Below are positions 1-64,000 of a stretch of 64,000 nt of DNA, piece after piece. The DNA lies in contig JACQCQ010000002.1 in the NCBI GenBank assembly GCA_016201505.1, positions 76,750-140,749 of the forward strand. The letters are read 5' to 3'. This stretch comes from Candidatus Sungiibacteriota bacterium. GTDB lineage: Bacteria; Patescibacteriota; Minisyncoccia; Sungbacterales; JACQCQ01. The translations under genes and the position numbers were made by a program. How positions within the stretch are numbered: the first letter of the stretch is position 1; each line of letters starts with the position of its first letter. The notes below the pieces were generated by a model. It was not told where the DNA came from. It did no database searches and saw only the letters and a list, made by a program, of their open reading frames with translations.

Positions 1-161
1 GAATTCATCCGGAATTAACCATGCGCTTCGGCCATCTCTTTTCTGTTGATGGGTATGATCGTGCGGTACTATTAAAAATTAAGAGCCGACTTTTACGTCG
101 ATTTTCCCCGTAGGAGCATCCTAGCGGGAGTTCCGATTCGGTCGTATAATGTCCTCGTTCT

Positions 162-524
162 ATGGGGAAGGAATGGACAACCAAGCTGTATGAGGGCATA
201 GGCGTTGATCTAGTAGAGCTCGCTGCCATTAGAAGGGCTCGGTTTCCTTGGCGTGTCGCCGAGTATTTTTTAACCCCCCGTGAGTATAAAGAAGCCCAAA
301 ACTCATCAGATCTGTATCAATTTATTGCTTCGCGCTTTGCGGCAAAAGAAGCAGTCATCAAGGCCTTTCCGGCGGATCTTTCACCAAAAGACTTCGAAAT
401 CATTAAGGGCGGTAGGAAGCCAGAAGTGCGATTTATACATAAACAGCATGCGGGATTTCGGGCATTCGTAAGTCTTTCCCATTCAGAACACTACGTCATA
501 GGATTTGCCAAAGTTACCTCATGA
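162..524 (+). CDS. acpS: holo-[acyl-carrier-protein] synthase (4'-phosphopantetheinyl transferase, AcpS type)
   Basis: 120 aa. The N-terminal 'GIGVDLVEL' and 'FAAKEAVIKAF' motifs are typical of AcpS. Its stop overlaps the start of the next gene (ATGA). Confidence 0.75.
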   Translation: MGKEWTTKLYEGIGVDLVELAAIRRARFPWRVAEYFLTPREYKEAQNSSDLYQFIASRFAAKEAVIKAFPADLSPKDFEIIKGGRKPEVRFIHKQHAGFRAFVSLSHSEHYVIGFAKVTS

Positions 525-2242
525 ATGCGCTAGATTATCTAAAATTGGCTTCGCGTATCTCCGAAACCGATCGTGGACGATTTCCTTCAACCATTTCAGT
601 AAATATTATTACTAATTTTACTGATGATGTGTTTCTGAAAGTCTTGACCGGAATATGTCTTGAAAATTCAATCTATCCGGTCATTTGGAGAGCACCCTAC
701 AAGCAATATCATCTAGCGTTTAAATCAGGAGAAATTCCGAAAGATGTCGCCATCACGTTTATTTTCTTTTATCTAAATCCTTATCTTTACTCCGAATTCT
801 ATAATCCCGATCAGGTAAATGAACTATTCGACGATATTGAGAAGTTCGCCGAATCTACCAAAGGAACGGTGGTTATGAATTCGTTTATCACCCCCTACCG
901 AGGAGCATACGGCAATTTATTTGATAAAAGCGAGTTATTTAGCCTCGCTGAAAATTACAACCGGAGTTTATTTGAGCTTGAGAAAAGGTTAAAAAATTTC
1001 CGGGTCCTTGACGTAAATCGTCTCATGCACACACTCGGGGAACGACAGGCTCGTGATTTTAGGGGAATGTATGCCTTTGATTTTCCCTTTACGAATGATT
1101 TTGCAGTTGAGGTAGCGAAAGAATGGTTTTCTTATATTCGGGTGCTTTTGGGTAAAATCAAAAAATGCATTGTCGTGGACCTTGACGATACGGTATGGGG
1201 AGGGATATTGGGCGAAGTTGGGCCGCTGGGCATTCTTTTGGGAGAGGACTATCCGGGACGATGCTATCAAAACTTTCAGCGGGCTCTGGTTGAATTTCAT
1301 AACCGAGGCATTTTGCTCGCGATCAATAGCCGAAATAACTGGGAGGATGTAAAAGAGGTTTTTAATCAAAATCCGCACATGGTTTTAAAGGAAAGCCATT
1401 TTGCCTCAATTCAAACAAATTGGAATAACAAGGCCGATAATTTACGCGCCATTGCTGAAGAACTTAACATCGGCCTTGATAGCTTTGTCTTTTTTGATGA
1501 TGACCCCAATAATCGGGCGCTCGTCAAAACTATGCTGCCCGAGGTTTTAGTTCCCGAGTTTTCCATAGCGCCCGAGGAATATGTGAATATGCTCTATGGG
1601 CTTGACGAATTTAATCAGTTTGCGCTCACCGAGGAAGATACGGCCAGAGCCAAAATGTACGCCGAGGAACGCCAGCGCAAAGTAGTCGAGAAAGGCTCAG
1701 CGTCGTTCGATGAGTATATCGCAGGGCTCCAAATCGTGGTGAATGTTTCAGTAAATAAACTAGAGTATCTCACGCGTCTTTCCCAGCTAACATTAAAAAC
1801 CAATCAGTTTAATTTAACGACCAAGCGCTATTCAGAAAGCGAAGTTGCTGACTTAATCAAAAAAGGCTGTCGATTTTTTGCGGGCGATATCCAAGACAAA
1901 TTTGGTCGGTACGGAGTCACTATACTGGCTATTCTTTCTCCCCAAGAGAATGGAGTCGTTCGAATTGATAACTTTTTGATGAGCTGCCGCGTCGCAGGAC
2001 GAGGAGTTGAGTTTACTTTTTTTGATTACCTGCTTGAGCTCTTGGCCTCGGAAGGCGTAAAAAAAGTGACGGGACTGTTAATCGAAACACAAAAGAATCC
2101 TCCCGTAAGGGAGATTCTCCCCAATCTTGGATTCAAAATCAAAGAAAAAGGAGAAGGCGGGACTCTCTTTGAGATTAACCTAGAAGAGTATCAGATGTGT
2201 CAGCAACCGAACGTAAATCGGCATATCAAAATTGGATCCTGA
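521..2242 (+). CDS. FkbH-like HAD-IIIC family protein (N-terminal unknown domain + HAD/FkbH domain + C-terminal GNAT-like domain)
   Basis: 573 aa. The motif-I-like 'VVDLDDTVWGGILGEVG' matches the FkbH/HAD-IIIC signature (hhhDhDxTLWGG). The C-terminal ~150 aa look like an acyltransferase fold. It is co-oriented with ACP and MBOAT genes. Confidence 0.65.
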   Translation: MNALDYLKLASRISETDRGRFPSTISVNIITNFTDDVFLKVLTGICLENSIYPVIWRAPYKQYHLAFKSGEIPKDVAITFIFFYLNPYLYSEFYNPDQVNELFDDIEKFAESTKGTVVMNSFITPYRGAYGNLFDKSELFSLAENYNRSLFELEKRLKNFRVLDVNRLMHTLGERQARDFRGMYAFDFPFTNDFAVEVAKEWFSYIRVLLGKIKKCIVVDLDDTVWGGILGEVGPLGILLGEDYPGRCYQNFQRALVEFHNRGILLAINSRNNWEDVKEVFNQNPHMVLKESHFASIQTNWNNKADNLRAIAEELNIGLDSFVFFDDDPNNRALVKTMLPEVLVPEFSIAPEEYVNMLYGLDEFNQFALTEEDTARAKMYAEERQRKVVEKGSASFDEYIAGLQIVVNVSVNKLEYLTRLSQLTLKTNQFNLTTKRYSESEVADLIKKGCRFFAGDIQDKFGRYGVTILAILSPQENGVVRIDNFLMSCRVAGRGVEFTFFDYLLELLASEGVKKVTGLLIETQKNPPVREILPNLGFKIKEKGEGGTLFEINLEEYQMCQQPNVNRHIKIGS

Positions 2243-2243
2243 T

Positions 2244-2480
2244 ATGTCGAAACTTTCACATATTTTTTCTTCCATATTAGGTATTGATGAATCCCGCATC
2301 ACTCCAGATCTATCTCCCAATAATACTTCATCTTGGGATTCGCTGAATGCCATCATTCTTTTGACCGAAATCGAAAAAGCCTTTGCTACTAAATTTGATT
2401 TTAATGAGGCCATGTCAATTAAAAATTTTGGTGATGTTACTCAATTGATTGAATCGAAAGGACTCAATCCCCATGCCTGA
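2244..2480 (+). CDS. acyl carrier protein (DltC/ACP-like)
   Basis: About 78 aa with a 'SWDSLNAIILLTEIEKAF' Ser-containing DSL phosphopantetheine-attachment motif. The ATG at 2244 is preferred over the TTG at 2232 listed in the ORF track. Confidence 0.7.
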   Translation: MSKLSHIFSSILGIDESRITPDLSPNNTSSWDSLNAIILLTEIEKAFATKFDFNEAMSIKNFGDVTQLIESKGLNPHA

Positions 2481-2895
2481 AGCCATGGAACGAACCTACG
2501 AGGAACTAAAAACGGGTGAATCTTTTTCATTTGAAGTTCTTATCGACGAAGATCTCGTGGCAGCCTTTCGTCAACTTTCCGGCGACAGAAATCCGCTGCA
2601 TGAAAAAACAGAATATGCGCGAGCCTCTTCATTTGGGAAGCCTGTAGTACATGGCATGATTGCCGGCGCTTTCTTTTCTCGACTTGTCGGCATGCATCTG
2701 CCGGGAAAATTTGGGCTCTATCTTTCCCAGACGCTTCATTTTCGAAAGCCGATCTTCTTCGGAGATAAGGTTACGATCCGCGGAGAAATACTTGAAAAAA
2801 GTGAGGCCATGAAGACCATACGGGTCAAGACCGAGGCACTGACTCAAGACGGGATTTGTACGGACGGAGAAGCGCTGGTACGTTTGCTCAAATAA
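2473..2895 (+). CDS. MaoC-like (R)-specific enoyl dehydratase, hot-dog fold
   Basis: About 140 aa. 'NPLHEKTEYARASSFGKPVVHGM' is the MaoC/hot-dog signature (NPxH…VHG). The start was chosen at the ATG at 2473; the ORF-track start is a TTG. Confidence 0.65.
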   Translation: MPEAMERTYEELKTGESFSFEVLIDEDLVAAFRQLSGDRNPLHEKTEYARASSFGKPVVHGMIAGAFFSRLVGMHLPGKFGLYLSQTLHFRKPIFFGDKVTIRGEILEKSEAMKTIRVKTEALTQDGICTDGEALVRLLK

Positions 2896-2898
2896 GTC

Positions 2899-4341
2899 AT
2901 GGTTTTTAACTCATTTCAGTTTCTTCTCTTCTTTCCCGCGGTTGTGGCCATTTATTTTTTGTTGCCGCACTGCTGGCGCTGGGTTTTTCTCTTGCTTGCC
3001 AGCGGTTATTTCTATATGGCCTTTATCCCGAAATACATTTTCGTTCTGGGATTTTTGATTGTTATCGATTACTGGGCAGGGATCTTGATTGAACGAGCGC
3101 AAGCGCGAAAGCGATTTTTTTTGACTATCAGCATTCTCGCAAATGCCGGAATGCTGTTTGTTTTTAAATATTTCAATTTCTTTAATTCAAATCTCGATCA
3201 TCTTGCGCGTTTCCTTCACTGGAACTACCCCATCGGCTATTTGGCGTTGGCTCTGCCGCTCGGGCTCTCGTTTCATACCTTCCAGAGTCTTTCGTATGTC
3301 ATCGAGGTCTATCGCGGACGTCAAAAAGCTGAACGGAATTTCGGCATTTACGCCCTCTATGTAATGTTTTTTCCCCAGCTCGTCGCCGGCCCGATTGAAC
3401 GGCCGCAGAATCTGCTGCATCAGTTTTATGAGCGGCATATATTCCTGCCGGATCGCGTGGTTTTGGGACTGCGGCTGATGCTCTGGGGATTTTTCAAAAA
3501 GATTGTGGTGGCTGATAATATCGCCGGACTCGTGAATTTGGTATATGCCGCCCCGCCTCACTTTTCAGCGCCCGCAATACTGCTCGCCATCTTTCTTTTT
3601 ACCATTCAATTATACGCCGACTTCTCGGGATACTCGGACATTGCCAGAGGCTCGGCTCTGGTTCTCGGCTACCGCTTAATGGAGAATTTCAATCGCCCCT
3701 ATTTTGCAAAGTCGATAGCCGAATTCTGGAGGCGCTGGCATATTTCGCTTTCCAGCTGGCTTCGCGACTACATCTATTACCCGCTTGTTTTCAAAACCAG
3801 AAACCAGCCCGTTCGGGGCATGTATTTTGCGCTTCTTTTTACATTTCTTATATCCGGCGTCTGGCATGGAGCCGGTTGGACATTTTTAATTATGGGATTT
3901 TTATTCGGGTTTTATATTGTTTTTGGTTTAGTCACAAAATCATGGCGGGCATCAATACTGGAAAGTATCAAAATAGCGCGATGGCAGAACCTCCACGGCG
4001 CGATTCAGGCCTGTTTCACATTTTTGCTGGTTTCGTTCGCCTGGATTTTTTTTCGCGCCAGCTCGCTTCAGAACGCCTATGACATCATCCGCGGAACTTT
4101 TTTAAATTTTCGCTTCTCATACGCAGAGTTTAGTTCGCTCAATAAACTGCAAATCCTTTTTGGATTCATTGGAATTTCCGTTTTGTTCTTAGTTGAACTA
4201 ACTTCAAAAGATGCCGAGGTTTGGGGTCGGCTCCATTCTGTCGGGTCGCTTATGCGCTGGGGGATTTATAGCGGGCTCGCGCTTGCGATTTTGCTGCTGG
4301 GCTATTTTCGCGGCCAGACATTTATTTATTTCCAGTTTTGA
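2899..4341 (+). CDS. MBOAT family membrane-bound O-acyltransferase (DltB/AlgI-like)
   Basis: 480 aa and polytopic. The conserved His region 'ISGVWHGAGW' and the 'FWRRWHISLSSWLRDYIYYPL' block are typical of DltB/AlgI. Confidence 0.8.
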   Translation: MVFNSFQFLLFFPAVVAIYFLLPHCWRWVFLLLASGYFYMAFIPKYIFVLGFLIVIDYWAGILIERAQARKRFFLTISILANAGMLFVFKYFNFFNSNLDHLARFLHWNYPIGYLALALPLGLSFHTFQSLSYVIEVYRGRQKAERNFGIYALYVMFFPQLVAGPIERPQNLLHQFYERHIFLPDRVVLGLRLMLWGFFKKIVVADNIAGLVNLVYAAPPHFSAPAILLAIFLFTIQLYADFSGYSDIARGSALVLGYRLMENFNRPYFAKSIAEFWRRWHISLSSWLRDYIYYPLVFKTRNQPVRGMYFALLFTFLISGVWHGAGWTFLIMGFLFGFYIVFGLVTKSWRASILESIKIARWQNLHGAIQACFTFLLVSFAWIFFRASSLQNAYDIIRGTFLNFRFSYAEFSSLNKLQILFGFIGISVLFLVELTSKDAEVWGRLHSVGSLMRWGIYSGLALAILLLGYFRGQTFIYFQF

Positions 4342-4344
4342 TGC

Positions 4345-5292
4345 ATGAAAAATCTTACATTTTTTATTAAACTCGGCATTTTTTTGGGATTACTATCGCT
4401 CGCTGTTTTTTTAATTTCGGCAATCGGGCATGATTCAAATTCAGCCGCGGCCGTCATTTTAGATAAGCACGCGCTGCTTGCCGGCGCGCCATCGCCGAAA
4501 ATCATTTTAGTCGGCGGATCGAATATTACTTACGGTATTGACAGCCTGCGGATAGAGCGTGATGTCGGGCGTCCCGTCGTCAACATGGGTTATTCGCTCG
4601 GCGTTGGTTTGAGGTTCGCCCTAGAGGAAGTAAAACCAGATCTGAAAAAAGGCGACGCGGTTTTAGTGATTCCCGAATACGAACAATTTCAGGATTTATT
4701 TGAAGGCAATGGCGCGATCTTAGATTTAGTGCAGTATGATCCGTCGCTTGCGCGACACATAACTTCCTGGCGGCAGGTGCGCGAGATGGTTAAATATTTC
4801 CCGAACTTTTTGCAGAATAATTTTAAACGCGGCATGGTAGAGCCTCTCTTCCGTCGTTTCGGTCTTACCATTGGAAAAAGCGAACGCCGCTACTACCGCA
4901 GTGACTTTAATGCGGCTGGCGATCTCGTCGGCTATTTAAAAGATCCCCGATCCGATTCGATCGATATATCTCGATTAAATCCGGGGTATATCAATCCCGC
5001 TGCCATCGAGGCGCTCTCGAATTTCACCGCCTTTGCCAAACAAAAAGGCGCCCCGGTCGTTTTCATCTTCCCGTCTTACAGCACACCAGCCTATCAAGAA
5101 AATAAAGATACCGTCAATGCAATCTACAAAAAGCTCCAGCAGATTCGAGATCTGGTGATACCAGACTCGCCTAGCGATTTTATATTCTCCACGGGTCAAT
5201 TATTCGACAGCAGTTATCATTTGGTTGGCGCGGGTCGCGAAGATAGAACCTCTAGAATAATCGCGAAATTAAAAACGGTTTTGGCCCATTAA
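4345..5292 (+). CDS. DltD/AlgJ-like SGNH-fold accessory protein (membrane-anchored)
   Basis: 315 aa with an N-terminal TM helix. It has the block I 'ILVGGSNITYG' and a C-terminal 'DSSYHL' (DxxH) motif. It is positioned directly after the MBOAT gene, as dltD/algJ are. Confidence 0.55.
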   Translation: MKNLTFFIKLGIFLGLLSLAVFLISAIGHDSNSAAAVILDKHALLAGAPSPKIILVGGSNITYGIDSLRIERDVGRPVVNMGYSLGVGLRFALEEVKPDLKKGDAVLVIPEYEQFQDLFEGNGAILDLVQYDPSLARHITSWRQVREMVKYFPNFLQNNFKRGMVEPLFRRFGLTIGKSERRYYRSDFNAAGDLVGYLKDPRSDSIDISRLNPGYINPAAIEALSNFTAFAKQKGAPVVFIFPSYSTPAYQENKDTVNAIYKKLQQIRDLVIPDSPSDFIFSTGQLFDSSYHLVGAGREDRTSRIIAKLKTVLAH

Positions 5293-5327
5293 GCCAAAAC
5301 CCAAACAGGTATAGAATCAACCTGGCT

Positions 5328-6011
5328 ATGGAAAAGAAATCGGTGCCCTATATTCCGCAAGTTGAATTAAAAAAGCACGCCGGAGAAGTAAAAACCCAAC
5401 TGCGAGTTTCGGATACCTGGACTCTCCGAGAAAATATTTTTTGGGACTTCCTTGAGGCTCGCATTCCCAAAGAAGCGCGCATTTTAGATGTGGGCACGGG
5501 GCCGGGAACTCTCTTGCGCCAGCTGGAGAGCCGAGGCTGGCACAATTTAAAAGGCTTAGACATTGCTGACTTTATGGACGCTGACTTGAAGCCGAAGTTC
5601 GAGCTCGCCGTTACCGACTTGGATTTTGAGGCCGCACCCTTCGCCGCGAACAGTTTTGATTTAGTTTTCGCGCTTGAAGTTATTGAACACCTGGAGAATC
5701 CATTCCATTTTATTCGCGAAATGAGCCGTATTCTGGATGACGGGGGATATTGTATCTGTTCCGCGCCGAATCCATTTCACATCTGGAATAAAGTAAAATT
5801 CTTGCTGAAAGGGAATCTACAGCACTGGCACGTGTATAACGATCACATCACCTTTATGACAAAGGACGTTTTCAAAAAGACTGTGCTCCGCTATTTCTCA
5901 ATTGAAGAAATTAAATATCGCTGGGGCTATTTGCCGTATTTCCCAAAGATCAACATGCCGCGAACTGAATTATTTGGCAGGAATGTTTGCTATTTTCTTA
6001 AGAAGATTTGA
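5328..6011 (+). CDS. class I SAM-dependent methyltransferase
   Basis: 227 aa. Motif I is 'LDVGTGPGTL' and the motif II/III region is 'DLVFALEVIEHL'. Confidence 0.7.
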   Translation: MEKKSVPYIPQVELKKHAGEVKTQLRVSDTWTLRENIFWDFLEARIPKEARILDVGTGPGTLLRQLESRGWHNLKGLDIADFMDADLKPKFELAVTDLDFEAAPFAANSFDLVFALEVIEHLENPFHFIREMSRILDDGGYCICSAPNPFHIWNKVKFLLKGNLQHWHVYNDHITFMTKDVFKKTVLRYFSIEEIKYRWGYLPYFPKINMPRTELFGRNVCYFLKKI

Positions 6012-6032
6012 GGCCAGAACGATGGCTTAATC

Positions 6033-6052
6033 TGTGTCACAGCGTTGACACA
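6033..6052. promoter_or_regulatory. perfect inverted repeat TGTGTCA-N6-TGACACA upstream of the GC-rich transferase gene (candidate operator)
   Basis: The sequence tgtgtcacagcgttgacaca reads directly as an inverted repeat. An AT-rich stretch and a GGAG RBS follow. Confidence 0.35.
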
Positions 6053-6123
6053 TTTTAAATATTTATGTAAATTATCTCCCGGTACATTAAGTCGCCGGTT
6101 AAATCCGGAGAAAGAGGCGCGTT

Positions 6124-7227
6124 TTGCCCAAAAAGGTTGTATTCTGCCTCGGAGATGGCGGCAACGGTGAGTACTACCTCGCCCTTCGTCCGCATCTGGA
6201 AGCGGCCGGTGTCGAGCACGAGGTACTGATGGATCCGAAGGGGGCTGCGAAGGTTCTCCTCGAGAAGAGGGGAATTCCCTTCAGGCTGACAGAGGGTAAG
6301 GAGGACATCGACTGCAAACAGTACGACCATGTCCTGGTCGGCAGCGGCAACAAGGCGCGCGATCTGATTAGGAACGCGACGGAGAACGCCCAGAAGGCAG
6401 GCGTTCGTGTCACCTGGTTCTGCGACATTCCGCACTCTGGGTGCGAAGAAGCCTTTCGAGATCTTGTCCCGTCGTCGATGGCCGTCTTCGACGGCCTGAC
6501 ACGGGACCGGCTTCTCAAGATGAAGTCGGCGCTCGACGAGAGCAAGATCTTCGTCATCGGCAATCCCGCCTTCGACAACCTGCCAACGCTGAAGAAGAAT
6601 CATGCAGTCTTGCGCGCGGCGATCTTCAGCTCGACGGGCCTTCGGGACCTGCAAGATCAGCTCGTCGTTTACTTCGGCTCTTCTTCGGCGCAGTTTGATC
6701 TCGTCGGTGAGTCGCTAGAGCCGCAGATCGAGTGGGTGCAGAAGAATCCGCGCGTGAAGTACTACTGCGCCACTCATCCCGCCGACCTGAAGAAGGATGA
6801 GGTCACTGCGCTCGTCGCAACGCTCGGCAGTCAACTCATAACCGAGAGGTTTTCCAACGACGATCTCACAGTTGCGGCCGACATGGTTGTCACCGATTAC
6901 TCAACGCTGGGGATTCAGTCATGCCTTATCGGCACGCCAACGGTGTTCCTGATGGGTCCGTCAGCCCAGGCTTACCAAGAGAAAGAGCGAGGAGCGAAGT
7001 ACCCGGTATTCCCGGTACTCGACCTCGCGCGTGGCTTTATCTACCAGGGGAAGAGCTACACGCCAGCCCTCGGCGTCTGGAACATCGCTCGCATCACCGA
7101 AGCGCTTGACAAGGTCCTCCTGGATCCGGATCAGTGGAGGCTGATGCGGCTTGCCGCCCAGCTTCCTGAGTTCGAACGCATGGCCGACGGCCACGCTGGA
7201 GAGCGGTTCATCAAGAACGTCCTGTAG
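6124..7227 (+). CDS. GT-B fold transferase, TagB/TagF (CDP-glycerol glycerophosphotransferase)-like; compositionally foreign (GC-rich) gene
   Basis: 367 aa with a TTG start after GGAGAAAGAGG. The C-terminal 'VVTDYSTLGIQSCLIGTPTVFL' resembles the TagF-family nucleotide-binding block. GC content is visibly far above the flanks, which produces spurious antisense ORFs. A stem-loop terminator sits at 7252–7290. Confidence 0.45.
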   Translation: MPKKVVFCLGDGGNGEYYLALRPHLEAAGVEHEVLMDPKGAAKVLLEKRGIPFRLTEGKEDIDCKQYDHVLVGSGNKARDLIRNATENAQKAGVRVTWFCDIPHSGCEEAFRDLVPSSMAVFDGLTRDRLLKMKSALDESKIFVIGNPAFDNLPTLKKNHAVLRAAIFSSTGLRDLQDQLVVYFGSSSAQFDLVGESLEPQIEWVQKNPRVKYYCATHPADLKKDEVTALVATLGSQLITERFSNDDLTVAADMVVTDYSTLGIQSCLIGTPTVFLMGPSAQAYQEKERGAKYPVFPVLDLARGFIYQGKSYTPALGVWNIARITEALDKVLLDPDQWRLMRLAAQLPEFERMADGHAGERFIKNVL

Positions 7228-7251
7228 CAGCAAGTCTCGGCAGTCCGAACG

Positions 7252-7290
7252 CAAACGGCGGCGCACCAAGTGGTGCCCGCCGTTTTCTCA
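7252..7290 (+). terminator. Rho-independent terminator (GC stem + T-tract)
   Basis: aacggcggcgcaccaagtggtgcccgccgtttt. Confidence 0.5.
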
Positions 7291-7313
7291 TAACCACGTT
7301 TGCAGAACTCAAA

Positions 7314-7353
7314 CCGAATTAGTTCGATAGACTAGTCTATCGAACTAATTCGG
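7314..7353. repeat. 40-bp perfect palindrome (ccgaattagttcgatagactagtctatcgaactaattcgg) between convergent genes
   Basis: A perfect inverted repeat with a GACTAGTC centre. The core 'ttcgatagactagtctatcgaa' recurs at 62268–62299. Confidence 0.8.
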
Positions 7354-7356
7354 GAA

Positions 7357-8724
7357 TTATTGCAGATGCCTAAGCAGAAAATTCCCGATGCGCTCACCAG
7401 ATTTTCCGTCGATTTTCCAGACTTGCTCGTCAAATAATTTTTTTCTGCCTGCTTTGTGAATTGATGGATTTTCCACATATTTTTTGGTGGCCTCGACTAA
7501 TTCTTTTTCGTTGTTTACTCTCCAGCAAGCGCCCGTTTCCTGAACGTATTTATAATGCGTGATGTCCATGCTGTGGCGCACCGATATGTAATAGGGTTTA
7601 TTTTTGTAGCCGTCAAAAGCGATCAAAACAGTCGGCTTATCGTAAATGGCCGCCTCAATCGTCAGGGTCGACCCCGTGTTCATGGTGACGTCACTCCAGT
7701 AAATCGTAGAAATTAAAAGTTTTACGTCTTCTTCGTCGAACTCGCGATCGCCCTTGATCTCGGCAATGCTTTTCCCCGGAATATGGAAGACGACATTCTT
7801 CCAGCTTTTGAGATCGGCCAGGTCAACTTCATATTTTGGATGCGAGCGCACAAAAATGATCGATGGGGGCAGTTCGCCGCGCTCGATGGCATGGTTTAGC
7901 ATCTTTATGTGGTCCCGCGGGTCGTCAATCGCCAGCACCCCGCCCATGAAATAGGTGATTAATTTTTTTGACGGGTCGATGTTGAACATTTTAAAAAACT
8001 CATCGCGCGTGAGGCGCCACTCCGCTTTCAGGTAGTTGTCATATTGCGGCAGGCCGACAACCGTAACTCGATTTTCAGGCATGTCGCCGATCCTCATCGC
8101 CTCGCCTTTTATGTAGGGATTGTTCACGATTAACTGATCCGGCTTTACGCGGAGCATAGTTTTTGAGGTAAAATTATCCCAGCTTTTGGTCATGCCGATT
8201 GATGGAATGCCGCGGCGCCTGGCCGCCTTGATCAACGCAACAGAAGTTCCGTGGATCATATTCGTCCCGAAAACCAAAGATGGATTATATTTTTCAAAGT
8301 ATTTGTCCCAGATCGCGTCCTCATGGAACAGGGGATCAACGGCACGCACCAACTCGCGCCAGACGCGAAAATGACCGAGAAGCCAGATCGCCCGCTTTAA
8401 GGGCAGTATGACTTTATTGGCCAGCGACGGATTTTCGTAGACGAGTTTATTTTGTCTGATCTTAATCGTTCCCGTCGGGATGCTGTTGTATGAAACGGTG
8501 CGGACAAACTGGCGCATCGGATGTAAGTCGTACTCTAAATCCTCGATCGGCTCGACCATAAAATTCAAAGCCCTGAACCGGGCTTTATAATTAGTGACTT
8601 TTTTTTGGGGCACGAACAAGACGACGGAGAGATCCGGCGTACGCGCGAGCAGGGGATACATATCCGAGAGCATCAGATTTTTCGTCTCGGCTTGAGTGGG
8701 CAGCGCGATAAACAGAGTTTTCAT
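7357..8724 (-). CDS. TagB/TagF-like glycosyl/glycerophosphotransferase (GT-B)
   Basis: 455 aa. The C-terminal 'ISTIYWSDVTMNTGSTLTIEAAIYDKPTVLIAFDGY' resembles the CDP-glycerol glycerophosphotransferase family. Confidence 0.45.
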   Translation of the reverse strand: MKTLFIALPTQAETKNLMLSDMYPLLARTPDLSVVLFVPQKKVTNYKARFRALNFMVEPIEDLEYDLHPMRQFVRTVSYNSIPTGTIKIRQNKLVYENPSLANKVILPLKRAIWLLGHFRVWRELVRAVDPLFHEDAIWDKYFEKYNPSLVFGTNMIHGTSVALIKAARRRGIPSIGMTKSWDNFTSKTMLRVKPDQLIVNNPYIKGEAMRIGDMPENRVTVVGLPQYDNYLKAEWRLTRDEFFKMFNIDPSKKLITYFMGGVLAIDDPRDHIKMLNHAIERGELPPSIIFVRSHPKYEVDLADLKSWKNVVFHIPGKSIAEIKGDREFDEEDVKLLISTIYWSDVTMNTGSTLTIEAAIYDKPTVLIAFDGYKNKPYYISVRHSMDITHYKYVQETGACWRVNNEKELVEATKKYVENPSIHKAGRKKLFDEQVWKIDGKSGERIGNFLLRHLQ

Positions 8725-8796
8725 ATCAGGCGGAGTATAGCGAATTGACGTTCGATTGACAATTGAGCTTAGATACTGTTTTATAAGGCTGAAATC

Positions 8797-9513
8797 ATGA
8801 ATGTACTTGGCGTTATTGGCGCTCGATCCGGCTCGAAGACTATCCAGAATAAAAATATCAAGCTGCTTTTCGGGAAGCCGCTTTTGGTGTGGATCGCCGA
8901 GGCCGCTAAGAATTCGCAGTATGTCAACCGAGTTATTGTTTCCACCGATTCGCCGGCATACGCCGAGATTGCCAAACAGTATGCCATCGAGGCCCCCTTT
9001 ATGCGTCCGGCGGAATTAGCCGAGGACCATGTGCCGGATTTTGACTATCTCTATCACGCCGCGACCTGGCTGCATGAAAATGAAGGCTGGAAAGCCGATA
9101 TCATTTTGAGGCTCCCGCCGACCTCGCCCCTTTGCACGACGGAGCATATTGACGCCTGCGTTAAACTTTTAATGGATGATCCGGAGGCTGACTCATCCCG
9201 GACTATTACCCCGGCCTCAAAGCATCCTTATAAGCTCTGGCGCATAAACGGCAACTATATCGAGCCATTTCTCTCGGAAGAATATACTGGCTTGAAAGAC
9301 GCGCATAATATGCCGAGACAGGCCTTCCCCAAAGCTTTCCAGCATGTTGACGTGATTGCGCTCCGCTGGAAAACCTTGGTCGACGATAAATCCATGGCGG
9401 GGAAAAAGATTCGTTTTCACGAAATTCCCAAAATGAATGCCATTGATATTGACACGGAAGCGGATTTTAAAATTGCCGAAGAGTTGTTAAAAAAAAGAAT
9501 GCATGCCGAATAA
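8797..9513 (+). CDS. neuA: acylneuraminate/KDN cytidylyltransferase (CMP-nonulosonic acid synthetase, NeuA family)
   Basis: 238 aa. The N-terminal 'GVIGARSGSKTIQNKN' is typical of CMP-NeuAc/CMP-Kdo synthetases. Confidence 0.7.
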   Translation: MNVLGVIGARSGSKTIQNKNIKLLFGKPLLVWIAEAAKNSQYVNRVIVSTDSPAYAEIAKQYAIEAPFMRPAELAEDHVPDFDYLYHAATWLHENEGWKADIILRLPPTSPLCTTEHIDACVKLLMDDPEADSSRTITPASKHPYKLWRINGNYIEPFLSEEYTGLKDAHNMPRQAFPKAFQHVDVIALRWKTLVDDKSMAGKKIRFHEIPKMNAIDIDTEADFKIAEELLKKRMHAE

Positions 9514-10333
9514 AACGACGAGCGCCCTTTTTGATTTAACCGCTGAAGTTGCCATTGTCACCGGCGGGCAGGGACAACTGGGTTCGGAATATGTAAAAAC
9601 ATTGGCGGGCGCCGGTGCCTCGGTCGCAATTTTCGATATTGCTCCGCGGGTGCGGGATTCAAACCAAAATCTCATCGATCAGAAGTGGCCGGTCTCGACG
9701 CACGTGGTTGATATTTTAGAAAAAGATCAAATTGCCGGTGCCTTTGATGCAGTTGAAAAAACATTCGGGACGCCGACGATATTGATAAATAACGCCGGGC
9801 TGGACTCGCCGCCCGATGCTTCGGAAAAAGACAACGGCCCGTTTGAGACCTATCCCGAGTCCTCTTGGGATGCCGTCGTAAATTCGCACATCAAGGGAGC
9901 GTTTTTGATGTCGCAAGAATTCATCGGCCGGGCGAAAAAAGCAAAAAAGAAAGCCAGCATAATTAACGTCTCTTCAACCTACGGCCTGGTTTCGCCTGAT
10001 CAGTCGATCTACGAGTTTCGCCGCAAAAACGGCGCGTCATTTTATAAGCCCGTTGCCTATTCGGTGGCTAAATCGGGCATTTTGAATTTGACGCGCTGGC
10101 TGGCTGAATACGGCGGGCCGTTCGGGATTCGAGTGAATACTCTGGTGCCCGGAGGTGTATTCGCAAATCAAGATAAAGAATTTATCAAAGAATATTCAAG
10201 GCGCACCATGATCGGCCGCATGGCGAATGTCGATGAATACAACGGCGCAATTTTATTTTTGGCTTCCGCGAAAGCCTCTGCCTATATGACCGGCTCGATG
10301 CTCGTCATTGACGGGGGCTGGACCGCAAAATGA
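9503..10333 (+). CDS. SDR family NAD(P)-dependent oxidoreductase
   Basis: 276 aa with the 'VAIVTGGQGQLG' Rossmann motif and the active-site 'YSVAKSG' (YxxxK). Confidence 0.75.
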   Translation: MPNKTTSALFDLTAEVAIVTGGQGQLGSEYVKTLAGAGASVAIFDIAPRVRDSNQNLIDQKWPVSTHVVDILEKDQIAGAFDAVEKTFGTPTILINNAGLDSPPDASEKDNGPFETYPESSWDAVVNSHIKGAFLMSQEFIGRAKKAKKKASIINVSSTYGLVSPDQSIYEFRRKNGASFYKPVAYSVAKSGILNLTRWLAEYGGPFGIRVNTLVPGGVFANQDKEFIKEYSRRTMIGRMANVDEYNGAILFLASAKASAYMTGSMLVIDGGWTAK

Positions 10334-10340
10334 AAAAGCT

Positions 10341-11804
10341 ATGGCCTATCCGCGAAAAGTTCTGCACTGGATAAACGATGCAGAGGTGAAGGCCTCCTCA
10401 AATTCGGTATTTAAAAAAATAAACCCGGCAACGGGCGCGGTTTTAGCCGAAGTTGCCCGCGGCAATACGGCAGACGTCGAAAAAGCAGTTGCGGCCGGCA
10501 AAGCCGCACTCCCAGCTTGGTCGCGGACGCTGGTCGTGCGTCGCGGCGAGATTCTGCGAAATGCGGTCCTGCTGATGATGCAAAAAAAAGCTGAAATCGC
10601 CGAAATCACGGCGAGAGAAAGCGGCAAGGCGGCGGCGCTCGCTTTAGGTGAAGCCAGCGCGGCCATCGAATGCGGGTTTTTCTTTGCCGGAGAAGGACGG
10701 CGCTATTTCGGCGAGGTCTTAACGTCCGCGGAGGCGCATCGCGAAGTAACCATGGTGCGGCAGGCCAGCGGGCTCGGTGTGCTGCTGACGCCATTTAATA
10801 ATCCCGCGCCGGGGGTTGCCTGGAAACTTTTTCCGGCGCTTCTCTGCGGAAACTCCGTGATTATCAAATCGCACGAGGACGTTCCGTATGTCGCCGTATG
10901 GTTTGCTAAAATTTTAAAAGAGGCGGGGTTACCGAAAGGCGTACTTTCGGTGGTGCAGGGAACGGGTTCCGAAGCCGGTGAGCCGCTGACCCGGCATCCC
11001 GATGTCGCCTTCATTAGTCTTACCGGGTCCCCCGCAACCGGTAAAAAAGTTTTACACGCCGCAGCCGATCGGCTGGCCAAAGTTTCGATTGAATCCGGCG
11101 GCAAAAATCCATTTATTGTTTGCGATGACGCGGATTTAGATCGGGCCGCAACGCTGGCTTCGGCCTCAGCCTTCATTGATGCCGGTCAGCGCTGTGCGGC
11201 CGCGAGCCGCATTATCGTAATGGAGGCCGTCTACGAAGAATTTAAGCAGAAATTATTGGAGCGGGTAAAAGCGCTTAAAGTCGGCGATCAAGAAGGAGAT
11301 AATTACGGCGCCATTATCAACGAAAAGCGCATGCGAGCCATTCTCGATTCGATTGAAACAGCCAAGACTCGTGGTGCGCGTGTTGTATGCGGCGGCGAGC
11401 GGCTCACTGATGAATCTCATAAAAACGGATTTTTCATTTCGCCTGCCGTTCTTGAGGAGGTAGATCCGGATGACGAGATTTCACAAAAAGAAATCTTCGG
11501 ACCGGTGACGATTCTCTACCGCGTGAAGACATTTGACGAGGCGGTGGCGCTTGCCAACAATTCGCCGTTTCGATTATCGAGCGCTTTGCACACCAAAAGC
11601 ATCCATCGTGCGCAAGAATTTAAAGAGCAGTACCGCGGCGGGGTCGTGCGCATCAACGGCGCAACGCACGGCAGTGAGCCGCATATGCCCTTTGGCGGAC
11701 TCGGCCTTTCGGGCAACGGCTGGCGCGAGCCGGGAACGAAGGCACTCGACTTTTATTCCGAGTGGAAGCAAATCTCGACAGATCATGATCCGTTAAAAAT
11801 TTAG
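10341..11804 (+). CDS. aldehyde dehydrogenase family protein
   Basis: The catalytic 'ESGGKNP' and Cys region 'GQRCAAASR' are present, with an NAD-binding 'GSPATGKKV'. The ATG at 10341 is preferred over the TTG at 10308. Confidence 0.75.
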   Translation: MAYPRKVLHWINDAEVKASSNSVFKKINPATGAVLAEVARGNTADVEKAVAAGKAALPAWSRTLVVRRGEILRNAVLLMMQKKAEIAEITARESGKAAALALGEASAAIECGFFFAGEGRRYFGEVLTSAEAHREVTMVRQASGLGVLLTPFNNPAPGVAWKLFPALLCGNSVIIKSHEDVPYVAVWFAKILKEAGLPKGVLSVVQGTGSEAGEPLTRHPDVAFISLTGSPATGKKVLHAAADRLAKVSIESGGKNPFIVCDDADLDRAATLASASAFIDAGQRCAAASRIIVMEAVYEEFKQKLLERVKALKVGDQEGDNYGAIINEKRMRAILDSIETAKTRGARVVCGGERLTDESHKNGFFISPAVLEEVDPDDEISQKEIFGPVTILYRVKTFDEAVALANNSPFRLSSALHTKSIHRAQEFKEQYRGGVVRINGATHGSEPHMPFGGLGLSGNGWREPGTKALDFYSEWKQISTDHDPLKI

Positions 11805-11814
11805 ATTAATTTAT

Positions 11815-13746
11815 ATGGGAGAATTAGGCGGGGTTATTACCGAAACGGCGAAAAGCCTTCAGTTCATACCGCTGTCCGAAATAAAGCGCGTCAAGAAAAG
11901 TATTCATGATCCGGTAAGCCGGGCAAAAATCTTGGCCGATATCTTTCGCCTAAACGCTCTTTATATGATTATGAATGCTGGTTCGGGCCATATCGGATCC
12001 TCATTTTCGGCGATGGATATTGTCACCTGGCTTTGGACTGAAGTTCTTAAAAATCCTAACAATGTCCGCGCCCAAGAATCGGATATTTATTTTTCCTCCA
12101 AAGGACATGACGCGCCGGGCCTCTACGCGGTGATGGCGGGCATTGGCAAGCTCGATTTTGATTTGATTCACGCACTGCGAAGAATGAACGGGTTACCGGG
12201 ACATCCGGATGTGGCAACACCGGGCATCGCCGCAAATACCGGTGCGTTGGGGATGGGAATTTCAAAAGCGAAGGGCATGGCGCTTGCGCGAAGGCTCGAA
12301 AATAAAAAGGGCACGATTTATGTCTTGACCGGCGATGGTGAATTGCAGGAAGGCCAGTTCTGGGAATCGCTTCAGCCAACGGCCAATGCAAAATTATCCG
12401 AGATTGTCGTCATCATCGATCATAATAAAATTCAGTCTGACACCTGGGTGCGCGAGACGAGTGATCTCGGCGATCTGGAATACAAGTTAAGAGCTTTTAG
12501 CTGGGAGGTCGCGCGATGTAATGGAAATGATGTTTTGGAGATAAAAGAGAAACTCGAATATTTTAGAAGTATCACTGATAAACCAAAGATGTTAATCGCC
12601 GATACGAAAAAGGGAGCTGGCGTCTCATTCATGGAGGAAGTCGCCGAAGATGGATTTTATAAATTTCATAGCGGGGCGCCTTCGCTCGGTGATTATGAGC
12701 GGGCAACGCGTGAATTGGTTGAAAAGATTAATCAGAGGCTCGGTGAGGTTTGGGTTCAGCCAATACAGATTGAAACGCGGAGCATGCCGGCTCGAACGAC
12801 CCCACAAAATCCTGAGAGGCTCGTTTCTGCCTATAGCGATGAATTGATTGCGCTCGCGAAAGAAAATAAAGACATCCTAGCGCTCGACGCCGACCTCATT
12901 TTAGACACAGGACTCATCCCATTTAAAAAACAATTTCCCGATAGATTTTTCGAGTGCGGGATTGCCGAGCAAGACATGGTCTCCACCGCGGGAGGCATGG
13001 CGCTCGCCGGGAAAATTCCGATTGTGCATTCGTTTGCTTGTTTCCTTTCAACTCGGCCGAACGAGCAGATCTATAACAATATTACGGAAAAGAAAAAGGT
13101 GATTTACGTTGCCTCGCTTGCGGGAGTTCTGCCTGCCGGTCCCGGGCACTCGCATCAATCGGTGCGCGACATTTCAGCCGTCGGCGGAATGCCGGGACTC
13201 ATCTTGATTGAGCCGGCGAATGAAGCGGAGACGAAAATGGCGCTTCGCTGGGCGGTTAATGAGAATACAGAAAGCACCTATCTTCGACTAGTCAGCATCC
13301 CATCGGAAATCAATTATAAGCTTCCGCACGCTCACCAATTGATCCGCGGGCAGGGGGTAAAGATTAAAGACGGAAATAAGGCTCTTATCATTTCGTATGG
13401 CCCCTCGATGCTGATTCAGGCAGTGAAGGCGGCGGAGATTCTCGATCGAAAAAGTATTTCAACGGCAGTCATCAATATGCCGTGGTTAAATTGTGTTGAC
13501 GCAAGTTGGCTGGAAAAAGAAATTCAGGGATTTTCGCTGGTTATGACGCTCGACGATCACTATACGAATTTTGGCCAGGGGATGCTGATTGCTGGCGAGT
13601 TGGGAAAAATAAATTTTCGAGGGAAAATTATAACACATGGTATAATGTATGAAATCCCCGCCTCGGGACAAAACACGGAAGTTTTGAAATATCACAAACT
13701 GTATGCGGAGTCTTTAGCGGCGATGGTTCAGGAAGGTATTGGATAA
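11815..13746 (+). CDS. transketolase (fused N- and C-terminal sections, TPP-dependent)
   Basis: 643 aa. It has the 'GSGHIGSSFSAMDIV' TPP-binding N-terminal motif, 'LTGDGELQEGQFWE', and a C-terminal pyrimidine/transketolase-C region. Confidence 0.7.
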   Translation: MGELGGVITETAKSLQFIPLSEIKRVKKSIHDPVSRAKILADIFRLNALYMIMNAGSGHIGSSFSAMDIVTWLWTEVLKNPNNVRAQESDIYFSSKGHDAPGLYAVMAGIGKLDFDLIHALRRMNGLPGHPDVATPGIAANTGALGMGISKAKGMALARRLENKKGTIYVLTGDGELQEGQFWESLQPTANAKLSEIVVIIDHNKIQSDTWVRETSDLGDLEYKLRAFSWEVARCNGNDVLEIKEKLEYFRSITDKPKMLIADTKKGAGVSFMEEVAEDGFYKFHSGAPSLGDYERATRELVEKINQRLGEVWVQPIQIETRSMPARTTPQNPERLVSAYSDELIALAKENKDILALDADLILDTGLIPFKKQFPDRFFECGIAEQDMVSTAGGMALAGKIPIVHSFACFLSTRPNEQIYNNITEKKKVIYVASLAGVLPAGPGHSHQSVRDISAVGGMPGLILIEPANEAETKMALRWAVNENTESTYLRLVSIPSEINYKLPHAHQLIRGQGVKIKDGNKALIISYGPSMLIQAVKAAEILDRKSISTAVINMPWLNCVDASWLEKEIQGFSLVMTLDDHYTNFGQGMLIAGELGKINFRGKIITHGIMYEIPASGQNTEVLKYHKLYAESLAAMVQEGIG

Positions 13747-13756
13747 AAGAGAGATC

Positions 13757-14317
13757 ATGGAGGGACTGACAAAAATCCAGGGGGAACGACTAGCTGCCGT
13801 TAAAGCACTCATCACGGACTGCGATGGTGTTTTTAACACAGGACATGTGTTTGATGGGCCCGGTGTGCCATCACGCAAGATGCGCACGCATCATGACAGC
13901 ATGGGGTTTGAGCTCCTGCGCCGCGCGGGGATACCGGTTTTGATTTTAACCGCTGAAGCCGAGGACTACATCAAGCCGGTGGCCGAAAAAATGACGCGCG
14001 CCTTTCCGGCCGTGCCGGTTGAATACGCGGCAAACGTCAAGGGTAAGGCGAAAATCGAAGTCGCCGAGAATTGGCTCATTCCTAAAGGAGTTACACTCGC
14101 CGAGGCAGCCTATATGGGGGATGACATCGGCGATTACAAATTGCTGATGGCGGCAGGCTTTGCTGCCGCCCCGAGCCAGGCAAATCGGATTCTCGATCAC
14201 GTCCCAAATCTTTGGAGATCGTCTTGTCGCGGCGGCGACGGCGCCATCCGGGAACTCTGTGATCTGATCCTTGAAGCCAAAGGCATCGATCCATTGAACC
14301 TTGTCGCCGATCGCTAG
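13757..14317 (+). CDS. HAD-superfamily KdsC-like phosphatase (Kdo-8-P/KDN-9-P phosphatase family)
   Basis: It carries the 'LITDCDGVFNTGHVFDG' motif I (DxDG) of the KdsC subfamily and is adjacent to a NeuB-like synthase. Confidence 0.6.
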   Translation: MEGLTKIQGERLAAVKALITDCDGVFNTGHVFDGPGVPSRKMRTHHDSMGFELLRRAGIPVLILTAEAEDYIKPVAEKMTRAFPAVPVEYAANVKGKAKIEVAENWLIPKGVTLAEAAYMGDDIGDYKLLMAAGFAAAPSQANRILDHVPNLWRSSCRGGDGAIRELCDLILEAKGIDPLNLVADR

Positions 14318-14479
14318 TTTTTTTGGGGCTTACATTCTCATGGCTCCAGCAGTCGGGTTCGTTTTTGTCCGCCGCACGAGTGCAGCAGCCGCTTATTTTT
14401 TCACTAGACATTTTAGCCGAATCTGGTATTTTAACGCTGAAACAAAGTCGGTTGTATTTTCGTTGTAGATTGTAAAAGG

Positions 14480-15577
14480 ATGAGATTTCCCCTAGGAGCA
14501 AAACTAAAGCGATTAATCACGACCTTACCCCATAAGGTAAAGGTCGGGAGTCAGTATGTCGGCCAAGGCAAGCCGGTATTTTGCATTGCCGAGATCGGTA
14601 ACAACCACAACGGCGATTTCGAGCTGGCTAAAAGAACGATTGAGGCCGCTAAAGACGCGGGAGCCCAGGCCGTGAAGTTCCAACGCCGAGCCGTAGAAGC
14701 CGTATTTGTGCGCGAGATGCGCGAGATGGCGTACGATAACCCGCGCTCGATGGCTCCAACCTACGGCGAGCATCGAAAAAAGCTTGAACTCCCGATTGAA
14801 CAGCTCCGCGAGTTAAAAGAATTTTCGGAGAGTCTGGGTCTGGTATTTTTTGTGACTCCCTTTGATAAAAAAAGCGCCGACGATCTTGAATCAATCAATA
14901 TTGGGGCCTACAAAATCGCTTCGTTTGATGTGACCAATCTTTCGCTTCTGGGCCATGTTGCTAAAAAGGGCAAGCCGATTCTGCTTTCAACCGGCGGCTC
15001 GACGCTTGAAGAAATAGATACGGCCATTGAGACGATTTTAAAATACAACAATCGGCTGATTGTAAATCACTGCACCTCGATGTATCCCACACCGGATGAG
15101 AATTTAGATTTAAACATGCTGCCGGTATTGCGGGAGCGATATAAACCTTTGCCGATCGGCTACTCGGGGCATGAGCCGGATTTTCTGCCTTCTGTTATCG
15201 CAGTGGCGCTCGGCGCTTCGGCTGTTGAGCGTCATTTTACGATGGACAAAACCATGCGCGGATCGGATCACCACATGTCGATTGAGCCCCCGGAGTTTAA
15301 AAAGATGGTAGATGACATTAGACGAATTACGGTTGCGCTTGGCGCCAAGGAAAAACGCATCCATGCCGGCGAAATTCCCATCCGCGAAAAACATGCTAAA
15401 AGCCTAGCCACCCGTGTCCGCATTCCGAAAGGCGCCGTGATTACGCGCGCGATGCTGACCGTCAAAAGTCCGGGTACGGGGCTCAAGCCCTCGATGGTTG
15501 ATTTCATTGTCGGTAAAACGGCGCGCTACGACATTGACGAGGACGCATTGATTAAAACCGATTCATTTGAAGTCTAG
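14480..15577 (+). CDS. neuB: N-acetylneuraminate/KDN-9-phosphate synthase family (NeuB) with C-terminal SAF domain
   Basis: 365 aa. 'CIAEIGNNHNGDFELAKRTIEAAKDAGAQAVKFQ' is the NeuB signature. A C-terminal SAF (antifreeze-like) domain is present. Confidence 0.8.
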   Translation: MRFPLGAKLKRLITTLPHKVKVGSQYVGQGKPVFCIAEIGNNHNGDFELAKRTIEAAKDAGAQAVKFQRRAVEAVFVREMREMAYDNPRSMAPTYGEHRKKLELPIEQLRELKEFSESLGLVFFVTPFDKKSADDLESINIGAYKIASFDVTNLSLLGHVAKKGKPILLSTGGSTLEEIDTAIETILKYNNRLIVNHCTSMYPTPDENLDLNMLPVLRERYKPLPIGYSGHEPDFLPSVIAVALGASAVERHFTMDKTMRGSDHHMSIEPPEFKKMVDDIRRITVALGAKEKRIHAGEIPIREKHAKSLATRVRIPKGAVITRAMLTVKSPGTGLKPSMVDFIVGKTARYDIDEDALIKTDSFEV

Positions 15578-15582
15578 AAATT

Positions 15583-15609
15583 GAAAATCCGCCGAGAGCG
15601 GATTTTCAA
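15583..15609. terminator. hairpin terminator gaaaatccgccgagagcggattttc
   Basis: A perfect stem flanked by A/T runs, so it can act in either direction. Confidence 0.5.
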
Positions 15610-15765
15610 TTGCAATTTAGCTAATGCTTCGCTATCATTTTGTGGTATGCCAACTCAAGTTTCCCCCAAGTCTAATGCCGATCAATATCACGGAGTGATT
15701 TTGAGAACGGCGGACGTAACAAGGTCGGATAGGAATTTAGGTCTGGGGAAAATTTAAGCGGGTAT

Positions 15766-16347
15766 GAATCCCGTTAGAAGCCGCGATCGCATACACGGGG
15801 TACAATGGTATGAAGCTCCTCAACATGAATAGTTTAACTCGAGCGATAACGCGAATGATCGCGATCTGCTTCTAACGGGATGAATCCCGTTAGAAGCCGC
15901 GATCGCATACACGGGGTACAATGGTATGAAGCTCCTCAACATCCTCAACATGAATAGTTTAACTCGAGCGATAGCGCGGATGATCGCGATCCCGCTACCA
16001 CAAATCCTTCTTGGATCTGGCTACGGGACAAGCATACTATGACAGATGTATTATTAACTACGACTCGCCCCGTAGTCACCGAGTCTATGAGGTGTACTCA
16101 CGGGGTCTGCTTCTAACGGGATGAATCCCGTTAGAAGCCGCGATCGCGAAAACCAATCTTTCCGAGAGTTTATTTTAATACTTAATGTTAGGCAGACTCC
16201 GCGTTTGATCGCGATCCCGCTACCACAAATCCTCCATGGATTTGGCTACGGGACTAGAGAGCTATGACAGGCTTACTATTAACTACGGCTCGCCCCGTAG
16301 TCACCGAGCACGTGAGGTGTACTACTGGGGTCTGCTTCTAAACGGGA
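15766..16347. mobile_element. array of three MITE-like units bounded by the inverted termini GAATCCCGTTAGAAGCCGCGATCGC … GCGATC(T/C)GCTTCTAACGGGAT
   Basis: Unit junctions form 45-bp palindromes (ctgcttctaacgggatgaatcccgttagaagccgcgatcgc). Units 1 and 2 share a 5' module. Units 2 and 3 share a 140-nt 3' module (gatcgcgatcccgctaccacaaatcc…). A solo copy lies at 58884–58994. Confidence 0.6.
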
Positions 16348-18569
16348 TGAATTCAGGCAGGACTCTTGAGATCTGGCTTTCCAATATCGTGAAATGGGGC
16401 CTGTTTTTGATTTTGCCCCTGCCGCTGGTGGTTTGGGGCATCTTTTTATTTCCCTATATCACCGGGCGCAATTTTTTATTTCGCATCTTGATTGAAATTT
16501 TGGCGGCCCTGTGGGTCGGGCTGCTGGTTCTTTCTAAAACCTATCGGCCGCGGCTTACCTGGCTGACGCGCGCGGTCGCGGTCTTTCTGTTTGTCGTGAC
16601 CCTGGCTGACTTGTTCGGCATTAATCCCTATCGCAGTTTTTGGTCGAACAACGAACGCATGGAGGGGCTTATCGCTTTACTCCATATGGTGCTGTTTTAT
16701 TTCATTGCGAGTTCGGTATTTAGAAAGTACACGCACTGGAAAGCGTTTTTCTACACCTCAACGGCTATAAGCTTGTTGGTCGCGCTCTATGGGCTCGCGC
16801 AGAAATTCGGCCTGGCTCAATCTATCCAAGGCGGTACGCGCGTTGATGGAACGATCGGCAATCCGGATTATTTAGCCTCCTATTTGATGTTCCATATTTT
16901 CTTCTTACTCTTTTTTCTCTGGCGTGAACGAATTGCGTTGCTGCGGTGGTTTTCATGGGCGGTGATCGTCTTCGAATTCTACATTATTTATTTAACGGCC
17001 ACGCGGGGGGTTGTGCTCGCCATGCTCACGGCTTTCGGCCTGGTGACAATCGTATTTGCCATCCGCAGGCCGAAAGATCGGGTTGAAAACATTTTACGCC
17101 GGGTTTCTATATCGGCACTCGCCGTCATCATAATCGCGGTCGGTTCAATTTTTCTTCTGCGCCACGACCCGCGTATTTTACAAAATCCGGTGCTTTCGCG
17201 ATTCGCTACCATTTCGACTCAAGATCGGACCGTTCAGTCGCGATTTTTTATATGGCATATCGCTTGGCAGGGAGTAAAAGAGCATCCCGTGCTCGGCTGG
17301 GGTCAGGAGAACTTCTATTACGTGTTTAATAAATATTTTGATCCGCATCTCTGGTCATCGGAGCCGTGGTTCGATCGGTCACACGACATTTTCTTCGACT
17401 GGCTGATTCACGCCGGCGTCTTGGGGCTTCTTTCATATCTTTCGGTTCTGGCCGCCGGGTTTTACACCATCTGGCGGGCGCAAAAGCTAGAGGCGATCTC
17501 TTTCTATGAGATGATGATCCTGGGAGGTGTCTTGCTCGCCTATTTCCTGCAGAATATTTTTGTCTTTGATAATTTCCAGACGTACTTCTTATTGTTTGTA
17601 ACCTTAGGCTTTGCCGAGTTTCTAATACTCCGCGGCGAGGAAAGTAAAACACTGATGGCCCCAGTCGTGCCAAATCGGCTGCCTATGGCGCTTGGTATAA
17701 CATCCGGCGCAGGCATTGTTACACTCATTCTCATTTACCTCTTGAATGTAAAGCCCATGATCGCGTCAGCCGATTTGATCGGTGCATTGCAATTGCAAAG
17801 CCAGCACGCTTCCGTCAACGATGTAAAAGCCCAGTTTCAAAAGGTCTACGATGCGGATACCTTTGTCAGCGGCGAGGCAACGGAGCAGTTAGCCGCCATG
17901 GTACGAGGGGTATTGTCGTCAGCTACGCCGCAGGATGCCAAAAGTTTTATTGACTTTGCTGTTCTCCACCTGCAGGATCTTACTAATATAGCAAATCCGG
18001 ATGCGAAACACCTGCTTTTCCTTGGTTCTGCTTTTAACACGGGCGTCCGATTCGATCAGGCCTATGCCCAAAAGGCTCTCGATGCTCTCAATAAGGCTAA
18101 AAACCTGGCACCCCAAAAACAGCAGATTTATTTTGAACTAGCGAACACGTATTTGATCGCGGGGAATTTAAATGACGCCATCCAGACTCTGCAGCGGGTA
18201 GTGGATCTTGACCCAGCCTACCCAGGGGCAGAGTTAAATCTCGGCATTGTGGCGCTGCTTGCCGCTAGACGCGATATTGCCGATCCGGCCATCGCGAGAT
18301 ACGAAAGTCTTCCCAAAGCGCCGGACGCCAGTGAATTAGAGAGGCTCGTCCAGGTGTATATTCAGGTGAGCGATATGAAAGGCGCGAGACGTGTCATGGA
18401 AGAACTGTTGAAAATCGATGACCGCAACTCACAGTATTGGGCTCAATATGCCGCTATCCTGGCTGCACTGGGCGATAAGACTGACGCCAAAACGGCTGCG
18501 GAAAAAGCGGCCGAAATCGATCCCAGTCTCAACACCGAACTGCAGCAGTTTTTGAAGACGCTTAAATAA
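16347..18569 (+). CDS. O-antigen ligase/polymerase (Wzy_C)-like polytopic membrane protein with C-terminal TPR repeats
   Basis: About 740 aa with many TM helices and a 'TATRGVVLAMLTAFGLV' Wzy_C-like block. The C-terminal 250 aa are TPR-like. The ORF-track start at 16236 lies inside the repeat array, so the ATG at 16347 is preferred. Confidence 0.6.
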   Translation: MNSGRTLEIWLSNIVKWGLFLILPLPLVVWGIFLFPYITGRNFLFRILIEILAALWVGLLVLSKTYRPRLTWLTRAVAVFLFVVTLADLFGINPYRSFWSNNERMEGLIALLHMVLFYFIASSVFRKYTHWKAFFYTSTAISLLVALYGLAQKFGLAQSIQGGTRVDGTIGNPDYLASYLMFHIFFLLFFLWRERIALLRWFSWAVIVFEFYIIYLTATRGVVLAMLTAFGLVTIVFAIRRPKDRVENILRRVSISALAVIIIAVGSIFLLRHDPRILQNPVLSRFATISTQDRTVQSRFFIWHIAWQGVKEHPVLGWGQENFYYVFNKYFDPHLWSSEPWFDRSHDIFFDWLIHAGVLGLLSYLSVLAAGFYTIWRAQKLEAISFYEMMILGGVLLAYFLQNIFVFDNFQTYFLLFVTLGFAEFLILRGEESKTLMAPVVPNRLPMALGITSGAGIVTLILIYLLNVKPMIASADLIGALQLQSQHASVNDVKAQFQKVYDADTFVSGEATEQLAAMVRGVLSSATPQDAKSFIDFAVLHLQDLTNIANPDAKHLLFLGSAFNTGVRFDQAYAQKALDALNKAKNLAPQKQQIYFELANTYLIAGNLNDAIQTLQRVVDLDPAYPGAELNLGIVALLAARRDIADPAIARYESLPKAPDASELERLVQVYIQVSDMKGARRVMEELLKIDDRNSQYWAQYAAILAALGDKTDAKTAAEKAAEIDPSLNTELQQFLKTLK

Positions 18570-18612
18570 TCCCAAAGAAACTTTCTACTTTTCTCGTCGG
18601 TTATAAAGTAGG

Positions 18613-19539
18613 ATGAGACAGCAAAAGCTTGCGGTGGGCGTTGTGGGGGTTGGCATGGTAGGTACGCCCCTAGCTCGCTGGTTTTTAGAACGTCAGGGTT
18701 ACGTGCGCCGGGAGAATCTTTTTTTGTCTGACCTTAAGCCCGAAAAGGAAATGCCCGATGACGTCAATCAAGCTGACGTTATTTTTATTTCAGTTCCCAC
18801 GCCGTCCCTCGGCGATAGATCCTGTGATATCTCGCGGGTGGCACATGCGATCCAATCTATTAGCGGTGAAAAGATTATTGTTATCAAATCGACTGTGCCG
18901 CCCGGAACGACCGAACATTTCCAAAATCTTTATCCAAGACATAAGTTTTTATTTAATCCCGAGAATTTAACCGAACGGAATGCCTGGGAAGATTTTGTCC
19001 GGCCTGACGCCCAGATTGTAGGTTTTACCGAACACGCCAAAGATGCTGCTATGCCGGTCCTGGCGTTATTGCCGAAAGCTCCTTTCATGTCGCCTTGGGG
19101 GATACAGACCTATCGACGAACCAGTATTACGGCCACCGAGGCAGAGATAATTAAATATGCGCGGAACGTGTTTTTTGCGCGTAAGGTGGTCTTCGCCAAC
19201 CTTTTGGCGAAGTTTTCTAAAGCCATGGGCGCGGATTATGAAAACGTGCGCAGTGGCATGTCGGCTGACTTTCGTGTCGGCGACTCGCACCTGGATGTAC
19301 ATCACAACGCTTACCTAGGATTTGGTGGATACTGCTTGCCCAAAGATGTCGACGCGTTTATCGCCGAATTAAAGAAGAAGAATTTGACCAAGGAAGCAGC
19401 CGTCGTTCTGGCTGATCGGGAATATAATCGGAAGCTATTGCTATCCCAGGGCCTTACGCTTGAGGATGCGAGTGTTCATGACGGTGAGTGGATCAAGCGT
19501 AAAATTGCGCAGACGGCATCACTACCTTCCGGCGCGTGA
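18613..19539 (+). CDS. UDP-glucose/GDP-mannose dehydrogenase family protein (short form)
   Basis: 308 aa with an N-terminal 'VGVVGVGMVGTPLA' NAD-binding motif and a central Cys region 'GFGGYCLPKD'. It is shorter than a typical UgdH. Confidence 0.6.
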   Translation: MRQQKLAVGVVGVGMVGTPLARWFLERQGYVRRENLFLSDLKPEKEMPDDVNQADVIFISVPTPSLGDRSCDISRVAHAIQSISGEKIIVIKSTVPPGTTEHFQNLYPRHKFLFNPENLTERNAWEDFVRPDAQIVGFTEHAKDAAMPVLALLPKAPFMSPWGIQTYRRTSITATEAEIIKYARNVFFARKVVFANLLAKFSKAMGADYENVRSGMSADFRVGDSHLDVHHNAYLGFGGYCLPKDVDAFIAELKKKNLTKEAAVVLADREYNRKLLLSQGLTLEDASVHDGEWIKRKIAQTASLPSGA

Positions 19540-20856
19540 AATCACAATCGCAATCGTCTTTAAAAGAATTAAGAGATCCAGCGCAATCGAGCGGTGCGCG
19601 ATGTAGTAGAGCTCATACTGCAACTTCTTGTAGGCGTCTTGAACTGAAGCGTAGTAGTATGGTGGATTAATCTGCGCCCAGCCGGTGAGGCCAGGCAGGG
19701 CGATATGGCGAATATCGTAGAAAGGAATTTCCTTTCGCAGGGGCTCGACAAATTCCGGCCGTTCGGGGCGCGGACCGACAAACGAAAGATTGCCCTGAAG
19801 CACTGCAATTAACTGCGGCAGCTCGTCAATGCGCGTAACCCGCAAAAATTTTCCGACGCGCGTGACTCGGGGGTCATTTTCACCGGCCCACTTGGCGCCG
19901 TTCTGTTCGGCATCAGCAATCATGGAACGGAATTTATAAATTTTAAACAACCTGCCATAACGTCCAACGCGCGTCTGGCCATAGAAAATCGGACCAGGAG
20001 AGTCGAGTCGGATAAGTATCGCCAGAATCGGCGTCGCCAAAGCTGTGGGAATGAGCAAAATTAAAGCGGCGATAATATCAACCAGCCGCTTGAAGAGATC
20101 AAAAACCAGGCGCTTGGTCGCCATAGGATTTTCAAGAAACCACTGCTCCGTGATGAGCGAAATCGGAATCCGCCCCGTATTTTCCTCATAAAACTTGGCA
20201 AAATTTGCTATACGGACACCAAGCGGGATGAGTTCTACGAGTCTTTTGGCGATCGCGCCGTTGGCCGCAACTTGGGGTGAGACAACGACCAGCGAGATTT
20301 TATCTTGTAAAACAAATTCTTTTAAATTTTCAGGAATCGGCGCGGCGTCATCCATAATCTCTGTCACGCGGTAGCCGAGTGCCACATTCTTTTTAAGAGC
20401 ACTAGCGAGCTCAAGTACTTCATCGGTAATTCCCAAAAACAAAACGGACTCGCGCGGGATGGATTTGAATAGCGAGGCAATGATTTGCCGCCAGATAATG
20501 ACCAACATGGCGGAAAGCGCCAGAACCGCGAATAAGTTGAGTTTTGGCGCAATGCCAAAAAATGGAATGAAGTAAAACAAAATAACGCCGACCAGCGCGT
20601 TGATGGTGAAGGCGAGGAGAATGCGCTGGATGAAATCGGCCGCCGAAGAACGAATGATTTCGTAGAGCCCCAAGATGTAAAAAACAATCGCCCAAAAGAA
20701 AAAAAGGATTGAGAAGGGGAGCGCGTGGATGCGGATAGGCAAACCCGTCTCAAGTCCGGCGTAACGAATGAAAAGTACGGCGAAAAGGGAGATATAAAAA
20801 GCTACCAAATCTCCCAGCAGGAGTATCAATTTTCTGGTGTCAGTTGATTGGCTCAT
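19522..20856 (-). CDS. undecaprenyl-phosphate sugar phosphotransferase (WbaP/bacterial sugar transferase family)
   Basis: 444 aa with an N-terminal TM region. The C-terminal 'RIDELPQLIAVLQGNLSFVGPRPERPEFV' motif is conserved in this family. Confidence 0.8.
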   Translation of the reverse strand: MSQSTDTRKLILLLGDLVAFYISLFAVLFIRYAGLETGLPIRIHALPFSILFFFWAIVFYILGLYEIIRSSAADFIQRILLAFTINALVGVILFYFIPFFGIAPKLNLFAVLALSAMLVIIWRQIIASLFKSIPRESVLFLGITDEVLELASALKKNVALGYRVTEIMDDAAPIPENLKEFVLQDKISLVVVSPQVAANGAIAKRLVELIPLGVRIANFAKFYEENTGRIPISLITEQWFLENPMATKRLVFDLFKRLVDIIAALILLIPTALATPILAILIRLDSPGPIFYGQTRVGRYGRLFKIYKFRSMIADAEQNGAKWAGENDPRVTRVGKFLRVTRIDELPQLIAVLQGNLSFVGPRPERPEFVEPLRKEIPFYDIRHIALPGLTGWAQINPPYYYASVQDAYKKLQYELYYIAHRSIALDLLILLKTIAIVISRAGR

Positions 20857-22014
20857 TTAAAGGCCATATACGGCCCGCGTCTTTTCTAGCATGGTTTGAA
20901 GCGAAAAGTCACGCGCCACCGTCTCATACAGCGCTGCGCCATATTTTTCTCGCAATGAGCTATCTTCCAGTAATTTATCAATGGCTGATGCAAAACTTTT
21001 TGGATCTTTGGGGTTAGTGAGTATACCATTTTCGCCGGAGCGAATGATATCCGGAATGCCGCCCACCTTGGTGGCAACCACCGGCACTCCGGCGAGGCCC
21101 GCTTCTAAGATCGCGTAGGGCAGACCTTCTTTTATCGATGACATAGAAAATATATTGAAGGCTCTTATAAGCCGTGCGGCATCAGGCACAAAACCGGCAA
21201 AAAATACGCGCTGGTTCAGTTTTAGTTGATCAACTATGTGGGTTAATATTTCTTGTTCCTCACCATCGCCGATGATAATAAGTTTGAACATTCCTTTTAC
21301 ATTGGCTGCGGCCTCAAGCAGGGTCTCATAGTCTTTATTTTTCGTCAGCTCACCGTTGGCGCCGATCCAGACCTCGTCCGATAGAGCCGTGATCTCCGCG
21401 CCATATCGCTGGTTTATGATTGTCTGCAGCTCCTTCCGGGCTCCTTCCCGGTCAAGGAATGGTAGATATAACTCAGGATTTACTCCGATAGGAATATAGT
21501 GAATCTTTTTACCGACAAAAGGCATTTGTTTTCCTATAACAAAGTCGCATTTCGTAATCACGATAGTTTTATGCGCCAGCAATGACGTGATCCAGGAAAA
21601 AAACCAAATTATTATCTTTTGCCATCGGGGCCGATCTTCTAAAAACGTCCAGCCGTGAACGGTAACAATGATACGGGACACACCGAGCATTCGTCCGGCC
21701 AGCGCCCCCAGGCCGGCCATTTTGGCGCTATTGGCATGCAGGACATCGGGCCGCAATGTTTTTAAAACTTGATAGATCTTGGTGAAAACACGGTATTCGG
21801 AGCTTCGGATGTCTCGCTCTAATCCCCCGATTGTTTCAACGCGGATATTTTTTTCTTGCAGTTGGTTTGCCAGCAGACCCCACTCACCCAGAACTACCGA
21901 GATTTGGTTCTTGCGACCCCCAAAATGGCTCGCTAAAGTAAACACATAGCGCTGTGCCCCTCCCCAGGTGCCTTTGGTGATGGCAAACACAATGTGTGTA
22001 CGCCCTTTTTGCAT
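20857..22014 (-). CDS. glycosyltransferase family 4 (GT4)
   Basis: 385 aa with a GT-B C-terminal 'EGLPYAILEAGLAGVPVVATKVGGIPDII' motif (E-X7-E region). Confidence 0.75.
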   Translation of the reverse strand: MQKGRTHIVFAITKGTWGGAQRYVFTLASHFGGRKNQISVVLGEWGLLANQLQEKNIRVETIGGLERDIRSSEYRVFTKIYQVLKTLRPDVLHANSAKMAGLGALAGRMLGVSRIIVTVHGWTFLEDRPRWQKIIIWFFSWITSLLAHKTIVITKCDFVIGKQMPFVGKKIHYIPIGVNPELYLPFLDREGARKELQTIINQRYGAEITALSDEVWIGANGELTKNKDYETLLEAAANVKGMFKLIIIGDGEEQEILTHIVDQLKLNQRVFFAGFVPDAARLIRAFNIFSMSSIKEGLPYAILEAGLAGVPVVATKVGGIPDIIRSGENGILTNPKDPKSFASAIDKLLEDSSLREKYGAALYETVARDFSLQTMLEKTRAVYGL

Positions 22015-22224
22015 ATGGCTAGTCTATCATTTAAAACCACACAATCAGGCAAAAAGTTATCCGTTAACGTTCAAGCACCCGGAGGCAAAATCCGAAACAC
22101 GAAACACGAAATCCTAAACAAATTCCAATAGCTAAAATCAAAAATACAAAATGTCGTTTTAGATTTATTGCCTTAAAATTGAGATATTGTTTCGTATTTC
22201 GGATTTAGAATTTAAGATTTTCTG

Positions 22225-23172
22225 ATGTACTATGCCTGTATGCAAGAAAATGTCACTTTAGCACCGCATACAACCTATGGCATTGGCGGGCCGGCGCGAT
22301 TTTTTAGGGAAGCAGAAACCCCCGATCAAATCATCAACTCAATTCAATTTGCCAGAAAGAAGTCGTTGCCCTTTTTTCTTTTGGGCGCGGGATCAAACGT
22401 TTTAGTTTCTGACGAGGGATTTCCCGGGGTGGTCATTAAAATTAAAGATGCTCAGGTACGCGTTGAAGGGAATACGATCATTGCGGGGCCCGGCATAATG
22501 ATGGCGCGGCTTGTGCACACGGCGGTGGCGGCGGGATTATCAGATATTGAATGGGCCATCGGTGTTCCAGGGACGCTCGGCGGATCAATTCGCGGGAACG
22601 CAGCCTGCTTTGGCGGCGAGACGGCCGCCAGGCTCGATTCAGTTGAAATCTATGACGCGCGATTGGATGAGACTCGCACGATACCGGCAAAGATGTGTGA
22701 ATTTGGCTACAAAGACAGCATTTTTAAACGTCGTCCCGCATGGGTCATTCTGTCCGCGCGGCTTGTTCTGCCCAATGGCGATATACCCGTCTCGTATCAA
22801 AAGATTCTCGAACATTCGCGGGTGCGGACGGTGTCTCAATCTATCGGCCCGAAATCCGCCGGCTGTGTGTTTAAGAATATTCCCTGGTCGCGGAAAGATA
22901 TCGAACGCACCAAGATTTTAATGCTACACCCGGAATTGGCCCAGTTTATGAATCTGCCCGAGATTCCGGCCTCCTTTTGTCTCGATCGTTCGGGAATGAA
23001 GCGCGAGCGCATCGGAGCCGTCGAAGTGAGCCCGGTTCACGCCAATTATTTTTTAAACCACGGCGGTGCTTCGGCCGAAGAAATTATGATGATGATTGGG
23101 GTTGCCAAAGATCGGGTAAGAAGAACCTTCGGCCTTGAGCTCGAAGAAGAAATCGCCAAAGTCGGATTTTAG
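22225..23172 (+). CDS. murB: UDP-N-acetylenolpyruvoylglucosamine reductase
   Basis: It has the 'GIGGPARFF' and 'FFLLGAGSNVLVSDEGF' FAD-binding MurB motifs. Confidence 0.8.
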   Translation: MYYACMQENVTLAPHTTYGIGGPARFFREAETPDQIINSIQFARKKSLPFFLLGAGSNVLVSDEGFPGVVIKIKDAQVRVEGNTIIAGPGIMMARLVHTAVAAGLSDIEWAIGVPGTLGGSIRGNAACFGGETAARLDSVEIYDARLDETRTIPAKMCEFGYKDSIFKRRPAWVILSARLVLPNGDIPVSYQKILEHSRVRTVSQSIGPKSAGCVFKNIPWSRKDIERTKILMLHPELAQFMNLPEIPASFCLDRSGMKRERIGAVEVSPVHANYFLNHGGASAEEIMMMIGVAKDRVRRTFGLELEEEIAKVGF

Positions 23173-23440
23173 AAACCACAAATCTCTACAAATTTCTGCA
23201 CTAAGATATACGAAAACTATTTGTACAGTTTTCGTTTTTAATTTTTTGTAATGCTTTGTGGCGACTCTAGTAGTTATCCACACTTGCAATGAAATGCCCA
23301 TCTGTTAAACTGAAGTCAGTTTTTGCTTTCTCAACGTTCCAGAAATTTTATTACAGCGAAGTGCAACAAGCACCCGTGTACATGCGGTGGTCGGCGTGTA
23401 CTAATATCGGCAAGTGACGTGTCGTCGCTCGCATACCTAG

Positions 23441-23494
23441 ATGGCAAAGAAAAAAGCAGCAAAGAAAAAGAAAGGCGGAAAGAGACGCAGATAA
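23441..23494 (+). CDS. 17-aa poly-Lys/Arg mini-ORF (MAKKKAAKKKKGGKRRR) followed by a strong terminator
   Basis: Read directly from the sequence. A terminator at 23500–23537 (aaaaacagccctgccgatggtggggctgttttttt) follows it. Function unknown. Confidence 0.25.
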   Translation: MAKKKAAKKKKGGKRRR

Positions 23495-23499
23495 GCCTT

Positions 23500-23537
23500 A
23501 AAAACAGCCCTGCCGATGGTGGGGCTGTTTTTTTGAG
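23500..23537 (+). terminator. Rho-independent terminator
   Basis: GC stem cagccc…gggctg followed by T7. Confidence 0.6.
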
Positions 23538-23579
23538 CCGCTTGAGAAGGATGCCGAGTTTATAGATAATAAAGGCACC

Positions 23580-23969
23580 ATGCGCTATCAATTAAAATTT
23601 ACCAAGGTTGATCCGACCCTTTCTCTCAAGGAGTACGCCGAGGAGAAACTCGTCTCCGTTTTAGAAAAACACCTGGGCGCGGGCGAAGATCCCTGGCGGT
23701 TTTTAATCGAAGTCGGCAGAAACACGATGCACCATCGGAAAGGCGAGATCTGGTTTGCGGAAGTAACCGGTTCCTCTCCCTTCGGCCAAATTCGCGTGCG
23801 TGAAGAAGCCAGTGAAATCCATGAGGCCATCGATTTAGCTGAAGCGGAACTCAAGACTAAACTGACGAAGTCAAAGGAAAAAATTACCACACGAGGAATT
23901 CGCGCCGCGCGCCGCGTGAAAGACATGATGCGTCTCTCGCGTCTTGTCAGATTTTTTAGGAGAAAATAG
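23580..23969 (+). CDS. hpf: ribosome hibernation promoting factor / RaiA family
   Basis: 129 aa. 'MRYQLKFTKVDPTLSLKEYAEEKL' matches the HPF N-terminus. Confidence 0.7.
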   Translation: MRYQLKFTKVDPTLSLKEYAEEKLVSVLEKHLGAGEDPWRFLIEVGRNTMHHRKGEIWFAEVTGSSPFGQIRVREEASEIHEAIDLAEAELKTKLTKSKEKITTRGIRAARRVKDMMRLSRLVRFFRRK

Positions 23970-24113
23970 CCACGAATACTTACAAAAAGCTATACGAAAC
24001 AAAACAAAACTTTTTGTATATATTTGTAAAAACAATTTTTGTACAGATTTGTGGTTTCCAGAGTTATCCACCATTGAAATTCTTTGGCAATCTTGTCAAA
24101 ATGAATAGCAGAG

Positions 24114-24581
24114 ATGAAATCTTCAAACGCGACCACCAACTTTGGTCTCCATCTGACAATCGATGGATATAATGGAGACGCGACGAAGCTCAACAGTATG
24201 GAGCACGTTTTCAAGGTCCTTGATGATTTACCTTCGTTTCTGGCAATGACGAAGCTAATCACACCCTATGTGGTCGCAGCCCCGGGCAATGACAAAAAAG
24301 ACCCAGGGGGATATTCGGGGTTTGTCATGATCCAGGAGTCCCATATTTCAGTTCATACCTTTCCTAAACGTCGATTTGTATCCATAGATGTCTACTCGTG
24401 CAAAAATTTTGATACGGGTAAGACCAAAGAGTACTTAACGAAGGCTTTTGGGCTCGGCGAGTGCGAAACGAACATCATCGTTCGCGGCACGCGCTATCCG
24501 ACCGAAAATGCTTCTCGAAGGGGAAATGGCGAAAAGTTTACACATCCTCGCGGATCTCTACAACTGCAACGGCGAGGCTAA
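24114..24581 (+). CDS. speH: S-adenosylmethionine decarboxylase proenzyme, pyruvoyl-dependent (SpeH/class 1) paralog 1
   Basis: It has the 'IQESHISVHTFPKRRFVSIDVYSC' self-processing ES|H motif. Confidence 0.7.
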   Translation: MKSSNATTNFGLHLTIDGYNGDATKLNSMEHVFKVLDDLPSFLAMTKLITPYVVAAPGNDKKDPGGYSGFVMIQESHISVHTFPKRRFVSIDVYSCKNFDTGKTKEYLTKAFGLGECETNIIVRGTRYPTENASRRGNGEKFTHPRGSLQLQRRG

Positions 24582-24900
24582 GTATCTCTCAAACGTAAAA
24601 GTTATAAAAGAAAAAGTCCTGGAGATGATCAGACGATCCGGGTTTACGGTCGTCGATTCGCGTTTTCATAAATTTGCACCCGGGACCAATGCAACAGATG
24701 GAGGCATCACGGGCGTGATCGTCGTCTCGGAATCTCATGCCGCCATACACACTTGGCCCGAGAAAGGGTTTGTAAATATCGATATCTTTTTTTGTAGCTA
24801 TTCGCGCGATAATTCAAAAAAGACCGAAAAGATTTTTAAGAAATTAACTGACCTCTATAAGCCCCGGAAGATGCGCCGCCGCGACGTCTGGCGGGATTAA
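24526..24900 (+). CDS. S-adenosylmethionine decarboxylase-like proenzyme paralog 2 (SpeH/arginine decarboxylase-like)
   Basis: 'MAKSLHILADLYNC…VVSESHAAIHTWPEKGFVNIDIFFCS' is the SpeH signature. The ATG at 24526 was chosen, which overlaps the C-terminal extension of paralog 1. Confidence 0.65.
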   Translation: MAKSLHILADLYNCNGEAKYLSNVKVIKEKVLEMIRRSGFTVVDSRFHKFAPGTNATDGGITGVIVVSESHAAIHTWPEKGFVNIDIFFCSYSRDNSKKTEKIFKKLTDLYKPRKMRRRDVWRD

Positions 24901-24906
24901 ACAAAT

Positions 24907-24930
24907 CCCCCCGCGCGGGGTCTGTTTTTT
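24907..24930 (+). terminator. Rho-independent terminator ccccgcgcgggg + T-run
   Basis: A palindromic GC stem followed by tctgtttttt. Confidence 0.55.
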
Positions 24931-24960
24931 AAGCCTCATCTAGGCTACAATAGCCCAGTT

Positions 24961-27651
24961 ATGGCTTGGTTTTCAGCCATTTTAGGGAACGCCAATCTCC
25001 GGGTCGTAAAAGACCTCGAGCCTTTGGTTGTGGATATTAATGCGCGTGAAGCTGATTTTGAAAAACTATCCGACGCCGAGCTACAAGCAAAAACAGTTGA
25101 ATTTAAAAAACGTATCGAGGCTGGAGAACTTTTAAATGATCTGCTCCCGGAAGCTTTTGCCGCAGTCCGCGAGGCTTCGAAGCGCACGCTCGGTCAAAGG
25201 CACTTTGATGTCCAATTGATGGGAGGCGCCGTTTTACATCAGGGCCGAATTGCTGAAATGCGCACCGGAGAAGGCAAGACGCTGGTGGCGACGCTGCCCA
25301 GCTATTTAAACGCGCTTTCGGGTAACGGCGTCCACATCGTGACCGTGAACGATTATCTTTCGCGGCGCGATGCTGTTTGGATGGGCCAAATTTATGCGGC
25401 TCTCGGCCTTTCGACCGCCGTCATCAATCACGATACTTCCTATATATATGATACGAGCGCCGAAGCCGAAGCCGAGGACGCGAAGCGCGACTTGATCGGC
25501 GGGTTTAAAATTGTCTATGATTTCCTGCGCCCCGTCACCAGACAAGAAGCTTACCGCGCCGATATCACCTACGGCACCAATAACGAGTACGCCTTTGATT
25601 ATCTGCGTGACAACATGGTCTATGCCGCAGCCGATAAAAGGCAGCGGGGGTTTACCTACGCCATCGTTGATGAAGTGGATTCGATTTTAATTGATGAAGC
25701 TCGCACCCCGCTCATCATTTCAGCCCCCGATGAAGAATCGGGCGAGCTCTATAAAACATTCTCGCGCATTGTCCCAAGACTAAAACGCGACGCCGACTAT
25801 ACGGTTGATGAAAAATTAAGAGCCGTCTCGCTCACCGAGCCGGGAATTGATAAGTTAGAGGAAATTTTAGGCAAAAAATTGTATGAGGGCGGGCATGAGG
25901 CTGAATCGATGCGGCTCGTGCATCATGTGGAGCAGGCTTTGAAGGCCGAGACTTTATTTTTGCGTGATCGCGATTACGTCCTCACTAAGGGCGAGGTCAT
26001 TATCGTTGATGAGTTTACCGGCCGTCTCATGCCGGGGCGGAGATGGTCGGAGGGACTGCATCAGGCGATTGAAGCTAAAGAAAGCGTCGAGGTCCAGAAA
26101 GAGTCGAGAACACTCGCGACCGTCACCTTCCAAAATTATTTCCGTATGTATAAGAAACTGGCCGGCATGACGGGAACCGCAGCCACCAACGCCGAGGAGT
26201 TCCATAAAGTCTATAATCTCGATGTCGTCACCATCCCGACGCACCGAGAAAATGTTCGGCAGGATCTAGCAGATCTGGTATTTCGCACCGAGAAGGGAAA
26301 ATTTCTGGCGCTCGCCCGGAAAATCAAATCTTTAAATGAAGCTGGCGCGCCGGTTTTAATCGGCACCGTCTCAATTGAAAAAAACGAGCGGCTTGCAGAA
26401 GTTTTAAAACGCGAAGGCGTGCCGCATGAAATTTTAAATGCTAAAAATCATGAAAAAGAAGCCGAAGTCATCGCCCAAGCCGGTGCGCCGGGCGCGGTGA
26501 CCGTTGCCACCAACCTCGCCGGCCGGGGCGTCGACATTATTTTAGGCGGCAATCCTCCCGCGTCGGAGGACGCGGAAAAAGTAAAAAACCTCGGCGGGCT
26601 GCATGTTTTTGGCACCGAGCGGCATGAGGCGCGGCGCATCGATAATCAGTTACGCGGCCGTTCAGGCCGGCAGGGCGATCCCGGAGCAACTCAATTTTAT
26701 CTCTCGCTCGATGACGATTTAATGCGTATCTTCGGCTCGGGTCGTATTAAGAAGATGATGGAGAGTTTTGGCATCCCCGAAGATGAGCCGATTGAAAATA
26801 AAATGGTCTCGAAAGCCATCGAGTCGGCGCAGGCCAAAATCGAAGGCTTCCATTTTGATGCCAGAAAACATGTCTTGGAATTTGACGACGTGATGAACCG
26901 GCAACGCGAGGCGATTTATCGCCTGCGGTCTGAAATCTTAGAGTCGGGCGAGGATAAGGAAAAACTGCAGAAGCGCGTATTTAGCATGATCGATGAAGAG
27001 GCGAGTATTATTTTAAATAATTATTTAAACGCTGAAGATTTAAACCAAGGCATTGATGAATTAAAACAGTTTATGCAGGTCTTTTTGCCGGAAGAAACTG
27101 ATCTTAATAAATTTGATGAGTTAAAAGAATTAAATAGCGGAGAACTATTTGATTCGGCGCGAGAGCTGGTAGCGGGGAAGTTGAAAAATGCCTATCAAAA
27201 TAAAGCAGCGAAATTCGGCGAGGGATTTATGACCACCGTGCGCGCATCTCTGCTTCAGACGATTGACATGTTCTGGATGGATCACTTAACGACCATGGAT
27301 CATTTGCGCGACTCGGTCCGCCTTCGGGCCTACGGCCAGCGCGATCCGCTGGTGGAATACAAAAATGAATCGGTGCGACTTTTTCGAATGTTGCAGGGGA
27401 CAATTCGCCAATATGCCCTACAGATTATCTTCCGCATCGGAAATGTTGAGCGGCAAGCAGCGGGAGACAAGAGACAAGCGGCTCAACCTTCGCAGAATTT
27501 GATATTCGAGTCAGCAAAAAATCAGAATCCAGAATCAGGAATTAATAATCAGGGAATGGAACGTCCCGCCTCCGCTAAAGCCCTGGCGGGCCGGAATGAT
27601 CCATGTCCCTGTGGAAGCGGTAAAAAATATAAGAGATGTCACGGGGCTTAA
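24961..27651 (+). CDS. secA: preprotein translocase ATPase SecA
   Basis: 896 aa. It has DEAD-motor motifs and a C-terminal zinc finger 'CPCGSGKKYKRCHG'. Confidence 0.95.
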   Translation: MAWFSAILGNANLRVVKDLEPLVVDINAREADFEKLSDAELQAKTVEFKKRIEAGELLNDLLPEAFAAVREASKRTLGQRHFDVQLMGGAVLHQGRIAEMRTGEGKTLVATLPSYLNALSGNGVHIVTVNDYLSRRDAVWMGQIYAALGLSTAVINHDTSYIYDTSAEAEAEDAKRDLIGGFKIVYDFLRPVTRQEAYRADITYGTNNEYAFDYLRDNMVYAAADKRQRGFTYAIVDEVDSILIDEARTPLIISAPDEESGELYKTFSRIVPRLKRDADYTVDEKLRAVSLTEPGIDKLEEILGKKLYEGGHEAESMRLVHHVEQALKAETLFLRDRDYVLTKGEVIIVDEFTGRLMPGRRWSEGLHQAIEAKESVEVQKESRTLATVTFQNYFRMYKKLAGMTGTAATNAEEFHKVYNLDVVTIPTHRENVRQDLADLVFRTEKGKFLALARKIKSLNEAGAPVLIGTVSIEKNERLAEVLKREGVPHEILNAKNHEKEAEVIAQAGAPGAVTVATNLAGRGVDIILGGNPPASEDAEKVKNLGGLHVFGTERHEARRIDNQLRGRSGRQGDPGATQFYLSLDDDLMRIFGSGRIKKMMESFGIPEDEPIENKMVSKAIESAQAKIEGFHFDARKHVLEFDDVMNRQREAIYRLRSEILESGEDKEKLQKRVFSMIDEEASIILNNYLNAEDLNQGIDELKQFMQVFLPEETDLNKFDELKELNSGELFDSARELVAGKLKNAYQNKAAKFGEGFMTTVRASLLQTIDMFWMDHLTTMDHLRDSVRLRAYGQRDPLVEYKNESVRLFRMLQGTIRQYALQIIFRIGNVERQAAGDKRQAAQPSQNLIFESAKNQNPESGINNQGMERPASAKALAGRNDPCPCGSGKKYKRCHGA

Positions 27652-27654
27652 ATT

Positions 27655-28263
27655 ATGATTACTGACTTACAGAAAATTAACGAAGAGGAGATGTTGAAAA
27701 ATTGGGCTTTGGCGGAGGTGTCGAGTGTCAGAAGGCAGAAATATCTAAGCGACATACTTCCCGAAAGTTTGATTCAGAAAATATCGCAAGAAGGGTACGA
27801 GTTTACGCAAGGTGAATGGAAACGACTTATAGAAATGATACGATCTACCCGGTCGCAATTGCTAAATGGTTTACTTCAACTGGATATGGAGTGGCACGAG
27901 GGAAAATTGCCGATACAAGAATTAAAGGACTTAGAGATGATGAACTGGCCGCCATTCGTAAATTTGGCAGGATCTAAAAGGTTTTTAGACCTCGTCAACA
28001 CCTTCCGAAATGGAAAGATGCCACCGAACCACCACGAATTTGCAGAGAATCTGGGACGCATACGAAAAGAACTGAAAATTGAGAATATGAAAGGTAAGCC
28101 GATTGTATTGAGCCGAAGCAGTGAGCCACCATACATTTTAGTCGAAGGATTTACACGATTATCTGCAATGCTAATGAATATACTTGACGGAAAATCGTAC
28201 GGAACGGATGTTCCTGTAATTCTAGGAGTAAGCAAGCAACTGGATGAATGGGAGTACGCTTAA
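27655..28263 (+). CDS. hypothetical protein
   Basis: 202 aa. It starts 4 nt after secA. No recognisable motif. Confidence 0.4.
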   Translation: MITDLQKINEEEMLKNWALAEVSSVRRQKYLSDILPESLIQKISQEGYEFTQGEWKRLIEMIRSTRSQLLNGLLQLDMEWHEGKLPIQELKDLEMMNWPPFVNLAGSKRFLDLVNTFRNGKMPPNHHEFAENLGRIRKELKIENMKGKPIVLSRSSEPPYILVEGFTRLSAMLMNILDGKSYGTDVPVILGVSKQLDEWEYA

Positions 28264-28396
28264 AAAGCGTTGCCAAGTATAAATTTATCCGCATGACATT
28301 TTCTATAATTAGACAAATCCGAGAGTGTCGCAGCAGGGAAAACGGCTTAAAATAAGGAAAATCCGTGCGTGACAGTATTTAAAGTGTAAAAGTGTC

Positions 28397-28861
28397 ATGG
28401 AAAGTAAAAATAAAAAGGTCATGGTCGCAGTTTCCGGCGGATTTGACCCGGTGCATATTGGGCATGTTCGGATGTTTTGCGAGGCGCGAAAACTCGGAGA
28501 CTCCCTCGTTGTCATATTGAATAACGATCATTGGTTAAAAAAGAAAAAAGGGTTTAGTTTTATGCCCGAGAAAGAACGCAAAGAGATTCTGGAAAGCTTT
28601 CGCTGGGTGGACAAGGTAGTGCTGACATCCCATCCCCGGAATCCAAAAGATATGAGCGTTTCGCGAGAGTTGTTGAAAATAAAGCCAGCCATTTTTGTGA
28701 ACGGCGGCGACCGCAATCAGCATAATACGCCAGAAAACGAGGTCTGCAAGCAAATTGGCTGCCGCATAGTATTCGGAGTCGGGCGGGGCGGCAAGGTGCA
28801 GTCAAGCTCCTGGTTGCTTGGAAAACATTTAGGAAGGCATAAAGTAGGTAAGAAAAATTAG
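28397..28861 (+). CDS. cytidylyltransferase-like nucleotidyltransferase (TagD/RfaE domain II-like, HIGH motif)
   Basis: It carries 'GGFDPVHIGHVRM' (the H-x-G-H motif). Confidence 0.6.
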   Translation: MESKNKKVMVAVSGGFDPVHIGHVRMFCEARKLGDSLVVILNNDHWLKKKKGFSFMPEKERKEILESFRWVDKVVLTSHPRNPKDMSVSRELLKIKPAIFVNGGDRNQHNTPENEVCKQIGCRIVFGVGRGGKVQSSSWLLGKHLGRHKVGKKN

Positions 28862-28862
28862 C

Positions 28863-29729
28863 ATGAAAGTTATCACTCACAGCGGACATTTTCAGCCGGA
28901 TGATGTATTTGCCATAGCCGCGCTTTCCTTAATGCTCGGCGATTTCGAGTTGGTTCGGTCGCGTGACCCCGAAGTTATAAAAACCGGAGACTATGTGGTT
29001 GATGTAGGTCGCGAGTATGACCCGGAGAAAAATCGGTTTGATCACCATCAAGCAGGCGGCGCGGGGACAAGAAAAAATGGCGTGTCGTATTCGTCCATTG
29101 GGCTTATCTGGAAACACTACGGTATTCAGCTTTCTGGAAGCGAAGAAGTGGCAAGTCGTATTGATGAAAAATTAATTCAGCCGCTCGATTTAAACGATAA
29201 CGGCCAGACTTTTTTTACGGCAGATGCGGTCTATCCCTATCTGGTTGATGATGCGCTATACGCGTTTCAGCCGACCTGGAAGGAGGGAGATGTTTTCGAT
29301 GAGCGTTTTGGAGAAGCGGTCGAAATTGCTAAAAAGATTTTAGCGCGCGAAATAAAAAGGACGAGAGAAGAGTTAGAAGCTCGCGAGTTAGTTGAGGCTC
29401 TCTATCAAGCAATGCCGGATAAGAAGCTCTTAGTCATGGATCAGAATTATCCGGCGGGAGATTTGTTTGAAACGCATCCGGAAATTTTATTTACGGTAAA
29501 ACCCGATGCCACAAATGCGACTTGGAAAGTTACGGCAGTGCGTGAAAATAAACACGACTTTAAAAACCGAAAGGATCTGCCGGCTGCGTGGGCCGGAAAG
29601 ACTGATCAAGATTTGCAGGAACTCACCGGTGTCGCTGACGCCACCTTTTGTCATAATGCCCGGTTTGTTGCCGCAGCAAAATCAAAAGAAGGCGCAATAA
29701 CGCTTGCAAAACTAGCACTCGAGTCTTGA
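28863..29729 (+). CDS. MYG1/UPF0160 family metal-dependent hydrolase
   Basis: 'MKVITHSGHFQPDDVFAIAAL' matches the MYG1 N-terminus. Confidence 0.6.
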   Translation: MKVITHSGHFQPDDVFAIAALSLMLGDFELVRSRDPEVIKTGDYVVDVGREYDPEKNRFDHHQAGGAGTRKNGVSYSSIGLIWKHYGIQLSGSEEVASRIDEKLIQPLDLNDNGQTFFTADAVYPYLVDDALYAFQPTWKEGDVFDERFGEAVEIAKKILAREIKRTREELEARELVEALYQAMPDKKLLVMDQNYPAGDLFETHPEILFTVKPDATNATWKVTAVRENKHDFKNRKDLPAAWAGKTDQDLQELTGVADATFCHNARFVAAAKSKEGAITLAKLALES

Positions 29730-31000
29730 TGACGCATTCGGTCCTGATTATTGGCGGCGGGGGAAGAGAGCATGCACTTGCCTGTAAGTTGCAGCAATCG
29801 CCGAATGTCGAGCGCATTTTTATTTTGCCGGGGAATGCCGGAACGGGAATGATCGGCGAGAATGTGGAGATTGGTATAAAGAATCACGCTAAAATCGTTG
29901 AGTTTGTAAAAGAAAATAATATTGATTTGGTCGTTGTTGGTCCGGATGATCCATTAGCCGATAGTATGGTTGATGATCTTGAAGCGGCAGGCATAAGCAT
30001 CTTTGGCCCGACGAAAGCCGCCGCCGAGATCGAATGGTCCAAAGTATTCGCTAAAGAATTTATGCAAGCCGAAGGCATTCCGACGGCAGAGTTTCAAGTT
30101 TTTAGCGACCAAAAAGAAGCCAATGAGTATGTAAAGCGTCAAAATTTCCCGGTCGTTATTAAGGCGAGCGGCTTAGCCCGGGGAAAAGGCGTCATAATTG
30201 CAAAAAATTTATTGGAGGCAGAGAAGGCAATTCAAGATCTTATGGAGCATAAGATCTTCGGCGAGGCGGGAAAGGAAATCGTGATCGAAGAATTTTTGCG
30301 TGGGGATGAAATCTCAATTCACGTATTTTGTGATGGGAAGAATATTGCCATGTTCCCGTCCGCACAAGATCACAAGCAGATTTTCGATAACGATGAGGGG
30401 CCGAACACCGGCGGTATGGGAACGATTACACCCGTGCCCTGGGTGAATAAGACCTTGATGGACCAAATTAAACGAACAATTGTTCTTCCAACTATTCGCG
30501 GGCTTGAAAAACGCGGCAGAAAATTCGTCGGTGTTTTGTATCCTGGTCTGATGATTACAAATCATGGGCCCAAAGTAATTGAATTTAATGCGCGATTCGG
30601 AGATCCGGAGGCCCAGTCCTATATGCGGGTTTTAAAAACTGATTTATTTGAGATACTATCGGCATGCGTCGAGGCAAGACTCGATCAAATCAAGATCGAA
30701 TGGACGTACGAGTCCGCCTGCTGTGTTGTTCTCGCGTCCGGCGGCTACCCGGGAGAGTATAAAAAAGGCATTTCAATTGATGGCTTAGAAACTACCAGCT
30801 CGGATGCGATAATTTTTCATGCCGGGACTAAGATGCAAGATGGAGCAATCGTAACCAACGGCGGCCGAGTTTTGGGAGTTACGGCAACCGGTAAGGATCT
30901 ATCGTCGGCCTTAGGAAAAGCGTATGCAAGGATCAAAATGATTCGCTTTGGCGGCATGCAGTATCGGAGGGATATCGGTGCCAAATCATCTGGAAAATAA
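29729..31000 (+). CDS. purD: phosphoribosylamine--glycine ligase
   Basis: It has the 'VLIIGGGGREHALACKL' motif and ATP-grasp motifs. Confidence 0.9.
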   Translation: MTHSVLIIGGGGREHALACKLQQSPNVERIFILPGNAGTGMIGENVEIGIKNHAKIVEFVKENNIDLVVVGPDDPLADSMVDDLEAAGISIFGPTKAAAEIEWSKVFAKEFMQAEGIPTAEFQVFSDQKEANEYVKRQNFPVVIKASGLARGKGVIIAKNLLEAEKAIQDLMEHKIFGEAGKEIVIEEFLRGDEISIHVFCDGKNIAMFPSAQDHKQIFDNDEGPNTGGMGTITPVPWVNKTLMDQIKRTIVLPTIRGLEKRGRKFVGVLYPGLMITNHGPKVIEFNARFGDPEAQSYMRVLKTDLFEILSACVEARLDQIKIEWTYESACCVVLASGGYPGEYKKGISIDGLETTSSDAIIFHAGTKMQDGAIVTNGGRVLGVTATGKDLSSALGKAYARIKMIRFGGMQYRRDIGAKSSGK

Positions 31001-31039
31001 AAATCTTGCGGATCTTTTGACTCAGTGTATTCTTCCGAT

Positions 31040-32152
31040 ATGGCACGCATTGTCCTGCATATTGATATGGATGCTTTCTTTGCTTCGGTGGAGGAGCGCT
31101 ATAATCCGCAGTTTCGCGGCCGGCCGTTAGTCGTGGGTGCTGATCCCAAGGGCGGTCAAGGGCGAGGGGTTGTTTCAACTTGTAATTATCTGGCGCGGAA
31201 GTATGGCATCAGGTCTGCCATGCCGATTTCAAAAGCTTGGAGTCTCGCCGAAGCCGCACAGCGCCGCGGCGAACCGGCAACCATTTTTGTTGAAGCCAGT
31301 TACGAAGCCTATGCAGAAATTTCGCGCCGTATCATGGATTTTTTACGAACGCAGGCGGCAGGATTTGAGTCCGGCGGGATTGATGAGGCCTATCTGGAAC
31401 TAAGAATTAAGAATAAGGAATTGGGAATTAAGGCAACTGACTGGATAGAAGCCGAAAAGCTGGCGCAAAAAATAAAGTTACATATCAAAAAAACTGAAGG
31501 GCTGACGGCCTCGGTCGGCATCGGTCCGAATAAATTAATTGCTAAAATCGCCTCCGATTTTAAAAAGCCCGATGGACTGATGGTGGTGCGACCCCCGGAA
31601 GTTATTGAATTTTTAGCCCCTCTTTCAATTCGAGTTATACCCGGTATCGGACCCAAAGCAGAAATTGACTTGAATAAAAATGGCATCAAACTGATCGGCG
31701 ACTTGCAGAAGTTATCGGAGGCCGAACTCTATGATACCTTCGGCGATTGGGGGTTGTGGCTTGCCCGAAATGCGCGGGGTGAGAGCGACAGCCCCGTATC
31801 TGATGAGGGCGAGATAAAATCCATCGGCGAGCAGGCAACCTTTGAGACCGACACGTTGAATCCGGGGGCCCTGCTTGATAGGCTAGATAAGCTTTGCTCT
31901 CACGTATTCAAGCGCTTTCGCCACTCCGAGTTTAATACCTTTCGCCAAGTTACCATTACCGTGCGGTTTTTTGATTTCATAACCCGGACGCGCTCGAAGA
32001 CTCTCCCTAAAGATGAAAACTCCAGCCTCATCTTAAAACGCGAGGTCATCCTGAGCTTTCTGCCATTCCTGGATGATCGTGAAAATCCCAAACGAAAAAG
32101 GATCCGGCTCCTCGGCGTGCGTATAGAGAAGTTCGGCCGGACGAGTAAATAA
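31040..32152 (+). CDS. dinB: DNA polymerase IV (Y-family)
   Basis: 'IVLHIDMDAFFASVEE' is the canonical DinB N-terminus. Confidence 0.85.
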   Translation: MARIVLHIDMDAFFASVEERYNPQFRGRPLVVGADPKGGQGRGVVSTCNYLARKYGIRSAMPISKAWSLAEAAQRRGEPATIFVEASYEAYAEISRRIMDFLRTQAAGFESGGIDEAYLELRIKNKELGIKATDWIEAEKLAQKIKLHIKKTEGLTASVGIGPNKLIAKIASDFKKPDGLMVVRPPEVIEFLAPLSIRVIPGIGPKAEIDLNKNGIKLIGDLQKLSEAELYDTFGDWGLWLARNARGESDSPVSDEGEIKSIGEQATFETDTLNPGALLDRLDKLCSHVFKRFRHSEFNTFRQVTITVRFFDFITRTRSKTLPKDENSSLILKREVILSFLPFLDDRENPKRKRIRLLGVRIEKFGRTSK

Positions 32153-32186
32153 TCATGAGACGCCATCCATCTTCGTCTTAAGACAT

Positions 32187-32216
32187 ACCTATACCGTACT
32201 ATAGTACGGTATAGGT
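32187..32216. repeat. 30-bp perfect palindrome acctataccgtactatagtacggtataggt
   Basis: Read directly. It lies 3' of dinB, has a GTACTATAGTAC centre, and is related to the palindrome at 48065–48098. Confidence 0.8.
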
Positions 32217-32253
32217 ACTTTGCGGCCGCGATGGTTTTGCGGGCCTGAGGCCT

Positions 32254-32778
32254 ATGAAAGAAATTGAAATAAAATTCATGGTTGCTAGTTTCGATGCGAT
32301 TATCCCGAAATTAAAAAAACTCGGGGCGCGTTGCGAATGGAAAGGACTCGAGGAGAGTTATTTTTTTGATACTAGGTCAAAAACGCTTAAGTCAAAACGT
32401 CAAATGCTGCGGCTGCGCCGCTGGCAGGGGCACTCCAATTCTCTGACCTTAAAATTAGAACCCGAGAAAGACTCGGCTAAATTCAAGATCCGCGATGAAT
32501 ATCAAATTACGATTAGCGATATCAATGTCATGCGCAACATTTTAAAGTTCTTGGGATTTCGCGAGTACATGCGATACAAAAAATGTCGCGAGCATTGGAG
32601 AGTGCAAGATGCGGCAATCGAACTTGACACGGTATATAATCTCAAATTTGTCGAGATCGAAGGCTCTCGTGAGGCGATTCATAAAATGGCCGCCGAACTT
32701 GGCCTTGACTGGTCGGCTATGACGACGAAGGGCTATCTTTCAATCATTCGCGATTTGCGGAGAAAGCCAGGACGGTAA
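32254..32778 (+). CDS. CYTH domain protein (triphosphate tunnel metalloenzyme / class IV adenylyl cyclase-like)
   Basis: It has the 'MKEIEIKF' ExExK motif at the N-terminus. Confidence 0.65.
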   Translation: MKEIEIKFMVASFDAIIPKLKKLGARCEWKGLEESYFFDTRSKTLKSKRQMLRLRRWQGHSNSLTLKLEPEKDSAKFKIRDEYQITISDINVMRNILKFLGFREYMRYKKCREHWRVQDAAIELDTVYNLKFVEIEGSREAIHKMAAELGLDWSAMTTKGYLSIIRDLRRKPGR

Positions 32779-32805
32779 TATGCTGAAGTAAAAGGGGGTG
32801 ATCCG

Positions 32806-32988
32806 ATGTTGGTTTTACTTCTCGCCATCTGGGAGTCTTTGAAGAAAACTTTCAATGGAAGCTCGACAGTCTCAACGGGTGAATCGCCCCATGATCTATC
32901 GCATGGCTGCCGGGGCATGTCGGACTGCCCCAGTATCGCCTGCGAGGGTAAGACTGAAAAGGATCCGACACCTGACGCGCGGCATTGA
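32806..32988 (+). CDS. small Cys-containing hypothetical protein (60 aa)
   Basis: A strong RBS (aaaggggg) precedes it and a terminator follows at 32977–33008. Confidence 0.3.
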   Translation: MLVLLLAIWESLKKTFNGSSTVSTGESPHDLSHGCRGMSDCPSIACEGKTEKDPTPDARH

Positions 32989-33042
32989 ACCTAATGCCGC
33001 GCTTTTGATTTGAATAATTTTTTGTATTACTATCGCCGCATT

Positions 33043-35616
33043 ATGCCAACGAAAGCTATCCGCCTCCATCCCGGCAATTTAATCCCCGAGCGGTATCGGA
33101 TTAGGCTACACCCGAATTTACAAGCTTCTACTTTTAGAGGCGAGGAGACGATATATCTGGTGCTCAAAAAACTGACCAAGCGCATTACTCTGCACTCAAA
33201 AGACCTAAAGCTTTCAGGGGTTATTTTTAGGAGTAAGAATAGAGAGGTAAAAATAACGAGTGTTCAATACGACAGAGAGGGCGAGATGGCGCATCTCCGC
33301 TTCGGTGGGTTACTGCCGGCGGGCAAAGCCGAACTCAATCTTGTGTTTGCGGGGAAGTTAAACGACTCGATGCGAGGGTTTTATCGTAGTAGGTACGAAA
33401 AAAACGGCGCTGCTTTTTATATGGCCGTCTCCCAGTTTGAAGCGACCGATGCCAGGCGCGCATTTCCCTGCATTGATGAACCAAAGGCCAAAGCCATTTT
33501 TGATATCTCGCTGATTGTGGCGGACGATCACGTCGCTATCTCAAATACCTACGAGACAGAAGTCCGTCAGCACTCGCCAGGATTCAAGGTCATCAAATTT
33601 GCTCCGACGCCCATGATGTCAACCTATTTGGTTGCTTTTATTATCGGTGATCTTGAGTTTATAGAAACTAAAACTAAAGAAGGCGTCTTGGTGCGCGTAT
33701 TTACGACGCCAGGCAAAAAGCACCAGGCAAAATTTGCCCTCGATGTGGCTGCAAAGTCGCTATCCTTTTATGCAAGTTACTTCGGCATCGAGTATCCCTT
33801 GCCGGTGCTCGATATGATTGCCATTCCCGACTTTGCCGCCGGGGCCATGGAAAATTGGGGAGCCGTAACCTATCGCGAGTCGGCCATTTTAGTTGATCCC
33901 GATAACTCTTCGACGGCTAACAAACAGTGGGTGGCACTCGTGATTGCGCATGAACTGGCGCATCAGTGGTTCGGGGATCTCGTCACGATGGAGTGGTGGA
34001 CGCATTTATGGTTAAACGAGGGATTTGCTTCCTACATTGAGTTTCTGGCGGTTGATCATCTTTTTCCGCAATGGAACATCTGGAATCATTTTATCACCTA
34101 TGATTTTGAGGCGGCGCTGCAGTCGGATGCTTTAAAAAACACGCATCCGGTTGAGGTCAAGGTTCATCATCCCCACGCCATCAGCGAAATTTTTGATGCC
34201 GTCAGTTATCAAAAGGGCGCGGCCATCATCCGGATGCTGGCGGGTTACCTGGGTGCGGAAAATTTTAGACGGGGACTCAATCACTATTTAGCAAAGCACC
34301 AATACGCAAACGCCACGACCGAAGATCTCTGGCGCGCCTTCGAGCACCATTCCCAAAAACCGGTGGCGAAAATCATGGCAGGCTGGACGGGGCGTCCCGG
34401 GTATCCGCTGGTCTCGGTTTTACAAAAAGGGGCAGATCTTCGATTTCGTCAGTCGCGTTTTTTCCGCAGTGCGCTTGCTCGCAAGTCTTCAAGGGACAAA
34501 ACCATTTGGCGCATCCCGCTTTCATTTATTCAAAATGGTACGAAACCAAAGCATATTCTTCTAGAGAATAGTCAAGCAGCTCACGTGGTAGCGAAGGCGA
34601 GCGGTTGGATAAAACTGAACATAGGATCGATCGGCGTTTATCGCGTCAAATACGAACCTGAAAATCTTGATTTGTTGAAGCCGCTCGTTCGATCGAAGAA
34701 ATTAGCGCCGCGGGATCGATTTAATCTGGAAAGCGATATATTCGCGCTGGCCGAAGCCGGTGAGATTTCAGCAGCTCGCGCGCTCTCATTCGCCGAATCT
34801 TTTAAAAAAGAAACCGAGTACATGATTCTGGCCGATCTCGCAGCTAATCTCGGCCTGCTCCATCAGCTTTTCTATCACGAGCACTTTATCAACGATTTGC
34901 GCGCTTTCGGCCGGTCAATCTTTCAACCGCTAGAGAAAAAACTCGGCTGGCAGAAGAAAACAGGCGAAGGGCACGAGACAACGCTGCTGCGCAGTTTGGT
35001 CATCGCGGCGCTCGGCGTCTATCAGGATCGCGCCGCCATCCAAAAAGCCAAGAGGCTGTTTTACCATTTAGTCCAGCGAAAACAGCCGATCTATCCCGAT
35101 ATTCGCGGCGCGGTCTACGGCATGGTAGCGCGGCATGGGAGCGGGAAGGCATATACTCAATTTTTGAGAATGTATAAAGCGGCGAACCTCCAGGAAGAAA
35201 AAAATCGCATTGCGCGGGCGCTCGCCATGTTTCCTAATCCCGCATGGATTGAAAGATCACTCGAATTTGCATTTTCGAAGGGGGTCCGGCCGCAGGATAC
35301 AGCATTTTTCTTTGGGCCAGCATGTATGAATCCAGAGGGGCGAGAAATGGCCTGGAAATTCATGCAAAACCGTTGGCCGACGATCCTCGACCGCTACGGC
35401 GAGGGCGGCCATATGCTGCCTGCGTTTATAAAACCCCTAAAAGTATTTCACACCAAAGAAAAAGCGGCCGAGGTCCGCGCATTTTTCAAAACTCATAAAG
35501 CCCCAGGCGGCGAGCGGACGGTTCAACAAGTGCTGGAAGAGATTGAATCTAACGCCGATTGGCTGATGCGCGATCGAGAGGAACTGCGAAACTGGTTTCT
35601 GTCCCGGCGTGGATAA
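33043..35616 (+). CDS. pepN: M1 family aminopeptidase N
   Basis: It has 'GAMENWG', the zinc site 'HELAHQWFG', and 'WLNEGFA'. The ATG at 33043 is preferred because the track's 33010 start is a TTG inside the terminator. Confidence 0.9.
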   Translation: MPTKAIRLHPGNLIPERYRIRLHPNLQASTFRGEETIYLVLKKLTKRITLHSKDLKLSGVIFRSKNREVKITSVQYDREGEMAHLRFGGLLPAGKAELNLVFAGKLNDSMRGFYRSRYEKNGAAFYMAVSQFEATDARRAFPCIDEPKAKAIFDISLIVADDHVAISNTYETEVRQHSPGFKVIKFAPTPMMSTYLVAFIIGDLEFIETKTKEGVLVRVFTTPGKKHQAKFALDVAAKSLSFYASYFGIEYPLPVLDMIAIPDFAAGAMENWGAVTYRESAILVDPDNSSTANKQWVALVIAHELAHQWFGDLVTMEWWTHLWLNEGFASYIEFLAVDHLFPQWNIWNHFITYDFEAALQSDALKNTHPVEVKVHHPHAISEIFDAVSYQKGAAIIRMLAGYLGAENFRRGLNHYLAKHQYANATTEDLWRAFEHHSQKPVAKIMAGWTGRPGYPLVSVLQKGADLRFRQSRFFRSALARKSSRDKTIWRIPLSFIQNGTKPKHILLENSQAAHVVAKASGWIKLNIGSIGVYRVKYEPENLDLLKPLVRSKKLAPRDRFNLESDIFALAEAGEISAARALSFAESFKKETEYMILADLAANLGLLHQLFYHEHFINDLRAFGRSIFQPLEKKLGWQKKTGEGHETTLLRSLVIAALGVYQDRAAIQKAKRLFYHLVQRKQPIYPDIRGAVYGMVARHGSGKAYTQFLRMYKAANLQEEKNRIARALAMFPNPAWIERSLEFAFSKGVRPQDTAFFFGPACMNPEGREMAWKFMQNRWPTILDRYGEGGHMLPAFIKPLKVFHTKEKAAEVRAFFKTHKAPGGERTVQQVLEEIESNADWLMRDREELRNWFLSRRG

Positions 35617-35676
35617 GTAAGTTGCCGGACTCACTAAAAAAGATACAATAGAGATATCATACCTAACACATTGGGA

Positions 35677-36285
35677 ATGAAGTCTTCACACATCGGCATC
35701 GGTATAATATTCTCTTTTCTGCTGGCTTCGCCGTTGGCGGTCATGGCCGAAGGCACGACCACCACAACCATAACCGCAAGTTCGACGCCCTATACGGTCA
35801 TGCGCCAGAATATTCGAGCCAAAATTGAAGAAAAAAAGGCTAGTTTAACCAAGAAGTTCGGCGAGGCTAAACTCCAGAGAGTTGAAAAATTAGCTGAAGC
35901 GATGTTCCGCAAGTTTGAGGCGTCCGCTCATCAGATGGAAACGTTATCAGGTAAAATCGGCAGGAAATTGAGTTCGTTTGGCTCGAAAGGCGCTGATGTC
36001 ACGGCGGCCAAAGCCCAGCTTGATACGGCGAACGGATTGATAGAAGCGGCAAAACAGAAACTTGAAGATGCAAAAAATCAGCTGACGAAGACACTCGATG
36101 CCTCGAATCCATTAGCATCGTACAAAAACGTGCAGACTCTTTTAAATGATGTGCGCGACTCTTTGAAAACCGCGCGGAAGAATCTCGATATGGTTCTGCC
36201 GCTGGTGATTCGCGGCTATAAGACCGCTTCGACCACTCCCGCAATGACCGCTTCCACAACCGCCTCAACCAGCCGATCATATTAA
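35677..36285 (+). CDS. secreted coiled-coil hypothetical protein (signal peptide)
   Basis: The N-terminal sequence 'MKSSHIGIGIIFSFLLASPLAVMA' is followed by Thr-rich and coiled-coil segments. Confidence 0.45.
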   Translation: MKSSHIGIGIIFSFLLASPLAVMAEGTTTTTITASSTPYTVMRQNIRAKIEEKKASLTKKFGEAKLQRVEKLAEAMFRKFEASAHQMETLSGKIGRKLSSFGSKGADVTAAKAQLDTANGLIEAAKQKLEDAKNQLTKTLDASNPLASYKNVQTLLNDVRDSLKTARKNLDMVLPLVIRGYKTASTTPAMTASTTASTSRSY

Positions 36286-36293
36286 TTTTATTT

Positions 36294-36668
36294 ATGGAAC
36301 CATCGCAAAATTCAGCCTTTTCCACCCAACCATCGCCTCAACCGATGCCGCATCTGTCCATGGTACCGCCGGTCATGCCCGATGGGGCAAAGACGGCGGG
36401 ACATCATCGCTGGTATGGATATTTGCTCTTAATCCTTCTCGCTGTCGCCGTGTTTGGCGCGATCTGGGTTTGGTATGCAAATCAGGATTATTTTGATAAC
36501 GCACTGACAGATCAAATGAATCAAAGTGCCCGGTCAGCGGCCATCTTCCAAGCGGCGGCCCAGGATAAACGCATTGAGTCTTTAAACGCCGAAGTCCAAT
36601 CAGCCGATCTCGACGCGCTCGGCAGTCAGGACTCACAAGATTTGAAAGCGGAGTTGAGGAGTAAGTAG
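36294..36668 (+). CDS. hypothetical membrane protein
   Basis: It has one TM helix, 'YGYLLLILLAVAVFGAIWVWY'. Confidence 0.4.
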   Translation: MEPSQNSAFSTQPSPQPMPHLSMVPPVMPDGAKTAGHHRWYGYLLLILLAVAVFGAIWVWYANQDYFDNALTDQMNQSARSAAIFQAAAQDKRIESLNAEVQSADLDALGSQDSQDLKAELRSK

Positions 36669-36722
36669 GAAATAGGTAATAGGAAATAGGTAATAGGAAA
36701 TGGGAAATAGGTCATAGGTAAA
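36668..36722. repeat. tandem 14-bp repeat GGAAATAGGTAATA ×4
   Basis: Read directly. The same motif recurs inside the next CDS at 36994–37040. Confidence 0.8.
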
Positions 36723-36783
36723 GAAGGCGCCGCGGCGCCTTCTTTAATTTGGCGAAATAGGGAATTTATAGAAAAATGGCTGT

Positions 36784-37182
36784 ATGCACCAGAAATTGCC
36801 GAAAGATGATGCCAGATACCAATGGACCAATCACGTGGTCCATAAGATGCGCCAGTATGCGTTGTCCGAAAGCCGCGTGAAGCGCGTGGTTTTAAATCCT
36901 AAGCGCATCGAGGCAGGCATTGCGCCGAAAACCATTGCCGTCATGCAGTCGGTGGGAACAATGAAAAAACCATTTGAAATTTGGGTGATGTATCAGGAAT
37001 TAGGAAATAGTAAAAAGGAAATAGGTAATAGTAAAAAGAAAACGTTTGCGGCGTTTCAAAATTTTCAGCCGGTTCGCAAACGAATTATTACCGCCTGGAG
37101 ATATCCGGGGAAATCAAAGCCGAGAGATAAGCCGCCGGTGCCGCAGGATATTCTCGATGAGCTTGTCAATGGACTTAATTAA
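36784..37182 (+). CDS. hypothetical protein containing a repeat-derived 'ELGNSKKEIGNSKKK' insert
   Basis: 132 aa. The internal DNA repeat 'aggaaataggtaatagtaaaaag' matches the upstream tandem repeat. Confidence 0.35.
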   Translation: MHQKLPKDDARYQWTNHVVHKMRQYALSESRVKRVVLNPKRIEAGIAPKTIAVMQSVGTMKKPFEIWVMYQELGNSKKEIGNSKKKTFAAFQNFQPVRKRIITAWRYPGKSKPRDKPPVPQDILDELVNGLN

Positions 37183-37221
37183 AGAGTACGGGAACGTTGG
37201 CCTTCAAAAAATGGAGTTTAC

Positions 37222-37923
37222 ATGCTAGCCTATAGGCTGAGTTTGGAGGCTATGAAACAGGCTGGCAGCATAACGGGAATTGTGGCGGCGATTATCGCGC
37301 TGGGTGTAATTTATTTCTGGCGTGCTGAAAAACAAAATAATGAAGCCGCGTCAGTCATAAATTCTCAAAGCTCTCAAACTGCGCCTTCATCAGGACAAAC
37401 TATCATTATGGCAACCATTAAAACAGCCAAAGGGGATATTAGTTTAGAATTATATCCCAAGGCCGCGCCGCATACGGTGGATAATTTTATAAAACTGGCC
37501 GAATCCGGATTTTATAACGGCATTACGTTTCATCGCGTCGTTCCCGGGTTTGTGATTCAGGCGGGAGACCCCTATTCGAAAACCGGCGACTCTCGCGTTG
37601 GGACCGGTGGACCCGGCTATGCTTTTGATGATGAAATTAATCCCAAAGCCCAAGGGTTAACGGACGGAGAGATCAAAACACTCGAAGCCCGCGGCTACAA
37701 ATTTGATTTTAATCTGCCTTCACTTCCAGTGACGGTTGGTGTCAGCGCTATGGCAAACGCCGGGCCGAATACGAACGGGTCGCAATTTTTCATCGTGACT
37801 GACAAAGATCAGCCGGCTTTAAACGGCCAATACACCGTATTTGGCAAAGTGACCGCCGGCCTGGACGTCGTTAAAAAAATAACCCAAGGCGATGCCATCG
37901 AAACCATCCGCGTCACGAAGTGA
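37222..37923 (+). CDS. ppiB: peptidyl-prolyl cis-trans isomerase, cyclophilin type, membrane-anchored
   Basis: It has 'GFYNGITFHRVVPGFVIQAGDP' and 'GSQFFIVT' motifs, with an N-terminal TM helix. Confidence 0.85.
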   Translation: MLAYRLSLEAMKQAGSITGIVAAIIALGVIYFWRAEKQNNEAASVINSQSSQTAPSSGQTIIMATIKTAKGDISLELYPKAAPHTVDNFIKLAESGFYNGITFHRVVPGFVIQAGDPYSKTGDSRVGTGGPGYAFDDEINPKAQGLTDGEIKTLEARGYKFDFNLPSLPVTVGVSAMANAGPNTNGSQFFIVTDKDQPALNGQYTVFGKVTAGLDVVKKITQGDAIETIRVTK

Positions 37924-38590
37924 TCGGGCTTCCCGCGGTGAGGCCAAAAAAAAGACTTGGCTTTCGCATACGGGACTCGAAGGATTTGAACGCTGCCCGC
38001 GTTGCTTTTGGCTGCAATACAACAAAAAGATCAGGCAGCCCGAAGGTATTGTCTCGCGACTGGCTAATCGGTTTGATCGATTGTTTAAAGCCTATTTTAA
38101 TGCCTATCGGCCTGAATTGCCGCCGATTATAAAGGGGAAAATTACGGGACACCTAGAGCAGCCATTCACCGAAACTTATTTTTTTCATGTGGATAATGAT
38201 TTCGGCTTCTACGGAAATTTAGATGAGTGCATTGTAGAAGAGGATGGAAGCAGGACGCCGGTCGATCACAAAACTTCAACCTCCGATCCGAGAAAAGAAA
38301 AAGCTTTAATCCCCGCCTATCAGGCGCAACTCGACAGTTATGCTTTCCTGCTCGAGCAAAACGGGAAGCCAACAAGCGGCCGCGGACATCTGATTTATTA
38401 CTATCCGGATGATAGTCTCGAGATGCACAACGGCGTGCCGCTCGCAGTTGTGATAAAAACGCTCGAAACGCATCCGGCAAATACCATACAGCGCATTCAG
38501 CGCGGCATTGAGGTTTTAAAATCTGAAATTCCCGAGCCCTCCCTAGATTGTCCTTTTTGCACCTGGAGAAAAACACTCGATCTCTTATGA
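37892..38590 (+). CDS. Cas4/RecB-like PD-(D/E)XK nuclease with 4-Cys cluster (DUF83-like), orphan
   Basis: It has an N-terminal 'CPRC', a 'D…VDHK' core, a 'QAQLDSY' (QxxxY) motif, and a C-terminal 'CPFC'. No CRISPR array or other cas genes occur in the window. Confidence 0.5.
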   Translation: MPSKPSASRSDRASRGEAKKKTWLSHTGLEGFERCPRCFWLQYNKKIRQPEGIVSRLANRFDRLFKAYFNAYRPELPPIIKGKITGHLEQPFTETYFFHVDNDFGFYGNLDECIVEEDGSRTPVDHKTSTSDPRKEKALIPAYQAQLDSYAFLLEQNGKPTSGRGHLIYYYPDDSLEMHNGVPLAVVIKTLETHPANTIQRIQRGIEVLKSEIPEPSLDCPFCTWRKTLDLL

Positions 38591-38719
38591 CCCGCTCGAG
38601 CAACCTCGAACGCTTCCGCCGTGGCAGAGCGAGCCATCAAAATAAAACTGCGCTATGAATTTCTACAGCCTACCGAGTCAACCTTTCAGCCTAACAATTC
38701 GAGGTTCTTCTCACCGGGC

Positions 38720-39778
38720 ATGAATCCTAAGCGGCTCCTCGTTTTCGGCATACTCTTAGGATTATTTTTTGCGCCCATTCTTAATTACCTGGTGACGGAA
38801 CGGATTCTCTTTGAAGGGGGCGGTGGAGTCAGTCTAGAAAAGAGTTTGATGCAGTCGCTATGGGCTAAAATTCTTTTAAATCCGAATCTCTATACGTCAA
38901 ATACGGCTGCACCCGCTGGCGCAACCTCGACCGGAAAGAAGCCGGTGCATGCGACTCCCCTTAAACTTCCCGTAGAAAAGAAAAAGCTAGCAGAGTCAGT
39001 AAAACCTGCCCCCGCGAGCCAAAAATCGACTGAGCCCATGACAGCCGAACCGCGGCAGGCTTTCTTAACTTCTCAAGTGGTCTATTCGCGCATTGATACC
39101 GCCGTGGTTCAGATCATTTGCCACCTATCAGCCGATGTGCTCGTTACCGGAAGCGGGTTCGTTATTTCAGCCGACGGATTGATTCTCACCAATGCCCATG
39201 TTGTAGAAGGCGGGACCGATTGCGTGGTTAAAACCGGAGACCCGGCCCAGTTCTCGGGAAATTTTAAAATTCTCTATGCCGGAGATTCGTCAGAAAAAAT
39301 TGAGGGCACCTCTGTTTCGAAACGAGATTATGCCATCGGAAAAATTACTGAATTATCCGAACATTCGCTGTTTCATCAGCCCTTTTGGTATTTAAAATTG
39401 AATACAAATTTTCCCGCGCATGATGGTGATCGGTATTATCTGGCGGCCTATTCATCTGAACTGATCGGCAGTTCGGGACTCCGCGGCGCGCAAAACTTGG
39501 TGTTCAGCTCAAGTGCGCTGCTTAATCTTTACCTACCCGGCATCATGGAATTAGCCGGCAATATTTCAACGCAGGAGGGTGCGTCAGGCAGTCCGGTGAT
39601 TTCTCCCGTGGATGCGAGTGTCATCGGGCTTGTCTTCGGTCAGGATAAAAGCCAGGAAACAAACCCCAATACGTCAGCCCGTACCGAATTTGCTTTTACG
39701 ATGAGTTCTATTGCTTCATTAATTCAAAAAGACACGGGTAAATCTTTGGCCGAGTTTTTGAGTTCCATCGATCAGTAA
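38720..39778 (+). CDS. trypsin-like serine protease (S1 family), membrane-anchored
   Basis: The His block is 'GSGFVISADGLILTNAHVV' and the Ser block is 'GASGSPVI'. An N-terminal TM helix is present. The ATG at 38720 is preferred over the GTG at 38621. Confidence 0.7.
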   Translation: MNPKRLLVFGILLGLFFAPILNYLVTERILFEGGGGVSLEKSLMQSLWAKILLNPNLYTSNTAAPAGATSTGKKPVHATPLKLPVEKKKLAESVKPAPASQKSTEPMTAEPRQAFLTSQVVYSRIDTAVVQIICHLSADVLVTGSGFVISADGLILTNAHVVEGGTDCVVKTGDPAQFSGNFKILYAGDSSEKIEGTSVSKRDYAIGKITELSEHSLFHQPFWYLKLNTNFPAHDGDRYYLAAYSSELIGSSGLRGAQNLVFSSSALLNLYLPGIMELAGNISTQEGASGSPVISPVDASVIGLVFGQDKSQETNPNTSARTEFAFTMSSIASLIQKDTGKSLAEFLSSIDQ

Positions 39779-39839
39779 ATTATTGCTCCCATCTTGCAGA
39801 TACGTGATTGATTTGCTAGTTTTTTAATGCAGTAAATCC

Positions 39840-41225
39840 ATGTCTGATCGAAAAGAGGCCCTATCTATTTCTTCACGCCGAATCATCGCCGGCTTAATCG
39901 TTCTCCTGGCTTTGGCACTCGCGGTCTTTGACGCGCCGGGCTTTTGGAATAAACATGTCCCAGCGTTTTTTGGTCTGCCGAAATCAATCATAAAACCCTT
40001 TCGCTTGGGTCTTGATTTGCAGGGCGGCACGCACCTCGTCTATCAAGCCGATTTTTCGCATACGAACGTTCCTGACCAAGCTGAAGCCATGGCAGGCCTG
40101 CGCGATGTCATCGAGCGCCGCGTCAACACCTTCGGCGTGGCCGAGCCCTTGGTCGAAGTCAACCACGTCGGCAGTAACTGGCGGCTGATTGTGGAGCTCG
40201 CCGGCATCCGCGATATTAATCAAGCTATCAAGTACATTGGCCAGACTCCGTCGCTTGAGTTTCGTGAATTAAAAACGGGCACCTCGACGGTTACAGGCTT
40301 CAATGCCGCCTCAGCTAAAGGCAATATTGATTACAATCAATATTTCCTTCCCGCTCTACTTACCGGCCGATACTTCGATAAAGCCGAGCTCGAGTTTGAT
40401 CCGAATGTCCCGAATACGCCGATCATCGGCATTCAATTTAGTGCCGAGGGCGGAAAGCTTTTTGAGAATATGACCAAGCGAAACGTCGGACGCCCGATCG
40501 GGATTTTTGTGGATGGAGAGCTTCTGTCTGCACCGAACGTCAACGAGCCGATTTCAGGCGGGAGGGCGGTTATCACGGGTCAATTTACCACAGATTACGC
40601 CAAAGCTTTGGTGCGCAATTTAAACTCCGGCGCCTTGCCTGTTCCCATCGGTCTTCTCTCACAGCAGTCGGTTGAAGCCTCACTCGGCATCGCCTCACTT
40701 GAATCATCGCTGCGCGCCGCGCTGGCGGCCTTCCTGCTTGTTACGCTCTTCATGATTATTTGGTATCGGCTGCCGGGGTTACTGGCCGTACTTGCCCTCA
40801 CCATATATGCCGTCATTACGCTGGCCTTGTTTAAACTTGTCGGTGTGACGCTGACAACCGCCGGCATCGCAGGATTTATCTTATCGGTTGGCATGGCGGT
40901 CGACGCTAACATTTTGATCTTTGAGCGCATGAAAGAAGAATTGAGTAGAGGAAAACCTCTACAGCCAGCGATGGAGGAGGGGTTCGAGCGCGCCTGGACC
41001 TCGATTCGCGACTCAAATGTTTCAAGTCTGATCACTTCGGCTATTCTCTACTGGCTCGGAACATCCGTCGTCCGCGGATTTGCTACGACCCTTGCCATCG
41101 GCATCATGGTCAGCATGTTCACGGCCCTCACCGTCTCCCGCACGTTTTTAATCGCCAGCCTCCGCCGAAACGCGAGCACCACATGGTATCTTTCGGGCTT
41201 TTCTCTTAGGCATAATCAATCATGA
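39840..41225 (+). CDS. secD: protein translocase subunit SecD
   Basis: 461 aa. It has the periplasmic domain and the C-terminal 6-TM SecD/SecF family core. Confidence 0.85.
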   Translation: MSDRKEALSISSRRIIAGLIVLLALALAVFDAPGFWNKHVPAFFGLPKSIIKPFRLGLDLQGGTHLVYQADFSHTNVPDQAEAMAGLRDVIERRVNTFGVAEPLVEVNHVGSNWRLIVELAGIRDINQAIKYIGQTPSLEFRELKTGTSTVTGFNAASAKGNIDYNQYFLPALLTGRYFDKAELEFDPNVPNTPIIGIQFSAEGGKLFENMTKRNVGRPIGIFVDGELLSAPNVNEPISGGRAVITGQFTTDYAKALVRNLNSGALPVPIGLLSQQSVEASLGIASLESSLRAALAAFLLVTLFMIIWYRLPGLLAVLALTIYAVITLALFKLVGVTLTTAGIAGFILSVGMAVDANILIFERMKEELSRGKPLQPAMEEGFERAWTSIRDSNVSSLITSAILYWLGTSVVRGFATTLAIGIMVSMFTALTVSRTFLIASLRRNASTTWYLSGFSLRHNQS

Positions 41226-42127
41226 CTTTGATCCGTTATCGAAAACTGACCTATATTTTTTCCGGGACGTTAGTGCTGCTTTCACTCATTGCGCTCCTGG
41301 TTTGGCACCTGAAACTGGGTATTGATTTTACCGGGGGCTCGCTGATTGAAATCGAATATCGATCCGACCGCCCAAGTTTGGATGAGCTGAACAAAGATTT
41401 AGTTGGGTCCGGATTTCACACGGAAATTCAGCCGACCGAAGCCCGGGGTGTTTTTATTCGAACACAAAGTTTAATGGAACCGGAGCATCAAGCGCTGCTT
41501 TTCGCCTTGAGCCACGGCGATAAGAATCTATTCACGGAAAAAAAGTTTGACTCCATCGGGCCGACTATTGGAGCCGAACTGGCGCGAAAGTCAGTCTATG
41601 CGATTTTCCTGGTTATTCTTTTAATCGTGCTCTATATTGCTTTTGTTTTTCGTAAAGTTTCGGAACCCGTGGCTTCATGGAAATACGGCATCGCAACCGT
41701 CATCGCCTTAATCCATGACGTGATGATTCCCGTCGGGGTATTTACCGTGCTCGGTCATTTTTTTGGCTTTGAAGCCGACACCTTATTCGTGACCGCGCTG
41801 CTCACAATTCTCGGCTTTTCGGTTCACGATACTATCGTGGTCTTTGACCGCATTCGCGAAAATTTGAAGATTGGTAACAGAAATCAGTCCTTTGAGGATA
41901 TTGTCGGGAGAAGCATCTCCCAGACAATCACGCGCTCGATCAACACCTCAATGACCGTCCTGCTTGTTCTCTTTGGCGTTTATTTCTTCGGCGGCGAGTC
42001 GGTCAAGACCTTTGCCCTCACCTTGATCATTGGCATTTTCTTTGGTACATATTCATCGATCTTTTTGGCAAGCCCCCTGCTCGTTACCTGGCACGGGCTG
42101 ATCACGCGCCGAGGTAGGCGCCTGTAA
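41222..42127 (+). CDS. secF: protein translocase subunit SecF
   Basis: 301 aa. It overlaps secD (ATGA) and has the SecF TM core. Confidence 0.85.
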   Translation: MTLIRYRKLTYIFSGTLVLLSLIALLVWHLKLGIDFTGGSLIEIEYRSDRPSLDELNKDLVGSGFHTEIQPTEARGVFIRTQSLMEPEHQALLFALSHGDKNLFTEKKFDSIGPTIGAELARKSVYAIFLVILLIVLYIAFVFRKVSEPVASWKYGIATVIALIHDVMIPVGVFTVLGHFFGFEADTLFVTALLTILGFSVHDTIVVFDRIRENLKIGNRNQSFEDIVGRSISQTITRSINTSMTVLLVLFGVYFFGGESVKTFALTLIIGIFFGTYSSIFLASPLLVTWHGLITRRGRRL

Positions 42128-42270
42128 GGCGACAAGTAGCTCAATTTTGAAAAAATGGACGCTGAGTTGACATATTGTCAAGCTAGTGCTACTTTATAGC
42201 TACCTCTAGACTTAGCCTAAAAACGGCCCGGATTTGCGGCTTCGGCTTCTCTGTTTTAAATTTTAAATCA

Positions 42271-43320
42271 ATGTTGCAGCCTATTAAGACACAATTGAAA
42301 CTTAAAGAAACTTCACAAGACCTGCTGAAGCATATTGAAAATAAGCGCGTGCGGGAGGTTTTGGAGAAGCGTTTTGGATTGAAAACCGGAGATAAGAAAA
42401 CGCTGGAAGCCATTGGGAAAGAGTATGGCATTACGCGTGAACGAGTCCGCCAAATTGAAGCCGATGGTCTTCGTGCGCTGGTTCTACCCGCAGTCTATTC
42501 GACGGCTGATTTGGTATTTAAAGCATTACGCGAACACATTGAAGAGCATGGCGGCGTGGCAGCCGAGCATAATTTGCTGTTTAGCCTGGCGGATGCTAAA
42601 TCGCATGCGCATGCCACCTTTTTACTGACCGTCGGCAAACCTTTTTCCAAGAAACAGGAAACCGACCGCGCTCATCCAACCTGGTATACTGATAAATCAG
42701 CGCATGACGTGCTGGAGAAAGTTTTAGACGGCGTCTATCGTGACCTCGAGATAAAGAAAGTGCCGGTGAGAAAGGAGGCTCTCATCGCCCTGTTTGCCAA
42801 AGAGGCAGAAAAAGTTCTGGGTCATCGTCCCAAAGATCATGTCCTCTTAAATTATCTTGGGGCGGCCAAATTGATCGGCGAAAATCCTTACGGAGAGTTC
42901 GGCCTTATTTCCTGGCCGACCATCCGACCCAAAGGTGTTCGCGATAAGGCTTATATGGTTTTGCAAAAGTCCGCCAAACCCATGCATTTTCGCGCAGTAG
43001 CCGAAGCCATTAATAAAATGAATTGGGCTAAAAAGGCGGCGCATCCCCAGACGGTGCATAACGAATTGATTAAGGCGCAAGACCGGTTTGTCTTGGTCGG
43101 CCGCGGACTGTATGCCTTGCGGGAATGGGGGTATCTACCGGGCACCGTCGCCGATGTGGTCAAGGGAATAATCAATGAGGCGGGCAAGCCCCTGGGCCGT
43201 GAGGAAATTGTTTCGCGGGTTCTCGCTAAACGATTCGTTAAAGAAAACACGATCTTGCTGAATTTGCAGAATCGCAATCTATTTACCAAAGAACCCGACG
43301 GAAAATATTTCGTCGCCTGA
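42271..43320 (+). CDS. sigma-70 region 4 (HTH) domain-containing protein
   Basis: 'TLEAIGKEYGITRERVRQIEADGLRAL' is a canonical sigma region 4.2 sequence. The C-terminal 250 aa are of unknown function. Confidence 0.55.
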   Translation: MLQPIKTQLKLKETSQDLLKHIENKRVREVLEKRFGLKTGDKKTLEAIGKEYGITRERVRQIEADGLRALVLPAVYSTADLVFKALREHIEEHGGVAAEHNLLFSLADAKSHAHATFLLTVGKPFSKKQETDRAHPTWYTDKSAHDVLEKVLDGVYRDLEIKKVPVRKEALIALFAKEAEKVLGHRPKDHVLLNYLGAAKLIGENPYGEFGLISWPTIRPKGVRDKAYMVLQKSAKPMHFRAVAEAINKMNWAKKAAHPQTVHNELIKAQDRFVLVGRGLYALREWGYLPGTVADVVKGIINEAGKPLGREEIVSRVLAKRFVKENTILLNLQNRNLFTKEPDGKYFVA

Positions 43321-43395
43321 AGTTGACTACAGACTACTGTCTACAGTCTACGGCGCAAGCGGTAGTCAGTAGACTGTCAGTGGTAGTCAGTCAGT
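43321..43395. repeat. imperfect palindromic repeat element (gactacag / gtctacagtctac / gcggtagtcagtag modules)
   Basis: The same 13- and 14-mers recur at 52221–52305, inside a 23S rRNA insertion. Confidence 0.7.
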
Positions 43396-43414
43396 AAATA
43401 GGGGAAGCCCCTCT

Positions 43415-44887
43415 ATGCAGATTCTTTTAGAAAATTTTGGGATAGTCTATACCGTAGCTGCCAATAGCTGGTGGTTTATTTTGCCGGCATTTTTTCTGTA
43501 TCTGGCCGCGGAAGCTCACAAATATTCTCTGATTGCGGAAAAAATAAAAGAAACAAAATGGCTGTTGCTTGAGATTAAAGTACCGCGGGAAATTTTAAAA
43601 TCACCCGAGGCCATGGAGCGCGTATTTGCGGGCCTCCACGGGCCCTACGATCCGCCGGAAAAATTTAAAGAATATTATTTGGAGCCAAAAATCCGCTTGT
43701 GGTATAACTTTGAAATTGCCGGCCAAGCCGGCGATATTCGGTTTTATGCCTACGTGCCGGTCAAGTGGCGCAATCTGGTCGAAGCCCAGATGTACGCCCA
43801 GTATCCAGACATCTCGATTGCCGAAGCCAAAGATTACACTGCGTCCGTCCCCGATGACATTCCGAATGCTGATTATGATATGTGGGGCATGGAGTTGACT
43901 CTGGCGCGGGACATGTATTATCCGATTTTAACCTATAAGGAGTTTAAAAGTTTGGCGGAGCCGAATGCTACGAAAGACAATATCGGTGAGGCCTTAAAGA
44001 TTGACCCGCTCTCGGCGTTTGCCGAAAGCCTGGCGAAACTCCACCCCGGCGAGCAAATTTGGTTTCAGTTGCTCGCCCGTCCCTGCGGCAAGCCGGGCCA
44101 GGGTCCGAATGACAATTGGGCGGAAAAAGGTCAGGAACTGGTGGATAAACTGGCCGGACGGGAAAAACCAAAGCCAAAACCCTGGTACGCCTCACTGGTT
44201 GAAATCATCGCCGCATTTTTTGAGGAAGGCGGTGAACTGATTAAAGAGGGCATCAAGCCCTTATCGTCTTCCGGCGAGCGTGGACTCGGCCGCCTGATGG
44301 CTCTACCCGTGAAAGAAGAAAAAAAAGTTGATCTGTCCGAGCTCATACATAAGACTCAAGGCGAAAAGGATGTGATGTCCGCCGTTGAGGAGAAAATTTC
44401 GAAACTGGGCTATGAGACGGTTGCGCGCGTCATCTATGTGGCGAGACGCGATGTTTTTGATATGGCGACCGTCGGATCATTGTTTGGCATGGTCAAGCAA
44501 TTTAACACCAACCATTTAAATGCTTTTAAGCCGAATGGCGATACGATTACCAAAAAAAAGGATTACTTCTGGGGTTTTGTCACTTCCGAGACGCACCAAA
44601 ACCGCATTAAACAGGGCCTAATCTACTCATACAAAAAGCGCAGTCTCTTCTGGGACTTAAAACCGATTGTGCCGTTTTTGCCGAAATCTCCGCTGCCGGC
44701 GCTGCAGGCGGCTTTGTACCACTTCATCCCTAATGCCATGGAGTATTCGCGTTCCAAACCCTTTGTTTTAAACACCGAAGAAATGGCAACATTGTTTCAT
44801 TTTCCGGGTTCGACCGTTTCTTCGCCCTCAATGCCCAGAATCCAGGCCAAAGCCTCGGAACCGCCGATTAATTTACCCACCGGGTAG
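43415..44887 (+). CDS. hypothetical membrane protein (N-terminal TM), partner of VirD4-like ATPase
   Basis: 490 aa with no recognisable motif. It is co-oriented with the downstream ATPase. Confidence 0.4.
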   Translation: MQILLENFGIVYTVAANSWWFILPAFFLYLAAEAHKYSLIAEKIKETKWLLLEIKVPREILKSPEAMERVFAGLHGPYDPPEKFKEYYLEPKIRLWYNFEIAGQAGDIRFYAYVPVKWRNLVEAQMYAQYPDISIAEAKDYTASVPDDIPNADYDMWGMELTLARDMYYPILTYKEFKSLAEPNATKDNIGEALKIDPLSAFAESLAKLHPGEQIWFQLLARPCGKPGQGPNDNWAEKGQELVDKLAGREKPKPKPWYASLVEIIAAFFEEGGELIKEGIKPLSSSGERGLGRLMALPVKEEKKVDLSELIHKTQGEKDVMSAVEEKISKLGYETVARVIYVARRDVFDMATVGSLFGMVKQFNTNHLNAFKPNGDTITKKKDYFWGFVTSETHQNRIKQGLIYSYKKRSLFWDLKPIVPFLPKSPLPALQAALYHFIPNAMEYSRSKPFVLNTEEMATLFHFPGSTVSSPSMPRIQAKASEPPINLPTG

Positions 44888-44891
44888 AAGT

Positions 44892-45290
44892 ATGAATAAA
44901 GAATTAAGAATAATGGAAAACCGAAAAATAGAAAATTTTAAAGATCTAGAGGCCCGGAAGAAAGGTCAGGCTTTTGTACTCAATATCTACCAGGTTACCA
45001 AACAATTTCCAAAAGAAGAGCAGTTCGGTCTTATTGCTCAGCTTCGGCGGGCTGGTGTCTCCATTACTTCTAATATTGCAGAGGGATTTAGTCGAAGATC
45101 ATATCGAGAAAAATCTCAGTTCTATGCCATCGCATTAGGATCTTTAACCGAGGTCCAAAGCCAGCTTCTAAGTGCACGTGATATTGGATATTTGGACCCA
45201 GATATCAATAACGCTTTGGATAGCGCAGGTGTCGAAATTCATAAAATAATTAACGGACTTATTAAGTCGTCCTTTATTCTTTATTCTTGA
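44892..45290 (+). CDS. four-helix-bundle protein (23S rRNA intervening-sequence protein family)
   Basis: 132 aa. 'LIAQLRRAGVSITSNIAEGFSRRSYREKSQFYAIALGSLTEVQSQL' is characteristic of this family. Confidence 0.65.
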   Translation: MNKELRIMENRKIENFKDLEARKKGQAFVLNIYQVTKQFPKEEQFGLIAQLRRAGVSITSNIAEGFSRRSYREKSQFYAIALGSLTEVQSQLLSARDIGYLDPDINNALDSAGVEIHKIINGLIKSSFILYS

Positions 45291-45305
45291 TTCTTTATTC
45301 TCAGA

Positions 45306-47318
45306 ATGAACGACGTAACCTACTTTGGCGAAACGAACTTTAGAAACGAGCGGAGGCGCTTCGGGATTAAGCGCGCCGACCGGAGACGGCATATGTACAT
45401 CATCGGGAAAACCGGCACCGGCAAAACAACCCTGCTCGACAATATGACCGTCCAGGATATCGCGCATGGCAATGGCGTCGCCGTGATTGACCCGCACGGC
45501 GAGTACGCCGAACGCATGCTCGCTTTCGTGCCGCAAAACCGCATCCAGGACGTTGTCTACTTTAATCCGGCCGATCTTGATTATCCTTTCGGATTCAATA
45601 TGTTAGAGCAGCCAAAAGCCGAAATGCGCCACTTTGTGGCTTCCGGTTTGATGTCGGTTTTCAAAAAACTCTGGGTTGATGCCTGGTCGGCGCGCATGGA
45701 GTATTTTCTCTCCAATTCAATTCTCTCGCATCTGGAAATGCCGGACTCGACGTTGATGGGAGTGCATCGGATTTTTGGCGATAAGGCCTATCGAAGATCA
45801 CTGGTCTTACAGCTGCAGGATCCGGTTTTAAAGGCCTTTTGGGAAAACGAGTTCGACAAGCTTCCAGAGCAATTTATGCGCGAGGCGGTGGCCGCGATTC
45901 AAAATAAAGTCGGCCAGTTTATTGCCAATCCCTTAATCCGCAACATTATCGGTCAACCCCGTTCCACCTTCAACATTCGCGAAATCATGGATTCAAAAAA
46001 GATTTTAATCGCGAATCTTGCCAAGGGCCGCATCGGCGAAGAAAACTCAAAATTGCTCGGCGCCATGCTGGTCACGCGAATTTATCTTGCCGCCATGTCG
46101 CGGGTTGACGTACCCGAAGATGCCCGCGAGGATTTTTATGTCTATGTGGATGAGTTTCAGAACTTCGCCACCGAATCGTTTGCCTCGATCCTTTCCGAGG
46201 CGCGCAAATACCGCCTCAATTTAACGCTCGCCAATCAATACATGGCGCAGCTGGTTGATGATAAAACAAAGTCCGCCGTGCTCCGCGACGCCATTATCGG
46301 CAACGTCGGCAGCATGATTTCGTTTCGCATCGGCGCGGAAGACGCGGAAGTTTTAGAAAAAGAATTTGCGCCCGAGTTTTTAATTCAGGATTTCGTAAAC
46401 TTGGGATTCGCCAACGTCTATCTGAAATTAATGATCGATAACGTGGCTTCGCGGCCATTCTCGGCAGTTACTCTCGCGCCGATTGACACACCAACCATTA
46501 ATTACGCCAAAGAAATTATTGATTACTCGCGGCTGACCTACGGCCGGTCCCGCGAAGTAGTTGATCAGTCAATCCGGGACTGGGGTGGCTTTGCGATGAA
46601 ATCAGGGGCTTCAGTTTTTTCTGGGGTTCCCGTAGCGCCTCGCCCCGTGCCACACGTATCCGCGCGGGATTCATCTAACGCTTCGGTAATCAACCAGGCG
46701 CCCACCGCCGCCGTTTCCCCGCCAGCAGTCGCATCTGTAGCACGCCCCATCGTTTCAAAAGATGAAAATGGCCAGAAAATGTATCGCGCGACCTGCGCGA
46801 TTGATGGACAAGAAATTTGGGTGCCGTTTCAGCCTGACGGCCGGCGGCCGGTGTATTGCAGTGAACATTTAAGCCAGATTCAGCGTGGGCAAGGCCAAAG
46901 TCAGAACCAAGAATCAAAAAATATGAATCAGGGTTCCGTTGCGACGAGCGCTCTAATGCCAGCAGGAGAAGGAGAGAAGAAACGAAAACGCCGCCGCAAT
47001 CGTAATCGCAATAGACATCGCGAAGGAGCGGCGAGTTCCCATACCCAGGCTTTTCAGTCTGCCCCGGTCGTTCGCACATCAGATCAAACGATCTCGCTCC
47101 GCGACCTTTCACCAAAAAATGACTCAAGCCTGAATACCTTGCGAAAAGATCATGAGCCGCGTCCTCCGATGTCGCCCAAAAAACCAGTTGACCTTGGCGA
47201 GCTTCGCAAGGTGTTGCAAGAGACGATCACACGCTCTGCTCCCCAAACCCCACCGCCGGATTCTCAAAACGAACGAGAGTCAGGCACATTAAAACCGGGG
47301 GAGTCAATTAAGTTTTAA
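45306..47318 (+). CDS. VirD4/TraD/TraG-like P-loop ATPase (type IV secretion DNA-binding domain family, DUF87-like) with basic disordered C-terminal tail
   Basis: Walker A is 'IIGKTGTGKTTLL' and Walker B is 'YVYVDEFQNF'. A 'LTLANQYMAQL' block is present. The C-terminal 200 aa are low-complexity and K/R-rich. Confidence 0.6.
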   Translation: MNDVTYFGETNFRNERRRFGIKRADRRRHMYIIGKTGTGKTTLLDNMTVQDIAHGNGVAVIDPHGEYAERMLAFVPQNRIQDVVYFNPADLDYPFGFNMLEQPKAEMRHFVASGLMSVFKKLWVDAWSARMEYFLSNSILSHLEMPDSTLMGVHRIFGDKAYRRSLVLQLQDPVLKAFWENEFDKLPEQFMREAVAAIQNKVGQFIANPLIRNIIGQPRSTFNIREIMDSKKILIANLAKGRIGEENSKLLGAMLVTRIYLAAMSRVDVPEDAREDFYVYVDEFQNFATESFASILSEARKYRLNLTLANQYMAQLVDDKTKSAVLRDAIIGNVGSMISFRIGAEDAEVLEKEFAPEFLIQDFVNLGFANVYLKLMIDNVASRPFSAVTLAPIDTPTINYAKEIIDYSRLTYGRSREVVDQSIRDWGGFAMKSGASVFSGVPVAPRPVPHVSARDSSNASVINQAPTAAVSPPAVASVARPIVSKDENGQKMYRATCAIDGQEIWVPFQPDGRRPVYCSEHLSQIQRGQGQSQNQESKNMNQGSVATSALMPAGEGEKKRKRRRNRNRNRHREGAASSHTQAFQSAPVVRTSDQTISLRDLSPKNDSSLNTLRKDHEPRPPMSPKKPVDLGELRKVLQETITRSAPQTPPPDSQNERESGTLKPGESIKF

Positions 47319-47385
47319 TTGTTGACGCCGAGTCTCTTTCGCGATAGTTTCAAAATAACGAACAGATACTCTCAAAGGAGGGCAT

Positions 47386-47520
47386 ATGTGCGTTCGATGC
47401 GGCCTGAATAAAGGCGAAGTGACCTGTATCTGCGGCGACTTTCTTTGCAAAGACTGTATGAGAGATGAGTGCGTCGAATCCGATGGTGAACACCATGCGG
47501 TGATAGCGTGTCTTTCGTAA
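47386..47520 (+). CDS. 44-aa Cys-rich mini-protein (MCVRCGLNKGEVTCICGDFLCKDCMRDECVESDGEHHAVIACLS)
   Basis: It follows a perfect RBS (AAAGGAGG, 6 nt spacer) and contains 8 Cys. Confidence 0.45.
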   Translation: MCVRCGLNKGEVTCICGDFLCKDCMRDECVESDGEHHAVIACLS

Positions 47521-47534
47521 GCGCTATCATTGAA

Positions 47535-47666
47535 ATGCTCTATCCGTGCGGCAATGCGGATTGCAATAGCAAGGTTTCGTCGCTCAACTTCCTTTCTTGC
47601 CCACGGTGCTTTACGCACGTCTGTTCACTGAAGTGCCTCGAGAATCACAACTGTCCGGAGGCCTAG
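47535..47666 (+). CDS. 43-aa Cys-rich mini-protein (MLYPCGNADCNSKVSSLNFLSCPRCFTHVCSLKCLENHNCPEA), zinc-ribbon/HIT-finger-like
   Basis: It sits in tandem 14 nt after the previous mini-ORF. It has 8 Cys and 2 His. A hairpin terminator follows at 47675–47706. Confidence 0.4.
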   Translation: MLYPCGNADCNSKVSSLNFLSCPRCFTHVCSLKCLENHNCPEA

Positions 47667-47674
47667 GGCCGAAA

Positions 47675-47706
47675 GGGGTAGGGAAGAAGCCGTTTCTTTC
47701 CTACCC
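47675..47706 (+). terminator. hairpin terminator ggggtagggaagaagccgtttctttcctaccc
   Basis: A stem-loop read directly from the sequence. Confidence 0.45.
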
Positions 47707-48028
47707 TTGACTTTTAATATAAATAGTGTATTATTGCTTAACTAAAGAGCGCCGCGGTTCTTGCATACTTCCGCGCCGCTTCCGCTGGACGTTGATCCGA
47801 AGGAGGAGTTCCGGTTCTAGTTCTTTGGGCTCGCAGACCCCAACATAGTCTTCAAATTCACCAGTGAATGGAATCAAATCAATCTTAATTCATGATTCTT
47901 TATTCTTGATTCTAGTCAGTGGTGAGATCAAAGACTCTTAGCTATTAAATTTATAGAAGAGGCAATACACGATGAGACAACTGTATTCTTTGCAACACGC
48001 GGGTACTGATCATCTAATCTCATAAATC

Positions 48029-48053
48029 AAAAAACCGCGAACGCGGTTTTTTG
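48029..48053. terminator. bidirectional Rho-independent terminator aaaaaaccgcgaacgcggtttttt
   Basis: A perfect stem flanked by A6 and T6. It serves efp on the minus strand. Confidence 0.7.
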
Positions 48054-48064
48054 ATTTCATTCCT

Positions 48065-48098
48065 ATACCTATACAGTACTATAGTACTGTATAGGTAT
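48065..48098. repeat. 34-bp perfect palindrome atacctatacagtactatagtactgtataggtat
   Basis: Read directly. It is related to the palindrome at 32187–32216. Confidence 0.8.
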
Positions 48099-48101
48099 AT
48101 T

Positions 48102-48671
48102 TCAGGCTTTTTTGACTCGCTCAACGTATTCGCCCGTTTCAGTGTTCACGCGCACCACGTCGTCTGGATTGATAAATAGAGGCGCCGAAACAACGGCGCC
48201 AGTTTCGAGAGTTACTGCCTTTGTTCCGCCTTGCGCCGTATCGCCGCGAAGCCCCGGCGGGGCTTCGGTCACTTTTAAGTCCATCTTAATGGGGAGAACG
48301 ATAGATATAATTTTGTCTTCCAGCATAACAGCCGTCACTTCAATATTCGGTTTCAGCCATTTTGTTTTTTCCCCGAGCACTGACTCTGGAATGGGGAATC
48401 GCCTTGACCGATCTTTGGGGTCACAAAACATGTATTCTCCGCGATGGCCGTATAAAAACAAAATCGACTTTTTTTCGATGTCGGCCTCTTGGAAGGCATC
48501 GGCTTGCTTGAAGGTCCGAGTTAAGACCTGGCCGGAAACGCAATTTCGAATGCGTGCTGTCGTATTTGACCCACCGCGTCCAATATGCGAGTGCGAAATC
48601 TCAAGCACCTCAAAAGGGCCTCCTTCGAGGATAATCAGTGAGCCGTGTTGTAAGTCATTCATGGAAAGCAT
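48102..48671 (-). CDS. efp: elongation factor P
   Basis: It has 'GGSNTTARIRN', 'PPGLRGDTAQGGTKAVTLETGAVVSAPLF' and 'GEYVERVK' motifs. The start was chosen at MLSMNDL (48671). Confidence 0.85.
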   Translation of the reverse strand: MLSMNDLQHGSLIILEGGPFEVLEISHSHIGRGGSNTTARIRNCVSGQVLTRTFKQADAFQEADIEKKSILFLYGHRGEYMFCDPKDRSRRFPIPESVLGEKTKWLKPNIEVTAVMLEDKIISIVLPIKMDLKVTEAPPGLRGDTAQGGTKAVTLETGAVVSAPLFINPDDVVRVNTETGEYVERVKKA

Positions 48672-48954
48672 GCCGGTCGAATTATGAACTAGGAATTGAG
48701 AATTACGCAAGTTGGGTTCTTGTTTTCTTACTAATTCTGGCTTCATGATTCAAGATTCCAGCCAATGTGGATAAAACGTTTCGGTTATTGGGTGTTTCAT
48801 CATAAAATTAAGATAGGTCAATAGATCTTCTTTTTGCCCTGACGCGTGTGGTCGGTCTTTGGGGATAGACAAAAGGAAGCTGACATGAAAATTTTGGAGG
48901 TTCTAAAGCTTTGATCTCCAGAATGATAGTTCATTATCGTTAACTCCAATTCAC

Positions 48955-49635
48955 ATGATACTTCAATACGGAGGAGACGCGATTGTCTCCTCACTCTACA
49001 ATACGTGGGCCTCGGTTATCTCTTTCATCCCCATGTTTTTGATAGCGTTAATTGTTTTCCTGATCGGCTGGATTGTGGCGGTGGCCATCGGCAAGCTTGT
49101 CGAAGAAGTGGTTAAGTCGCTTAAGATCGACAGCGTTCTGGAAAAACTCGAAGTCCACAAAGGACTTGATCGAGCCGGCATCAAATTAGATTCCGGCGCG
49201 TTTCTCGGCGGCCTGGTGCAGTGGTTTTTGGTTGCTGTCTTTTTGCTGGCGGCAGTTAATATTCTTAATCTGAATGAAGTCTCCGGATTTTTGCGCGATG
49301 TGCTCCTTTACATCCCGCGTGTCGCGGTGGCGGTCTTGATTCTGGTTATCGCGGCTCTTGTCGCGGAGACGGTAGAGAAAATTGTGCGCGCCTCGGTTGA
49401 GTCGGCCGGATTAAAAGGCGGACTGGTTGGCGCGGTCACGCGCTGGGCGATCTGGATCTTTGCGCTGATTGCAGCGCTCCAGCAATTGGGCGTTGCTTCC
49501 GCTCTCTTGGAAACATTGCTGACAGGTCTTGTCGGCATGATTGCGCTGGCCGGTGGACTGGCCTTTGGCCTTGGCGGAAAAGACGTGGCAGCTGATATTC
49601 TCTCCAAAGCTCGCCGCGAGATTCAGAATAAGTGA
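48955..49635 (+). CDS. membrane protein with repeated 'conserved TM helix' segments (MscS-associated type)
   Basis: 226 aa with 4–5 TM helices. No catalytic motif. Confidence 0.45.
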   Translation: MILQYGGDAIVSSLYNTWASVISFIPMFLIALIVFLIGWIVAVAIGKLVEEVVKSLKIDSVLEKLEVHKGLDRAGIKLDSGAFLGGLVQWFLVAVFLLAAVNILNLNEVSGFLRDVLLYIPRVAVAVLILVIAALVAETVEKIVRASVESAGLKGGLVGAVTRWAIWIFALIAALQQLGVASALLETLLTGLVGMIALAGGLAFGLGGKDVAADILSKARREIQNK

Positions 49636-49661
49636 AGCCAAAAATTGGTCGAAAACCAAGC

Positions 49662-49689
49662 AAAAATCCCGCCCTTAGGCGGGATTTTT
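49662..49689 (+). terminator. Rho-independent terminator aaaaatcccgcccttaggcgggattttt
   Basis: A perfect stem with a T-run. Confidence 0.7.
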
Positions 49690-50438
49690 GCGGGTTACGA
49701 GTCTATCCAAGAGTCAGCTTGACTTGCATTACGCTACTATAGTAGTATTTCTGAAGCTAGATTAAGGTAATTATTCGAAGCTATTTGATCAAATGCAAAC
49801 GTACTTCCAATTGAATACCACTGCGGCCTCGGATGAAAGAACATAAGCCCCTCTCGTAGGGAGACTTAGGTAGATGAGGTCGCCGGAAGGCGATTTTTCG
49901 TTCGAACGTCTTTTTAAAAACATTTGATTTCCCACCGAGAAATCAGATTCGCCACTCTCCTCGCGATCGCTTCGCGAACCGTGGTCGCTTCGTCGAGTGA
50001 GCGTTCTAAAAAGATATTCTTCACTTGAGCTTCGTAGGAAAGGTCGCTTCGCTCCCCACATTCAAGAAGTTGGAGATGACGACTAGTTAACTAGAAAACT
50101 AGAAAACTAATCGGTGTCTCTGAAAACGTTTTCGTACGCTTACGGAAAAAGTAGGAGGCAAGATTTTTGACATAAGGCTAATAATTGCAAAAGGGTAATA
50201 AACCGATGCTTCGCATCGGAATGTCTAATTTTCAATTTCTAATTTCTAAACTTTTTACGCCACATCGCTTCATTAGAAATTAGGTATTAGGAATTTGGAA
50301 TTTCCGATGCGGAGCATCGGAAAATTGTATTTTCAGTAAACTCTTTGGAGTTTATTGAAGCGTGATTCGATACAAATTTGTTATGTACCTGAATTGTGGA
50401 ATGTAGAAGTAACTAGACGAGAAGAGGGGAGACACTCT

Positions 50439-50675
50439 ATGACGATCGAAGCAGTGCGGAATCTGGAGAAGCGTCTCGGCGACGTAATCCATGTGGAGCT
50501 TGAGAAATTCTCGCGGCAGCACGCTTTCGTGGAGGGGCGCGGCTGGCTCTTGAAGGACGCTGACCACCACCTTCTTTTCCGGACGTCGCAGCAGATGGCT
50601 AGGGTGGCAGCTGGTATCTGCGCTCATCTCTGCACAGAGCGCCAGCCAATCTCGAAGCCGAGAAGAAGCACGTAG
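50439..50675 (+). CDS. hypothetical 78-aa GC-rich ORF in the rRNA leader region
   Basis: An RBS-like 'gagggga' precedes it. No motif. It may be non-coding leader sequence. Confidence 0.2.
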   Translation: MTIEAVRNLEKRLGDVIHVELEKFSRQHAFVEGRGWLLKDADHHLLFRTSQQMARVAAGICAHLCTERQPISKPRRST

Positions 50676-51133
50676 CGTTCATCATGGGGAAGGTCAGTAC
50701 GACTTCCCCTCCACAATTCAGGTACATACAAACATAAGTCGAATCGCAAATGGTTCGGCAGGCTCACCACAAGTGAATCTGTCGAACTTTCTCTCGATGA
50801 TTCTTGAGACTCGTAATTACATTACTTGTCCCGAGCGAAGTCGAGGGATCTCACTCGTTCTCTGATGAATGTCAGAGGACAAGAAAATAAAAAGCGGTTA
50901 TTAAGGGCGCATGGTGGATGCCTTGGCTTTAAACAGCGATGAAGGACGTAGCGTGCTTGCGATAAGCATCGGGGAGGTGGCGAGCAACCTTTGATCCGGT
51001 GATGTCCGAATGGGGAAACCCTAGGGGAGTAATGTTCCCTAACCCGTCGTGTAATAGCGATGTGGAGTCAACCTGGTGAAGTGAAACATCTCAGTAACCA
51101 GAGGAAAAGAAAACAAGTTGCTTCGCAACTTTT

Positions 51134-51203
51134 ATCAGCGAATAGCGAATCCCGTACGAATAAGCGAATTCGTTTATTCGAAAAGATTCGTAATTCGTTG
51201 ATG
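51134..51203 (+). repeat. IVS hairpin element copy A (71 nt)
   Basis: The sequence is atcagcgaatagcgaatcccgtacgaataagcgaattcgtttattcgaaaagattcgtaattcgttgatga. It is identical to the copy at 55191–55261. Confidence 0.75.
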
Positions 51204-51610
51204 ATCGAGCGCAGTGAACATTCCGTCAGTAGCGGCGAGCGAACGCGGAACAGCCTAGAGGAATCAGTTTGCTAGTTTACTAGTTCGCTGGTTCCAGTTG
51301 TAAGTTTAGTTCGTAAAAGAGCAATCTTTTGAAGAGTGTAAAAATTAAGACTTCGTTAGGAGAATGGTCCTGGAACGGCCAACCACAGAAGGTAATAGTC
51401 CTGTACACGAAAACGGTCTTATACTCTTGGAACTTTACTTGAGTACTGCCCAGTATGACGACTGGGTAGGAAGCAGGGAGAACTAGTCTCCCAAGGCTAA
51501 ATATGTTTAAAGACCGATAGTGAACCAGTACCGTGAGGGAAAGGTGAAAAGCAGCCCGGTGAGGGCGGTGAAATAGTACCTGAAACCATGTGCTTACAAG
51601 GAGTCGGAGC

Positions 51611-52110
51611 TCGCTTCGCTGACGAAGCGGTAGATTCAAAATCTTAAAACTGCAAAATCAAATATTTCCTTTTGTGTATCTGAATTGAAAAAATAAGGAG
51701 GTGTCAATGGCATACCCCCAAGATGAAATCGCACGCCTGCGGGAAATGCTGCGGCTTGATCAGATGTCGCCGGAAGAGCTGGTACGGTTTCTTAAACTGT
51801 TTTGGGAGATTACGGAGAGCAAGGTTCTCGAGCGCGGCGCCGAAGGCAAGGATGTCTTTAACGCCGGGTTGGCTGAATGGCTGCTCACGATTGCTGTAGT
51901 TGCCATCGTGCGGTCTTTTATTGATCGCGCTGACAAGAGAGCGATTGTCCGAACCCTCAAAGCCTCGTTACCGGCGAAGATTTGGGAAGTTTGCCGGCCG
52001 CTTTGCGAGCCCTTGCTCTCAATTCCCGGGGAGTGATCCGTCAGCCGACGGACTCCCCGTTCAATTCAGATACATAAAAATAGTTTTGAATTTTGTAGTT
52101 TAGTTTTTAA
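51611..52110 (+). mobile_element. helix-25 intervening sequence carrying a 110-aa ORF, flanked by perfect 12-bp inverted repeat gtatctgaattg / caattcagatac
   Basis: The insertion follows 'cttacaaggagtcggagc', the classic H25 IVS site. The inverted repeats lie at 51682–51693 and 52060–52071. Confidence 0.6.
51707..52036 (+). CDS. hypothetical 110-aa protein encoded inside 23S rRNA IVS (MAYPQDEIARLREML…)
   Basis: It has a strong RBS (AAGGAGG, 5 nt spacer). It is followed by the hairpin gatccgtcagccgacggactcccc. No known homing-endonuclease motif. Confidence 0.45.
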   Translation: MAYPQDEIARLREMLRLDQMSPEELVRFLKLFWEITESKVLERGAEGKDVFNAGLAEWLLTIAVVAIVRSFIDRADKRAIVRTLKASLPAKIWEVCRPLCEPLLSIPGE

Positions 52111-52389
52111 ATTTAGCGACGCGTCAGCGGAGCGAGTAACGGCATGCCTATTGAAGAATGAGCCAACGAGTGTATGGAGATTGCTTGCTTAACCCCGCCC
52201 TTTGCGCAGTAGCGCAAAAGGCGGAACTGACAGTCTACAGTCTACCGACTACAGCAGATGTTGTTGTTCATGCGGTAGTCAGTAGTCCGTGGTCAGTAGT
52301 CCGCCCCTTGTTAGTGAACAAAGGACGGGGGGAGGCGCAGGGAAACCGAGTGTTAACAGCGCGTAAGCACCTCACTTTGTTCGGTGCCT

Positions 52390-52461
52390 ATCAGCGAATA
52401 TCGAATCCAAAACGAATAAACGAATTCGTTTATTCGAAAAAGATTTGTAATTCGTTGATGA
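52390..52461 (+). repeat. IVS hairpin element copy B (~90% identical to A)
   Basis: atcagcgaatatcgaatccaaaacgaataaacgaattcgtttattcgaaaaagatttgtaattcgttgatga. Confidence 0.7.
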
Positions 52462-53030
52462 CCGAGCGAAGCGAGGCTGCATGTAGTCTTCATACGACCC
52501 GAAACCAAGTGAGCTACCCATGGGCAGGGTGAACTTTGAGTAACATCAAAGGGAGGCCCGAACCGGTTGGTCGTACAACGCCTTCGGATGACCTGTGGGT
52601 TGGAGTGAAAAGCTAATCGAACTTGGAAATAGCTGGTTCTCTTCGAAATAGCTTTAGGGCTAGCGTCAAATCACACCGTAATGGAGGTAGAGCACTGGAT
52701 GGACTGTAATGGGGCAACCCAGGCAGTCCAATCAAACTCCGAATGCCGTTACGCGTTATTTTGGCAGTCAGCAGGCGGGGGCTAAGCTCCGTCGTGCAAG
52801 AGGGAAACAGCCCAGACCGCCGATTAAGGTCCCTAAATCAATGCTAAGTGTATAAGGCGGTGGAATTTTTAAAACAGCGAGGAGGTTGGCTTAGAAGCAG
52901 CCATCCTTTAAAGAGTGCGTAACAGCTCACTCGTCAAAAGATTCTGCGCCACAAATGTAGCGGGGCTAAGCATTGTACCGAAGTCGCGGGTTGCGCGCTT
53001 CACTTTTGTTCAGCGCGCTCATCATCGAAT

Positions 53031-53116
53031 AGCGAATCACGAACGAATAAACGAATCACCATAACCGTATTCGTATATTCGCAGCAAATTCGTTATTCGC
53101 TGATAGAGCGCCGAGC
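53031..53116 (+). repeat. helix-45 IVS hairpin (diverged palindromic variant)
   Basis: The sequence is atcatcgaatagcgaatcacgaacgaataaacgaat…attcgttattcgctgatag. It lies at the canonical H45 IVS position, between 'gaagtcgcgggttgcg' and 'gagcgccgagcagc'. Confidence 0.6.
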
Positions 53117-54034
53117 AGCAGCGAGGCGCGTAACGGTAGAAGAGCATTTGCATCAGCAGTGAAGGAGGACCCGCGAGGGCCTCTGGAGCGGTGCGAAGAG
53201 AGAATGTTGGCACTAGTAACCGCAAGTTAGGTGAGAATCCTAACCGCCGAAAGTCCAAGGTTTCCTTGGCAATGCTAATCAGCTAAGGGTTAGTCGGTCC
53301 TAAGGGAATGGTGAAAACCGCACCCGATGGATACACGGTTAATATTCCGTGACTCGAGTTTTGATCGATGGCGGGACGGAGCGTTGTACATTCTATGGAT
53401 TATTGGATTTCCATTTCTGTTATGAGGAAAGCGCGTAGGCAAATCCGCGCGCTGGGTTAGACCCGCTTCCAAGTAATGGGATAATGCGTTTCTTCGGATT
53501 CGCAAATAGAAAGGAGCACGCTTCCCAGAAAAACGTCTAAGATTATCTTGACTCGAACCGTACCGCAAACCGACACAGGTGGACTAGTGGAGAACACTAA
53601 GGCGAACGGGTGAGACCTCGTTAAGGAACTCGGCAAAAAAGCGGCCGTAAGTTCGCAATAAGGCCTGCCTCATTGAGGCTGATAGAAGGAAAGAAAGCAC
53701 TGCACAGTGTTGGTTTTTGAATTTGTGTTTTGTGCAACGTATTCTCGAAAAGCGTTTGCATTTGTTCCAGCGACAAATGCAACTCGCCAAGCTCGCAAAA
53801 ACTTTTTGTTTCGACAAAAAGACCAAGCTTTTCGCTCGCTTGAGCGTTTTCTTAAATACGTTTGCACCGATATGGATTCTTGATCGAACACTGTGCAGTG
53901 CAAAAGAGAAAGGGCAGATTTTTGCTGATGCAAAAATCTGAAACTAGAAAACTAGAGCCGCGAAAGCGGCGTAACTAGAAAACTATAGTTGTAACTCTGA
54001 ATTGCGGAGTTAAATAGTTCGCTGGGGAAAAGGT

Positions 54035-54130
54035 ATGAACTCGCAAGGAGAAGTAACGCCACTGGCGTTGATGGGACTTGCGACCGTTTTTGCCATATAT
54101 CTTCTCTGCCAGCTCATCTGGGCGGGATAG
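54035..54130 (+). CDS. 31-aa hydrophobic mini-peptide MNSQGEVTPLALMGLATVFAIYLLCQLIWAG
   Basis: An RBS-like 'ggggaaaagg' precedes it. It lies inside the rRNA insertion. Confidence 0.3.
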   Translation: MNSQGEVTPLALMGLATVFAIYLLCQLIWAG

Positions 54131-54142
54131 TGGAGGATATGA

Positions 54143-54271
54143 ATGTCCAGGCTGGCGGCATATCCGCTGTTCCTTGTCTGTTGGACTCCGTTCATGATTG
54201 TGATCGGGTTCATCATCGGGATCATGATCGAGCGATCGGGTCGGATTCTTGCGGCCGAGGAGGAGGTATGA
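54143..54271 (+). CDS. 42-aa single-TM mini-peptide MSRLAAYPLFLVCWTPFMIVIGFIIGIMIERSGRILAAEEEV
   Basis: The RBS 'tggagga' precedes it. Its stop overlaps the next start (ATGA). Confidence 0.35.
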   Translation: MSRLAAYPLFLVCWTPFMIVIGFIIGIMIERSGRILAAEEEV

Positions 54272-54390
54272 GAACAGCCATCGGTTTTATGATCACTATT
54301 GGGATCATGGCTGCTGTTGTGATCATCGATCGGTGGTGCAAGCGGCGCCTGCCGATGCGCGGCATCTTCGGGCCGTATCGGCAGGCATAA
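54268..54390 (+). CDS. 40-aa single-TM mini-peptide MRTAIGFMITIGIMAAVVIIDRWCKRRLPMRGIFGPYRQA (paralog of previous)
   Basis: The RBS 'gaggaggagg' precedes it. It shares the 'IGF.I.IGIM' core with the upstream peptide. The hairpin gatccgtcagttgacggagactcccc follows. Confidence 0.35.
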   Translation: MRTAIGFMITIGIMAAVVIIDRWCKRRLPMRGIFGPYRQA

Positions 54391-55190
54391 GGAGACGAGG
54401 GAGTGCGATCCGTCAGTTGACGGAGACTCCCCCAACCCTACTAAAAATGTAGGGCCGCAATTCAGGGTTACAACAGGTCTAAGTTTAGGCGCGATTGCGC
54501 GAGCGAGCGGTAAGTTCTTAAAGAAAGGAGAAGTACGCGGACCGAAGAGGATCTGCCGAATCGAGGGCAGCACATGTGCATACCGGAGTAGTCGACGGTC
54601 ATTCGGCAAGACCTTACGCCCCTCCGCATAGTTCTTTGATCGCTCGTGCAAAAAAATATGGAGGGCGCAGACCTTCGGGTCTCGGTATAGGCAGGTAGCC
54701 TGCCCCTCCGCCATTCGCCAACTGGTGAAGCCAACTGGTGAAGCCAACTGGTGAACTCGAGCAGAGAGTCTCCCGCCAGGGTCTCTTCTCTGTAAAAGAT
54801 GGGCGGTCCCGCCGCCCGTTACTCGAGCACCCCAGCGGCCTCCCTAGCCCGGGGCCGCTGGGGTTCGAAAATCACTATGTCGGGCGCGACGTGAGCTCTC
54901 CTGGTAGGGGATTGCGTCGACTCACCCGGCAGAACGCGGCGGCGGTTCCCCCCGGAGCCGCCGCCGTCGTAAACACTTTTCTCTTATTTTTCTCCTCGAA
55001 ATTCGAAGTCGGATTTCGATCCTTCTATCAGCCTCTTTGAGGCCGCAGCGAAAGATTCTCTGGCGACTGTTTACCAAAAACACAGGTCCCTGCTAAACAC
55101 GTAAGTGGATGTATAGGGGCTGACGCCTGACCAATGCGAGAAGGTTAAAGATTGTGGTTGCTTCGCTCTTGCTTCGTAACATCAGCGAAT

Positions 55191-55261
55191 AGCGAATCCC
55201 GTACGAATAAGCGAATTCGTTTATTCGAAAAGATTCGTAATTCGTTGATGAAAAGCTGTGG
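55191..55261 (+). repeat. IVS hairpin element copy C (identical to copy A)
   Basis: The 71-nt sequence is identical to 51134–51203. Confidence 0.75.
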
Positions 55262-55329
55262 AGCGTGAGCGGAGCAGCTAACGGTCCCAAGCCCTCGTCA
55301 ATGTCAGCGATAACTATAAGTAACGATTG

Positions 55330-56140
55330 TAGTTATAAAATTTGGCTATATGTTCCCAATTTGTCTGCGAGCGTTAGCGAGTGGCTAACAAATCGCAATC
55401 CCGTGGCCTTACAGTCACGAGACAAAACAAATTCGGGAAACCCGAAGTCACGCCGCGCAATACGAAAGTGTTGGTTGCGGGGGAAGGCTTTGGGGACTGG
55501 AAAACCCGCGAATGCAGAAGTACTTCAATACCACGTAGTATTGAAGTAACAATCTTCTGCCGATTCGTGAAGGTAAGATGGATGTATTCCGCTCGCAATA
55601 TGAACGGATGTATCCGCCGAAGCCTTGGCGAAGGCGGACAATCAGCAGGAAAGATTCTAATTGGTAAAAATTAGAAAATCCTCAGAGACTACACGCCAAA
55701 CTCTTCAATGCACTCGAGTCTGTCGAGCTAATTGGATAGATGATATAGTCCGAACTCTATGGTGACATAGAGAGTTGACCCGAGAGAGGGTCAGAGTAAC
55801 ACTAAATGAATCGTTCTAAGGTGAATAACACTGCCTTAGTAAAATCTAGCTATATCGGTGAACACCTTACACTTTAATACTTTAAAGTATTAAAGTGTAA
55901 GACAATACCGAGGCAACCCCGCCAAAATTTTGCACGAGCAAAACTTAGGCGGGTGAGTCCGTAGAGACTACACGCTAGACTCCAATCCGCAGTTGGCGGA
56001 GGAGAAGATATAGTCCGGCCTCTATGGCGACATAGAGAGATGCAGAGAAATCGTGCATCCGGATTCATGATTCATAATTCTTGCTTGCCCTTCCGTAGCT
56101 CTAGAGAGCAAAGGAGGGATTCATGATTCTAGTAACAATT
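55330..56140 (+). mobile_element. ~0.8-kb ORF-less insertion (group I intron-like) at the 23S 1917–1931 (I-CeuI site) region
   Basis: It interrupts 'taactataa | …gcgtaattccttgtcgggtaag'. It contains an internal ~100-nt duplication (55680–55800 versus 55958–56060). It also contains the 36-bp perfect palindrome cttacactttaatactttaaagtattaaagtgtaag (55866–55901). Confidence 0.45.
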
Positions 56141-56739
56141 CGAGCGTAATTCCTTGTCGGGTAAGTTCCGACGTGCACGAAAGGCGTAACGACTGGAGAA
56201 CTGTCTCAACGAGGTGCCCGGTGAAAATACAATATCGGTGAAGATGCCGATTACCCACAGATAGACGAAAAGACCCCGGGAGCTTTACTGCAGCTTGATA
56301 TTGGCAATGAATACTTTATGCGTAGCATAGATGGGAGACTTTGAAGTCGTGGTTTCGGCCATGATGGAGTCGCCAGTGAAATACCATTCTTAAAGAATTC
56401 TTTGTCTAACTTGTAGAGACGAAACTCTATGCAGACAGTGTCTGGCGGGCAGTTTAAGTGGGGCACTTGCCTCCCAAAAAGTAATGGAGGCGTTTATTAA
56501 GGTTGGCTAGCGCCGGATGGAAATCGGCGTCGTCCCGTAAAGGGAAATGCCAGCTTGACTGCAAGGCGGGTATGCCGCGCAGGTGCGAAAGCAGAACTTA
56601 GTGATCCGATGGCTATGGTTGTTTAGTTTACTAGTTTCGGTCTTTATTGACCTACTGGTTTTCTAGTTTTCGAACTAGTTAACTAGAAAACTGGTGAACT
56701 GATCAATTTCTTGCTAGAACAAGGCCAAAGCTCATCAGC

Positions 56740-56770
<31 letters not shown>

Positions 56771-56903
56771 GCTTCCAAGAGTTCATATCGACGAAGCGGT
56801 TCGGCACCTCGATGTCGGCTCGGCTTATCCTGGAGGTGGAGAAGCTTCCAAGGGTTTGGCTGTTCGCCAATTAAAAAGTCACGCGAGCTGGGTTCAAACC
56901 GTC

Positions 56904-57741
56904 AACAAAAGAACCCGAAAATGACATCGAAACATTCAACAAGTTTTTGATAGGAGCTTGTTTGAAACACACGGCGGCCCCTGGTAGCAATGCCGGGGAG
57001 CGAAACCCGTAGAATCCCAAGGGGGTCCGGGTAAGAAAACCGACTCATATCGATGAAATCCACGTATGCATTCAACCTGTCATATGTTAGGATAATATCG
57101 AGGGAAGTCGTGTATGTTGCAATCGTTAACGCAAAATCAAAGGGCATATATTGCAGGTTTTCTTGATGGAGATGGAAGCATTTATGTGCGAGCAAAACCA
57201 AACCCTACTTATCGGTTTGGCTTTCAAATTGCTCCATATATAGTATTTTTCCAGTCACAATCTAGTCAGGAAAGATTTGGGGAGATATGCAAGTTGATTA
57301 GCGTGGGACATTTACGCATTCGAAGTGACGGTATTCTTGAGTACATCATAAATCGTATTGATGAAATCAAGATGTTGCTGGAATGTGTTCGTCCCTTCGC
57401 AATTCTCAAAAGGCGACAGATAGATTTGATGTTGAAAATAATTGAATCAAAGTCGCAAGTAGAGAACGAAGACGATTTTGAGAAACTTCTTCAACTAGTA
57501 AATTCTTATCGAGAATTAAACTATTCTAAGAAGAGAAAGCAACGTTCATTGACCCCGTAGAGACTTGTCGTGAAAGCGGCAGAGTAATTCAGAAATGATT
57601 TGCTAACACGTCGGTCACCCATTAAATGTAGATACTGTTTAATGGGTTGGTGGTATAGTCCAATCCCTCTAGTAATAGAGGAAGGTTAAGCATTTAGTAA
57701 CCTTAATTCTTGACTCTAAATTCTTAATTCTAGTAAACAGC
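56904..57741 (+). mobile_element. group I-type intron at 23S position 2593 (I-CreI homing site) encoding a LAGLIDADG endonuclease
   Basis: The exon junction is 'gggttcaaaccgtc | gtgagacaggttgg', which corresponds to the E. coli sequence AACGTC^GTGAGACAG. Confidence 0.7.
57114..57560 (+). CDS. single-motif LAGLIDADG homing endonuclease, I-CreI-like
   Basis: The motif is 'YIAGFLDGDGSIYVRAKPNPTYRFGFQ'. Overall similarity extends to I-CreI ('LAGFVDGDGSIIAQIKPNQSYKFKHQ…LVLKIIE' versus 'IDLMLKIIE'). Confidence 0.8.
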   Translation: MLQSLTQNQRAYIAGFLDGDGSIYVRAKPNPTYRFGFQIAPYIVFFQSQSSQERFGEICKLISVGHLRIRSDGILEYIINRIDEIKMLLECVRPFAILKRRQIDLMLKIIESKSQVENEDDFEKLLQLVNSYRELNYSKKRKQRSLTP

Positions 57742-57883
57742 GTGAGACAGGTTGGTCTCCTATCTTCTGTGGGCGTAGAAATTTGAGAGGGCTTCTGGAC
57801 AGTACGAGAGGACCTTCAGGAACAAACCTCTGGTGTACCAGCTGTTCCGCCAGGAGCATCGCTGGGTAGCTATGTTTGGTTGT

Positions 57884-57914
<31 letters not shown>

Positions 57915-58294
57915 ACGCCTCAAGATAAGATTTCATAGATCCCTGAGAGATTATCAGGTTGATAGGGTGCAGGTGTACATGGAGTAATCCATTCAGCCGA
58001 GCACTACTAATAGATCATCACCACTTTTTATTTTCCTTTGCCCGCCGAAGCGTTATGCGACGGCAGGACGGTGAGAATAATACAATTCTTGCCCGCCTAA
58101 GTTTTTCGTTAGAAAAATTTTGGCGGGGTTTATTACCCTTTTGCAGTTATTAGCTTTGAATGTGCGTTTCTCCAAAATAAAACTTGCCGACCTCGAACGC
58201 GCCGGACTCGGCCGCGAGGTCTGAGAGGGAAAGGAGAGCCTCTAAGCTCTTATCCTACCCTCTCTCTAACACCGAGTTTCGTATTTTAAAATTC

Positions 58295-58336
58295 CATCTA
58301 GTACAATATATCCGATCGGATATATTGTACTAGATG
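58295..58336. repeat. 42-bp perfect palindrome catctagtacaatatatccgatcggatatattgtactagatg in 23S–5S spacer
   Basis: Read directly. Confidence 0.8.
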
Positions 58337-58500
58337 AGTGAGGAATAATAGATAGCAATAATATAAAGCATTGTTTTGGTGGCTTACAGGTACGTGGCAC
58401 CACCCCCGCCTGCGCTAAGGCTTCGGCGGGTAAGCCTTTCTCTGCTACACAACGCAGTTGTGCCACGGGACTTAGCATTCCGACTGTGCCCCGTACCAAA

Positions 58501-58621
58501 TTTGCTATTTGCTGGTGTCTTTCATCTTTTGGGTACCACCCCTTCCCATTCCGAACAGGGCCGTTAAACCAAAAGTAGCCGATGATACTCGGAGGTTTAG
58601 CCTCCCGGGAAAGTAGGTGAT
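58501..58621 (+). rRNA. rrf: 5S ribosomal RNA
   Basis: '…gggtaccaccccttcccattccgaacagggccgttaaacc…gccgatgatactcggagg…gggaaagtaggtgatgccagcat' aligns with the 5S consensus. This includes helix I pairing of gctggtg with caccagc. Confidence 0.6.
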
Positions 58622-58883
58622 GCCAGCATATAAAAGATTTGGTTCGGGGACCCCGAGCAATCGCTCCCGCGATATTTGGAGGCAGGGGGCAGGGTCTCAC
58701 TTCGGAAAGCATAGCAGGGCGAAGTCCCGCATCGAGCTTTGCTCTGGTGCGGGATAGCTGCCGCCAGAACAATGCTTTTTATTTTTCCCACGAAGTGGGA
58801 AAAATAACCCTGAGCGCAGTTGAAGGGTCACACTATTCTCATTATTCCTAATTCCTGATTCATAATTCATAATGAAGGGCATG

Positions 58884-58994
58884 GATCCCGTTAGAAGCCG
58901 CGATCGTCGAATGATAGGATAAAATATAACTGATTTAAATATCATTAACACTACGCAGATTCCGCGCAGAATCGCGATCTGCTTCTAACGGGAT
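58884..58994. mobile_element. solo MITE-like element of the 15766–16347 family
   Basis: atcccgttagaagccgcgatcg…(60 nt)…gcgatctgcttctaacgggat. Its 3' terminus ends at the ATG of the next gene. Confidence 0.6.
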
Positions 58995-59778
58995 GGACTG
59001 GCGTACCGCTCGACAATTGACCGTGATTTTTATCGCCGTTTTGGTTGTCGGCGGCATTCTTTTTTTTCTCACCTACGGCTATTTCCATCAGCCGGCATCG
59101 TGTACTGATAACAAGAAAAATCAGGGAGAAGAAGAAGTTGATTGCGGCGGCCCCTGCGAGCCGTGCGCCTTCAAGCATCAAAAGCCAGCAGAAGTTTTTT
59201 TCGCCCGAGTTTTGCCGTTGCGGCCGGGGAACTATGATGTCGTGGCTGAAATTCAAAATCCCAATGATCATTTAGCAGCGAATCCCTTAGCCTATCGGGT
59301 GCATGTGTTTGATGATCACGGAGTTGAAATTGCAACGCGGGAAAATCTAACCTTCGCCTATCCCAGTGACAAGATCTATATCGTTGAAAGCAACTTTCTA
59401 ACCGAGCGCAAACCAGTTCACGCGAGCCTTGAAGTCATTGACCAGGCAACTTTGTGGACATTCACCAATGACTTGCGTCCGGAATTTCAAATTGGCAATA
59501 AAACCTATGTAGTTTCGGCCGACAATGAGGTCAAAGTGACGGCTGATGTGATGAGTCGAGCTGATTTTGGGTTTAATCAAGTTGAAATCCGGGTGGCCCT
59601 GCTCGACAACGCGGGAAATGTCGTAGGGGCGGCTAAAACCATTCTGGATCATGTGAGTCCCCGCCAGTCTCGGCGGGTTGAATTTACCTGGCCGCAGGCG
59701 CCACAAGATTTGGTGGCTCACGTCGACATTGAAGCCAAAGCCAACGGCCTCGATAAAACCAATGTCTTTCTGCCGTAG
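58993..59778 (+). CDS. hypothetical membrane-anchored/secreted protein
   Basis: 261 aa with an N-terminal TM helix and a Cys-rich 'CGGPCEPCAF' segment. Confidence 0.45.
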   Translation: MDWRTARQLTVIFIAVLVVGGILFFLTYGYFHQPASCTDNKKNQGEEEVDCGGPCEPCAFKHQKPAEVFFARVLPLRPGNYDVVAEIQNPNDHLAANPLAYRVHVFDDHGVEIATRENLTFAYPSDKIYIVESNFLTERKPVHASLEVIDQATLWTFTNDLRPEFQIGNKTYVVSADNEVKVTADVMSRADFGFNQVEIRVALLDNAGNVVGAAKTILDHVSPRQSRRVEFTWPQAPQDLVAHVDIEAKANGLDKTNVFLP

Positions 59779-59780
59779 CG

Positions 59781-60941
59781 GTGAATTTCGACGCTCGTGA
59801 CATGCTAAAATCTTTTTTGGAATTGGCGCGGCAAATGGATTGGATATTGGCCGGATCCGTATTTGTATTGCTTTTATTAAGCCTCGTGTCGCTCGCCAGT
59901 TTCTCAACCACCACGCCCTTCCCGTATTTTTCGAGACAAATTATTTGGATCTTACTTGGTATCGCGGCTTTTTTTACCGTCAGCTTTTTTGACTACCGGA
60001 TTCTTAAAAATTATGGCGGCTTGCTGCTGTTGATTTATTTACTCTTGCTCGTGCTGCTTCTCGTTTTAATCGTCGTAGGGCGCGAGGTTCGCGGCGTTGT
60101 CTCGTGGTTTCGGTTTGGCTCGTTTGCGTTAGAGCCCGGGGAATTCATGAAAATTGCGCTGGTGCTGATTCTGGCCAAATATTTTTCGCGCCGGCATGTT
60201 GAAATTTATCGCCTGCGGCATCTCATTATTTCCGGCCTCTATGCCGGTATGCCGGCTTTTCTCGTATTACGCCAGCCCGATCTTGGTATGGCTGTAATTC
60301 TTGGGTCTATCTGGCTCGGTATCGTTTTGTTTTCTGGAATTAAATTTAAGCATCTGGCGATTTTTTTTCTGCTGCTTGCCGCTCTTTCGGTTTTTGGTTG
60401 GTATTTTATGTTAGCGCCCTACCAGCATGCGCGCATTATTTCATTTCTGAATCCCTGGAATGACCCCCTACATTCCGGCTATAATGCCATTCAAGCCATG
60501 ATTGCGGTCGGATCCGGTAAGATCTGGGGCAAGGGTTTGGGATACGGTTCACAGACCCACTTAAATTTTCTCCCCGAGCCGGCAACCGATTTTATTTTTG
60601 CCGGGTTTGCCGAAGAATGGGGACTTATCGGTGTTTTATTTCTACTGCTTATTTATTTTGTATTTTTTTTACGCTTATTTCGCATTGGCATGCGAGCAGG
60701 GGATAATTTTGCGCGGCTCGTGATTCTCGGTGTAACGACTGTGTTTTTTGTCCATGTCATGATTAATATTGGCATGAATATGGGCTTATTTCCGATAACT
60801 GGCATCACCCTGCCCTTTGTTTCTTATGGAGGATCCTCGATTTTGACGGACATGATTCTCGTCGGGCTGGTCCAAAGTATTTCGGTTCGTTCGTTAAAAA
60901 GTACTGCCTTTACCACTCGCGAGAGCCTGGTTGCGGCTTAA
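59781..60941 (+). CDS. FtsW/RodA/SpoVE family peptidoglycan glycosyltransferase
   Basis: 386 aa and polytopic. It has 'PGEFMKIALVLILAKYF' and 'TDFIFAGFAEEWGLIG' SEDS-family blocks. The start is GTG, so its exact position is uncertain. Confidence 0.8.
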   Translation: MNFDARDMLKSFLELARQMDWILAGSVFVLLLLSLVSLASFSTTTPFPYFSRQIIWILLGIAAFFTVSFFDYRILKNYGGLLLLIYLLLLVLLLVLIVVGREVRGVVSWFRFGSFALEPGEFMKIALVLILAKYFSRRHVEIYRLRHLIISGLYAGMPAFLVLRQPDLGMAVILGSIWLGIVLFSGIKFKHLAIFFLLLAALSVFGWYFMLAPYQHARIISFLNPWNDPLHSGYNAIQAMIAVGSGKIWGKGLGYGSQTHLNFLPEPATDFIFAGFAEEWGLIGVLFLLLIYFVFFLRLFRIGMRAGDNFARLVILGVTTVFFVHVMINIGMNMGLFPITGITLPFVSYGGSSILTDMILVGLVQSISVRSLKSTAFTTRESLVAA

Positions 60942-61081
60942 TCGTAGCTAGTGGCTAAGGGCTAGTGGCTATATACTAGTTTTAATGATCCCTCGGCGTT
61001 GCTCGGGACGAGTTTTAGAAAAGGGTCTATTAATATTTTCAGCTCTCCCATGTGTCCAACTTGTGGTGAGCTCATCGAACC

Positions 61082-61540
61082 ATGACTATCTATCTTGGGG
61101 CAGACCATCGCGGCTTTGGTTTAAAAGAGCATGTCAAGGCTCAATTAACTGAGGCCGGCTATGACGTTCGCGACATCGGCGCTGCGCAGATAGACGTAGC
61201 CGATGATTATCCTGATTTTGCGATTATAGCCCTCGAGGCCCTTAGTCAGGATTTAAAAAATAGAGCCATTTTAATTTGCGGTTCCGGGCATGGCATGGAT
61301 ATGATTGCCAATAAATTTTCCGGCGTTCGGGCGGCGCTTTGTTTTAATACAGCGGTGGCTAAACAATCGCGCGAGCATGAGGATGCCAATGTGTTAGTTT
61401 TGGCTTCCGACTGGGTAAAAGAACAAGAGGCCTGGAATATCATCGAGATCTGGCTTGAGACAGAGTATGGGAAGGCGGAAAGAAATGAAAGAAGACTTCG
61501 AAAAATAAAGGAGATTGAGGAAAAACATTTTAAAGAGTAA
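61082..61540 (+). CDS. rpiB: ribose-5-phosphate isomerase B
   Basis: 'MTIYLGADHRGFGLKEHV' matches the RpiB/LacAB family. Confidence 0.8.
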   Translation: MTIYLGADHRGFGLKEHVKAQLTEAGYDVRDIGAAQIDVADDYPDFAIIALEALSQDLKNRAILICGSGHGMDMIANKFSGVRAALCFNTAVAKQSREHEDANVLVLASDWVKEQEAWNIIEIWLETEYGKAERNERRLRKIKEIEEKHFKE

Positions 61541-61602
61541 TCGCCAATATACGAATCTACACGAAATATACCAATATACAAATTCGTATATTCGTGATTA
61601 CT

Positions 61603-62271
61603 ATGAATCTTGAAATCATCCCCGCCATTAACGCGGAAACGTTTAAAGAAGTTGAGAAAAAAATAAGACAAGTTGAGCCCTATGTTCGCTGGGTGCATTT
61701 GGATGTAGCGGACGGCACATTTACACCAAACACACTCTGGCATAATGCCGCAGAACTTTTTGTTTTAAAGACGAATGCGCTCGTTGAGGTGCATTTAATG
61801 GTCGAGGAGCCGGAGAAAGTCATTGATGCTTGGATCGGCGCCGGGGCCAAGCGCATTATTATACAAGTCGAGACCATCGAAGATTTTACATTCCTCAAAT
61901 CGCGCTGCGATCAACATAAAGTTTTTTTGATGGTATCCGCCGCGCCGCAAACCTCATGGCAAGAACTCAAGCCCTATGCCGCAAAAAATGTTGTCTCGTA
62001 TCAATTTTTGACAGTCTGCCCGGGACTTCCCGGCCAGTCGTTCATCGAAGGCGGGACCAGTGAATATCCTGAAAATATTTTCGATAAAATTAAAGGCTTG
62101 CGAGCAAAATGCAGTTACTGCGACATTGAAGTCGACGGTGGAGTAAGGCCCGGCATTGCGCGCCGCTGCCGCGAGGCCGGCGCTAATCTGTTTGCTGCGG
62201 CTTCGGCGATTTTTAGCGGACTGGAAATCAAAACCGCCATAGACGCGTTAAAAAACGATGTTGCGCTATAA
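61603..62271 (+). CDS. rpe: ribulose-phosphate 3-epimerase
   Basis: It has 'VHLDVADGTFTPN' and the conserved 'VDGG' motif. Confidence 0.8.
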   Translation: MNLEIIPAINAETFKEVEKKIRQVEPYVRWVHLDVADGTFTPNTLWHNAAELFVLKTNALVEVHLMVEEPEKVIDAWIGAGAKRIIIQVETIEDFTFLKSRCDQHKVFLMVSAAPQTSWQELKPYAAKNVVSYQFLTVCPGLPGQSFIEGGTSEYPENIFDKIKGLRAKCSYCDIEVDGGVRPGIARRCREAGANLFAAASAIFSGLEIKTAIDALKNDVAL

Positions 62272-62299
62272 ATTCGATAGACTAGTCTATCGAATTTAT
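62268..62299. repeat. 32-bp perfect palindrome ataaattcgatagactagtctatcgaatttat overlapping rpe stop codon
   Basis: It shares the 22-bp core ttcgatagactagtctatcgaa with 7314–7353. Confidence 0.8.
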
Positions 62300-62423
62300 A
62301 GCGTTTTGGCGTTTTAGTATTTCTAGTTCACAAGATTGGCCCGTGATGCTATAGTGAACCTAACATAGAGGCTGGTCGAAACTCTATATTCTTATTCCTT
62401 TTTCGTGATTCTATTTTTATTTT

Positions 62424-62696
62424 ATGATGGACATAGCAAAAGACGGCATGCAGCATGATAAAATGCATTGGCACTGCTGCTGGATGCCGATGCTGGGGAA
62501 ACTTCTCTGGGTGCTGGCGTTTCTGGAAATGATCGGGGCACTGCTTGCCTATTGGAGTGGCGGAGAATTCTTGGGCGTTCACGGCATGACCTGGCTCTGG
62601 TTCTCCTTGGTTAAAGGCGTTCTTGCGACAGGAGCCAAGATGAAGCCTCACTGGTGCAGCTGCACGCAATGCTCGAGCGGAAAGCCGATGATGTAA
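62424..62696 (+). CDS. small His/Cys/Met/Trp-rich membrane protein (90 aa)
   Basis: It has 'HDKMHWHCCWMPM' and 'HWCSCTQCSSGKPMM' segments and one TM helix. It could be metal-binding. Confidence 0.35.
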   Translation: MMDIAKDGMQHDKMHWHCCWMPMLGKLLWVLAFLEMIGALLAYWSGGEFLGVHGMTWLWFSLVKGVLATGAKMKPHWCSCTQCSSGKPMM

Positions 62697-62885
62697 TCAA
62701 AAAGCCCCAGTCGATTTATCCCGGATGGTGTCGCAGGGATATTGAGGGGCTTTTTGATTTGCCCGCCTAAGTTTTTGTTAGAGGTTTATATCTTGAGATT
62801 CTCCTTTTATTAATATCCCCATGACAAAGACTTAGACGGGTGTGTGGATTCGCTCTCACGCGGGCCTGGGATACAATAGAAACTA

Positions 62886-63743
62886 ATGCGTTTAGATGAC
62901 GAAAAACTTAAATTTCTAGAAACAAAAGCCAACGAGATTCGCCAGTCGATTATTGGGATGCTGGTGGCTGCGGGCTCCGGCCATTCTGCCGGACCATTGG
63001 GGATGGCCGATGTTTTTGCGGCTCTTTATTTTCACTCGCTTGCGCTGGACCCTAAAAATCCGTCGTGGGAGGGACGCGATCGGCTCGTCCTTTCAAACGG
63101 GCATATTTGCCCGGTGTTATATGCGACCATGGCGCATGCCGGATATTTTCCTGTTGAAGAATTAAAAACACTGCGTAAATTCGGGACTCGTCTCCAAGGT
63201 CATCCACATAGGACTAGTCTTCCCGGGCTCGAGACCTCATCTGGTCCGCTTGGTTCCGGCCTTTCGCAAGCCATTGGTATGGCCCTGGGACTTCGCATGG
63301 ATAAAAAATTAAACTGGGTTTTGTGTTTGATGAGCGATGGCGAACAGGATGAGGGGCAAACTTGGGAAGCCGTACTCCAGGCGGGAAAAGAACGACTATA
63401 CAATCTGATCTGCATCATGGATCGCAATAATATCCAGATTGACGGCAACACCGAAGACATCATGCCGCTTGAGCCCTTGAAGGCCAAATACGAGGCTTTT
63501 AACTGGCATGTTTTAGAGATTGACGGGCATAATTTCGACCAAATTATCTCGGCCATTGACGAGGCCAAGGCCATTTACGAAAAACCGAAGATGATTATTG
63601 CCCACACCATTCCCGGGAAGGGCGTTGATTTCATGGAGCGCAGATTTGAGTGGCATGGTGTTCCGCCCAACAAAGAACAGGCCGAAATTGCCCTTGAGGA
63701 GCTACGCACTCTGGGCGGTAGAATAACCAGTGAACATCAATAG
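62886..63743 (+). CDS. transketolase, N-terminal (TPP-binding) subunit
   Basis: It has 'GSGHSAGPLGMADVFAALYF' and 'DGEQDEGQTWEA' motifs. It is in operon context with rpiB and rpe. Confidence 0.8.
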   Translation: MRLDDEKLKFLETKANEIRQSIIGMLVAAGSGHSAGPLGMADVFAALYFHSLALDPKNPSWEGRDRLVLSNGHICPVLYATMAHAGYFPVEELKTLRKFGTRLQGHPHRTSLPGLETSSGPLGSGLSQAIGMALGLRMDKKLNWVLCLMSDGEQDEGQTWEAVLQAGKERLYNLICIMDRNNIQIDGNTEDIMPLEPLKAKYEAFNWHVLEIDGHNFDQIISAIDEAKAIYEKPKMIIAHTIPGKGVDFMERRFEWHGVPPNKEQAEIALEELRTLGGRITSEHQ

Positions 63744-64000
63744 TCATTAGTTTTTTAGCTGTGGTCTTAAGTCATCAGTTCGAGTTAAACTAAAACCAGC
63801 GACGAGTAACTAAAAAGAAGAATTAAAAACCAAGAACTAAAACGATGTCAAACCTTTATACCCAATCACTAGAGTCCAAGCTTTATTTTGTCGTTTTCTT
63901 TTTATCTTCAAGCTTTTTAGCGGTTCAAATTTATCGGTCGGGTCTCTACACTATTGTTCTCGACGCTGAAACACATCAAAGCCAAAGTTTAACAGCATTA

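Follow-up and report, generated by a model that had tools for sequence, protein, structure and literature searches.

Among the short repeats of bacterial genomes, Correia/NEMIS elements of Neisseria carry 26-bp repeats, are accompanied by a TA duplication and lie at variable distances from genes; we know of no coding partner for them. REPIN/REP repeats are extragenic and follow no start-codon rule, and the associated RAYT, an HUH/Y1 enzyme, is encoded by a single-copy gene flanked by REP sequences. Rickettsia palindromic elements reside in-frame inside ORFs and are translated. Derivatives of IS200/IS605 feature a subterminal hairpin at each end, with neither terminal inverted repeats nor a target duplication. 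In integrons, the attC site has the order R''-L''…L'-R' (RYYYAAC…GTTRRRY), and the IntI integrase acts on it with the crossover at G/TT.

T4-like phages harbor free-standing GIY-YIG homing endonuclease genes (seg and mob) whose products possess a DNA-binding domain, recognize one cognate site and rely on double-strand-break repair (PMC2988022). The stand-alone SLX1-like GIY-YIG proteins are described as vertically inherited repair proteins, the selfish members being derived from a UvrC-like lineage, and the SLX1 lineage is devoid of the C-terminal Asn (PMC1564403).

The DNA analyzed here, a 64-kb stretch of a Candidatus Sungiibacteriota contig referred to below as the window, harbors four short units with common inverted termini: three in a tandem array and one solo. 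Their identity as mobile elements related to nuclease cassettes is proposed with high confidence. Quite probably, the array and the solo unit are ORF-less, MITE-like members of a mobile family widespread in Patescibacteria, whose complete form is a ~285-bp, 94-codon GIY-YIG cassette. In the literature searched (subscription journals were outside its coverage), no description of these elements or of their terminal sequences was found.

Like Correia/NEMIS elements, the units are ~100-150 bp long and ORF-less, have terminal inverted repeats that form a long hairpin in the transcript, are associated with a short target duplication and occur in many copies near gene starts; unlike them, they target the start codon (ATGRN), follow the orientation of the gene and have a GIY-YIG partner gene. 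With the REPIN/RAYT system they have in common that the repeats are short, non-autonomous and able to form hairpins, and that a small hairpin-recognizing enzyme of the nuclease type presumably moves them in trans, but here the enzyme gene is multi-copy and lies inside the repeats. The likeness to Rickettsia palindromic elements consists in palindromic units of ~100-150 bp invading genes of reduced genomes without killing them; in contrast to the former, the units considered here have lengths not divisible by three, are placed on the start codon and were not found inside ORFs. As in the case of seg and mob, a GIY-YIG gene stands free between host genes, with neither intron nor intein around it, and its expression is tied to the neighbors. 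However, the cassette is a bare 94-aa catalytic domain occurring at many unrelated genes and having inverted termini, target duplication and ORF-less derivatives. The solved sequences closest to the cassette protein, those of the UPF0213 proteins 1zg2 and 1ywl, are likewise minimal GIY-YIG domains of ~95-107 aa, whereas the SLX1-like family as described differs from the cassette clade, which behaves as a mobile gene and keeps an invariant C-terminal Asn (N84).

Two other relationships were rejected. In attC sites and gene cassettes, the core sites would be ordered differently: here the left arm contains GTTAGAA and the right one TTCTAAC, so that the order is reversed, and the units split at the palindrome center; no integrase was found among the 10 neighboring genes scanned. 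Palindromes derived from IS200/IS605 do not fit either, since the two ends of a unit pair mutually and a duplication is present. Overall, the units fit the description of MITEs, while their partner enzyme is unorthodox.

Anatomy of the units in the window

The four units have in common the 14-nt inverted termini ATCCCGTTAGAAGC…GCTTCTAACGGGAT. Three of them adjoin at 15768-16348, and the fourth is located alone at 58885-58994, all being read on the forward strand. The exact ATCCCGTTAGAAGC or its complement occurs seven times in the window, as compared with 0.37 expected, and none of 100 shuffles reached seven; the termini are confirmed to be real and far above chance. The tandem units delimited by inverted termini that the initial annotation had described are thereby upheld, with their lengths now set at 114, 239 and 224 nt.

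The first unit (U1; 15768-15881, 114 nt) is ORF-less and displays the basic layout: a left arm ATCCCGTTAGAAGC-CGCGATCGC, an A-rich interior and a right arm GATCGCG-ATCT-GCTTCTAACGGGAT, with a predicted terminal stem of -44.8 kcal/mol (z = -5.0). The target copy ATGAA upstream of it (15764-15768, forward strand) probably marks the original start-codon position of the host gene, judging from the sequence and the family statistics. The second unit (U2; 15884-16122, 239 nt) resembles U1, which is 96-98% identical to its 5' part, and in addition carries a 9-nt internal duplication and a nested foldback, module B (15992-16105), inserted in the ATCT bulge between TC/TC flanks. The third unit (U3; 16125-16348, 224 nt) combines another interior with its own module B (16217-16330), likewise inserted in the ATCT bulge with TC flanks and 84% identical to that of U2; the common 3' module of U2 and U3 spans 142 nt at 85% identity. 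Thus, the interiors are modular, as had been noticed earlier. Module B itself is 114 nt long and has its own CCCG…CGGG ends; copies 78-80% identical to it were found at three other loci (L009, L019 and L040), and among five copies no pair with a compensatory change was detected.

The arms are perfect in three of the four units, the exception being the right arm of U3 with a 1-nt insertion (an extra A), TAAACGGGAT, also seen as the bulge variant GCTTCTAAACGGGAT; this variant recurs in other genomes. The U1-U2 and U2-U3 junctions are perfect 14+2+14 palindromes that extend imperfectly to ~47 bp (96%), so the earlier figure of a 45-bp near-perfect palindrome was roughly right. Each junction contains one ATGAA, as would be expected from insertion of a new copy into the target duplication beside an older one.

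The last two bases of U3 together with G16349 form the ATG of the host gene (16347-18569, forward strand), which encodes an O-antigen-ligase-like protein with TPR repeats (Pfam Wzy_C, E = 1.2e-21) and hence has its start codon within the right arm. Its 740-aa product matches, with 100% identity and coverage, a protein from a Candidatus Sungbacteria MAG annotated from the same ATG, in agreement with the start assigned to it before. The solo unit (58885-58994, forward strand, 110 nt) shares the termini and has a different interior; its predicted fold amounts to -38.2 kcal/mol (z = -3.9). It is flanked by two copies of ATGGA, at 58881-58885 (forward strand) and 58993-58997. Its last two bases plus G likewise supply an ATG, as the initial annotation held, to a 261-aa ORF (58993-59778, forward strand) situated upstream of RodA/FtsW and matching no Pfam family.

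The units of the window, 110-239 nt long, have no coding capacity: the frame opened by the upstream ATG stops after 9-51 codons. Since ATGA or ATGG also precedes every one of them, the start codon is duplicated. HIP1 (GCGATCGC) was considered as a genome-wide signal and dropped, with only six sites vs. 2.7 expected, three of the six lying inside units.

The family and its position at start codons

A scan with the terminus plus eight partly degenerate bases, in one genome per species, returned at least 116 loci outside the window. Most of them are labelled Patescibacteria or just "bacterium" and represent many lineages; the named ones among the matches listed include Paceibacteria, Saccharibacteria, and Levy-, Nomura-, Kerfeld-, Sung-, Terry- and Wildermuthbacteria. 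In viral contigs, no matches to the termini were found. The matches listed yielded ~130 oriented units, whose lengths peak at 113-124 nt. On the gene strand, they follow a shared plan: ATGR, ATCCCGTTAGAAGC-CGCGATCGC, ~70 nt of variable A-rich sequence, GATCGCG-ATCT-GCTTCTAA(±A/G)CGGGAT, and GR. This plan folds as a 14-bp stem, a 4-nt ATCT bulge and a 7-bp stem, and the position-wise pairing of the termini amounts to 87-100% across 149 units.

The flanks of the units match each other. Of 120 units from the matches listed, 54 are immediately preceded by ATGA and 16 by ATGG, and in 97 the base just ahead of the unit recurs as the second base following the unit; in units with G as the first base, the third base downstream is G in 10 of 17 cases, as compared with a 14% background. 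The sequence ATGRN is duplicated at all five positions in 82 and at four in 18 of the 132 units from these matches, most of the seeming exceptions being one-base register shifts. These matches define the duplication as ATGRN, modally 5 nt, with a range of 4-6 nt; the upstream ATG copy is missing in ~11% of units. Such a spread of duplication lengths is unusual for a fixed staggered cut. Both the copies elsewhere and the duplicated targets that the initial annotation had proposed to look for are present.

Several observations point to mobility. In one MAG, copies 94-96% identical to one another reside at the starts of rpmC, rplX and adk, along with a fourth copy of 88-90% identity. In two Levybacteria, orthologous glycosyltransferase genes represent a filled and an empty state of the same site: L004 reads …ATATGA[unit]GAGAGTC…, and L039 reads …GAGAATGAAAGTA…. 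As for the window's own loci, the closest relatives of the Wzy protein are 52-53% identical, which precludes a same-species comparison; a metagenome scan for empty sites with this protein returned relatives of up to 36% identity, none of them with the element, and an exact look-up of the NeuB protein for sister contigs gave none on record. Collectively, the units are small and ORF-less, have inverted termini and a duplicated target, and exist as dispersed copies with a presence/absence difference, as MITEs do. The earlier reading of the array as non-autonomous MITE-like elements at gene starts is well supported by these features, by more than 130 copies before unrelated genes in many genomes, by the near-identical copies at different genes of one genome, by the filled/empty pair and by the ORF-bearing relatives described below.

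Among the matches listed, 102 of 120 units have a terminal AT that, together with the following G, initiates an ORF of 60 codons or more, as compared with 3 and 8 units for the other two frames; the remaining 18 units are mostly tandem ones or precede short real genes such as rpmJ. The host genes are unrelated, and many are essential: they encode ribosomal proteins (L2, L3, L13, L15, L18, L19, L22, L24, L29, L36 and S4) as well as GlyRS, PheT, TopA, MurG, FtsZ, DnaA, NrdR, Adk, RsmH, SOD, GAPDH and ThyA. A census of ATGRA sites was carried out in loci restored by in silico excision of the units: ORF starts accounted for 298 sites, non-coding DNA for 926 and coding DNA for 3,607. The share of insertions on starts is ~85%, vs. 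24-39% expected if only coding insertions had been purged. Since no target motif beyond ATG-R-A was found around the insertion sites, the preference for start codons is not accounted for by a DNA motif.

The earlier suggestion that translation or promoter signals may be donated by the elements finds a partial answer: the last two bases of the element are the AT of the host ATG. Regarding the promoter part, hexamers resembling the -10 box in sequence cluster 38-47 nt upstream of the host ATG; several genes of the window have -10-like boxes just before the ATG. The upstream ATG is eroded (A 77%, T 79%, G 68%), whereas the G of the downstream copy is 93% conserved, which argues against mechanisms strictly needing the upstream ATG. 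On the same grounds, translational bypass between the two AUGs was considered unlikely. Coupling through the stop of an upstream ORF was also discarded: the frame opened upstream ends at differing positions and extends to the ATGA in a minority of cases only.

Some of these features would also suit a domesticated cis-acting RNA device whose stem gates the host start (via translational coupling, as a thermometer or as an RNase III site) and which is kept for this function. We regard this as rather unlikely, even if much about the units is in line with it. The termini are nearly invariant, while the interiors are near random between copies; in old copies, too, the termini are far better conserved than the interiors, which could mean an in-situ function and not mobility alone. 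Base pairing involves the host AUG in the predicted fold of the window units. On its sense strand, the interior is rich in A (43% A vs. 29.5% T), and no Shine-Dalgarno motif precedes the genes of the window. The left arm also provides upstream genes with stop codons in both non-element frames: in 11 such genes the stop is the TGA within the first ATGA, and nine run into the arm and terminate as …SR* at the TAG (of GTTAG) in GTTAGAAG. Yet the downstream genes have no common function, their orthologs in related genomes manage without the element, and the interior of the short units (family A) displays neither structure nor covariation. Mismatches counted outside position 1 (13 G·U vs. 8 A·C) gave no strand signal that would tell DNA from RNA as the level concerned. 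Moreover, such a device accounts for retention of the units, not for their origin, and is compatible with their being the MITE-like relatives of a mobile cassette.

The GIY-YIG cassette with the same termini

One of the loci (L021) contains a 279-nt unit with the termini ATCCCGTTAGAGAC…GTCTCTAACGGGAT that is open over 94 codons from its upstream ATG (MNPVRD…RFLSLTG*), its TGA overlapping the downstream host ATG. The product is a GIY-YIG domain (Pfam PF01541, E = 1.2e-16, 61 bits). A homology search with this protein returned 2,296 clusters, the listed best matches being mostly of 93-95 aa. The 30 proteins aligned out of these 2,296 clusters start with MNPVRD and end with RFLSLTG, with Y11, Y13, Y24, G26, R32, H38, E58 and N84 being invariant among them. 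The 93-95 residues correspond to the catalytic domain only, without a separate DNA-binding domain, and the nearest solved sequences are those of the UPF0213 proteins, followed by that of the structure-specific endonuclease SLX1.

The five codons at either end of the gene, ATG AAT CCC GTT AGA … TCT CTA ACG GGA TGA (MNPVR…SLTG*), are mutual reverse complements; hence, the inverted termini are the gene's own first and last five codons. In all seven further full-length genes checked, the next gene is overlapped by 4 nt (ATGA), and two of the seven also overlap the previous gene. Downstream of full-length cassettes, there are genes for Bac_transf, GT1, SmpB, a tRNA synthetase and hypothetical proteins.

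The short and the coding forms were found together at only two loci: L021, where a full and a short unit are 1 kb apart, and L110, where a decayed nuclease gene lies 28 nt upstream of a short unit. In the window, there is no full-length nuclease gene. The short units of family A and the nuclease genes share only an 11-12-nt terminal core, the second stem and the bulge being absent from the genes.

The terminal pairing is under selection. At its three distal positions, more than 10 complementary combinations were encountered, including AGC/GCT, GAT/ATC, AAG/CTT, GAC/GTC, AAT/ATT, AGT/ACT, GGT/ACC and AAA/TTT. The full-length genes sacrifice protein sequence to stay paired at their ends: the pair is AGAGGC/GCCTCT in L132, with the amino-acid changes D6G and S91P, CCTG/CAGG in L147, and ACCCCG/CGGGGT in L141, where it turns the host start into GTG. 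Synonymous third positions show 75% identity in the terminal codons, as compared with 45% in the internal ones.

These findings bear on the possibility that the units are classical MITEs moved by an unseen and unrelated transposase (DDE or HUH), with the GIY-YIG gene being cargo, or else a host gene that came to possess the termini. Inverted termini with a short direct duplication are indeed a hallmark of transposase-driven elements, GIY-YIG enzymes are, to our knowledge, not known as transposases, and the core is all that family A has in common with the nuclease genes. Nevertheless, we consider this explanation unlikely: the nuclease ORF takes up the whole length of the element, thousands of such nuclease genes bear the termini, and the co-variation of the terminal codons, which keeps them paired, argues against the gene being mere cargo. 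In ~1 Mb of flanking sequence, no long element or transposase with these termini was found, only chance 9-mer pairs, and termini spaced by over 450 nt enclose no ORF. A terminus pair at L045, taken up as a candidate for enclosing a transposase, proved to hold ordinary genes.

Nested and tandem insertions and the proposed mechanism

The tandem junctions can also be viewed as the product of site-specific recombination, in which a circular form with a lox/dif-like site (12-13-bp arms GCTTCTAACGGG and CCCGTTAGAAGC, 6-bp overlap ATGAAT) would be integrated by a tyrosine recombinase of the host. The junction GCTTCTAACGGG-ATGAAT-CCCGTTAGAAGC does have an arm-spacer-arm layout, and the "duplication" shows a strong consensus and is not a random sequence. 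This explanation appears very unlikely, since the duplicated sequence varies with the target at both copies (ATGAG, ATGCG, ATGTC and ATAAA, as well as GTAC for nested copies). The elements nested in neutral places take ATAAA, TAAA or GTAC, and these are duplicated, too. Furthermore, the target sites are without arm-like sequence, no recombinase gene goes with the elements, and the order of attC core sites is reversed.

The initial annotation also offered a structured RNA array as an alternative, and this idea, taken broadly as a riboswitch, ribozyme or small RNA, or else as intervening sequences cut from mRNA, was found to be extremely improbable: although the units are arranged in tandem and each has a far more stable fold than its shuffles (z = -3.9 to -6.3), the two strands do not differ in how well they fold, Rfam gave no match in the region (gathering score or E <= 10), RNAalifold on 71 units retained the terminal stem only (covariation term -0.18), the downstream genes form no regulon, the unit lengths are not multiples of three (34/46/40 for the three residues modulo 3), and the absence of the ~130 units from ORFs, where 75% of ATGRA sites lie, argues against their removal from mRNA. 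Resemblance of the junctions to a tRNA-like minihelix was dismissed, as solo units have no junction and ARAGORN finds nothing, and a bulge-helix-bulge intron was dismissed as well, the stem being without two 3-nt bulges around a 4-bp helix.

Taken together, the units at start codons and the coding relatives with the same ends identify the array as a MITE-like relative of a start-codon-inserting, translationally coupled GIY-YIG cassette. In this cassette family, the elements occupy host start codons exactly, duplicating ATGRN. The upstream ATG copy starts the element's own frame, while the downstream one, with AT coming from the right arm, remains the host start. In complete cassettes, the stop of the nuclease gene overlaps the host start as ATGA; such an overlap is the classic geometry of termination-reinitiation. 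The short units may have kept the termini, added the 7-bp second stem and the 4-nt ATCT bulge, and had the gene replaced by ~70 nt of A-rich filler. Fresh copies would land in the ATGAA flanking an existing unit, giving rise to tandem arrays that share one ATGAA per junction, and related foldback modules may nest inside units, e.g., module B in U2 and U3.

The movement itself would be due to the SLX1/UPF0213-like GIY-YIG nuclease, which may act on a hairpin or cruciform formed by the termini; the short units would probably depend on an enzyme supplied in trans. Two routes of host expression can be envisaged. Ribosomes arriving from the upstream ATG or from an upstream cistron could melt the stem that hides the AUG. 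Alternatively, an internal outward promoter could give a transcript without the left arm.

A further-reaching version of this scheme is put forward only tentatively, as possible rather than probable. The 94-codon GIY-YIG gene with self-complementary ends might be an autonomous transposon of ~285 bp, the smallest known and the first with a GIY-YIG transposase; it might find start codons by something beyond the DNA sequence and be rendered harmless by translational coupling, its ORF-less derivatives being kept because the host start has become part of the hairpin. If the reading of the units as relatives of a mobile cassette holds, a mobile element targets the start codon, the one position of a gene where insertion can be silent, and does so in front of essential genes in some of the most reduced bacterial genomes. 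The cassette would then be a candidate minimal autonomous element, its single 94-codon gene belonging to the smallest self-contained mobile genes seen, and would imply a new enzymology of DNA mobility. A part of the UPF0213/SLX1-like family, thought to consist of vertically inherited repair proteins, would be recast accordingly. The units would also offer a handle on Shine-Dalgarno-free initiation in Patescibacteria, where dozens of essential genes per lineage would have their AUG in a 21-bp stem.

Three features were absent from the initial annotation: the duplication of the ATG upstream, a second module nested in the units, and the GIY-YIG gene accounting for the termini. On the practical side, gene callers and start-codon prediction in Patescibacterial MAGs are likely to be confused by such units.

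Nested modules and insertion away from start codons

The conserved module B (~114 nt) is of the foldback type and bears CCCG…CGGG ends of its own; it is nested within the ATCT bulge between the right-arm stems of its host element. Its copies, located in the array of the window (15992–16105 and 16217–16330) and at loci of other genomes (L009, 7356–7468; L019, 3–115; L040, 4091–4211), are 78–85% identical across several genomes, and the L009 copy is itself split by another related element. In five genomes, otherwise normal units of 133–140 nt (L005, L024, L048, L089 and L092) harbor an insertion between the two stems of the left arm, namely a small palindrome rich in GC, CCTGCC(G)GCAGGCAGG, which may represent a third tiny mobile module.

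A related element with the termini CCCCGTTAGAAAG…CTTTCTAACGGGG was found within the interior of family-A units, i.e., the short ORF-less elements sitting on host start codons (L064, 1246–1450; L090; L103, 828–1033). This nested element is flanked by TAAA-like repeats, and its position shows that the element family is not confined to ATG targets but can also use other sites at which an insertion is neutral.

Neighbouring genes and their functional context

Nine upstream genes (at L011, L021, L028, L037, L043, L045, L077, L096 and L103) read into the left arm of the element and end in an element-encoded tail, …SR*; hence, their original C-termini have been replaced by the insertion. On the downstream side, one full-length cassette, harboring the GIY-YIG nuclease gene (L141, 1201–1485), displays altered termini with a compensatory change, ACCCCG/CGGGGT, coinciding with a host SmpB gene that starts with GTG, not ATG.

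The window array lies within a surface-polysaccharide gene cluster (14480–22014) comprising genes for NeuB, Wzy_C, UDP-glucose dehydrogenase, a sugar transferase and GT1. Likewise, of seven full-length cassettes retrieved through their proteins, four (L132, L137, L143 and L147) have a glycosyl- or sugar-transferase gene directly downstream. The proximity of the cassettes and the array to polysaccharide genes may reflect the frequent exchange of such clusters.

Translation starts and rRNA genes in the window

The 28 gene starts inspected on the plus strand of the window (e.g., 24961, 62886, 5328 and 41222) all lack a clear Shine–Dalgarno motif, and several of them display TAnAAT-like boxes 6–12 nt 5′ of the ATG; together, these features suggest leaderless or Shine–Dalgarno-independent initiation.

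Neither 16S rRNA nor tRNA genes were found across the entire 64-kb window, which harbors a 5S rRNA gene (58511–58628) and a region (50889–57560) comprising a large-subunit rRNA match and, directly 3′ of it, a LAGLIDADG endonuclease ORF (57114–57560). The match extends over 6.1 kb vs. 2,987 nt in the model, and thus the rRNA gene contains ~3 kb of insertions.

Follow-up and report, generated by a model that had tools for sequence, protein, structure and literature searches.

The window (the whole 64-kb stretch of DNA that was analysed) contains three consecutive open reading frames of 490, 132, and 670 aa, all on the plus strand (Table 1). They are real and lie where an earlier note, made from the sequence alone, had placed them. 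The outer two encode a putative DUF8128 protein (P1) and a T4CP-like P-loop ATPase, and the middle one a four-helix-bundle (4HB) protein. The synteny of orthologous loci shows that secD-secF-HTH-P1-ATPase is an operon order conserved across Patescibacteria. In 53 of 84 fetched orthologous loci P1 lies next to the ATPase, usually with a gap of 5-50 nt, and the HTH gene precedes P1 in ~45 of 80 genome loci and in every close relative. In Bacillus phage G both proteins are fused in one, gp156, to residues 15-317 of which P1 aligned with 97.7% probability (hhalign, E = 1.6e-12), and the profile phrog_5156 spans both P1 and the ATPase. The P1 family comprises 3612 clusters, and the best 150 of the 3612 are all stand-alone proteins. 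Since some Bacillus phages encode them in fused form, P1 and the ATPase constitute two halves of one machine, and the pairing proposed in the earlier note holds.

Table 1. Positions of genes, inverted-repeat arms, and heptad elements in the window.
Feature	Position	Strand	Evidence
HTH gene (Sigma70_r4 + HARE-HTH), 349 aa	42271..43320	+	Pfam matches; conserved upstream neighbour of P1
ORF-less heptad hairpin (GACTACN units), fills HTH-to-P1 spacer	43323..43392	+	-39.6 kcal/mol, z = -4.0
P1, putative DUF8128 protein, 490 aa	43415..44887	+	ORF call
4HB (S23p / 23S_rRNA_IVP / TIGR02436) ORF, 132 aa	44892..45290	+	ORF call, profiles
Terminal inverted repeat, 5' arm (GAATAAA, GAATTAA, GAATAAT heptads)	44894..44920	+	repeat search, fold
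Terminal inverted repeat, 3' arm (TTATTCT, TTATTCT, TGATTCT, TTATTC)	45274..45300	+	repeat search, fold
T4CP-like P-loop ATPase, 670 aa	45306..47318	+	ORF call, profiles, AF2 model
Degenerate GAAT-type hairpin or arm remnant, downstream of ATPase	47857..47925	+	fold z = -3.4
ORF-less GCGAATN-heptad hairpin, helix-45 site of 23S	53013..53106	+	exon map, fold
Solo 3'-arm-like heptads GATTCATGATTCTAGTAA, 3' end of 23S insertion near E. coli ~1931	56118..56135	+	motif search, exon map
Second copy of solo 3'-arm-like heptads, ends 23S insertion near E. coli ~2593	57720-57736		

P1 had been described as a TM protein, but it has only a single, moderately hydrophobic helix at its N-terminus and is thus not polytopic. 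The remainder is a soluble alpha/beta body (AF2 model, pLDDT 82). The assignment of DUF8128 (PF26449) to P1 and its orthologues comes from a precomputed match that is flagged weak, and the local Pfam copy returned nothing at E = 1. With regard to a possible VirB4 split into an N-terminal domain and a separate ATPase, the top PDB fold matches of P1 were all TrwK/VirB4 (E = 6e-4, TM only 0.33), with zero sequence-level match to the VirB4 N-terminal domain in profile searches.

The start of the ATPase at 45306 was confirmed by invariant residues at positions 7-29. Its Walker A motif (GKTGTGKT) occupies residues 34-41, and Walker B with the DEFQNF block residues 278-287. The NTPase and a helical domain make up residues 1-430, a treble-clef zinc-finger remnant lies at residues 491-520, and the basic, disordered tail consists of 240 low-complexity residues, with the basic run KKRKRRRNRNRNR at residues 558-570. 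The Walker motifs, the DEFQNF block, and the R/K-rich disordered tail had already been recognized in the earlier note. The ATPase exceeded the Pfam cut-offs for TrwB_AAD_bind (35.9 vs 20.5), T4SS-DNA_transf (29 vs 20.1), and DUF87, the last match being confined to residues 27-102; it was far below the cut-offs of the NCBIfam T4CP models, the best of which was SXT_TraD (51.7 bits vs 366). The AF2 model has a pLDDT of 76.7. The best Foldseek matches were DotL (2.9e-7), TrwB (1e-5, TM 0.5-0.56), and Cag-beta, with HerA (TM 0.41) and VirB4 lower, and FtsK gave no match in either profile or Foldseek searches. A HerA/FtsK translocase was therefore rejected. By its predicted fold, the ATPase is coupling-protein-like with a TrwB/DotL-like NTPase, in agreement with the TraD/VirD4-like identity first proposed. 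It shares with TrwB, DotL, and Cag-beta an NTPase fold in which a helical insertion separates Walker A from Walker B, but adds a zinc ribbon and a basic tail. Moreover, it differs from them in the absence of the N-terminal transmembrane domain (zero hydrophobic segments, Walker A from residue 34) and of a T4SS context, since no other T4SS genes or relaxase were found in the 64-kb window or in syntenic loci, as the earlier note had observed for T4SS components. P1 contributes the alpha/beta body and, at its N-terminus, a membrane helix, and the ATPase itself lacks a membrane domain. In Patescibacteria, 5,713 orphan VirD4-type T4CP homologues were reported, only 148 of them near virB4, and they may have been exapted (PMC12102498). 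The ATPase, likewise without nearby relaxase or T4SS genes, is very probably one of these 5,713 homologues. The obligate partner DUF8128, the secDF-HTH synteny, the fused phage form, and the zinc ribbon with basic tail are not described in that work. The minimal DNA-translocation module said to have been proposed for CPR bacteria was not found in the literature, which speaks of these orphan homologues instead.

The spacer between P1 and the ATPase holds a discrete cassette of ~407 nt. The 4HB ORF begins 4 nt past the P1 stop and ends 15 nt before the ATPase start. The cassette is bounded by a terminal inverted repeat with arms of 27 nt that are 85% complementary and built of GAATNAA heptads; the 5' arm begins 2 nt into the 4HB start codon, and the 3' arm spans the 4HB stop codon. 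The 3' run ttattctttattcttgattctttattc, which had been taken for low-complexity sequence, is real but is not mere low complexity, as it forms the 3' arm of this repeat. Both the MFE and the centroid fold contain a 20-bp core stem (44894-44913 / 45281-45300). This stem is rich in A/U and no longer than 20 bp, and the whole-cassette fold is no better than shuffles (z = -1.6), the distinctive part being the terminal stem only. Promoter-like sites in the region were not in excess of those in shuffled sequence, and the promoter- or terminator-like sites listed all lay outside the spacer-proximal parts of the cassette. Neither a transposase nor a target-site duplication was found for it. The 132-aa protein matched PF05635 (23S_rRNA_IVP; 1.9e-34, 118.5 bits vs cut-off 33.8) and TIGR02436 (112.1 bits vs cut-off 24), which confirms the four-helix-bundle gene of the earlier note, and its profile matched XCC0516 (2gsc) at 1.8e-27. 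The characteristic assembly of this protein family is a homopentameric four-helix-bundle toroid. Residues 53-64 (RAGVSITSNIAE) correspond to the conserved R-x3-S-x3-N-x2-E motif of 23S_rRNA_IVP proteins (PMC3936711). The protein is also distantly homologous to the DGR accessory protein Avd (bAvd 2.3e-05, phrog_3206 8e-10), but it is below the Avd family cut-offs, that of Pfam included (bAvd 25.3 vs 40, DivGenRetAVD 24.4 vs 80), and neither a reverse transcriptase nor a template or variable repeat lies in its neighbourhood.

As a rule, this junction lacks a 4HB gene, so the refuting case named in the earlier note, a 4HB gene always present in related genomes, does not apply. The cassette is missing from 79 of 80 distant orthologous loci, the exception (L001) carrying a different, divergent 4HB, and from four of five close relatives (L081-L084). 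On the other hand, the loci L086 to L088 have a cassette at the identical junction position, and the 4HB of L086 is the closest homologue, with 66% amino-acid identity. Between these two orthologues dN is 0.23, equal to the dN of the HTH gene, and dS is saturated. As judged by sequence comparison, the 4HB ORF is intact and constrained, and the insertion is old, because a cassette at the same position is present in one relative at 66% amino-acid identity. A second sample of the same strain contains the cassette too, and no recent presence/absence polymorphism was found. The window and L081 are sisters (98% bootstrap), and L081 has only an ORF-less hairpin that is alignable to the cassette arms. 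This hairpin probably represents a decayed cassette. The pattern is observed and the order of events inferred from it, and the tree demands that the ORF was either lost twice or gained twice at one and the same nucleotide.

A survey of the 80 nearest 4HB homologues, in which 77 cassettes from metagenomes were scored for arms, revealed a terminal inverted repeat in 65 of 77 related cassettes (shuffled control: 1 of 77) and GAAT-type heptads in 63 of the 77. The surveyed elements have a median length of 432 nt and arms of 28 nt. Of the flanking genes, those upstream have the orientation of the cassette in 65 of 69 loci and those downstream in 60 of 68. Cassettes of the same type occur in unrelated operons, among them operons for sugar metabolism and pilins. 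The cassette is thereby shown to be a member of a large CPR family, co-oriented and located in tight operon spacers. None of the 80 nearest homologues was located in rRNA, which does not support the statement that the family is otherwise encoded in 23S rRNA intervening sequences (IVS).

A classical rRNA IVS replaces the loop of rRNA helix h9, h25, or h45. To our knowledge, more than 30 years of work on IVS and their S23p proteins, nearly all of it on rRNA, has yielded neither a function nor a mobility mechanism. The cassette resembles the 23S IVS of Coxiella burnetii and Leptospira in its PF05635 protein, its size, its terminal stem (20-28 bp), the tandem heptamers at the terminus beside the S23p start codon, the sense orientation within the host transcript, and the lack of a transposase. 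The Coxiella IVS has 428 nt, a 28-bp stem, three GACAGAT heptamer repeats, and an S23p ORF that is decaying and probably untranslated, and classical rRNA IVS are cut by RNase III (PMC4990558). In contrast, the cassette occupies the mRNA spacer that separates two protein genes and not an rRNA helix, its ORF is not decaying, and its cleavage by RNase III is proposed by analogy. A 4HB gene tightly wedged between co-oriented genes of an unrelated operon is also known from cas operons, in which 23S_rRNA_IVP genes are intercalated, for example between cmr3 and cmr2; this position was interpreted as a functional association with nucleases, but terminal heptad stems or a cassette nature were not reported (PMC3936711).

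We consider it likely that an IVS-type cassette was inserted in the conserved secD-secF-HTH-P1-ATPase operon, that it is transcribed along with it, and that it is an old member of a CPR-wide cassette family. Apparently lacking a promoter or terminator of its own, the cassette would be transcribed with the operon. The ORF fills the whole element, and therefore ribosomes would be handed from P1 to 4HB and on to the ATPase, which may limit polar damage to the host operon. By analogy with rRNA IVS, untranslated transcripts could fold the stem and be cleaved by RNase III, so that the P1 and ATPase messages would be separated. The cassette is presumed to be mobile, and our working guess for the 4HB protein is binding to the heptad stem or to its nucleic acid.

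The earlier note had suggested an IVS-derived mobile cassette with a link to the rRNA-resident elements. CPR rRNA insertions sometimes contain 23S_rRNA_IVP ORFs (PMC11270868), and a recent jump of an rRNA-resident IVS from the organism's own 23S gene would agree with the GAAT-type heptads present at the 3' ends of two 23S insertions (the motifs quoted in that note, which were indeed found there), as well as downstream of both the 5S gene and the ATPase. The solo 23S heptads form no hairpin (z = -0.7). ORF-less hairpins do occur in four 23S helices, the helix-45 site included (between E. coli positions 1163 and 1186), as near-identical copies (others at 51134-51195, 52388-52467, and 55185-55245; z -6 to -6.7), but they are built from a different unit, GCGAATN. 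Furthermore, the rRNA in the window (50889-57950), its 23S gene included, contains no 4HB ORF, the nearest homologues lie outside rRNA, and the saturated dS of the orthologous L086 cassette indicates an old insertion. There is thus no evidence that the cassette came from rRNA, and we regard such a jump as very unlikely. An inserted IVS-type cassette stands, its rRNA origin and recent arrival are not supported, and the earlier reading is partly supported overall. The least probable explanation, close to negligible, is that the flanking repeat is chance A/T-rich low complexity around an ordinary small gene. The whole-cassette fold score would fit this, but chance is refuted by the motif excess (seven matches of the cassette GAAT-type motif in the window vs 0.01 expected) and by the inverted-repeat count in the survey.

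It is improbable, although less so, that the host has selected the hairpin as an intercistronic RNA element, which would set the P1:ATPase expression ratio by processing, stability, or attenuation, with the 4HB ORF as a passenger or RNA-binding helper. Hairpins with unrelated heptad units occur at the P1-ATPase junction in many lineages (L003, L006, L010, L013, L024, L033, L076, L081, L082, and L084), a pattern that could point to selection by the host for a hairpin here and not to a parasitic element. By a rough estimate, they are found at ~6 of 53 P1-ATPase junctions vs ~12 in ~800 other spacers, and the HTH-to-P1 spacer is occupied by hairpins too, both in the window and in L081, L082, and L084. 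However, most orthologous P1-ATPase junctions measure 5-50 nt and have no hairpin, the cassette type also occurs in unrelated operons, and the roughness of the enrichment estimate weakens its weight. A 4HB protein acting as an integral partner of the P1-ATPase machine, such as an adaptor or regulator, is as doubtful as the jump from rRNA. Its gene is tightly embedded and co-oriented, it is retained in two lineages with a dN as low as that of the host neighbours, and a second, divergent 4HB is present at the L001 junction; on the other hand, it is missing from the great majority of orthologous loci, the sister genome included, and its close homologues are found in unrelated operons.

Returning to the inserted cassette, the ORF-less heptad hairpins of operon spacers and rRNA resemble the non-autonomous derivatives among MITE/REP-type intergenic hairpin repeats, but their copies share only the architecture (3-5 tandem 7-nt units per arm) and not the sequence, and they have no known transposase partner. 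We tentatively propose, as a broader and rather speculative idea, that heptad-stem 4HB cassettes and their ORF-less derivatives may form one class of transcript-resident selfish element, which colonises any site able to accommodate a stem-loop that can be excised or translated. On this view, the classical rRNA IVS would be one special form within a much larger operon-spacer population. The ATG, TAA, and TGA within the heptads and the element-filling ORF could be adaptations that keep host operons translationally coupled, and the 4HB protein could be the maintenance or mobility factor of the element.

The orphan T4CP-like ATPase, which is widespread in Patescibacteria and unexplained, thus gains a partner (DUF8128), a secDF/HTH neighbourhood, and a fused phage form. 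Moreover, IVS-like architecture is common in the protein-operon spacers of CPR bacteria, with a constrained ORF and with ORF-less derivatives at the same sites. It provides a large comparative dataset and a testable model in which RNase III would cleave operon mRNAs, ribosomes would be handed over during translation, and the 4HB protein would bind the stem.

The observations of the earlier note were confirmed overall and its interpretation was partly supported. Three ORFs were found at exactly the positions it had named, all on the forward strand (see table). By its profile matches, the 132-aa protein encoded between the 490-aa P1 and the 670-aa P-loop ATPase is clearly assigned to the 23S_rRNA_IVP/TIGR02436 four-helix-bundle (4HB) family; it contains the family motif RAGVSITSNIAE, and among its relatives with a solved structure the pentameric XCC0516 is the nearest. 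The 4HB ORF starts 4 nt past the P1 stop codon and ends 15 nt ahead of the ATPase start, and both its start and stop codons are overlapped by the arms of a terminal inverted repeat, whose 20-bp core stem is present in the MFE and centroid folds alike. The run described earlier as low-complexity sequence does exist at the 3′ end of the gene, but it is the 3′ arm of this repeat. The architecture matches that of the classical rRNA intervening sequence (IVS) of Coxiella, which is 428 nt long, has a 28-bp terminal stem that is cut by RNase III, and carries tandem heptameric repeats (GACAGAT) ahead of the S23p start codon (PMC4990558). The classical IVS is hosted by rRNA, whereas the cassette, i.e., the 4HB ORF with its repeat, lies in an mRNA spacer. 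No paper describing heptad-bounded 4HB cassettes in mRNA was found in a literature search.

Features of the P1-ATPase junction and heptad hairpins in the window
Feature	Position	Strand	Details
P1	43415-44887	+	490 aa ORF
5′ arm of terminal inverted repeat	44894-44920	+	GAATAAA, GAATTAA, GAATAAT... units
4HB ORF	44892-45290	+	132 aa; PF05635 1.9e-34, TIGR02436 1.5e-32
3′ arm of terminal inverted repeat	45274-45300	+	pairs with 5′ arm: 27 nt, 85% complementarity
ATPase	45306-47318	+	670 aa ORF
HTH-to-P1 spacer hairpin	within window		GACTACN units; z = -4.0 (fold stability vs shuffled sequence, as below)
134-nt hairpin	50203-50320		TTTCTAA heptads; ~570 nt upstream of 23S; -55.9 kcal/mol, z = -9.7
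Four near-identical hairpins	51134-51195, 52388-52467, 53013-53106, 55185-55245		GCGAATN heptads; z -6 to -6.7
Heptad hairpin	61536-61602		ATACGAAT units; z = -5.8; fills 53-nt spacer 61540-61594

The same arrangement recurs in spacers of unrelated operons. Other CPR homologues of the 4HB gene were found in an Uhrbacteria genome, flanked by a LOG-like gene and PfkB; in Levybacteria, flanked by a pilin gene and the gene of a giant Laminin_G protein; and inside a T4SS-pilin locus. All of them are co-oriented, tightly spaced and bounded by GAAT-type arms. Furthermore, 80 metagenome loci yielded 77 unique cassettes, of which 65 are bounded by a strong terminal inverted repeat (1/77 in a shuffled control), with GAAT or GAAG heptads in 63 of those 65. 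The median element is 432 nt long, with an arm of 28 nt and an ORF of 133 aa. Among the scorable loci, the neighbours are co-oriented upstream in 65/69 and downstream in 60/68, and the gaps to them are mostly <40 nt. None of the 80 loci has rRNA next to the cassette. Taken with the homologues in CPR operon spacers, this survey contradicts, for this subfamily, the earlier claim that 23S rRNA IVSs are where its members are otherwise encoded. CPR rRNA insertions are known to bear 23S_rRNA_IVP-type ORFs occasionally (PMC11270868), and 4HB genes have been noted wedged between cas genes (PMC3936711). A 4HB cassette with TAGAAAA/TTTTCTA arms in another locus (L011, 9130-9560) has its ORF split into two overlapping frames and is probably a decaying copy.

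The proposal that the cassette is an insertion was upheld by synteny: the 4HB gene is normally absent from this junction, its type being found in 0/80 reference-genome loci, and in most of these only 5-50 nt separate the end of P1 from the start of the ATPase. In four close relatives (ATPase identity 80-84%), the spacer measures 27-109 nt and holds no ORF. A 100%-identical contig of another sample also carries the cassette, and the nearest 4HB homologue (66% identity), found in loci L086 to L088, occupies precisely this position. The same spacer of a Portnoybacteria locus (L001) is occupied by another 4HB, which is divergent (PF05635 2.9e-19) and has arms of its own. A recent jump is argued against by the divergence between the window and L086, as dS is saturated and the dN of 4HB (0.23) equals that of the conserved upstream HTH gene (0.23); P1 has a higher dN (0.34). 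Because of this saturation, dN/dS of 4HB was dropped and dN alone was used. On these comparisons, 4HB is an old, vertically inherited and constrained ORF. In a tree of concatenated HTH, P1 and ATPase, the window, L081, L084 and L086 form one clade (100% support), within which the window and L081 are sisters (98% bootstrap). Since L081 has no 4HB ORF, the tree requires either two losses of the ORF or two independent gains at one and the same nucleotide. The 83-nt P1-ATPase spacer of L081 is a stable hairpin (z = -4.5), which opens with the same TATGAATAAA immediately past the stop codon; each of its arms aligns with the corresponding terminus of the cassette. Two losses are favoured over two gains.

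Hairpins of 78-250 nt that have 3-5 tandem 7-nt units and no ORF were also found at the P1-ATPase junction in scattered lineages. Their unit is specific to each lineage (e.g., ACGAATN, AACTAAG, CAAAATG, GGAGAAT); it varies between elements, and the two arms within any one element always match. By a rough count, 6/53 P1-ATPase junctions bear a hairpin, versus ~12 hairpins in ~800 other spacers. Neither in the window nor in L011 do the units of the 4HB cassette agree with those of the ORF-less hairpins, so recognition in trans through a shared heptad is not supported. The genes flanking the ATACGAAT hairpin (61082-61540 and 61594-62271) are co-oriented. GAAT-type heptad runs also occur in frame inside coding genes (31397-31428 and 27525-27542); the one in DinB encodes ELRIKNKELGI right after the DEAYL motif, and the other is in the SecA C-terminal region. 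An unrelated palindromic repeat family (GCTTCTAACGGGATGAATCCCGTTAGAAGC) occupies several intergenic sites (15868-15897, 16109-16138 and ~58885-58995), one of them downstream of the 5S gene.

The 23S gene (50889-57950) is ~7.1 kb long and, compared with E. coli, has at least nine insertions. The end given by Rfam is 57015; yet the last exon (E. coli 2589-2803) lies at 57736-57949, after a group I intron bearing a LAGLIDADG ORF (57114-57560). The four GCGAATN hairpins each lie in a short insertion at a different 23S helix, the classical helix-45 IVS site being among them, and none of them carries an ORF. The 134-nt hairpin upstream of 23S could be a processing stem of the rRNA operon; it draws spurious sub-threshold miRNA matches in Rfam. 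The two 23S motifs likened earlier to the 4HB terminus each close an insertion at its 3′ end, one near E. coli position 1931 and the other near 2593. As hairpin arms they were rejected, having no 5′ partner and no significant fold (z = -0.7 and +0.4); they are solo arms. The suggested link between the cassette and rRNA holds as a shared repeat family, which does not give the direction of descent.

We hypothesize that the cassette is co-transcribed with its operon, as a promoter and terminator scan of the region gave no signal above chance and none within the cassette. Translational hand-over would bring ribosomes from P1 to 4HB and then on to the ATPase, the stem, when untranslated, would be cut by RNase III, and cassettes may decay into ORF-less hairpins.

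The ATPase belongs to a very large and well conserved family (>8000 matches, ~63% identity across Parcubacteria lineages). Its start at 45306 is confirmed by residues 7-29, which are invariant across homologues. Walker A is at residues 34-41 and YVYVDEFQNF at 278-287, and the protein also has a treble-clef zinc-finger remnant (491-520) and a basic disordered tail. This zinc ribbon (46776-46865) is degenerate here (CAID...CSEH) and CxxC...CxxC in L001, and KPGExIxF is kept at the extreme C-terminus across homologues despite the disordered tail. A second, diverged paralogue (34-43% identity) occurs in tandem or nearby in some Patescibacteria (L014, L029, L061, L067, L072). P1 has no match in the local Pfam copy; precomputed annotations list it under DUF8128, a name mentioned in no paper found in the literature search. 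It has a single moderately hydrophobic N-terminal helix and is otherwise a soluble alpha/beta protein, so the earlier description as a TM protein is an overstatement. The order secD-secF-HTH(Sigma70_r4 + HARE-HTH)-P1-ATPase is kept in ~45/80 reference-genome loci. In the 824-position profile phrog_5156, the N-terminal part matches P1 and positions 402-804 match the ATPase. Likewise, the P1 profile matches residues 15-317 of the 825-aa gp156 of Bacillus phage G (97.7% probability, E = 1.6e-12), whose C-terminal part aligns with the ATPase. These alignments are evidence that P1 and the ATPase are halves of one protein elsewhere. The best 150 matches of the P1 profile among 1.84 billion proteins are all stand-alone and add no fusion information. 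The phage gene beside gp156, gp155 (L097, 2154-3803), encodes a TraG/VirB4-type P-loop ATPase, and thus two related ATPases lie side by side. In L039 (4246-4896), the gene inserted between P1 and the ATPase is not a 4HB gene; it encodes a membrane protein of 216 aa that matches no family. In the window, the variable region that separates the ATPase from EF-P contains a 52-aa Cys-rich ORF (47508-47666), which matches zf-HIT weakly (E = 0.0013).

The ATPase model (pLDDT 76.7) is nearest to the coupling proteins DotL, TrwB and Cag-beta (TM ~0.5), with HerA and VirB4 lower. The top solved-structure matches of the P1 model (pLDDT 82) are to TrwK/VirB4 and weak (E = 6e-4, TM 0.33), and P1 was not recovered as a VirB4 N-terminal domain by Pfam scan (E = 1), PDB-sequence profile search or tblastn against phages; a split VirB4-like pair is thus only a lead. 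As noted before, no other T4SS component accompanies the pair, either in the window or in the syntenic loci. The gene content of the window is housekeeping throughout (SecA, SecDF, MurB, FtsW, DinB, EF-P, rRNA), and a defence system was considered and rejected, with just weak HerA and mad8 P-loop matches. The fold, zinc ribbon, basic tail and HARE-HTH neighbour make a membrane-anchored nucleic-acid translocase the most economical inference. VirD4-type T4CP homologues that lie apart from virB4, and that may have been exapted, have been reported by the thousands in Patescibacteria (PMC12102498), so the ATPase alone is not new. We rate the orphan T4CP-like ATPase of the host pair as already known, what is added being its defined partner, P1, and the cassette as an element of IVS type that resides in an mRNA spacer and is a member of a large, regular CPR family.

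Follow-up and report, generated by a model that had tools for sequence, protein, structure and literature searches.

In a Candidatus Sungbacteria MAG, the 23S rRNA gene situated in the 64-kb stretch of DNA studied here (below called the window) carries copies of one hairpin at four separate sites, which raises the question of what this hairpin is and how it came to be repeated within a single rRNA gene. Intervening sequences (IVSs) at helix 25 and helix 45 of bacterial 23S rRNA are found in, for example, Salmonella, Leptospira, Campylobacter and Coxiella. They are removed by RNase III without religation (PMC11270868). Insertion sequences in CPR rRNA genes were reported by Brown et al. 2015, as cited by Tsurumaki et al. 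2024 (PMC11270868), and 82% of CPR 23S genes have insertions, with up to 16 in one gene (PMC11270868). Introns of CPR rRNA genes are understood but short ORF-less insertions are not, with those at the H25 and H45 sites being 'probably' RNase III-processed IVSs, those shorter than 200 bp left uncharacterised, and hairpins, repeats or palindromes not mentioned in the text (PMC11270868). Both lineage and gene in that work are those of the present analysis, but it does not connect the short insertions with a repeat family dispersed in the genome.

Four copies of a hairpin in one 23S rRNA gene

The initial annotation had proposed that the 23S gene contains four copies of one ~71-nt hairpin, two of them 100% identical, and this was indeed the case, with all four found on the + (sense) strand (Table 1) and the exact 71-mer ATCAGCGAATAGCGAATCCCGTACGAATAAGCGAATTCGTTTATTCGAAAAGATTCGTAATTCGTTGATGA present twice on that strand, having zero matches in dinucleotide-preserving shuffles. 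The position first given for the identical counterpart of copy A (55191–55261) was 10 nt too high. Copy B, reported as about 90% identical, matched at 65 of 72 aligned columns with one 1-nt indel. The diverged copy D had been assigned to the helix-45 IVS site, and using the Rfam bacterial LSU model we also found it in the H45 loop, albeit not at 53031–53116. In a profile search these four, none of which chance would be expected to produce, were the only strong copies in the window, scoring 70–79 bits compared with 40–47 bits for the reverse strand, and a degenerate relative in the rpiB–rpe spacer was the sole trace of the hairpin family outside rRNA within the window. The identity between copies A and C ended exactly at the hairpin base, with unrelated flanks, in agreement with the earlier view of the hairpins as copies of one discrete element.

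The start of the host gene was given by the Rfam LSU match, and its blocks were collinear with E. coli rrlB (blastn) up to E. coli 2782, corresponding to 57929; its 3' end we place presumably at ~58030, by eye against the E. coli 3' sequence. The end indicated by Rfam, at 57015, was wrong because an 837-nt intron comes next. A permissive Rfam scan revealed true group I introns in the window, at 38.8 and 49 bits, and group I introns are found at 1917, 1931 and 2593 both here and in the previously studied CPR genes (PMC11270868).

Table 1. Positions within the window of the 23S rRNA gene, its hairpin-bearing insertions and the related hairpins.
Feature	Positions	Strand	Description
23S rRNA gene	50889–58030	+	~7.1 kb; at least 12 insertions; hosts all four hairpins
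Insertion A, whole	51117–51219	+	Basal stem (51117–51126 with 51209–51219) plus hairpin
Copy A	51134–51204	+	Exact 71-mer
Insertion B, whole	52367–52480	+	Hairpin on an 18–19-bp basal stem that includes G.U pairs and a single A.C mismatch
Copy B	52390–52461	+	90.3% identical to A
Insertion D, whole	52998–53126	+	Helix-45 terminal loop; long basal stem plus hairpin
Copy D	53020–53106	+	Diverged, ~70% identical to A; enlarged loop
Insertion C, whole	55151–55285	+	Hairpin on a ~26-bp basal stem, many of its pairs being G.U
Copy C	55181–55251	+	Exact 71-mer, same as A
Degenerate weak relative	61541–61603		rpiB–rpe spacer (neighbours by Pfam); nhmmer E = 0.0024

Insertion sites, folds and comparison with a related gene

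Insertion A was found in the loop of a small hairpin at Rfam model positions 224–232 (written as [98] between asterisks in the alignment), at E. coli ~228 and within a blastn gap from E. coli 227 to 233, a site that we take to be the H12 loop. Insertion B added a branch helix to the structure, located by the Rfam structure line in the 4-nt junction linker that follows the E. coli 638–650 hairpin, near E. coli 653 and with a blastn gap from E. coli 652 to 669. The structure line also placed insertion D within the hairpin at model positions 1205–1218. Insertion C, having a blastn gap from E. coli 1854 to 1932, was by eye, against the E. coli sequence, at the tip of the E. coli ~1858–1888 helix, presumably H68. 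Among the four copies D alone thus has a canonical IVS site, with A, B and C being non-canonical. A helix-terminal loop was replaced or extended in A, C and D, with the linker insertion B as the exception, while in the folds of all four the ends paired into a long stem-loop.

Copy A folded into a stack of three stems (10, 7 and 10 bp), with 1x1 and 5x4 internal loops and an AAUU loop, and the 71-mer gave −32.9 kcal/mol for the + strand compared with −24.9 kcal/mol for the − strand. Under each copy there was one basal stem rich in G.U pairs, which work on the + strand only. The motif 'gttgcttcgc', previously seen as a separate mini-hairpin ahead of copies A and C, does stand ahead of both (51117–51126 and 55157–55166) but is instead the 5' strand of this basal stem, pairing in the minimum-energy folds with sequence 3' of the hairpin. 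With the 27-bp hairpin stacked on a basal stem of 9–26 bp, each copy gave a near-continuous helix of ~35–50 bp on the pre-rRNA, and the four insertion regions folded at −42.9 to −67.3 kcal/mol with z values of −5.8 to −10.1 against shuffles (−58.3 kcal/mol and z −10.1 for B; −67.3 kcal/mol and z −9.0 for C). G.U and A.C mismatches were equally frequent in the two outer stems across the family (26 versus 28), and selection on one RNA strand gave no family-wide sign in this asymmetry test.

Judging from the stem length and from analogy, excision of the 23S hairpins by RNase III would be plausible. That the long stems would be cut, leaving the 23S rRNA fragmented as with classical IVSs, and that they would be kept as expansion segments seem to us about equally probable outcomes. 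Among MITEs and REP/REPIN elements, transcribed hairpins cut by RNase III are known from the Correia elements of Neisseria.

A related Sungbacteria 23S gene (L046), with a core ~95% identical by eye and on a contig ending before site C, had an orthologous copy B on the same basal stem, this being the only copy in common. At site A it instead had an unrelated TAGTTGC-type hairpin, with the whole insertion differing, basal part included, and at the H45 site it had an AATTTTC-type hairpin, with a basal stem homologous to that of D and an unrelated distal hairpin. The same sequence at all four sites in relatives, as would have spoken against the initial interpretation, was accordingly not seen, and the hairpins are, as IVSs are, sporadic between close relatives. 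With 94.4% identity, copies A and C came closer to the L046 copy B than did copy B of the window (90.3%). The seven differences between the orthologous B copies comprised three in an internal loop, one compensatory pair (A31–T40 to G31–C40), one change of G-C to G.U and one difference just outside the stem. Regarding the genomes of three LAGLIDADG homologues, two contigs began inside the 23S gene and one had a complete, insertion-poor 23S gene lacking the hairpin, which is not informative about Sungbacteria. A metagenome scan with a stricter 35-nt pattern gave no further 23S gene for comparison, its single match (L119) being non-rRNA.

A hairpin family dispersed in Patescibacteria and Chloroflexota

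When genome contigs were scanned with the 24-nt core pattern CGAATCNNNNACGAATAARCGAAT, more than 117 loci were found among the matches listed, all but five of them labelled Patescibacteria or Chloroflexota and most also bearing the complementary arm. We here use the name CGAAT hairpin for this family, which is built from GCGAATA-type heptamers plus their complement and has the ends (T/C)ATCA...TGAT(G/A). The CGAAT hairpin is thereby seen as a genome-wide, cross-lineage family, the breadth of which the initial annotation had missed. Only L046 fell in a 23S gene among the matches listed, where Patescibacteria MAGs matched more than once had two to three loci per genome and a Chloroflexota MAG had up to 16. 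The Chloroflexota form was one heptamer shorter, and in that phylum the hairpin also occurred in tandem arrays (L032, L095).

The Patescibacteria copies examined were mostly in operon spacers, often of ribosomal-protein operons. With the neighbours identified by eye from N-terminal sequences, such sites included rpsJ|rplC (twice), after rplW, before rpsH, infC|rpmI, rplO|secY, rpsF|ssb, before rpmA, before infA, atpF|atpH, pilM|pilN and proS|mreB; about 9 of about 19 spacer copies were in ribosomal-protein or translation-factor operons. Another 12 copies among the matches listed were in frame within genes, for MnmA (four), IscS (two), TsaD, UvrD, UvrC, LeuRS, DnaG and GlmS, all in other genomes than that of the window. 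The host proteins were confirmed by Pfam in 10 of these 12 cases, mostly with domains on both sides of the insert, with the two IscS cases being read from the translation. In an alignment of MnmA proteins the element appeared as a presence/absence indel at two positions; for a comparison of empty with filled sites, the 64-kb window held no orthologues of the host genes. Orientation agreed with transcription for 12 of 12 in-gene copies and 5 of 5 rRNA copies.

Using phmmer, the translated element (38 aa) had 0 matches at E <= 0.001 among 1.84 billion representatives, being too short a peptide for this to be informative, and a concatenated element peptide gave no candidate protein hosts. A scan of viral contigs gave 0 matches and hence no sign of a phage vector. 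No Rfam family for the hairpin was found at the gathering threshold for the whole window or at an E-value threshold for copy C, with only chance matches to miRNA precursors, and in the literature searched, both by sequence string and by topic (palindromic elements or MITEs of CPR bacteria), we met no description of the CGAAT hairpin family.

Origin of the hairpins

Taken together, we find it likely that the CGAAT hairpin is a palindromic mobile element resembling the Rickettsia RPEs, which has settled in tolerant rRNA sites. Each hairpin would then represent a family of short palindromic repeats behaving as a non-autonomous mobile element, dispersed in Patescibacteria (CPR) genomes and with copies persisting where a hairpin may be tolerated, that is, in spacers of housekeeping operons, in 23S rRNA (loops or junctions) and in frame in protein genes, the hairpin being open in two of its three reading frames. 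The case for a mobile origin is strengthened by the non-rRNA copies, which many genomes have in spacers or in frame within protein genes. Copy B should be old because it is common to a second Sungbacteria genome, and D, being diverged and having a basal stem that bears an unrelated hairpin in L046, would also be old. Copies A and C, on the other hand, are probably recent because they are identical with sharp boundaries, and may have arisen either as insertions or as copies made from the hairpin module. Since L046 has other hairpins at sites A and D, the event may have been replacement of a module and not de novo insertion. Mobility itself we infer, having seen neither a transposase nor a pair of empty and filled sites in one species, and the inspected flanks of A, B, C and other copies had no target-site duplication or conserved target sequence. 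It should also be considered that selfish DNA does not usually keep its sequence between lineages as deep as these, and that the conservation could instead mean recognition by a conserved protein. The broader proposition we regard as having an even chance of being correct, namely that a 70–90-nt heptamer palindrome family common to Patescibacteria and Chloroflexota colonises three kinds of target under one orientation bias, these being helices of rRNA, translation-operon spacers and protein loops entered in frame. Recent rooted bacterial trees place these two phyla as sister lineages.

Gene conversion between the sites would explain the identity of A and C without any transposition, with the hairpin being homogenised among old IVS or expansion sites through concerted evolution within one gene. 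That A and D already are insertion sites in L046, although with other hairpins, that only the distal hairpin differs there on a homologous H45 basal stem, and that the copies, all in direct orientation, are no more than 4 kb apart would all agree with such a process. However, the identity of A and C stops at the hairpin base, so that a conversion tract would have had no homologous flanks in which to begin or be resolved, the insertion at site A differs from that of L046 even in its basal part, copies B and D have not been homogenised although they lie between A and C, and the discrete hairpin keeps the same ends in many genomes, where the spacers and genes that hold it are unrelated. We therefore regard gene conversion as unlikely. 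Somewhat less probable still, in our view, is that the hairpins are selected and not selfish, serving as functional RNA or DNA modules for binding or processing by a protein particular to the lineage, for instance a nuclease, a nucleoid protein or a factor in ribosome biogenesis. Conservation of sequence beyond structure across Patescibacteria classes and into Chloroflexota would fit with this, as would the share of spacer copies in ribosomal-protein or translation-factor operons, the strong orientation bias and the solely structure-preserving changes between the orthologous B copies. Against it, the in-frame inserts at varied positions of unrelated essential enzymes, present or absent depending on lineage, are the behaviour of selfish palindromes and difficult to reconcile with a site-specific function, the closest relative has unrelated hairpins at sites A and D, and Chloroflexota have tandem arrays.

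We also considered a misjoining of repeated 71-mers upon metagenome assembly. Contigs of relatives often break within the 23S gene, with L046 ending ~1.3 kb after copy B and L123 and L124 beginning just before the LAGLIDADG ORF, and the Logan contigs obtained for the organism itself are short. Yet the conserved parts of the rRNA that separate the copies follow the order of E. coli, each copy has unique flanks that pair across the hairpin via G.U-rich stems, and L046, an independent assembly, holds copy B in the same place, which makes such an artefact very improbable.

With regards to known systems, a mobile palindrome is closest in behaviour to the Rickettsia RPEs, and it is on behaviour alone that we make the comparison, not claiming membership of those families. 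In both cases short palindromic repeats occur in reduced genomes, in spacers as well as in frame in essential genes, with presence or absence by lineage and no transposase known. Here this is seen as a dispersed multi-copy palindrome of intergenic regions in the family scan, with one weak non-rRNA copy in the 64-kb window, and as lineage-variable in-frame copies in functional genes of eight protein families. The CGAAT hairpin differs in being shorter (~70–90 nt) and built of heptamers, in occurring throughout a superphylum and in Chloroflexota instead of in one genus, and in being multi-copy within one rRNA gene. With IVSs the insertions share an extended stem-loop in place of a helix-terminal loop, helix 45 in the case of copy D, and stems long enough for RNase III. 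Unlike IVSs, one hairpin sequence is found at four sites, three of them non-canonical (H12 loop, ~653 junction and H68 tip), in a family mostly outside rRNA and extending into protein genes, with cleavage here being a prediction.

REPINs are described as being mobilised by RAYT transposases in two reports (PMC3116915, PMC3337134). Like such REP/REPIN elements and MITEs, the CGAAT hairpin is a palindromic repeat that does not code, has conserved arms around a variable centre, and is scattered over spacers, co-transcribed with genes and occasionally arrayed in tandem, but it differs in being tolerated within coding sequence and rRNA. A MITE was rejected because, although inverted repeats are present with the whole element being palindromic, no direct duplication was found at the flanks inspected, and a REP/REPIN because of the element ends, there being no GTAG or CGTC head. 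Several other identities could also be dismissed: a group I or II intron, with copy C giving only chance miRNA-like matches in the permissive Rfam scan; a terminator, with no U-run after the hairpins; an integron attC site, with ends that do not fit GTTRRRY; a self-cleaving ribozyme, with no Rfam match; a K-turn, with internal loops varying in sequence; and a CRISPR array.

On the mobile-palindrome reading, short ORF-less insertions in CPR rRNA would gain a concrete origin, as modules from genome-wide palindromic repeat families that also occupy operon spacers and are translated in frame as part of essential enzymes. This would form a parallel to the Rickettsia RPE story in a second and much larger group of reduced genomes. 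If the broader proposition is true, CPR bacteria would own an RPE-like selfish-palindrome system, which would be the source of many 'uncharacterised short insertions' in CPR rRNA genes and of low-complexity protein inserts. The hairpin may then double as a shared RNase processing signal for rRNA and ribosomal-protein transcripts. How hairpins are copied, why they are oriented with transcription, whether they are excised from rRNA and whether the same cut is made in ribosomal-protein mRNAs thus become testable questions. On the practical side, identical hairpins in rRNA genes break assemblies and distort rRNA-based surveys of CPR lineages.

Also in favour of the mobile-palindrome reading, a second hairpin family (GACTACA/GTAGTC) in the same window was common to the 23S insertion at 52220–52305 and a spacer at 43325–43392.

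Four hairpin copies in an enlarged 23S rRNA gene

The CGAAT hairpin, a palindromic element of about 71 nt, was confirmed as an exact 71-mer occurring twice on the + strand of the window (copies A and C), with matches in 0 of 100 dinucleotide-preserving shuffles; the coordinates that the initial annotation had assigned to the second of these were 10 nt too high. The identity of about 90% proposed for copy B was measured as 90.3%, and the fourth, diverged copy expected at helix 45 was indeed present in the H45 loop, at 53020–53106 rather than 53031–53116. A profile built from the copies scored all four at 70–79 bits on the + strand and at 40–47 bits on the − strand, and gave no further strong copy in the 64-kb window. 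The identity between copies A and C ends exactly at the hairpin base.

All four copies lie inside a 23S rRNA gene on the + strand, which is followed by a 5S gene at 58511–58628, and neither 16S nor tRNA genes were found in the window. The whole-window Rfam match ends the 23S gene at 57015, which is about 1 kb too early because of the group I introns within the gene. Using blastn against E. coli rrlB, we found collinear conserved blocks through E. coli position 2782 at 57929, with the sequence continuing to the 3′ end at about 58030, and the gene is thus about 7.1 kb long. It carries at least 12 insertions. Two group I introns, with Rfam scores of 38.8 and 49 bits (slightly below the gathering score), lack an ORF and are found at E. 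coli 1917 and 1931, and a third, at E. coli 2593, holds a single-domain LAGLIDADG ORF (57114–57560) whose product is 100% identical to a Candidatus Sungbacteria MAG protein (locus tag HY220_00725). The 111-aa ORF of the helix-25 insertion had no Pfam match, and the 1.4-kb insertion had no intron match in the whole-window Rfam scan at the gathering threshold; several further hairpin insertions of 100–130 nt were also present. Small ORFs and a tandem repeat of ccaactggtgaag were noted within the 1.4-kb insertion, and two direct copies of the word GATTCATGATTC flank a GC hairpin where the second intron ends (56060–56130). Insertions are reported in 82% of the 23S genes of Patescibacteria (CPR), with as many as 16 in one gene and introns among them at 1917, 1931 and 2593; short rRNA insertions lacking an ORF are left uncharacterised there (PMC11270868).

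Positions of the hairpin copies and of the larger insertions in the 23S rRNA gene
Feature	Position	Strand	Description
Copy A	51134–51204	+	Exact 71-mer
Copy B	52390–52461	+	90.3% identical to A, one 1-nt indel
Copy C	55181–55251	+	Exact 71-mer, identical to A
Copy D	53020–53106	+	About 70% identical to A, longer loop
Weak hairpin relative	~61541–61603		Profile E = 0.0024; rpiB–rpe spacer
Three group I introns	55333–56139 (two), 56904–57740 (one)		23S gene; Rfam scores for the first two; LAGLIDADG ORF in the last
Helix-25 insertion	51617–52140		~520 nt; ORF 51701–52036 (111 aa); closing stem GCUCGCUUCGCUGACG/CGUCAGCGGAGCGAG
1.4-kb insertion	53665–55062		E. coli 1705–1769, helix-63 region; long closing stem ctcattgaggctgatagaagga/tccttctatcagcctctttgagg

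Predicted fold, insertion sites and comparison with a related gene

The 71-mer is composed of GCGAATA-type heptamers and their complement, and is predicted to fold into three stacked stems of 10, 7 and 10 bp, separated by 1×1 and 5×4 internal loops and capped by an AAUU terminal loop, with a folding energy of −32.9 kcal/mol (z −7.1) compared with −24.9 kcal/mol for the opposite strand. Each copy is further raised on a basal stem formed by its own flanks (9 bp for A, 18–19 bp for B, about 26 bp each for C and D), with numerous G·U pairs that are possible on the + strand only, and folds of the whole insertions reached −42.9 to −67.3 kcal/mol (z −5.8 to −10.1). The 'gttgcttcgc' described as a mini-hairpin before copies A and C is present at both, but in the predicted folds it forms the 5′ strand of the basal stem, not a hairpin of its own. 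Several basal stems (52370–52384/52463–52477, 52998–53019/53109–53126 and 51606–51622/52126–52141, as well as sites B and H45 of L046, a contig from another Sungiibacteriota MAG) share a motif made up of CUC(A/G)CU in the 5′ strand and AGCGAG in the 3′ strand, and the A·C mismatch is frequently at the same position. AGCGAAGCGAG is also found after the hairpin in an mRNA spacer of a MAG labelled Saccharibacteria (L021), and the window has 14 instances of GCTTCGC against three of its complement. The motif might be a processing signal.

The copies were placed using Rfam alignments and blastn against E. coli, in part read by eye. Only copy D occupies a classical site for a 23S intervening sequence (IVS), in the helix-45 loop, the siting proposed for IVSs thereby holding for D but not for A, B and C. 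Copy A interrupts the loop of a mini hairpin of 2 bp (model positions 224–232, E. coli ~228), which corresponds to H12. Copy B lies in a 4-nt linker following the hairpin at E. coli 638–650, and therefore makes a new branch helix. Copy C sits on the end of the helix spanning E. coli ~1858–1888, which corresponds to H68. H68 is located on the subunit interface, so that a strong need either to remove or to tolerate the insertion with copy C would be expected. Each insertion is modelled as a near-continuous helix of 35–50 bp, which compares with classical IVSs in being a helix length of the type cut by RNase III. The odds that the hairpins would be excised by RNase III or retained in the 23S rRNA appear roughly even; excision by this enzyme was suggested for the short insertions that CPR 23S genes carry at H25 and H45 (PMC11270868).

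The L046 23S sequence extends over the initial 1700 nt (E. coli numbering), and its core is about 95% identical to that of the window, as judged by eye. An orthologous copy B is found there on the same basal stem. At site A, however, L046 has an unrelated hairpin of TAGTTGC heptamers and at the H45 site an unrelated AATTTTC-type hairpin, with the H45 basal stem being homologous between the two genes and, by eye, showing compensating changes. Its helix-25 insertion is only a short hairpin compared with the ~520 nt of the window, and the window insertion at 52196–52326 is absent. The sites are therefore common and their occupants different, which is the opposite of the conserved expansion segments in relatives that the initial annotation had named as the refuting outcome. 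Copy B of L046 resembles copies A and C (94.4% identity) more than it does copy B of the window (90.3%). The orthologous B copies differ at seven positions, three of which are in an internal loop; the others comprise a compensatory pair (A31–T40 to G31–C40), one G–C to G·U change and one change just outside the stem. Because of the nature of these differences, hairpin pairing is taken to be under constraint in the rRNA context. Over the outer stems of the whole family, G·U and A·C mismatches were equally common (26 versus 28), which gives no indication that one RNA strand is under selection across the family. The end of the L046 contig and the starts of two others (L123 and L124) show that related CPR contigs often break inside the 23S gene, a pattern to be expected should short-read assemblies be disrupted by repeated hairpins and introns.

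The hairpin family in protein genes and operon spacers

We scanned one genome per species with the 24-nt pattern common to all four copies, CGAATCNNNNACGAATAARCGAAT, and obtained at the least more than 117 loci among the matches listed, with about two expected by chance by our own estimate. Most of these are real hairpins, because the complementary arm is present. All but five of the matches listed carry Chloroflexota or Patescibacteria labels, and among them only L046 has the match in a 23S gene. The Chloroflexota form, GTCAACGAATCnnnnACGAATAAACGAAT and ATTCGTTTATTCGTTnnnnATTCGTTGAC around a variable loop, is one heptamer shorter and abundant in Chloroflexota MAGs (L002–L118, e.g. DYJA01 and JAOACU01 contigs), with up to at least 16 loci in one MAG among the matches listed and with tandem arrays of 87–110 nt period in L032 and L095. 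Stop codons interrupt every forward frame of this form, and its copies look to be mostly intergenic. The Patescibacteria form, ATCARCGAATARCGAATC..., is one heptamer longer. It was also seen on four contigs labelled Gammaproteobacteria, Nanoarchaeota or Bacteroidia (L083, L114, L089 and L097), probably mis-binned CPR contigs.

Twelve of the matches listed lie in frame inside real genes, encoding MnmA (four genomes), TsaD, UvrD/PcrA, UvrC, LeuRS, DnaG, GlmS and IscS (two copies). Pfam confirmed the host for 10 of the 12, mostly with matched domains flanking the insert on both sides, and the two IscS copies were read from translation alone. Two of three reading frames are open through the element and both are in use, giving …SANxESxTNKRI… and …QRIANPVRINEF…, always with the element in the same orientation as the gene (12/12). 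In an alignment of the four MnmA proteins the element is a presence/absence indel at two positions. Two MnmA genes (L072, residues ~321 and ~361; L093, ~323 and ~348) also show direct repeats of lineage-specific words, ATTCATGATTC (IHDSKFMI) and AACTTTCAACT (LSTLNFQL), flanking the conserved RYRQPL strand.

The Patescibacteria spacer copies among the matches listed are found inside housekeeping operons, with flanking genes assigned by eye from N-terminal sequences. The sites were rpsJ|rplC (two genomes), after rplW, before rpsH, infC|rpmI, rplO|secY, rpsF|ssb, before rpmA, before infA, atpF|atpH, pilM|pilN and proS|mreB. In both rpsJ|rplC spacers the full hairpin is accompanied by an extra 3′ half. 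By a post-hoc count, operons for ribosomal proteins or translation factors host about 9 of about 19 Patescibacteria-form spacer copies among the matches listed (loci L021, L119, L048, L067, L071, L101, L104 and L115), which looks like an enrichment, well beyond the proportion that these genes represent.

Nature of the element and other repeats in the window

Taken as a whole, the CGAAT hairpin is best explained as a non-autonomous palindromic mobile element, with the mobility itself being inferred; no transposase was seen, and neither a target-site duplication nor a conserved target was found in the flanks of the copies inspected. Such an element would persist at any site tolerating a hairpin or a loop of 24–30 residues, and copy B would then be old, D old and diverged, and A and C recent. 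Gene conversion between copies could also explain the identity of A and C, but the sharp boundaries of that identity, the unconverted B and D between them and the spread of the family argue against it.

The most interesting rival is a functional binding or processing site, which would fit with a sequence so deeply conserved, with copies apparently enriched in translation operons and with their bias in orientation, yet insertion in frame into unrelated enzymes is difficult to reconcile with that function. An assembly artefact is unlikely, considering the collinear 23S rRNA blocks, the unique and self-complementary flanks of each copy and the presence of B in the independent L046 assembly. CPR rRNA insertions, IVSs and Rickettsia palindromic element (RPE)-like palindromes are already known; in the literature searched we found no description of the CGAAT hairpin family, of several identical copies of it in one rRNA gene, of in-frame copies in CPR proteins or of its occurrence in both CPR and Chloroflexota.

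Another hairpin family composed of heptamers (GACTACA.../...GTAGTC) is likewise present in both rRNA and spacer, with one 23S copy (52220–52305) within the loop of a hairpin near E. coli 612, a site that is empty in L046, and one copy between two protein genes (43325–43392). Hairpins of a third family, of ACTAGAAAAC/ACTAGAAAACTAG type, were seen in the rRNA leader (50082–50119), in the 1.4-kb insertion (53940–53990) and in an insertion of 110 nt close to E. coli 2405 (56640–56711). Five copies of a GC-rich palindrome of 47 nt (CGCGATCTGCTTCTAACGGGATGAATCCCGTTAGAAGCCGCGATCGC) lie within 15744–16147 and 58861–59019, and two of the five closely follow the 5S gene; two Logan contigs of the source organism (L121 and L122) end near these copies, with the gene at 58993 starting about 110 nt further downstream. 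Near-perfect AT-rich palindromes of 32–45 nt, which may be terminators, occur as pairs at 32185–32217/48065–48097 (immediately downstream of a dinB-like gene and of efp) and 7318–7349/62268–62299, and also at 58290–58335. Finally, a tandem heptamer repeat (AGGAAAT/AGGTAAT) at 36660–36721 lies upstream of a GC terminator-like hairpin, and a related heptamer run at 36995–37042 is apparently in frame (ELGNSKKEIGNSKKK) in the next ORF.

Follow-up and report, generated by a model that had tools for sequence, protein, structure and literature searches.

What is the long insertion in helix 25 (H25) of a bacterial 23S rRNA gene, and does the reading frame inside it serve as a gene? Intervening sequences (IVSs) in the 23S rRNA of bacteria have been known since 1990, and rRNA insertions are much more numerous in the CPR than elsewhere among bacteria, about half of them being neither introns nor annotated. 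The locus considered here lies in a stretch of 64,000 nucleotides, hereafter the window, that comes from a Candidatus Sungbacteria MAG (CPR; Parcubacteria) and that an earlier note, made from the letters of the DNA, had read as an IVS with an unfamiliar cargo. The explanation that accounts best for the observations, and that we hold with moderate confidence, is that the H25 insertion constitutes a promoterless small-gene cassette, which would be transcribed together with the rRNA and released from it by RNase III; the anatomy, the cassette family with its variable cargo, the sense orientation, the pairing of the ends as RNA and the coding signatures are observed, while co-transcription, cleavage, translation, the stabilising effect of the 3' hairpin and the mode of exchange are the steps that we infer.

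The H25 insertion and its nested anatomy

The 23S rRNA gene of the window extends over about 7.1 kb (50889–58050, the 3' end being approximate) through at least eight insertions; this gene and all features of the window described below lie on the forward strand. The Rfam LSU match covers 50889–57015 and the 5S rRNA match 58511–58628, while the blastn map of E. coli rrlH reaches Ec2803 at 57949, beyond an insertion of 838 nt at Ec2593/2594. On the same map, further insertions follow Ec227 (about 100 nt), Ec546 (the H25 insertion), Ec652 (about 115 nt) and Ec2400 (about 100 nt), and others lie between Ec1163 and Ec1560 (about 130 nt), between Ec1704 and Ec1770 (1.33 kb, the H63 region) and between Ec1854 and Ec1932 (0.9 kb), with an additional hairpin before Ec617. 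The insertion at Ec2593/2594 carries an ORF (57114–57560) with a Pfam LAGLIDADG_1 match (1.2e-8), which served as a positive control within the same gene, and a LAGLIDADG insertion at 2593 is typical according to a recent survey of CPR rRNA genes (Tsurumaki et al., 2024; PMC11270868). In that survey, 82% of CPR 23S genes contain insertions, about half of these being group I introns, and insertion sites of the H25/H45 type are read as RNase III IVS sites (PMC11270868). The many-fold interrupted 23S gene of the window matches this pattern.

The proposal that the insertion occupies the classic H25 IVS site is borne out by the alignment: Ec546 corresponds to position 51616, and the 486 nt that cannot be aligned to the LSU model by Infernal cmscan (51632–52117) fall within the H25 hairpin. 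The perfect 12-bp inverted repeat seen earlier is likewise present, as GTATCTGAATTG at 51676–51687 and CAATTCAGATAC at 52062–52073, and lengthens to 20 nt at 95%. It occupies the middle of a closing helix, about 80 bp long and found in both the MFE and the centroid fold, in which 51609–51689 pairs with 52060–52136 (MFE -233.7 kcal/mol, z = -9.9) and which also appears as a blastn self-match. Perfect inverted repeats of at least 12 bp arose in 47 of 3000 shuffles (1.6%) of the 900-nt neighbourhood. Given these shuffles, the z score and the recurrence of the same ends elsewhere in the window and in related genomes, a chance origin is unlikely.

The closing helix can be divided into two parts. 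The outer part is formed by the arms of an AT-rich palindrome, the left at 51612–51670 (base CGCTTCGCTGACGAAGCG) and the right at 52079–52134 (base GCGACGCGTCAGCGGAGCG), and the inner part is contributed by the cassette, with the start of its arm at 51671–51689 and most of its arm at 52060–52078. The left cassette end, TTTGTGTATCTGAATTGAAAAA (51671–51692), includes the 12-mer and the invariant core CTGAATTG; the right end, CCGTTCAATTCAGATACATAAA (52057–52078), includes the 12-mer at 52062–52073. Between them, the sequence AAGGAGG, a Shine-Dalgarno (SD) motif, occupies 51695–51701 and is followed after 5 nt by an ATG at 51707, exactly the AAGGAGG-N5-ATG RBS that had been described. This ATG opens a frame of 109 codons (51707–52036; hypothetical protein HY220_00715 at NCBI, on a contig of 211 kb). 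The hairpin reported 3' of the ORF was found as GGGGAGTGATCCGTCAGCCGACGGACTCCCC at 52028–52058, folding as GGGGAG-UGA-UCCGUC-AGCC-GACGGA-CUCCCC and overlapping the stop codon; read directly, the sequence after it has no U-tract. A UGA followed by a hairpin could recall a SECIS element, an idea that was rejected as the hairpin is not linked to UGA in other copies of the cassette; the clade, moreover, is not known to use selenocysteine. Rfam offers no family for the insertion, its only match at E<=10 over 51620–52125 being a chance one to malK-I. A group I intron was also considered and discarded, as Rfam detects no intron core and the ORF has no endonuclease match in Pfam.

The outer palindrome appears to be the older of the two parts. 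In five relatives, H25 is occupied by an AT-rich hairpin of 150–176 nt (38–43% GC) that lacks an ORF; the ORF cassette is found at H25 in the window only, a sporadic presence. The outer arms of the window match, at about 80% identity and with one exact 19-mer, a palindromic insertion in the related loci L045 and L056 that begins just after Ec130, in the helix 9 area, and hence at a different 23S site. The interior of the cassette has a GC content of 55% against 48% for the window as a whole. Taken together, the match of the outer arms elsewhere, the AT-rich H25 hairpins of the relatives and the GC content imply that the cassette sits in an older hairpin of the IVS type. On the evidence of composition and pairing, the H25 insertion is two nested elements, an outer AT-rich palindrome and an inner GC-rich cassette at its apex.

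A family of cassettes with shared ends

Related genomes were obtained through the syntenic mechanosensitive-channel gene that adjoins the rRNA operon, and further relatives came from a metagenome scan for the left end. Ten distinct cassettes with shared ends emerged, of which the window contains three; the other seven come from five related Sungbacteria/Parcubacteria lineages. Their ends consist of (G)TTGTGTAYCTGAATTGTGGAG and its complement, which form a terminal helix of about 20 bp, and the core CTGAATTG...CAATTCAG bounds the three units of the window, here called A, B and C, B being the cassette at H25. Cassette A (50380–50730) belongs to the 23S leader, preceding the mature 5' end, and is enclosed by a 19-bp perfect inverted repeat; it comprises an SD at 50424–50431, an orphan ORF of 78 aa at 50439–50675 (HY220_00710) and a hairpin at 50686–50709. 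Cassette C (53988–54474) is contained in the 1.33-kb insertion of the H63 region, between Ec1704 and Ec1770, and shares GATCCGTCAGYYGACGGA with the H25 cassette, so the kinship between the two that the earlier note had proposed holds. Its three tandem ORFs (54035–54130, 54143–54271 and 54268–54390), each with an SD, encode hydrophobic peptides of 31, 42 and 40 aa, the last two ORFs overlapping in ATGA, and a hairpin follows at 54399–54431.

The relatives extend both the sites and the cargo. Leader cassettes encode a 69-aa protein with two TM segments in L031, a 58-aa protein with a DUF397 domain in L034 (Pfam 25.6 bits against a cut-off of 24) and a 76-aa protein in L045/L056. In the Ec1854–1932 region, L034 has a cassette (16863–17503) for proteins of 84 and 95 aa, and L044 has at the same site a cassette for the 95-aa protein only. 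The H63 region of L052/L053 holds a cassette for a 112-aa protein (KKW28804.1). Finally, a cassette of L031 (4776–5009) encoding a 45-aa TM peptide is intergenic: it follows a T4SS-like gene, away from the rRNA operon. Within the operon, cassettes were found at two different leader positions, at H25, in the H63 region and in the Ec1854–1932 region; the intergenic copy is the only one found elsewhere.

The cassettes have a common layout. The order SD-ORF-hairpin, with one to three ORFs, spans the entire interior in all ten, every ORF being preceded by a GGAGG-like SD; a GC-rich 3' hairpin occurs in nine of the ten, and its sequence is not conserved. A leader, TyrAATAGyTCryTGAGGAGG, is conserved in four of them (winC, L031a, L034b and L045). 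The cargo proteins are mutually unrelated with the single exception of the 95-aa orthologues of L034 and L044, which align without gaps at 70.5% identity (dN/dS 0.25). The L052 cargo keeps its 112 aa in 15 of 15 aligned members of a 25-member cluster.

The hairpin was tried as a marker of the family and rejected: the pattern TCCGTCAGNNGACGGA..CTCCCC matches 27 loci (from Kazan, Terriglobia, Armatimonadota, Marinimicrobia and others), none of them with cassette ends. As other cassettes use different hairpins, it is the position of the hairpin and not its sequence that is diagnostic. A pattern joining the hairpin to the right end gave 0 matches in the metagenome collection. The left-end 19-mer found 8 loci there; among its matches, L040, L042 and L046 were set aside as chance, having no partner arm. 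No real copy of a cassette was found in viral contigs, and none in loci L048–L051 and L063–L066.

That the ends pair as RNA is shown by how they vary. Across the 22 terminal pairs of the ten cassettes, 90.9% of positions are paired and 9 pairs show compensatory changes on both sides, values that were reached in 0 of 500 shuffles; in shifted registers, pairing drops to 25–42%. The central 8 bp of the helix are invariant (core CUGAAUUG/CAAUUCAG). In columns 3–19, the seven cells that depart from Watson-Crick pairing all read G·U or U·G on the sense strand, with no A·C among them, an imbalance with a binomial probability of about 0.008 by our own calculation. A strand-symmetric constraint on DNA would be expected to yield G·U and A·C equally, and the count of 7 to 0 therefore speaks for pairing at the RNA level, as does the covariation of the ends. 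Every cassette is oriented in the sense direction of its host transcript, across no fewer than five independent sites, and no sigma-70-like promoter was found inside them.

The 109-aa ORF and the case for coding

The ORF of the H25 cassette exists as the earlier note had claimed, with a small correction to its length: counted from the ATG it has 109 aa, or 111 aa if an upstream GTG is taken as the start, and not 110 aa. Its product is an orphan. Among 5.8 billion clusters, a word-indexed search retrieved nothing but the protein itself, phmmer against 1.84 billion representative proteins gave two eukaryotic tandem-repeat artefacts and no true homologue, and a second copy of the ORF was found in none of the databases searched. 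Pfam is empty for it at E<=1, and PHROGs, NCBIfam, PADLOC and PDB sequences contain nothing that matches. Two suggestions about its identity stand on these searches: by sequence it is distinct from the four-helix-bundle IVS protein, with no match to 23S_rRNA_IVP/S23p (PF05635) at E<=1 in Pfam and none in NCBIfam, and it shows no homing-endonuclease motif in Pfam, which did detect the LAGLIDADG control in the same gene. Since no family matches, the protein is taken to be neither S23p/23S_rRNA_IVP nor a homing endonuclease. A moderately confident single-sequence AlphaFold (AF2) model is all-helical, with five helices (pLDDT 77, pTM 0.65), and has no significant structural neighbour. Between the protein and the 112-aa L052 cargo there is a weak similarity, with 35% identity across 52 aa in BLASTP (pairwise E = 3e-4) and a probability of 37% in hhalign; in tblastn of all loci this match has E of about 1 and lies among chance matches.

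The ORF nevertheless carries signatures of a gene. In its own frame, codon usage scores 0.352 bits/codon, against at most 0.147 in the other five frames and 0.305±0.047 bits/codon for host genes (n=26), and its GC content by codon position (0.63/0.40/0.62) resembles that of the host (0.55/0.39/0.54). Shuffling the interior of the cassette yields an ORF of at least 100 codons in 2.5% of cases. Because its codon usage is host-like in the reading frame only, and in view of the codon-position GC and the shuffles, these signs indicate that the 109-aa ORF is coding.

The alternative that deserves most attention holds that the insertion is a non-coding IVS or expansion segment, in which only the RNA hairpin matters, being either excised and degraded or tolerated at the surface of the ribosome, and the ORF is fortuitous or a decaying relic. 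The orphan status of the ORF accords with it, as do the ORF-less hairpins that occupy H25 in relatives, the cassette A ORF, which shows no codon-usage signal, and the 2.5% of shuffles, a frequency that leaves room for chance. There is also a precedent, in that the IVS ORF of Coxiella is apparently untranslated in vivo and the excised RNA is degraded fast (PMC4990558). The SD of that IVS is poor, whereas the SD of the window cassette is strong; it is perfect, stands at ideal spacing and occurs in a genome that seldom uses such signals, an SD-like 4-mer being present at the first start codon of about 2 of 32 long host genes in the window. As host genes seldom use it, the SD of the cassettes may be a mark of foreign descent and not a signal that this cell uses. 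Against a fortuitous ORF weigh also its frame-specific, host-like codon usage, the SD-ORF-hairpin order that fills the interior in ten out of ten cassettes, the purifying selection on a sister cargo (the 95-aa orthologues), the Pfam domain of another and the ATGA overlap in cassette C, which is as in translational coupling. On balance, we regard a purely non-coding insertion as unlikely, though it has some claim to be kept in mind.

Mobility, known systems and a proposed mechanism

How the cassettes came to occupy their sites can be approached through sites that differ in content. The leader cassettes of L031, L034 and L045 have about 40 nt of flank in common on each side and interiors that cannot be aligned with one another. 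The leader copy of the window has the same extended arms (TTCGATACAAATTT...), but stands upstream of a conserved TCTCACTCGTTC block and not after it, and L052 and L037 have a small hairpin only at the leader site. A variant arm (GTTGTAAC/GTTGTAGC...GGGTTACAAC) common to the window and L052 encloses different cargo in their H63 regions. No direct repeat flanks any copy, and sites that are empty or differently filled show no clean target-site duplication. The same site with different cargo and conserved ends fits better, on these alignments, with recombination through the ends than with repeated transposition.

These observations bear directly on a second alternative, in which the cassettes are MITE-type DNA transposons with passenger genes, their repeats bind a transposase encoded elsewhere, and RNA pairing and RNase III are incidental. 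The cassettes do resemble MITEs in being short, multi-copy, non-autonomous units that are bounded by inverted repeats and lie in or beside other palindromes. At least six unrelated sites, including one beyond the rRNA operon, have these conserved inverted ends, which measure 20–37 nt and contain an unvarying core of 8 bp; the cassettes are unlike their surroundings in composition; and relics of transposition have long been suspected in the inverted repeats that bound classical IVSs (PMC4990558). They depart from MITEs in carrying intact SD-led ORFs, in arm variation that obeys RNA pairing and in showing no detected target-site duplication at any copy. No recombinase or transposase linked to the cassettes was found in the sampled DNA, and neither the window nor about 0.4 Mb of related loci contains a transposase-bearing partner with the same ends. 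G·U mismatches confined to the sense strand would not be expected from a strand-symmetric DNA constraint, every copy is sense-oriented, and sites with differing cargo suit exchange better. A MITE origin of this kind is, in our estimate, rather improbable.

A third possibility concerns the cargo, which could be a toxin or membrane-active peptide (type I toxin-like, bacteriocin/immunity or holin-like) placed in the rRNA operon for very high, growth-coupled expression. Hydrophobic peptides of 31–69 aa make up 5 of the 13 distinct cargo ORFs, and the 109-aa protein itself has a hydrophobic helix at residues 50–68 (Kyte-Doolittle hydropathy 2.0). Other cargo proteins are soluble and acidic, though, no antitoxin, sRNA or partner is evident, and PADLOC, PHROGs, Pfam and NCBIfam are without a match, so that we see only a slim chance for it. 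Lastly, an assembly chimera, for which a repeat-rich region of a MAG would be a natural setting, is hardly credible: the same architecture recurs in independent assemblies of relatives (NCBI, ENA, JGI, Logan), and two independent Logan assemblies of two runs (SRR12113409 and SRR12113410) reproduce 51560–52653, across both junctions, at 100% identity, which shows the insertion to be no assembly artefact.

It is instructive to place the small-gene cassette beside systems already described. Both ORF-bearing IVSs with inverted repeats and rRNA insertions in the CPR have been described before. In the IVSs of helices 9, 25 and 45, RNase III cuts within the inverted-repeat stem, and some of them carry an ORF (PMC4990558). 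The classical set compared here comprises those of Salmonella, Leptospira, Coxiella, Yersinia, Campylobacter and alphaproteobacteria. With these the window insertion shares the H25 site, an extended stem-loop in place of the helix tip and a long inverted-repeat helix; like those of Leptospira, Coxiella and Brucella, it has an internal ORF, and it is sporadic among relatives and unlike its host in composition (PMC4990558). It differs in that its ORF is not S23p/23S_rRNA_IVP, in being nested in another palindrome, and in that the same ends bound varied cargo elsewhere, be it at further rRNA sites, within the leader or beyond the operon. Classical IVSs are cut out of the precursor and not religated, which leaves the 23S rRNA in fragments; the window insertion is a candidate for this class by its site and predicted stem.

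The CPR survey deals with the same clade and the same phenomenon, reads the sites 23IS2 and 23IS4 as RNase III-type IVS sites and records 'uncharacterized' insertions of 500–1000 bp (Tsurumaki et al., 2024; PMC11270868). As ORFs were annotated there by Pfam only, ORFs like that of the window stayed uncharacterised, and a family of cassettes with shared ends, nesting or cargo exchange does not figure in the survey (PMC11270868). A full-text literature search yielded no account of such a shared-end family with exchangeable cargo nested in older palindromes, and the copies located in the leader or away from the operon, the covariation of the ends and the SD-led ORFs in an SD-poor genome were likewise undescribed in it.

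Integron cassettes and pdif (Xer) modules are promoterless small genes that lie between recombination-like ends and depend on an outside promoter, and the core sites of attC are RYYYAAC/GTTRRRY, in integrons together with an intI/attI platform. By analogy only, the present cassettes recall them in that one site holds different cargo in different genomes. The neighbourhoods sampled showed neither an integrase nor an Xer context, and the cassettes are solitary and not arrayed. An integron attC was considered and rejected, the ends GTTGTGT... / ...ACACAAC misfitting RYYYAAC/GTTRRRY by eye.

How the favoured small-gene cassette might work can be outlined as follows. The outer element would be a long hairpin, rich in AT, like those that occupy classical IVS sites in the 23S rRNA of this clade, with the 0.4-kb GC-rich cassette placed at its apex. 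The cassette would be transcribed passively, within the rRNA precursor or, elsewhere, another host transcript. Its ends, prolonged at H25 by the outer palindrome, would form long, perfect double-stranded RNA and be cut by RNase III. Such cleavage would clear the insert from the 23S rRNA, which would work on in two pieces, and at the same time free a small mRNA whose SD would permit internal initiation and whose 3' hairpin would slow its decay. The 109-aa product would then be a real, lineage-restricted, small helical protein, possibly associated with the membrane, and the cassettes accessory or selfish cargo that may spread and swap contents through their conserved ends.

A bolder version may be put forward tentatively, and we consider it possible without thinking it probable: the rRNA operon of Sungbacteria and related Parcubacteria would house a cassette-exchange system, in which the helix of about 20 bp with the core CUGAAUUG/CAAUUCAG marks fixed docking sites at which small SD-led genes are swapped and from which mRNAs are cut by RNase III. 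If true, this would amount to an integron-like function built on rRNA processing, in organisms that largely lack SDs of their own, with the strongest promoter of the cell driving the cargo genes.

The H25 locus offers a concrete, testable model for part of the uncharacterised rRNA insertions of the CPR: a family that can be told by its ends and by a signature at the RNA level, with coding cargo that is exchangeable and with nested insertion in older hairpins. If excision and translation prove true, the rRNA operon could be an expression platform for accessory genes, and the conserved helix would provide a search key to further cassettes and to the small proteins of uncultured episymbiotic bacteria.

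Repeats and insertions within the 23S rRNA gene

Several of the ~100-nt insertions in the window's 23S rRNA gene (50889..58050, + strand) are copies of a self-complementary element of ~71 nt, ATCAGCGAATAGCGAATCC...TTCGTTGATGA. Four copies, each at a different site, were observed within the gene (51134-51204, 52390-52460, 53020-53106 and 55181-55251), and two of the four are 100% identical to each other.

Larger insertions are also present. An insertion of 838 nt (56904-57740) occupies the classic intron site between E. coli positions 2593 and 2594 (Ec2593/2594) and carries an ORF (57114-57560) for a single-domain LAGLIDADG protein; it is because of this insertion that the Rfam LSU match stops at 57015, though the gene reaches ~58050. 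Between Ec1854 and Ec1932 lies a 0.9-kb insertion (55149-56142) with an internal direct repeat (55679-55777 and 55958-56042, spacing about 265-280 nt), in which no ends of the ORF-cassette family were found; the same region carries an ORF cassette in two relatives, L034 and L044. Further downstream, a perfect 42-nt palindrome, CATCTAGTACAATATATCCGA / TCGGATATATTGTACTAGATG, was seen at 58295-58336, in the stretch that separates the 3' end of the 23S gene from the 5S rRNA.

The window holds no tRNA genes. In relatives, ARAGORN places tRNA-Thr (TGT) and tRNA-Ile (GAT) genes (L031, 13074-13241) and a tRNA-Gly (GCC) gene (L034, 13287-13361), in both cases within a 23S insertion of ~0.7 kb between about Ec652 and Ec669. 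A tRNA-Cys (GCA) gene lies ~290 nt past Ec1704 in L048 (14334-14399).

Elements shared with relatives and other genomes

In the window, the leader upstream of the mature 23S 5' end contains an AT-rich palindromic element (50203-50320) clamped by the mini-hairpins CCGATGCTTCGCATCGG and CCGATGCGGAGCATCGG. Helix 25 (H25) of L031 (12597-12750) is filled by an element whose 5' clamp is almost the same, while its 3' clamp differs (CCGCTGCGGAGCAGCGG); in other relatives, variants of the clamped element occupy H25 and the leader.

The hairpin common to the small-gene cassettes in H25 (B) and the H63 region (C), GGGAG-TCCGTCAGCCGACGGA-CTCCC, also lies at the centre of palindromic repeats that occur in several copies in genomes of Kazan (4 copies), Terriglobia, Armatimonadota and Marinimicrobia. 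It matched 27 loci against ~3 estimated by chance (within L004-L030, e.g. L010 274, L013, L025, L028; L007, L016; L011, L012, L026, L029), and cassette ends were found at none of these 27.

Shine-Dalgarno use in host and cassette genes

All cassette ORFs carry a strong Shine-Dalgarno (SD) motif, in contrast with the host genes. Another SD-led ORF, for a hydrophobic peptide of 50 aa, directly follows the right end of the cassette in the relative L052 (15043-15195), beyond the cassette inverted repeats yet within the H63-region insertion. Among 32 long window ORFs outside 50000-58800, the SD motif is almost absent, and in several of them the ATG is preceded at a distance of a few bases by a TACAAT-like box. 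These boxes suggest that initiation of host genes is leaderless or SD-independent.
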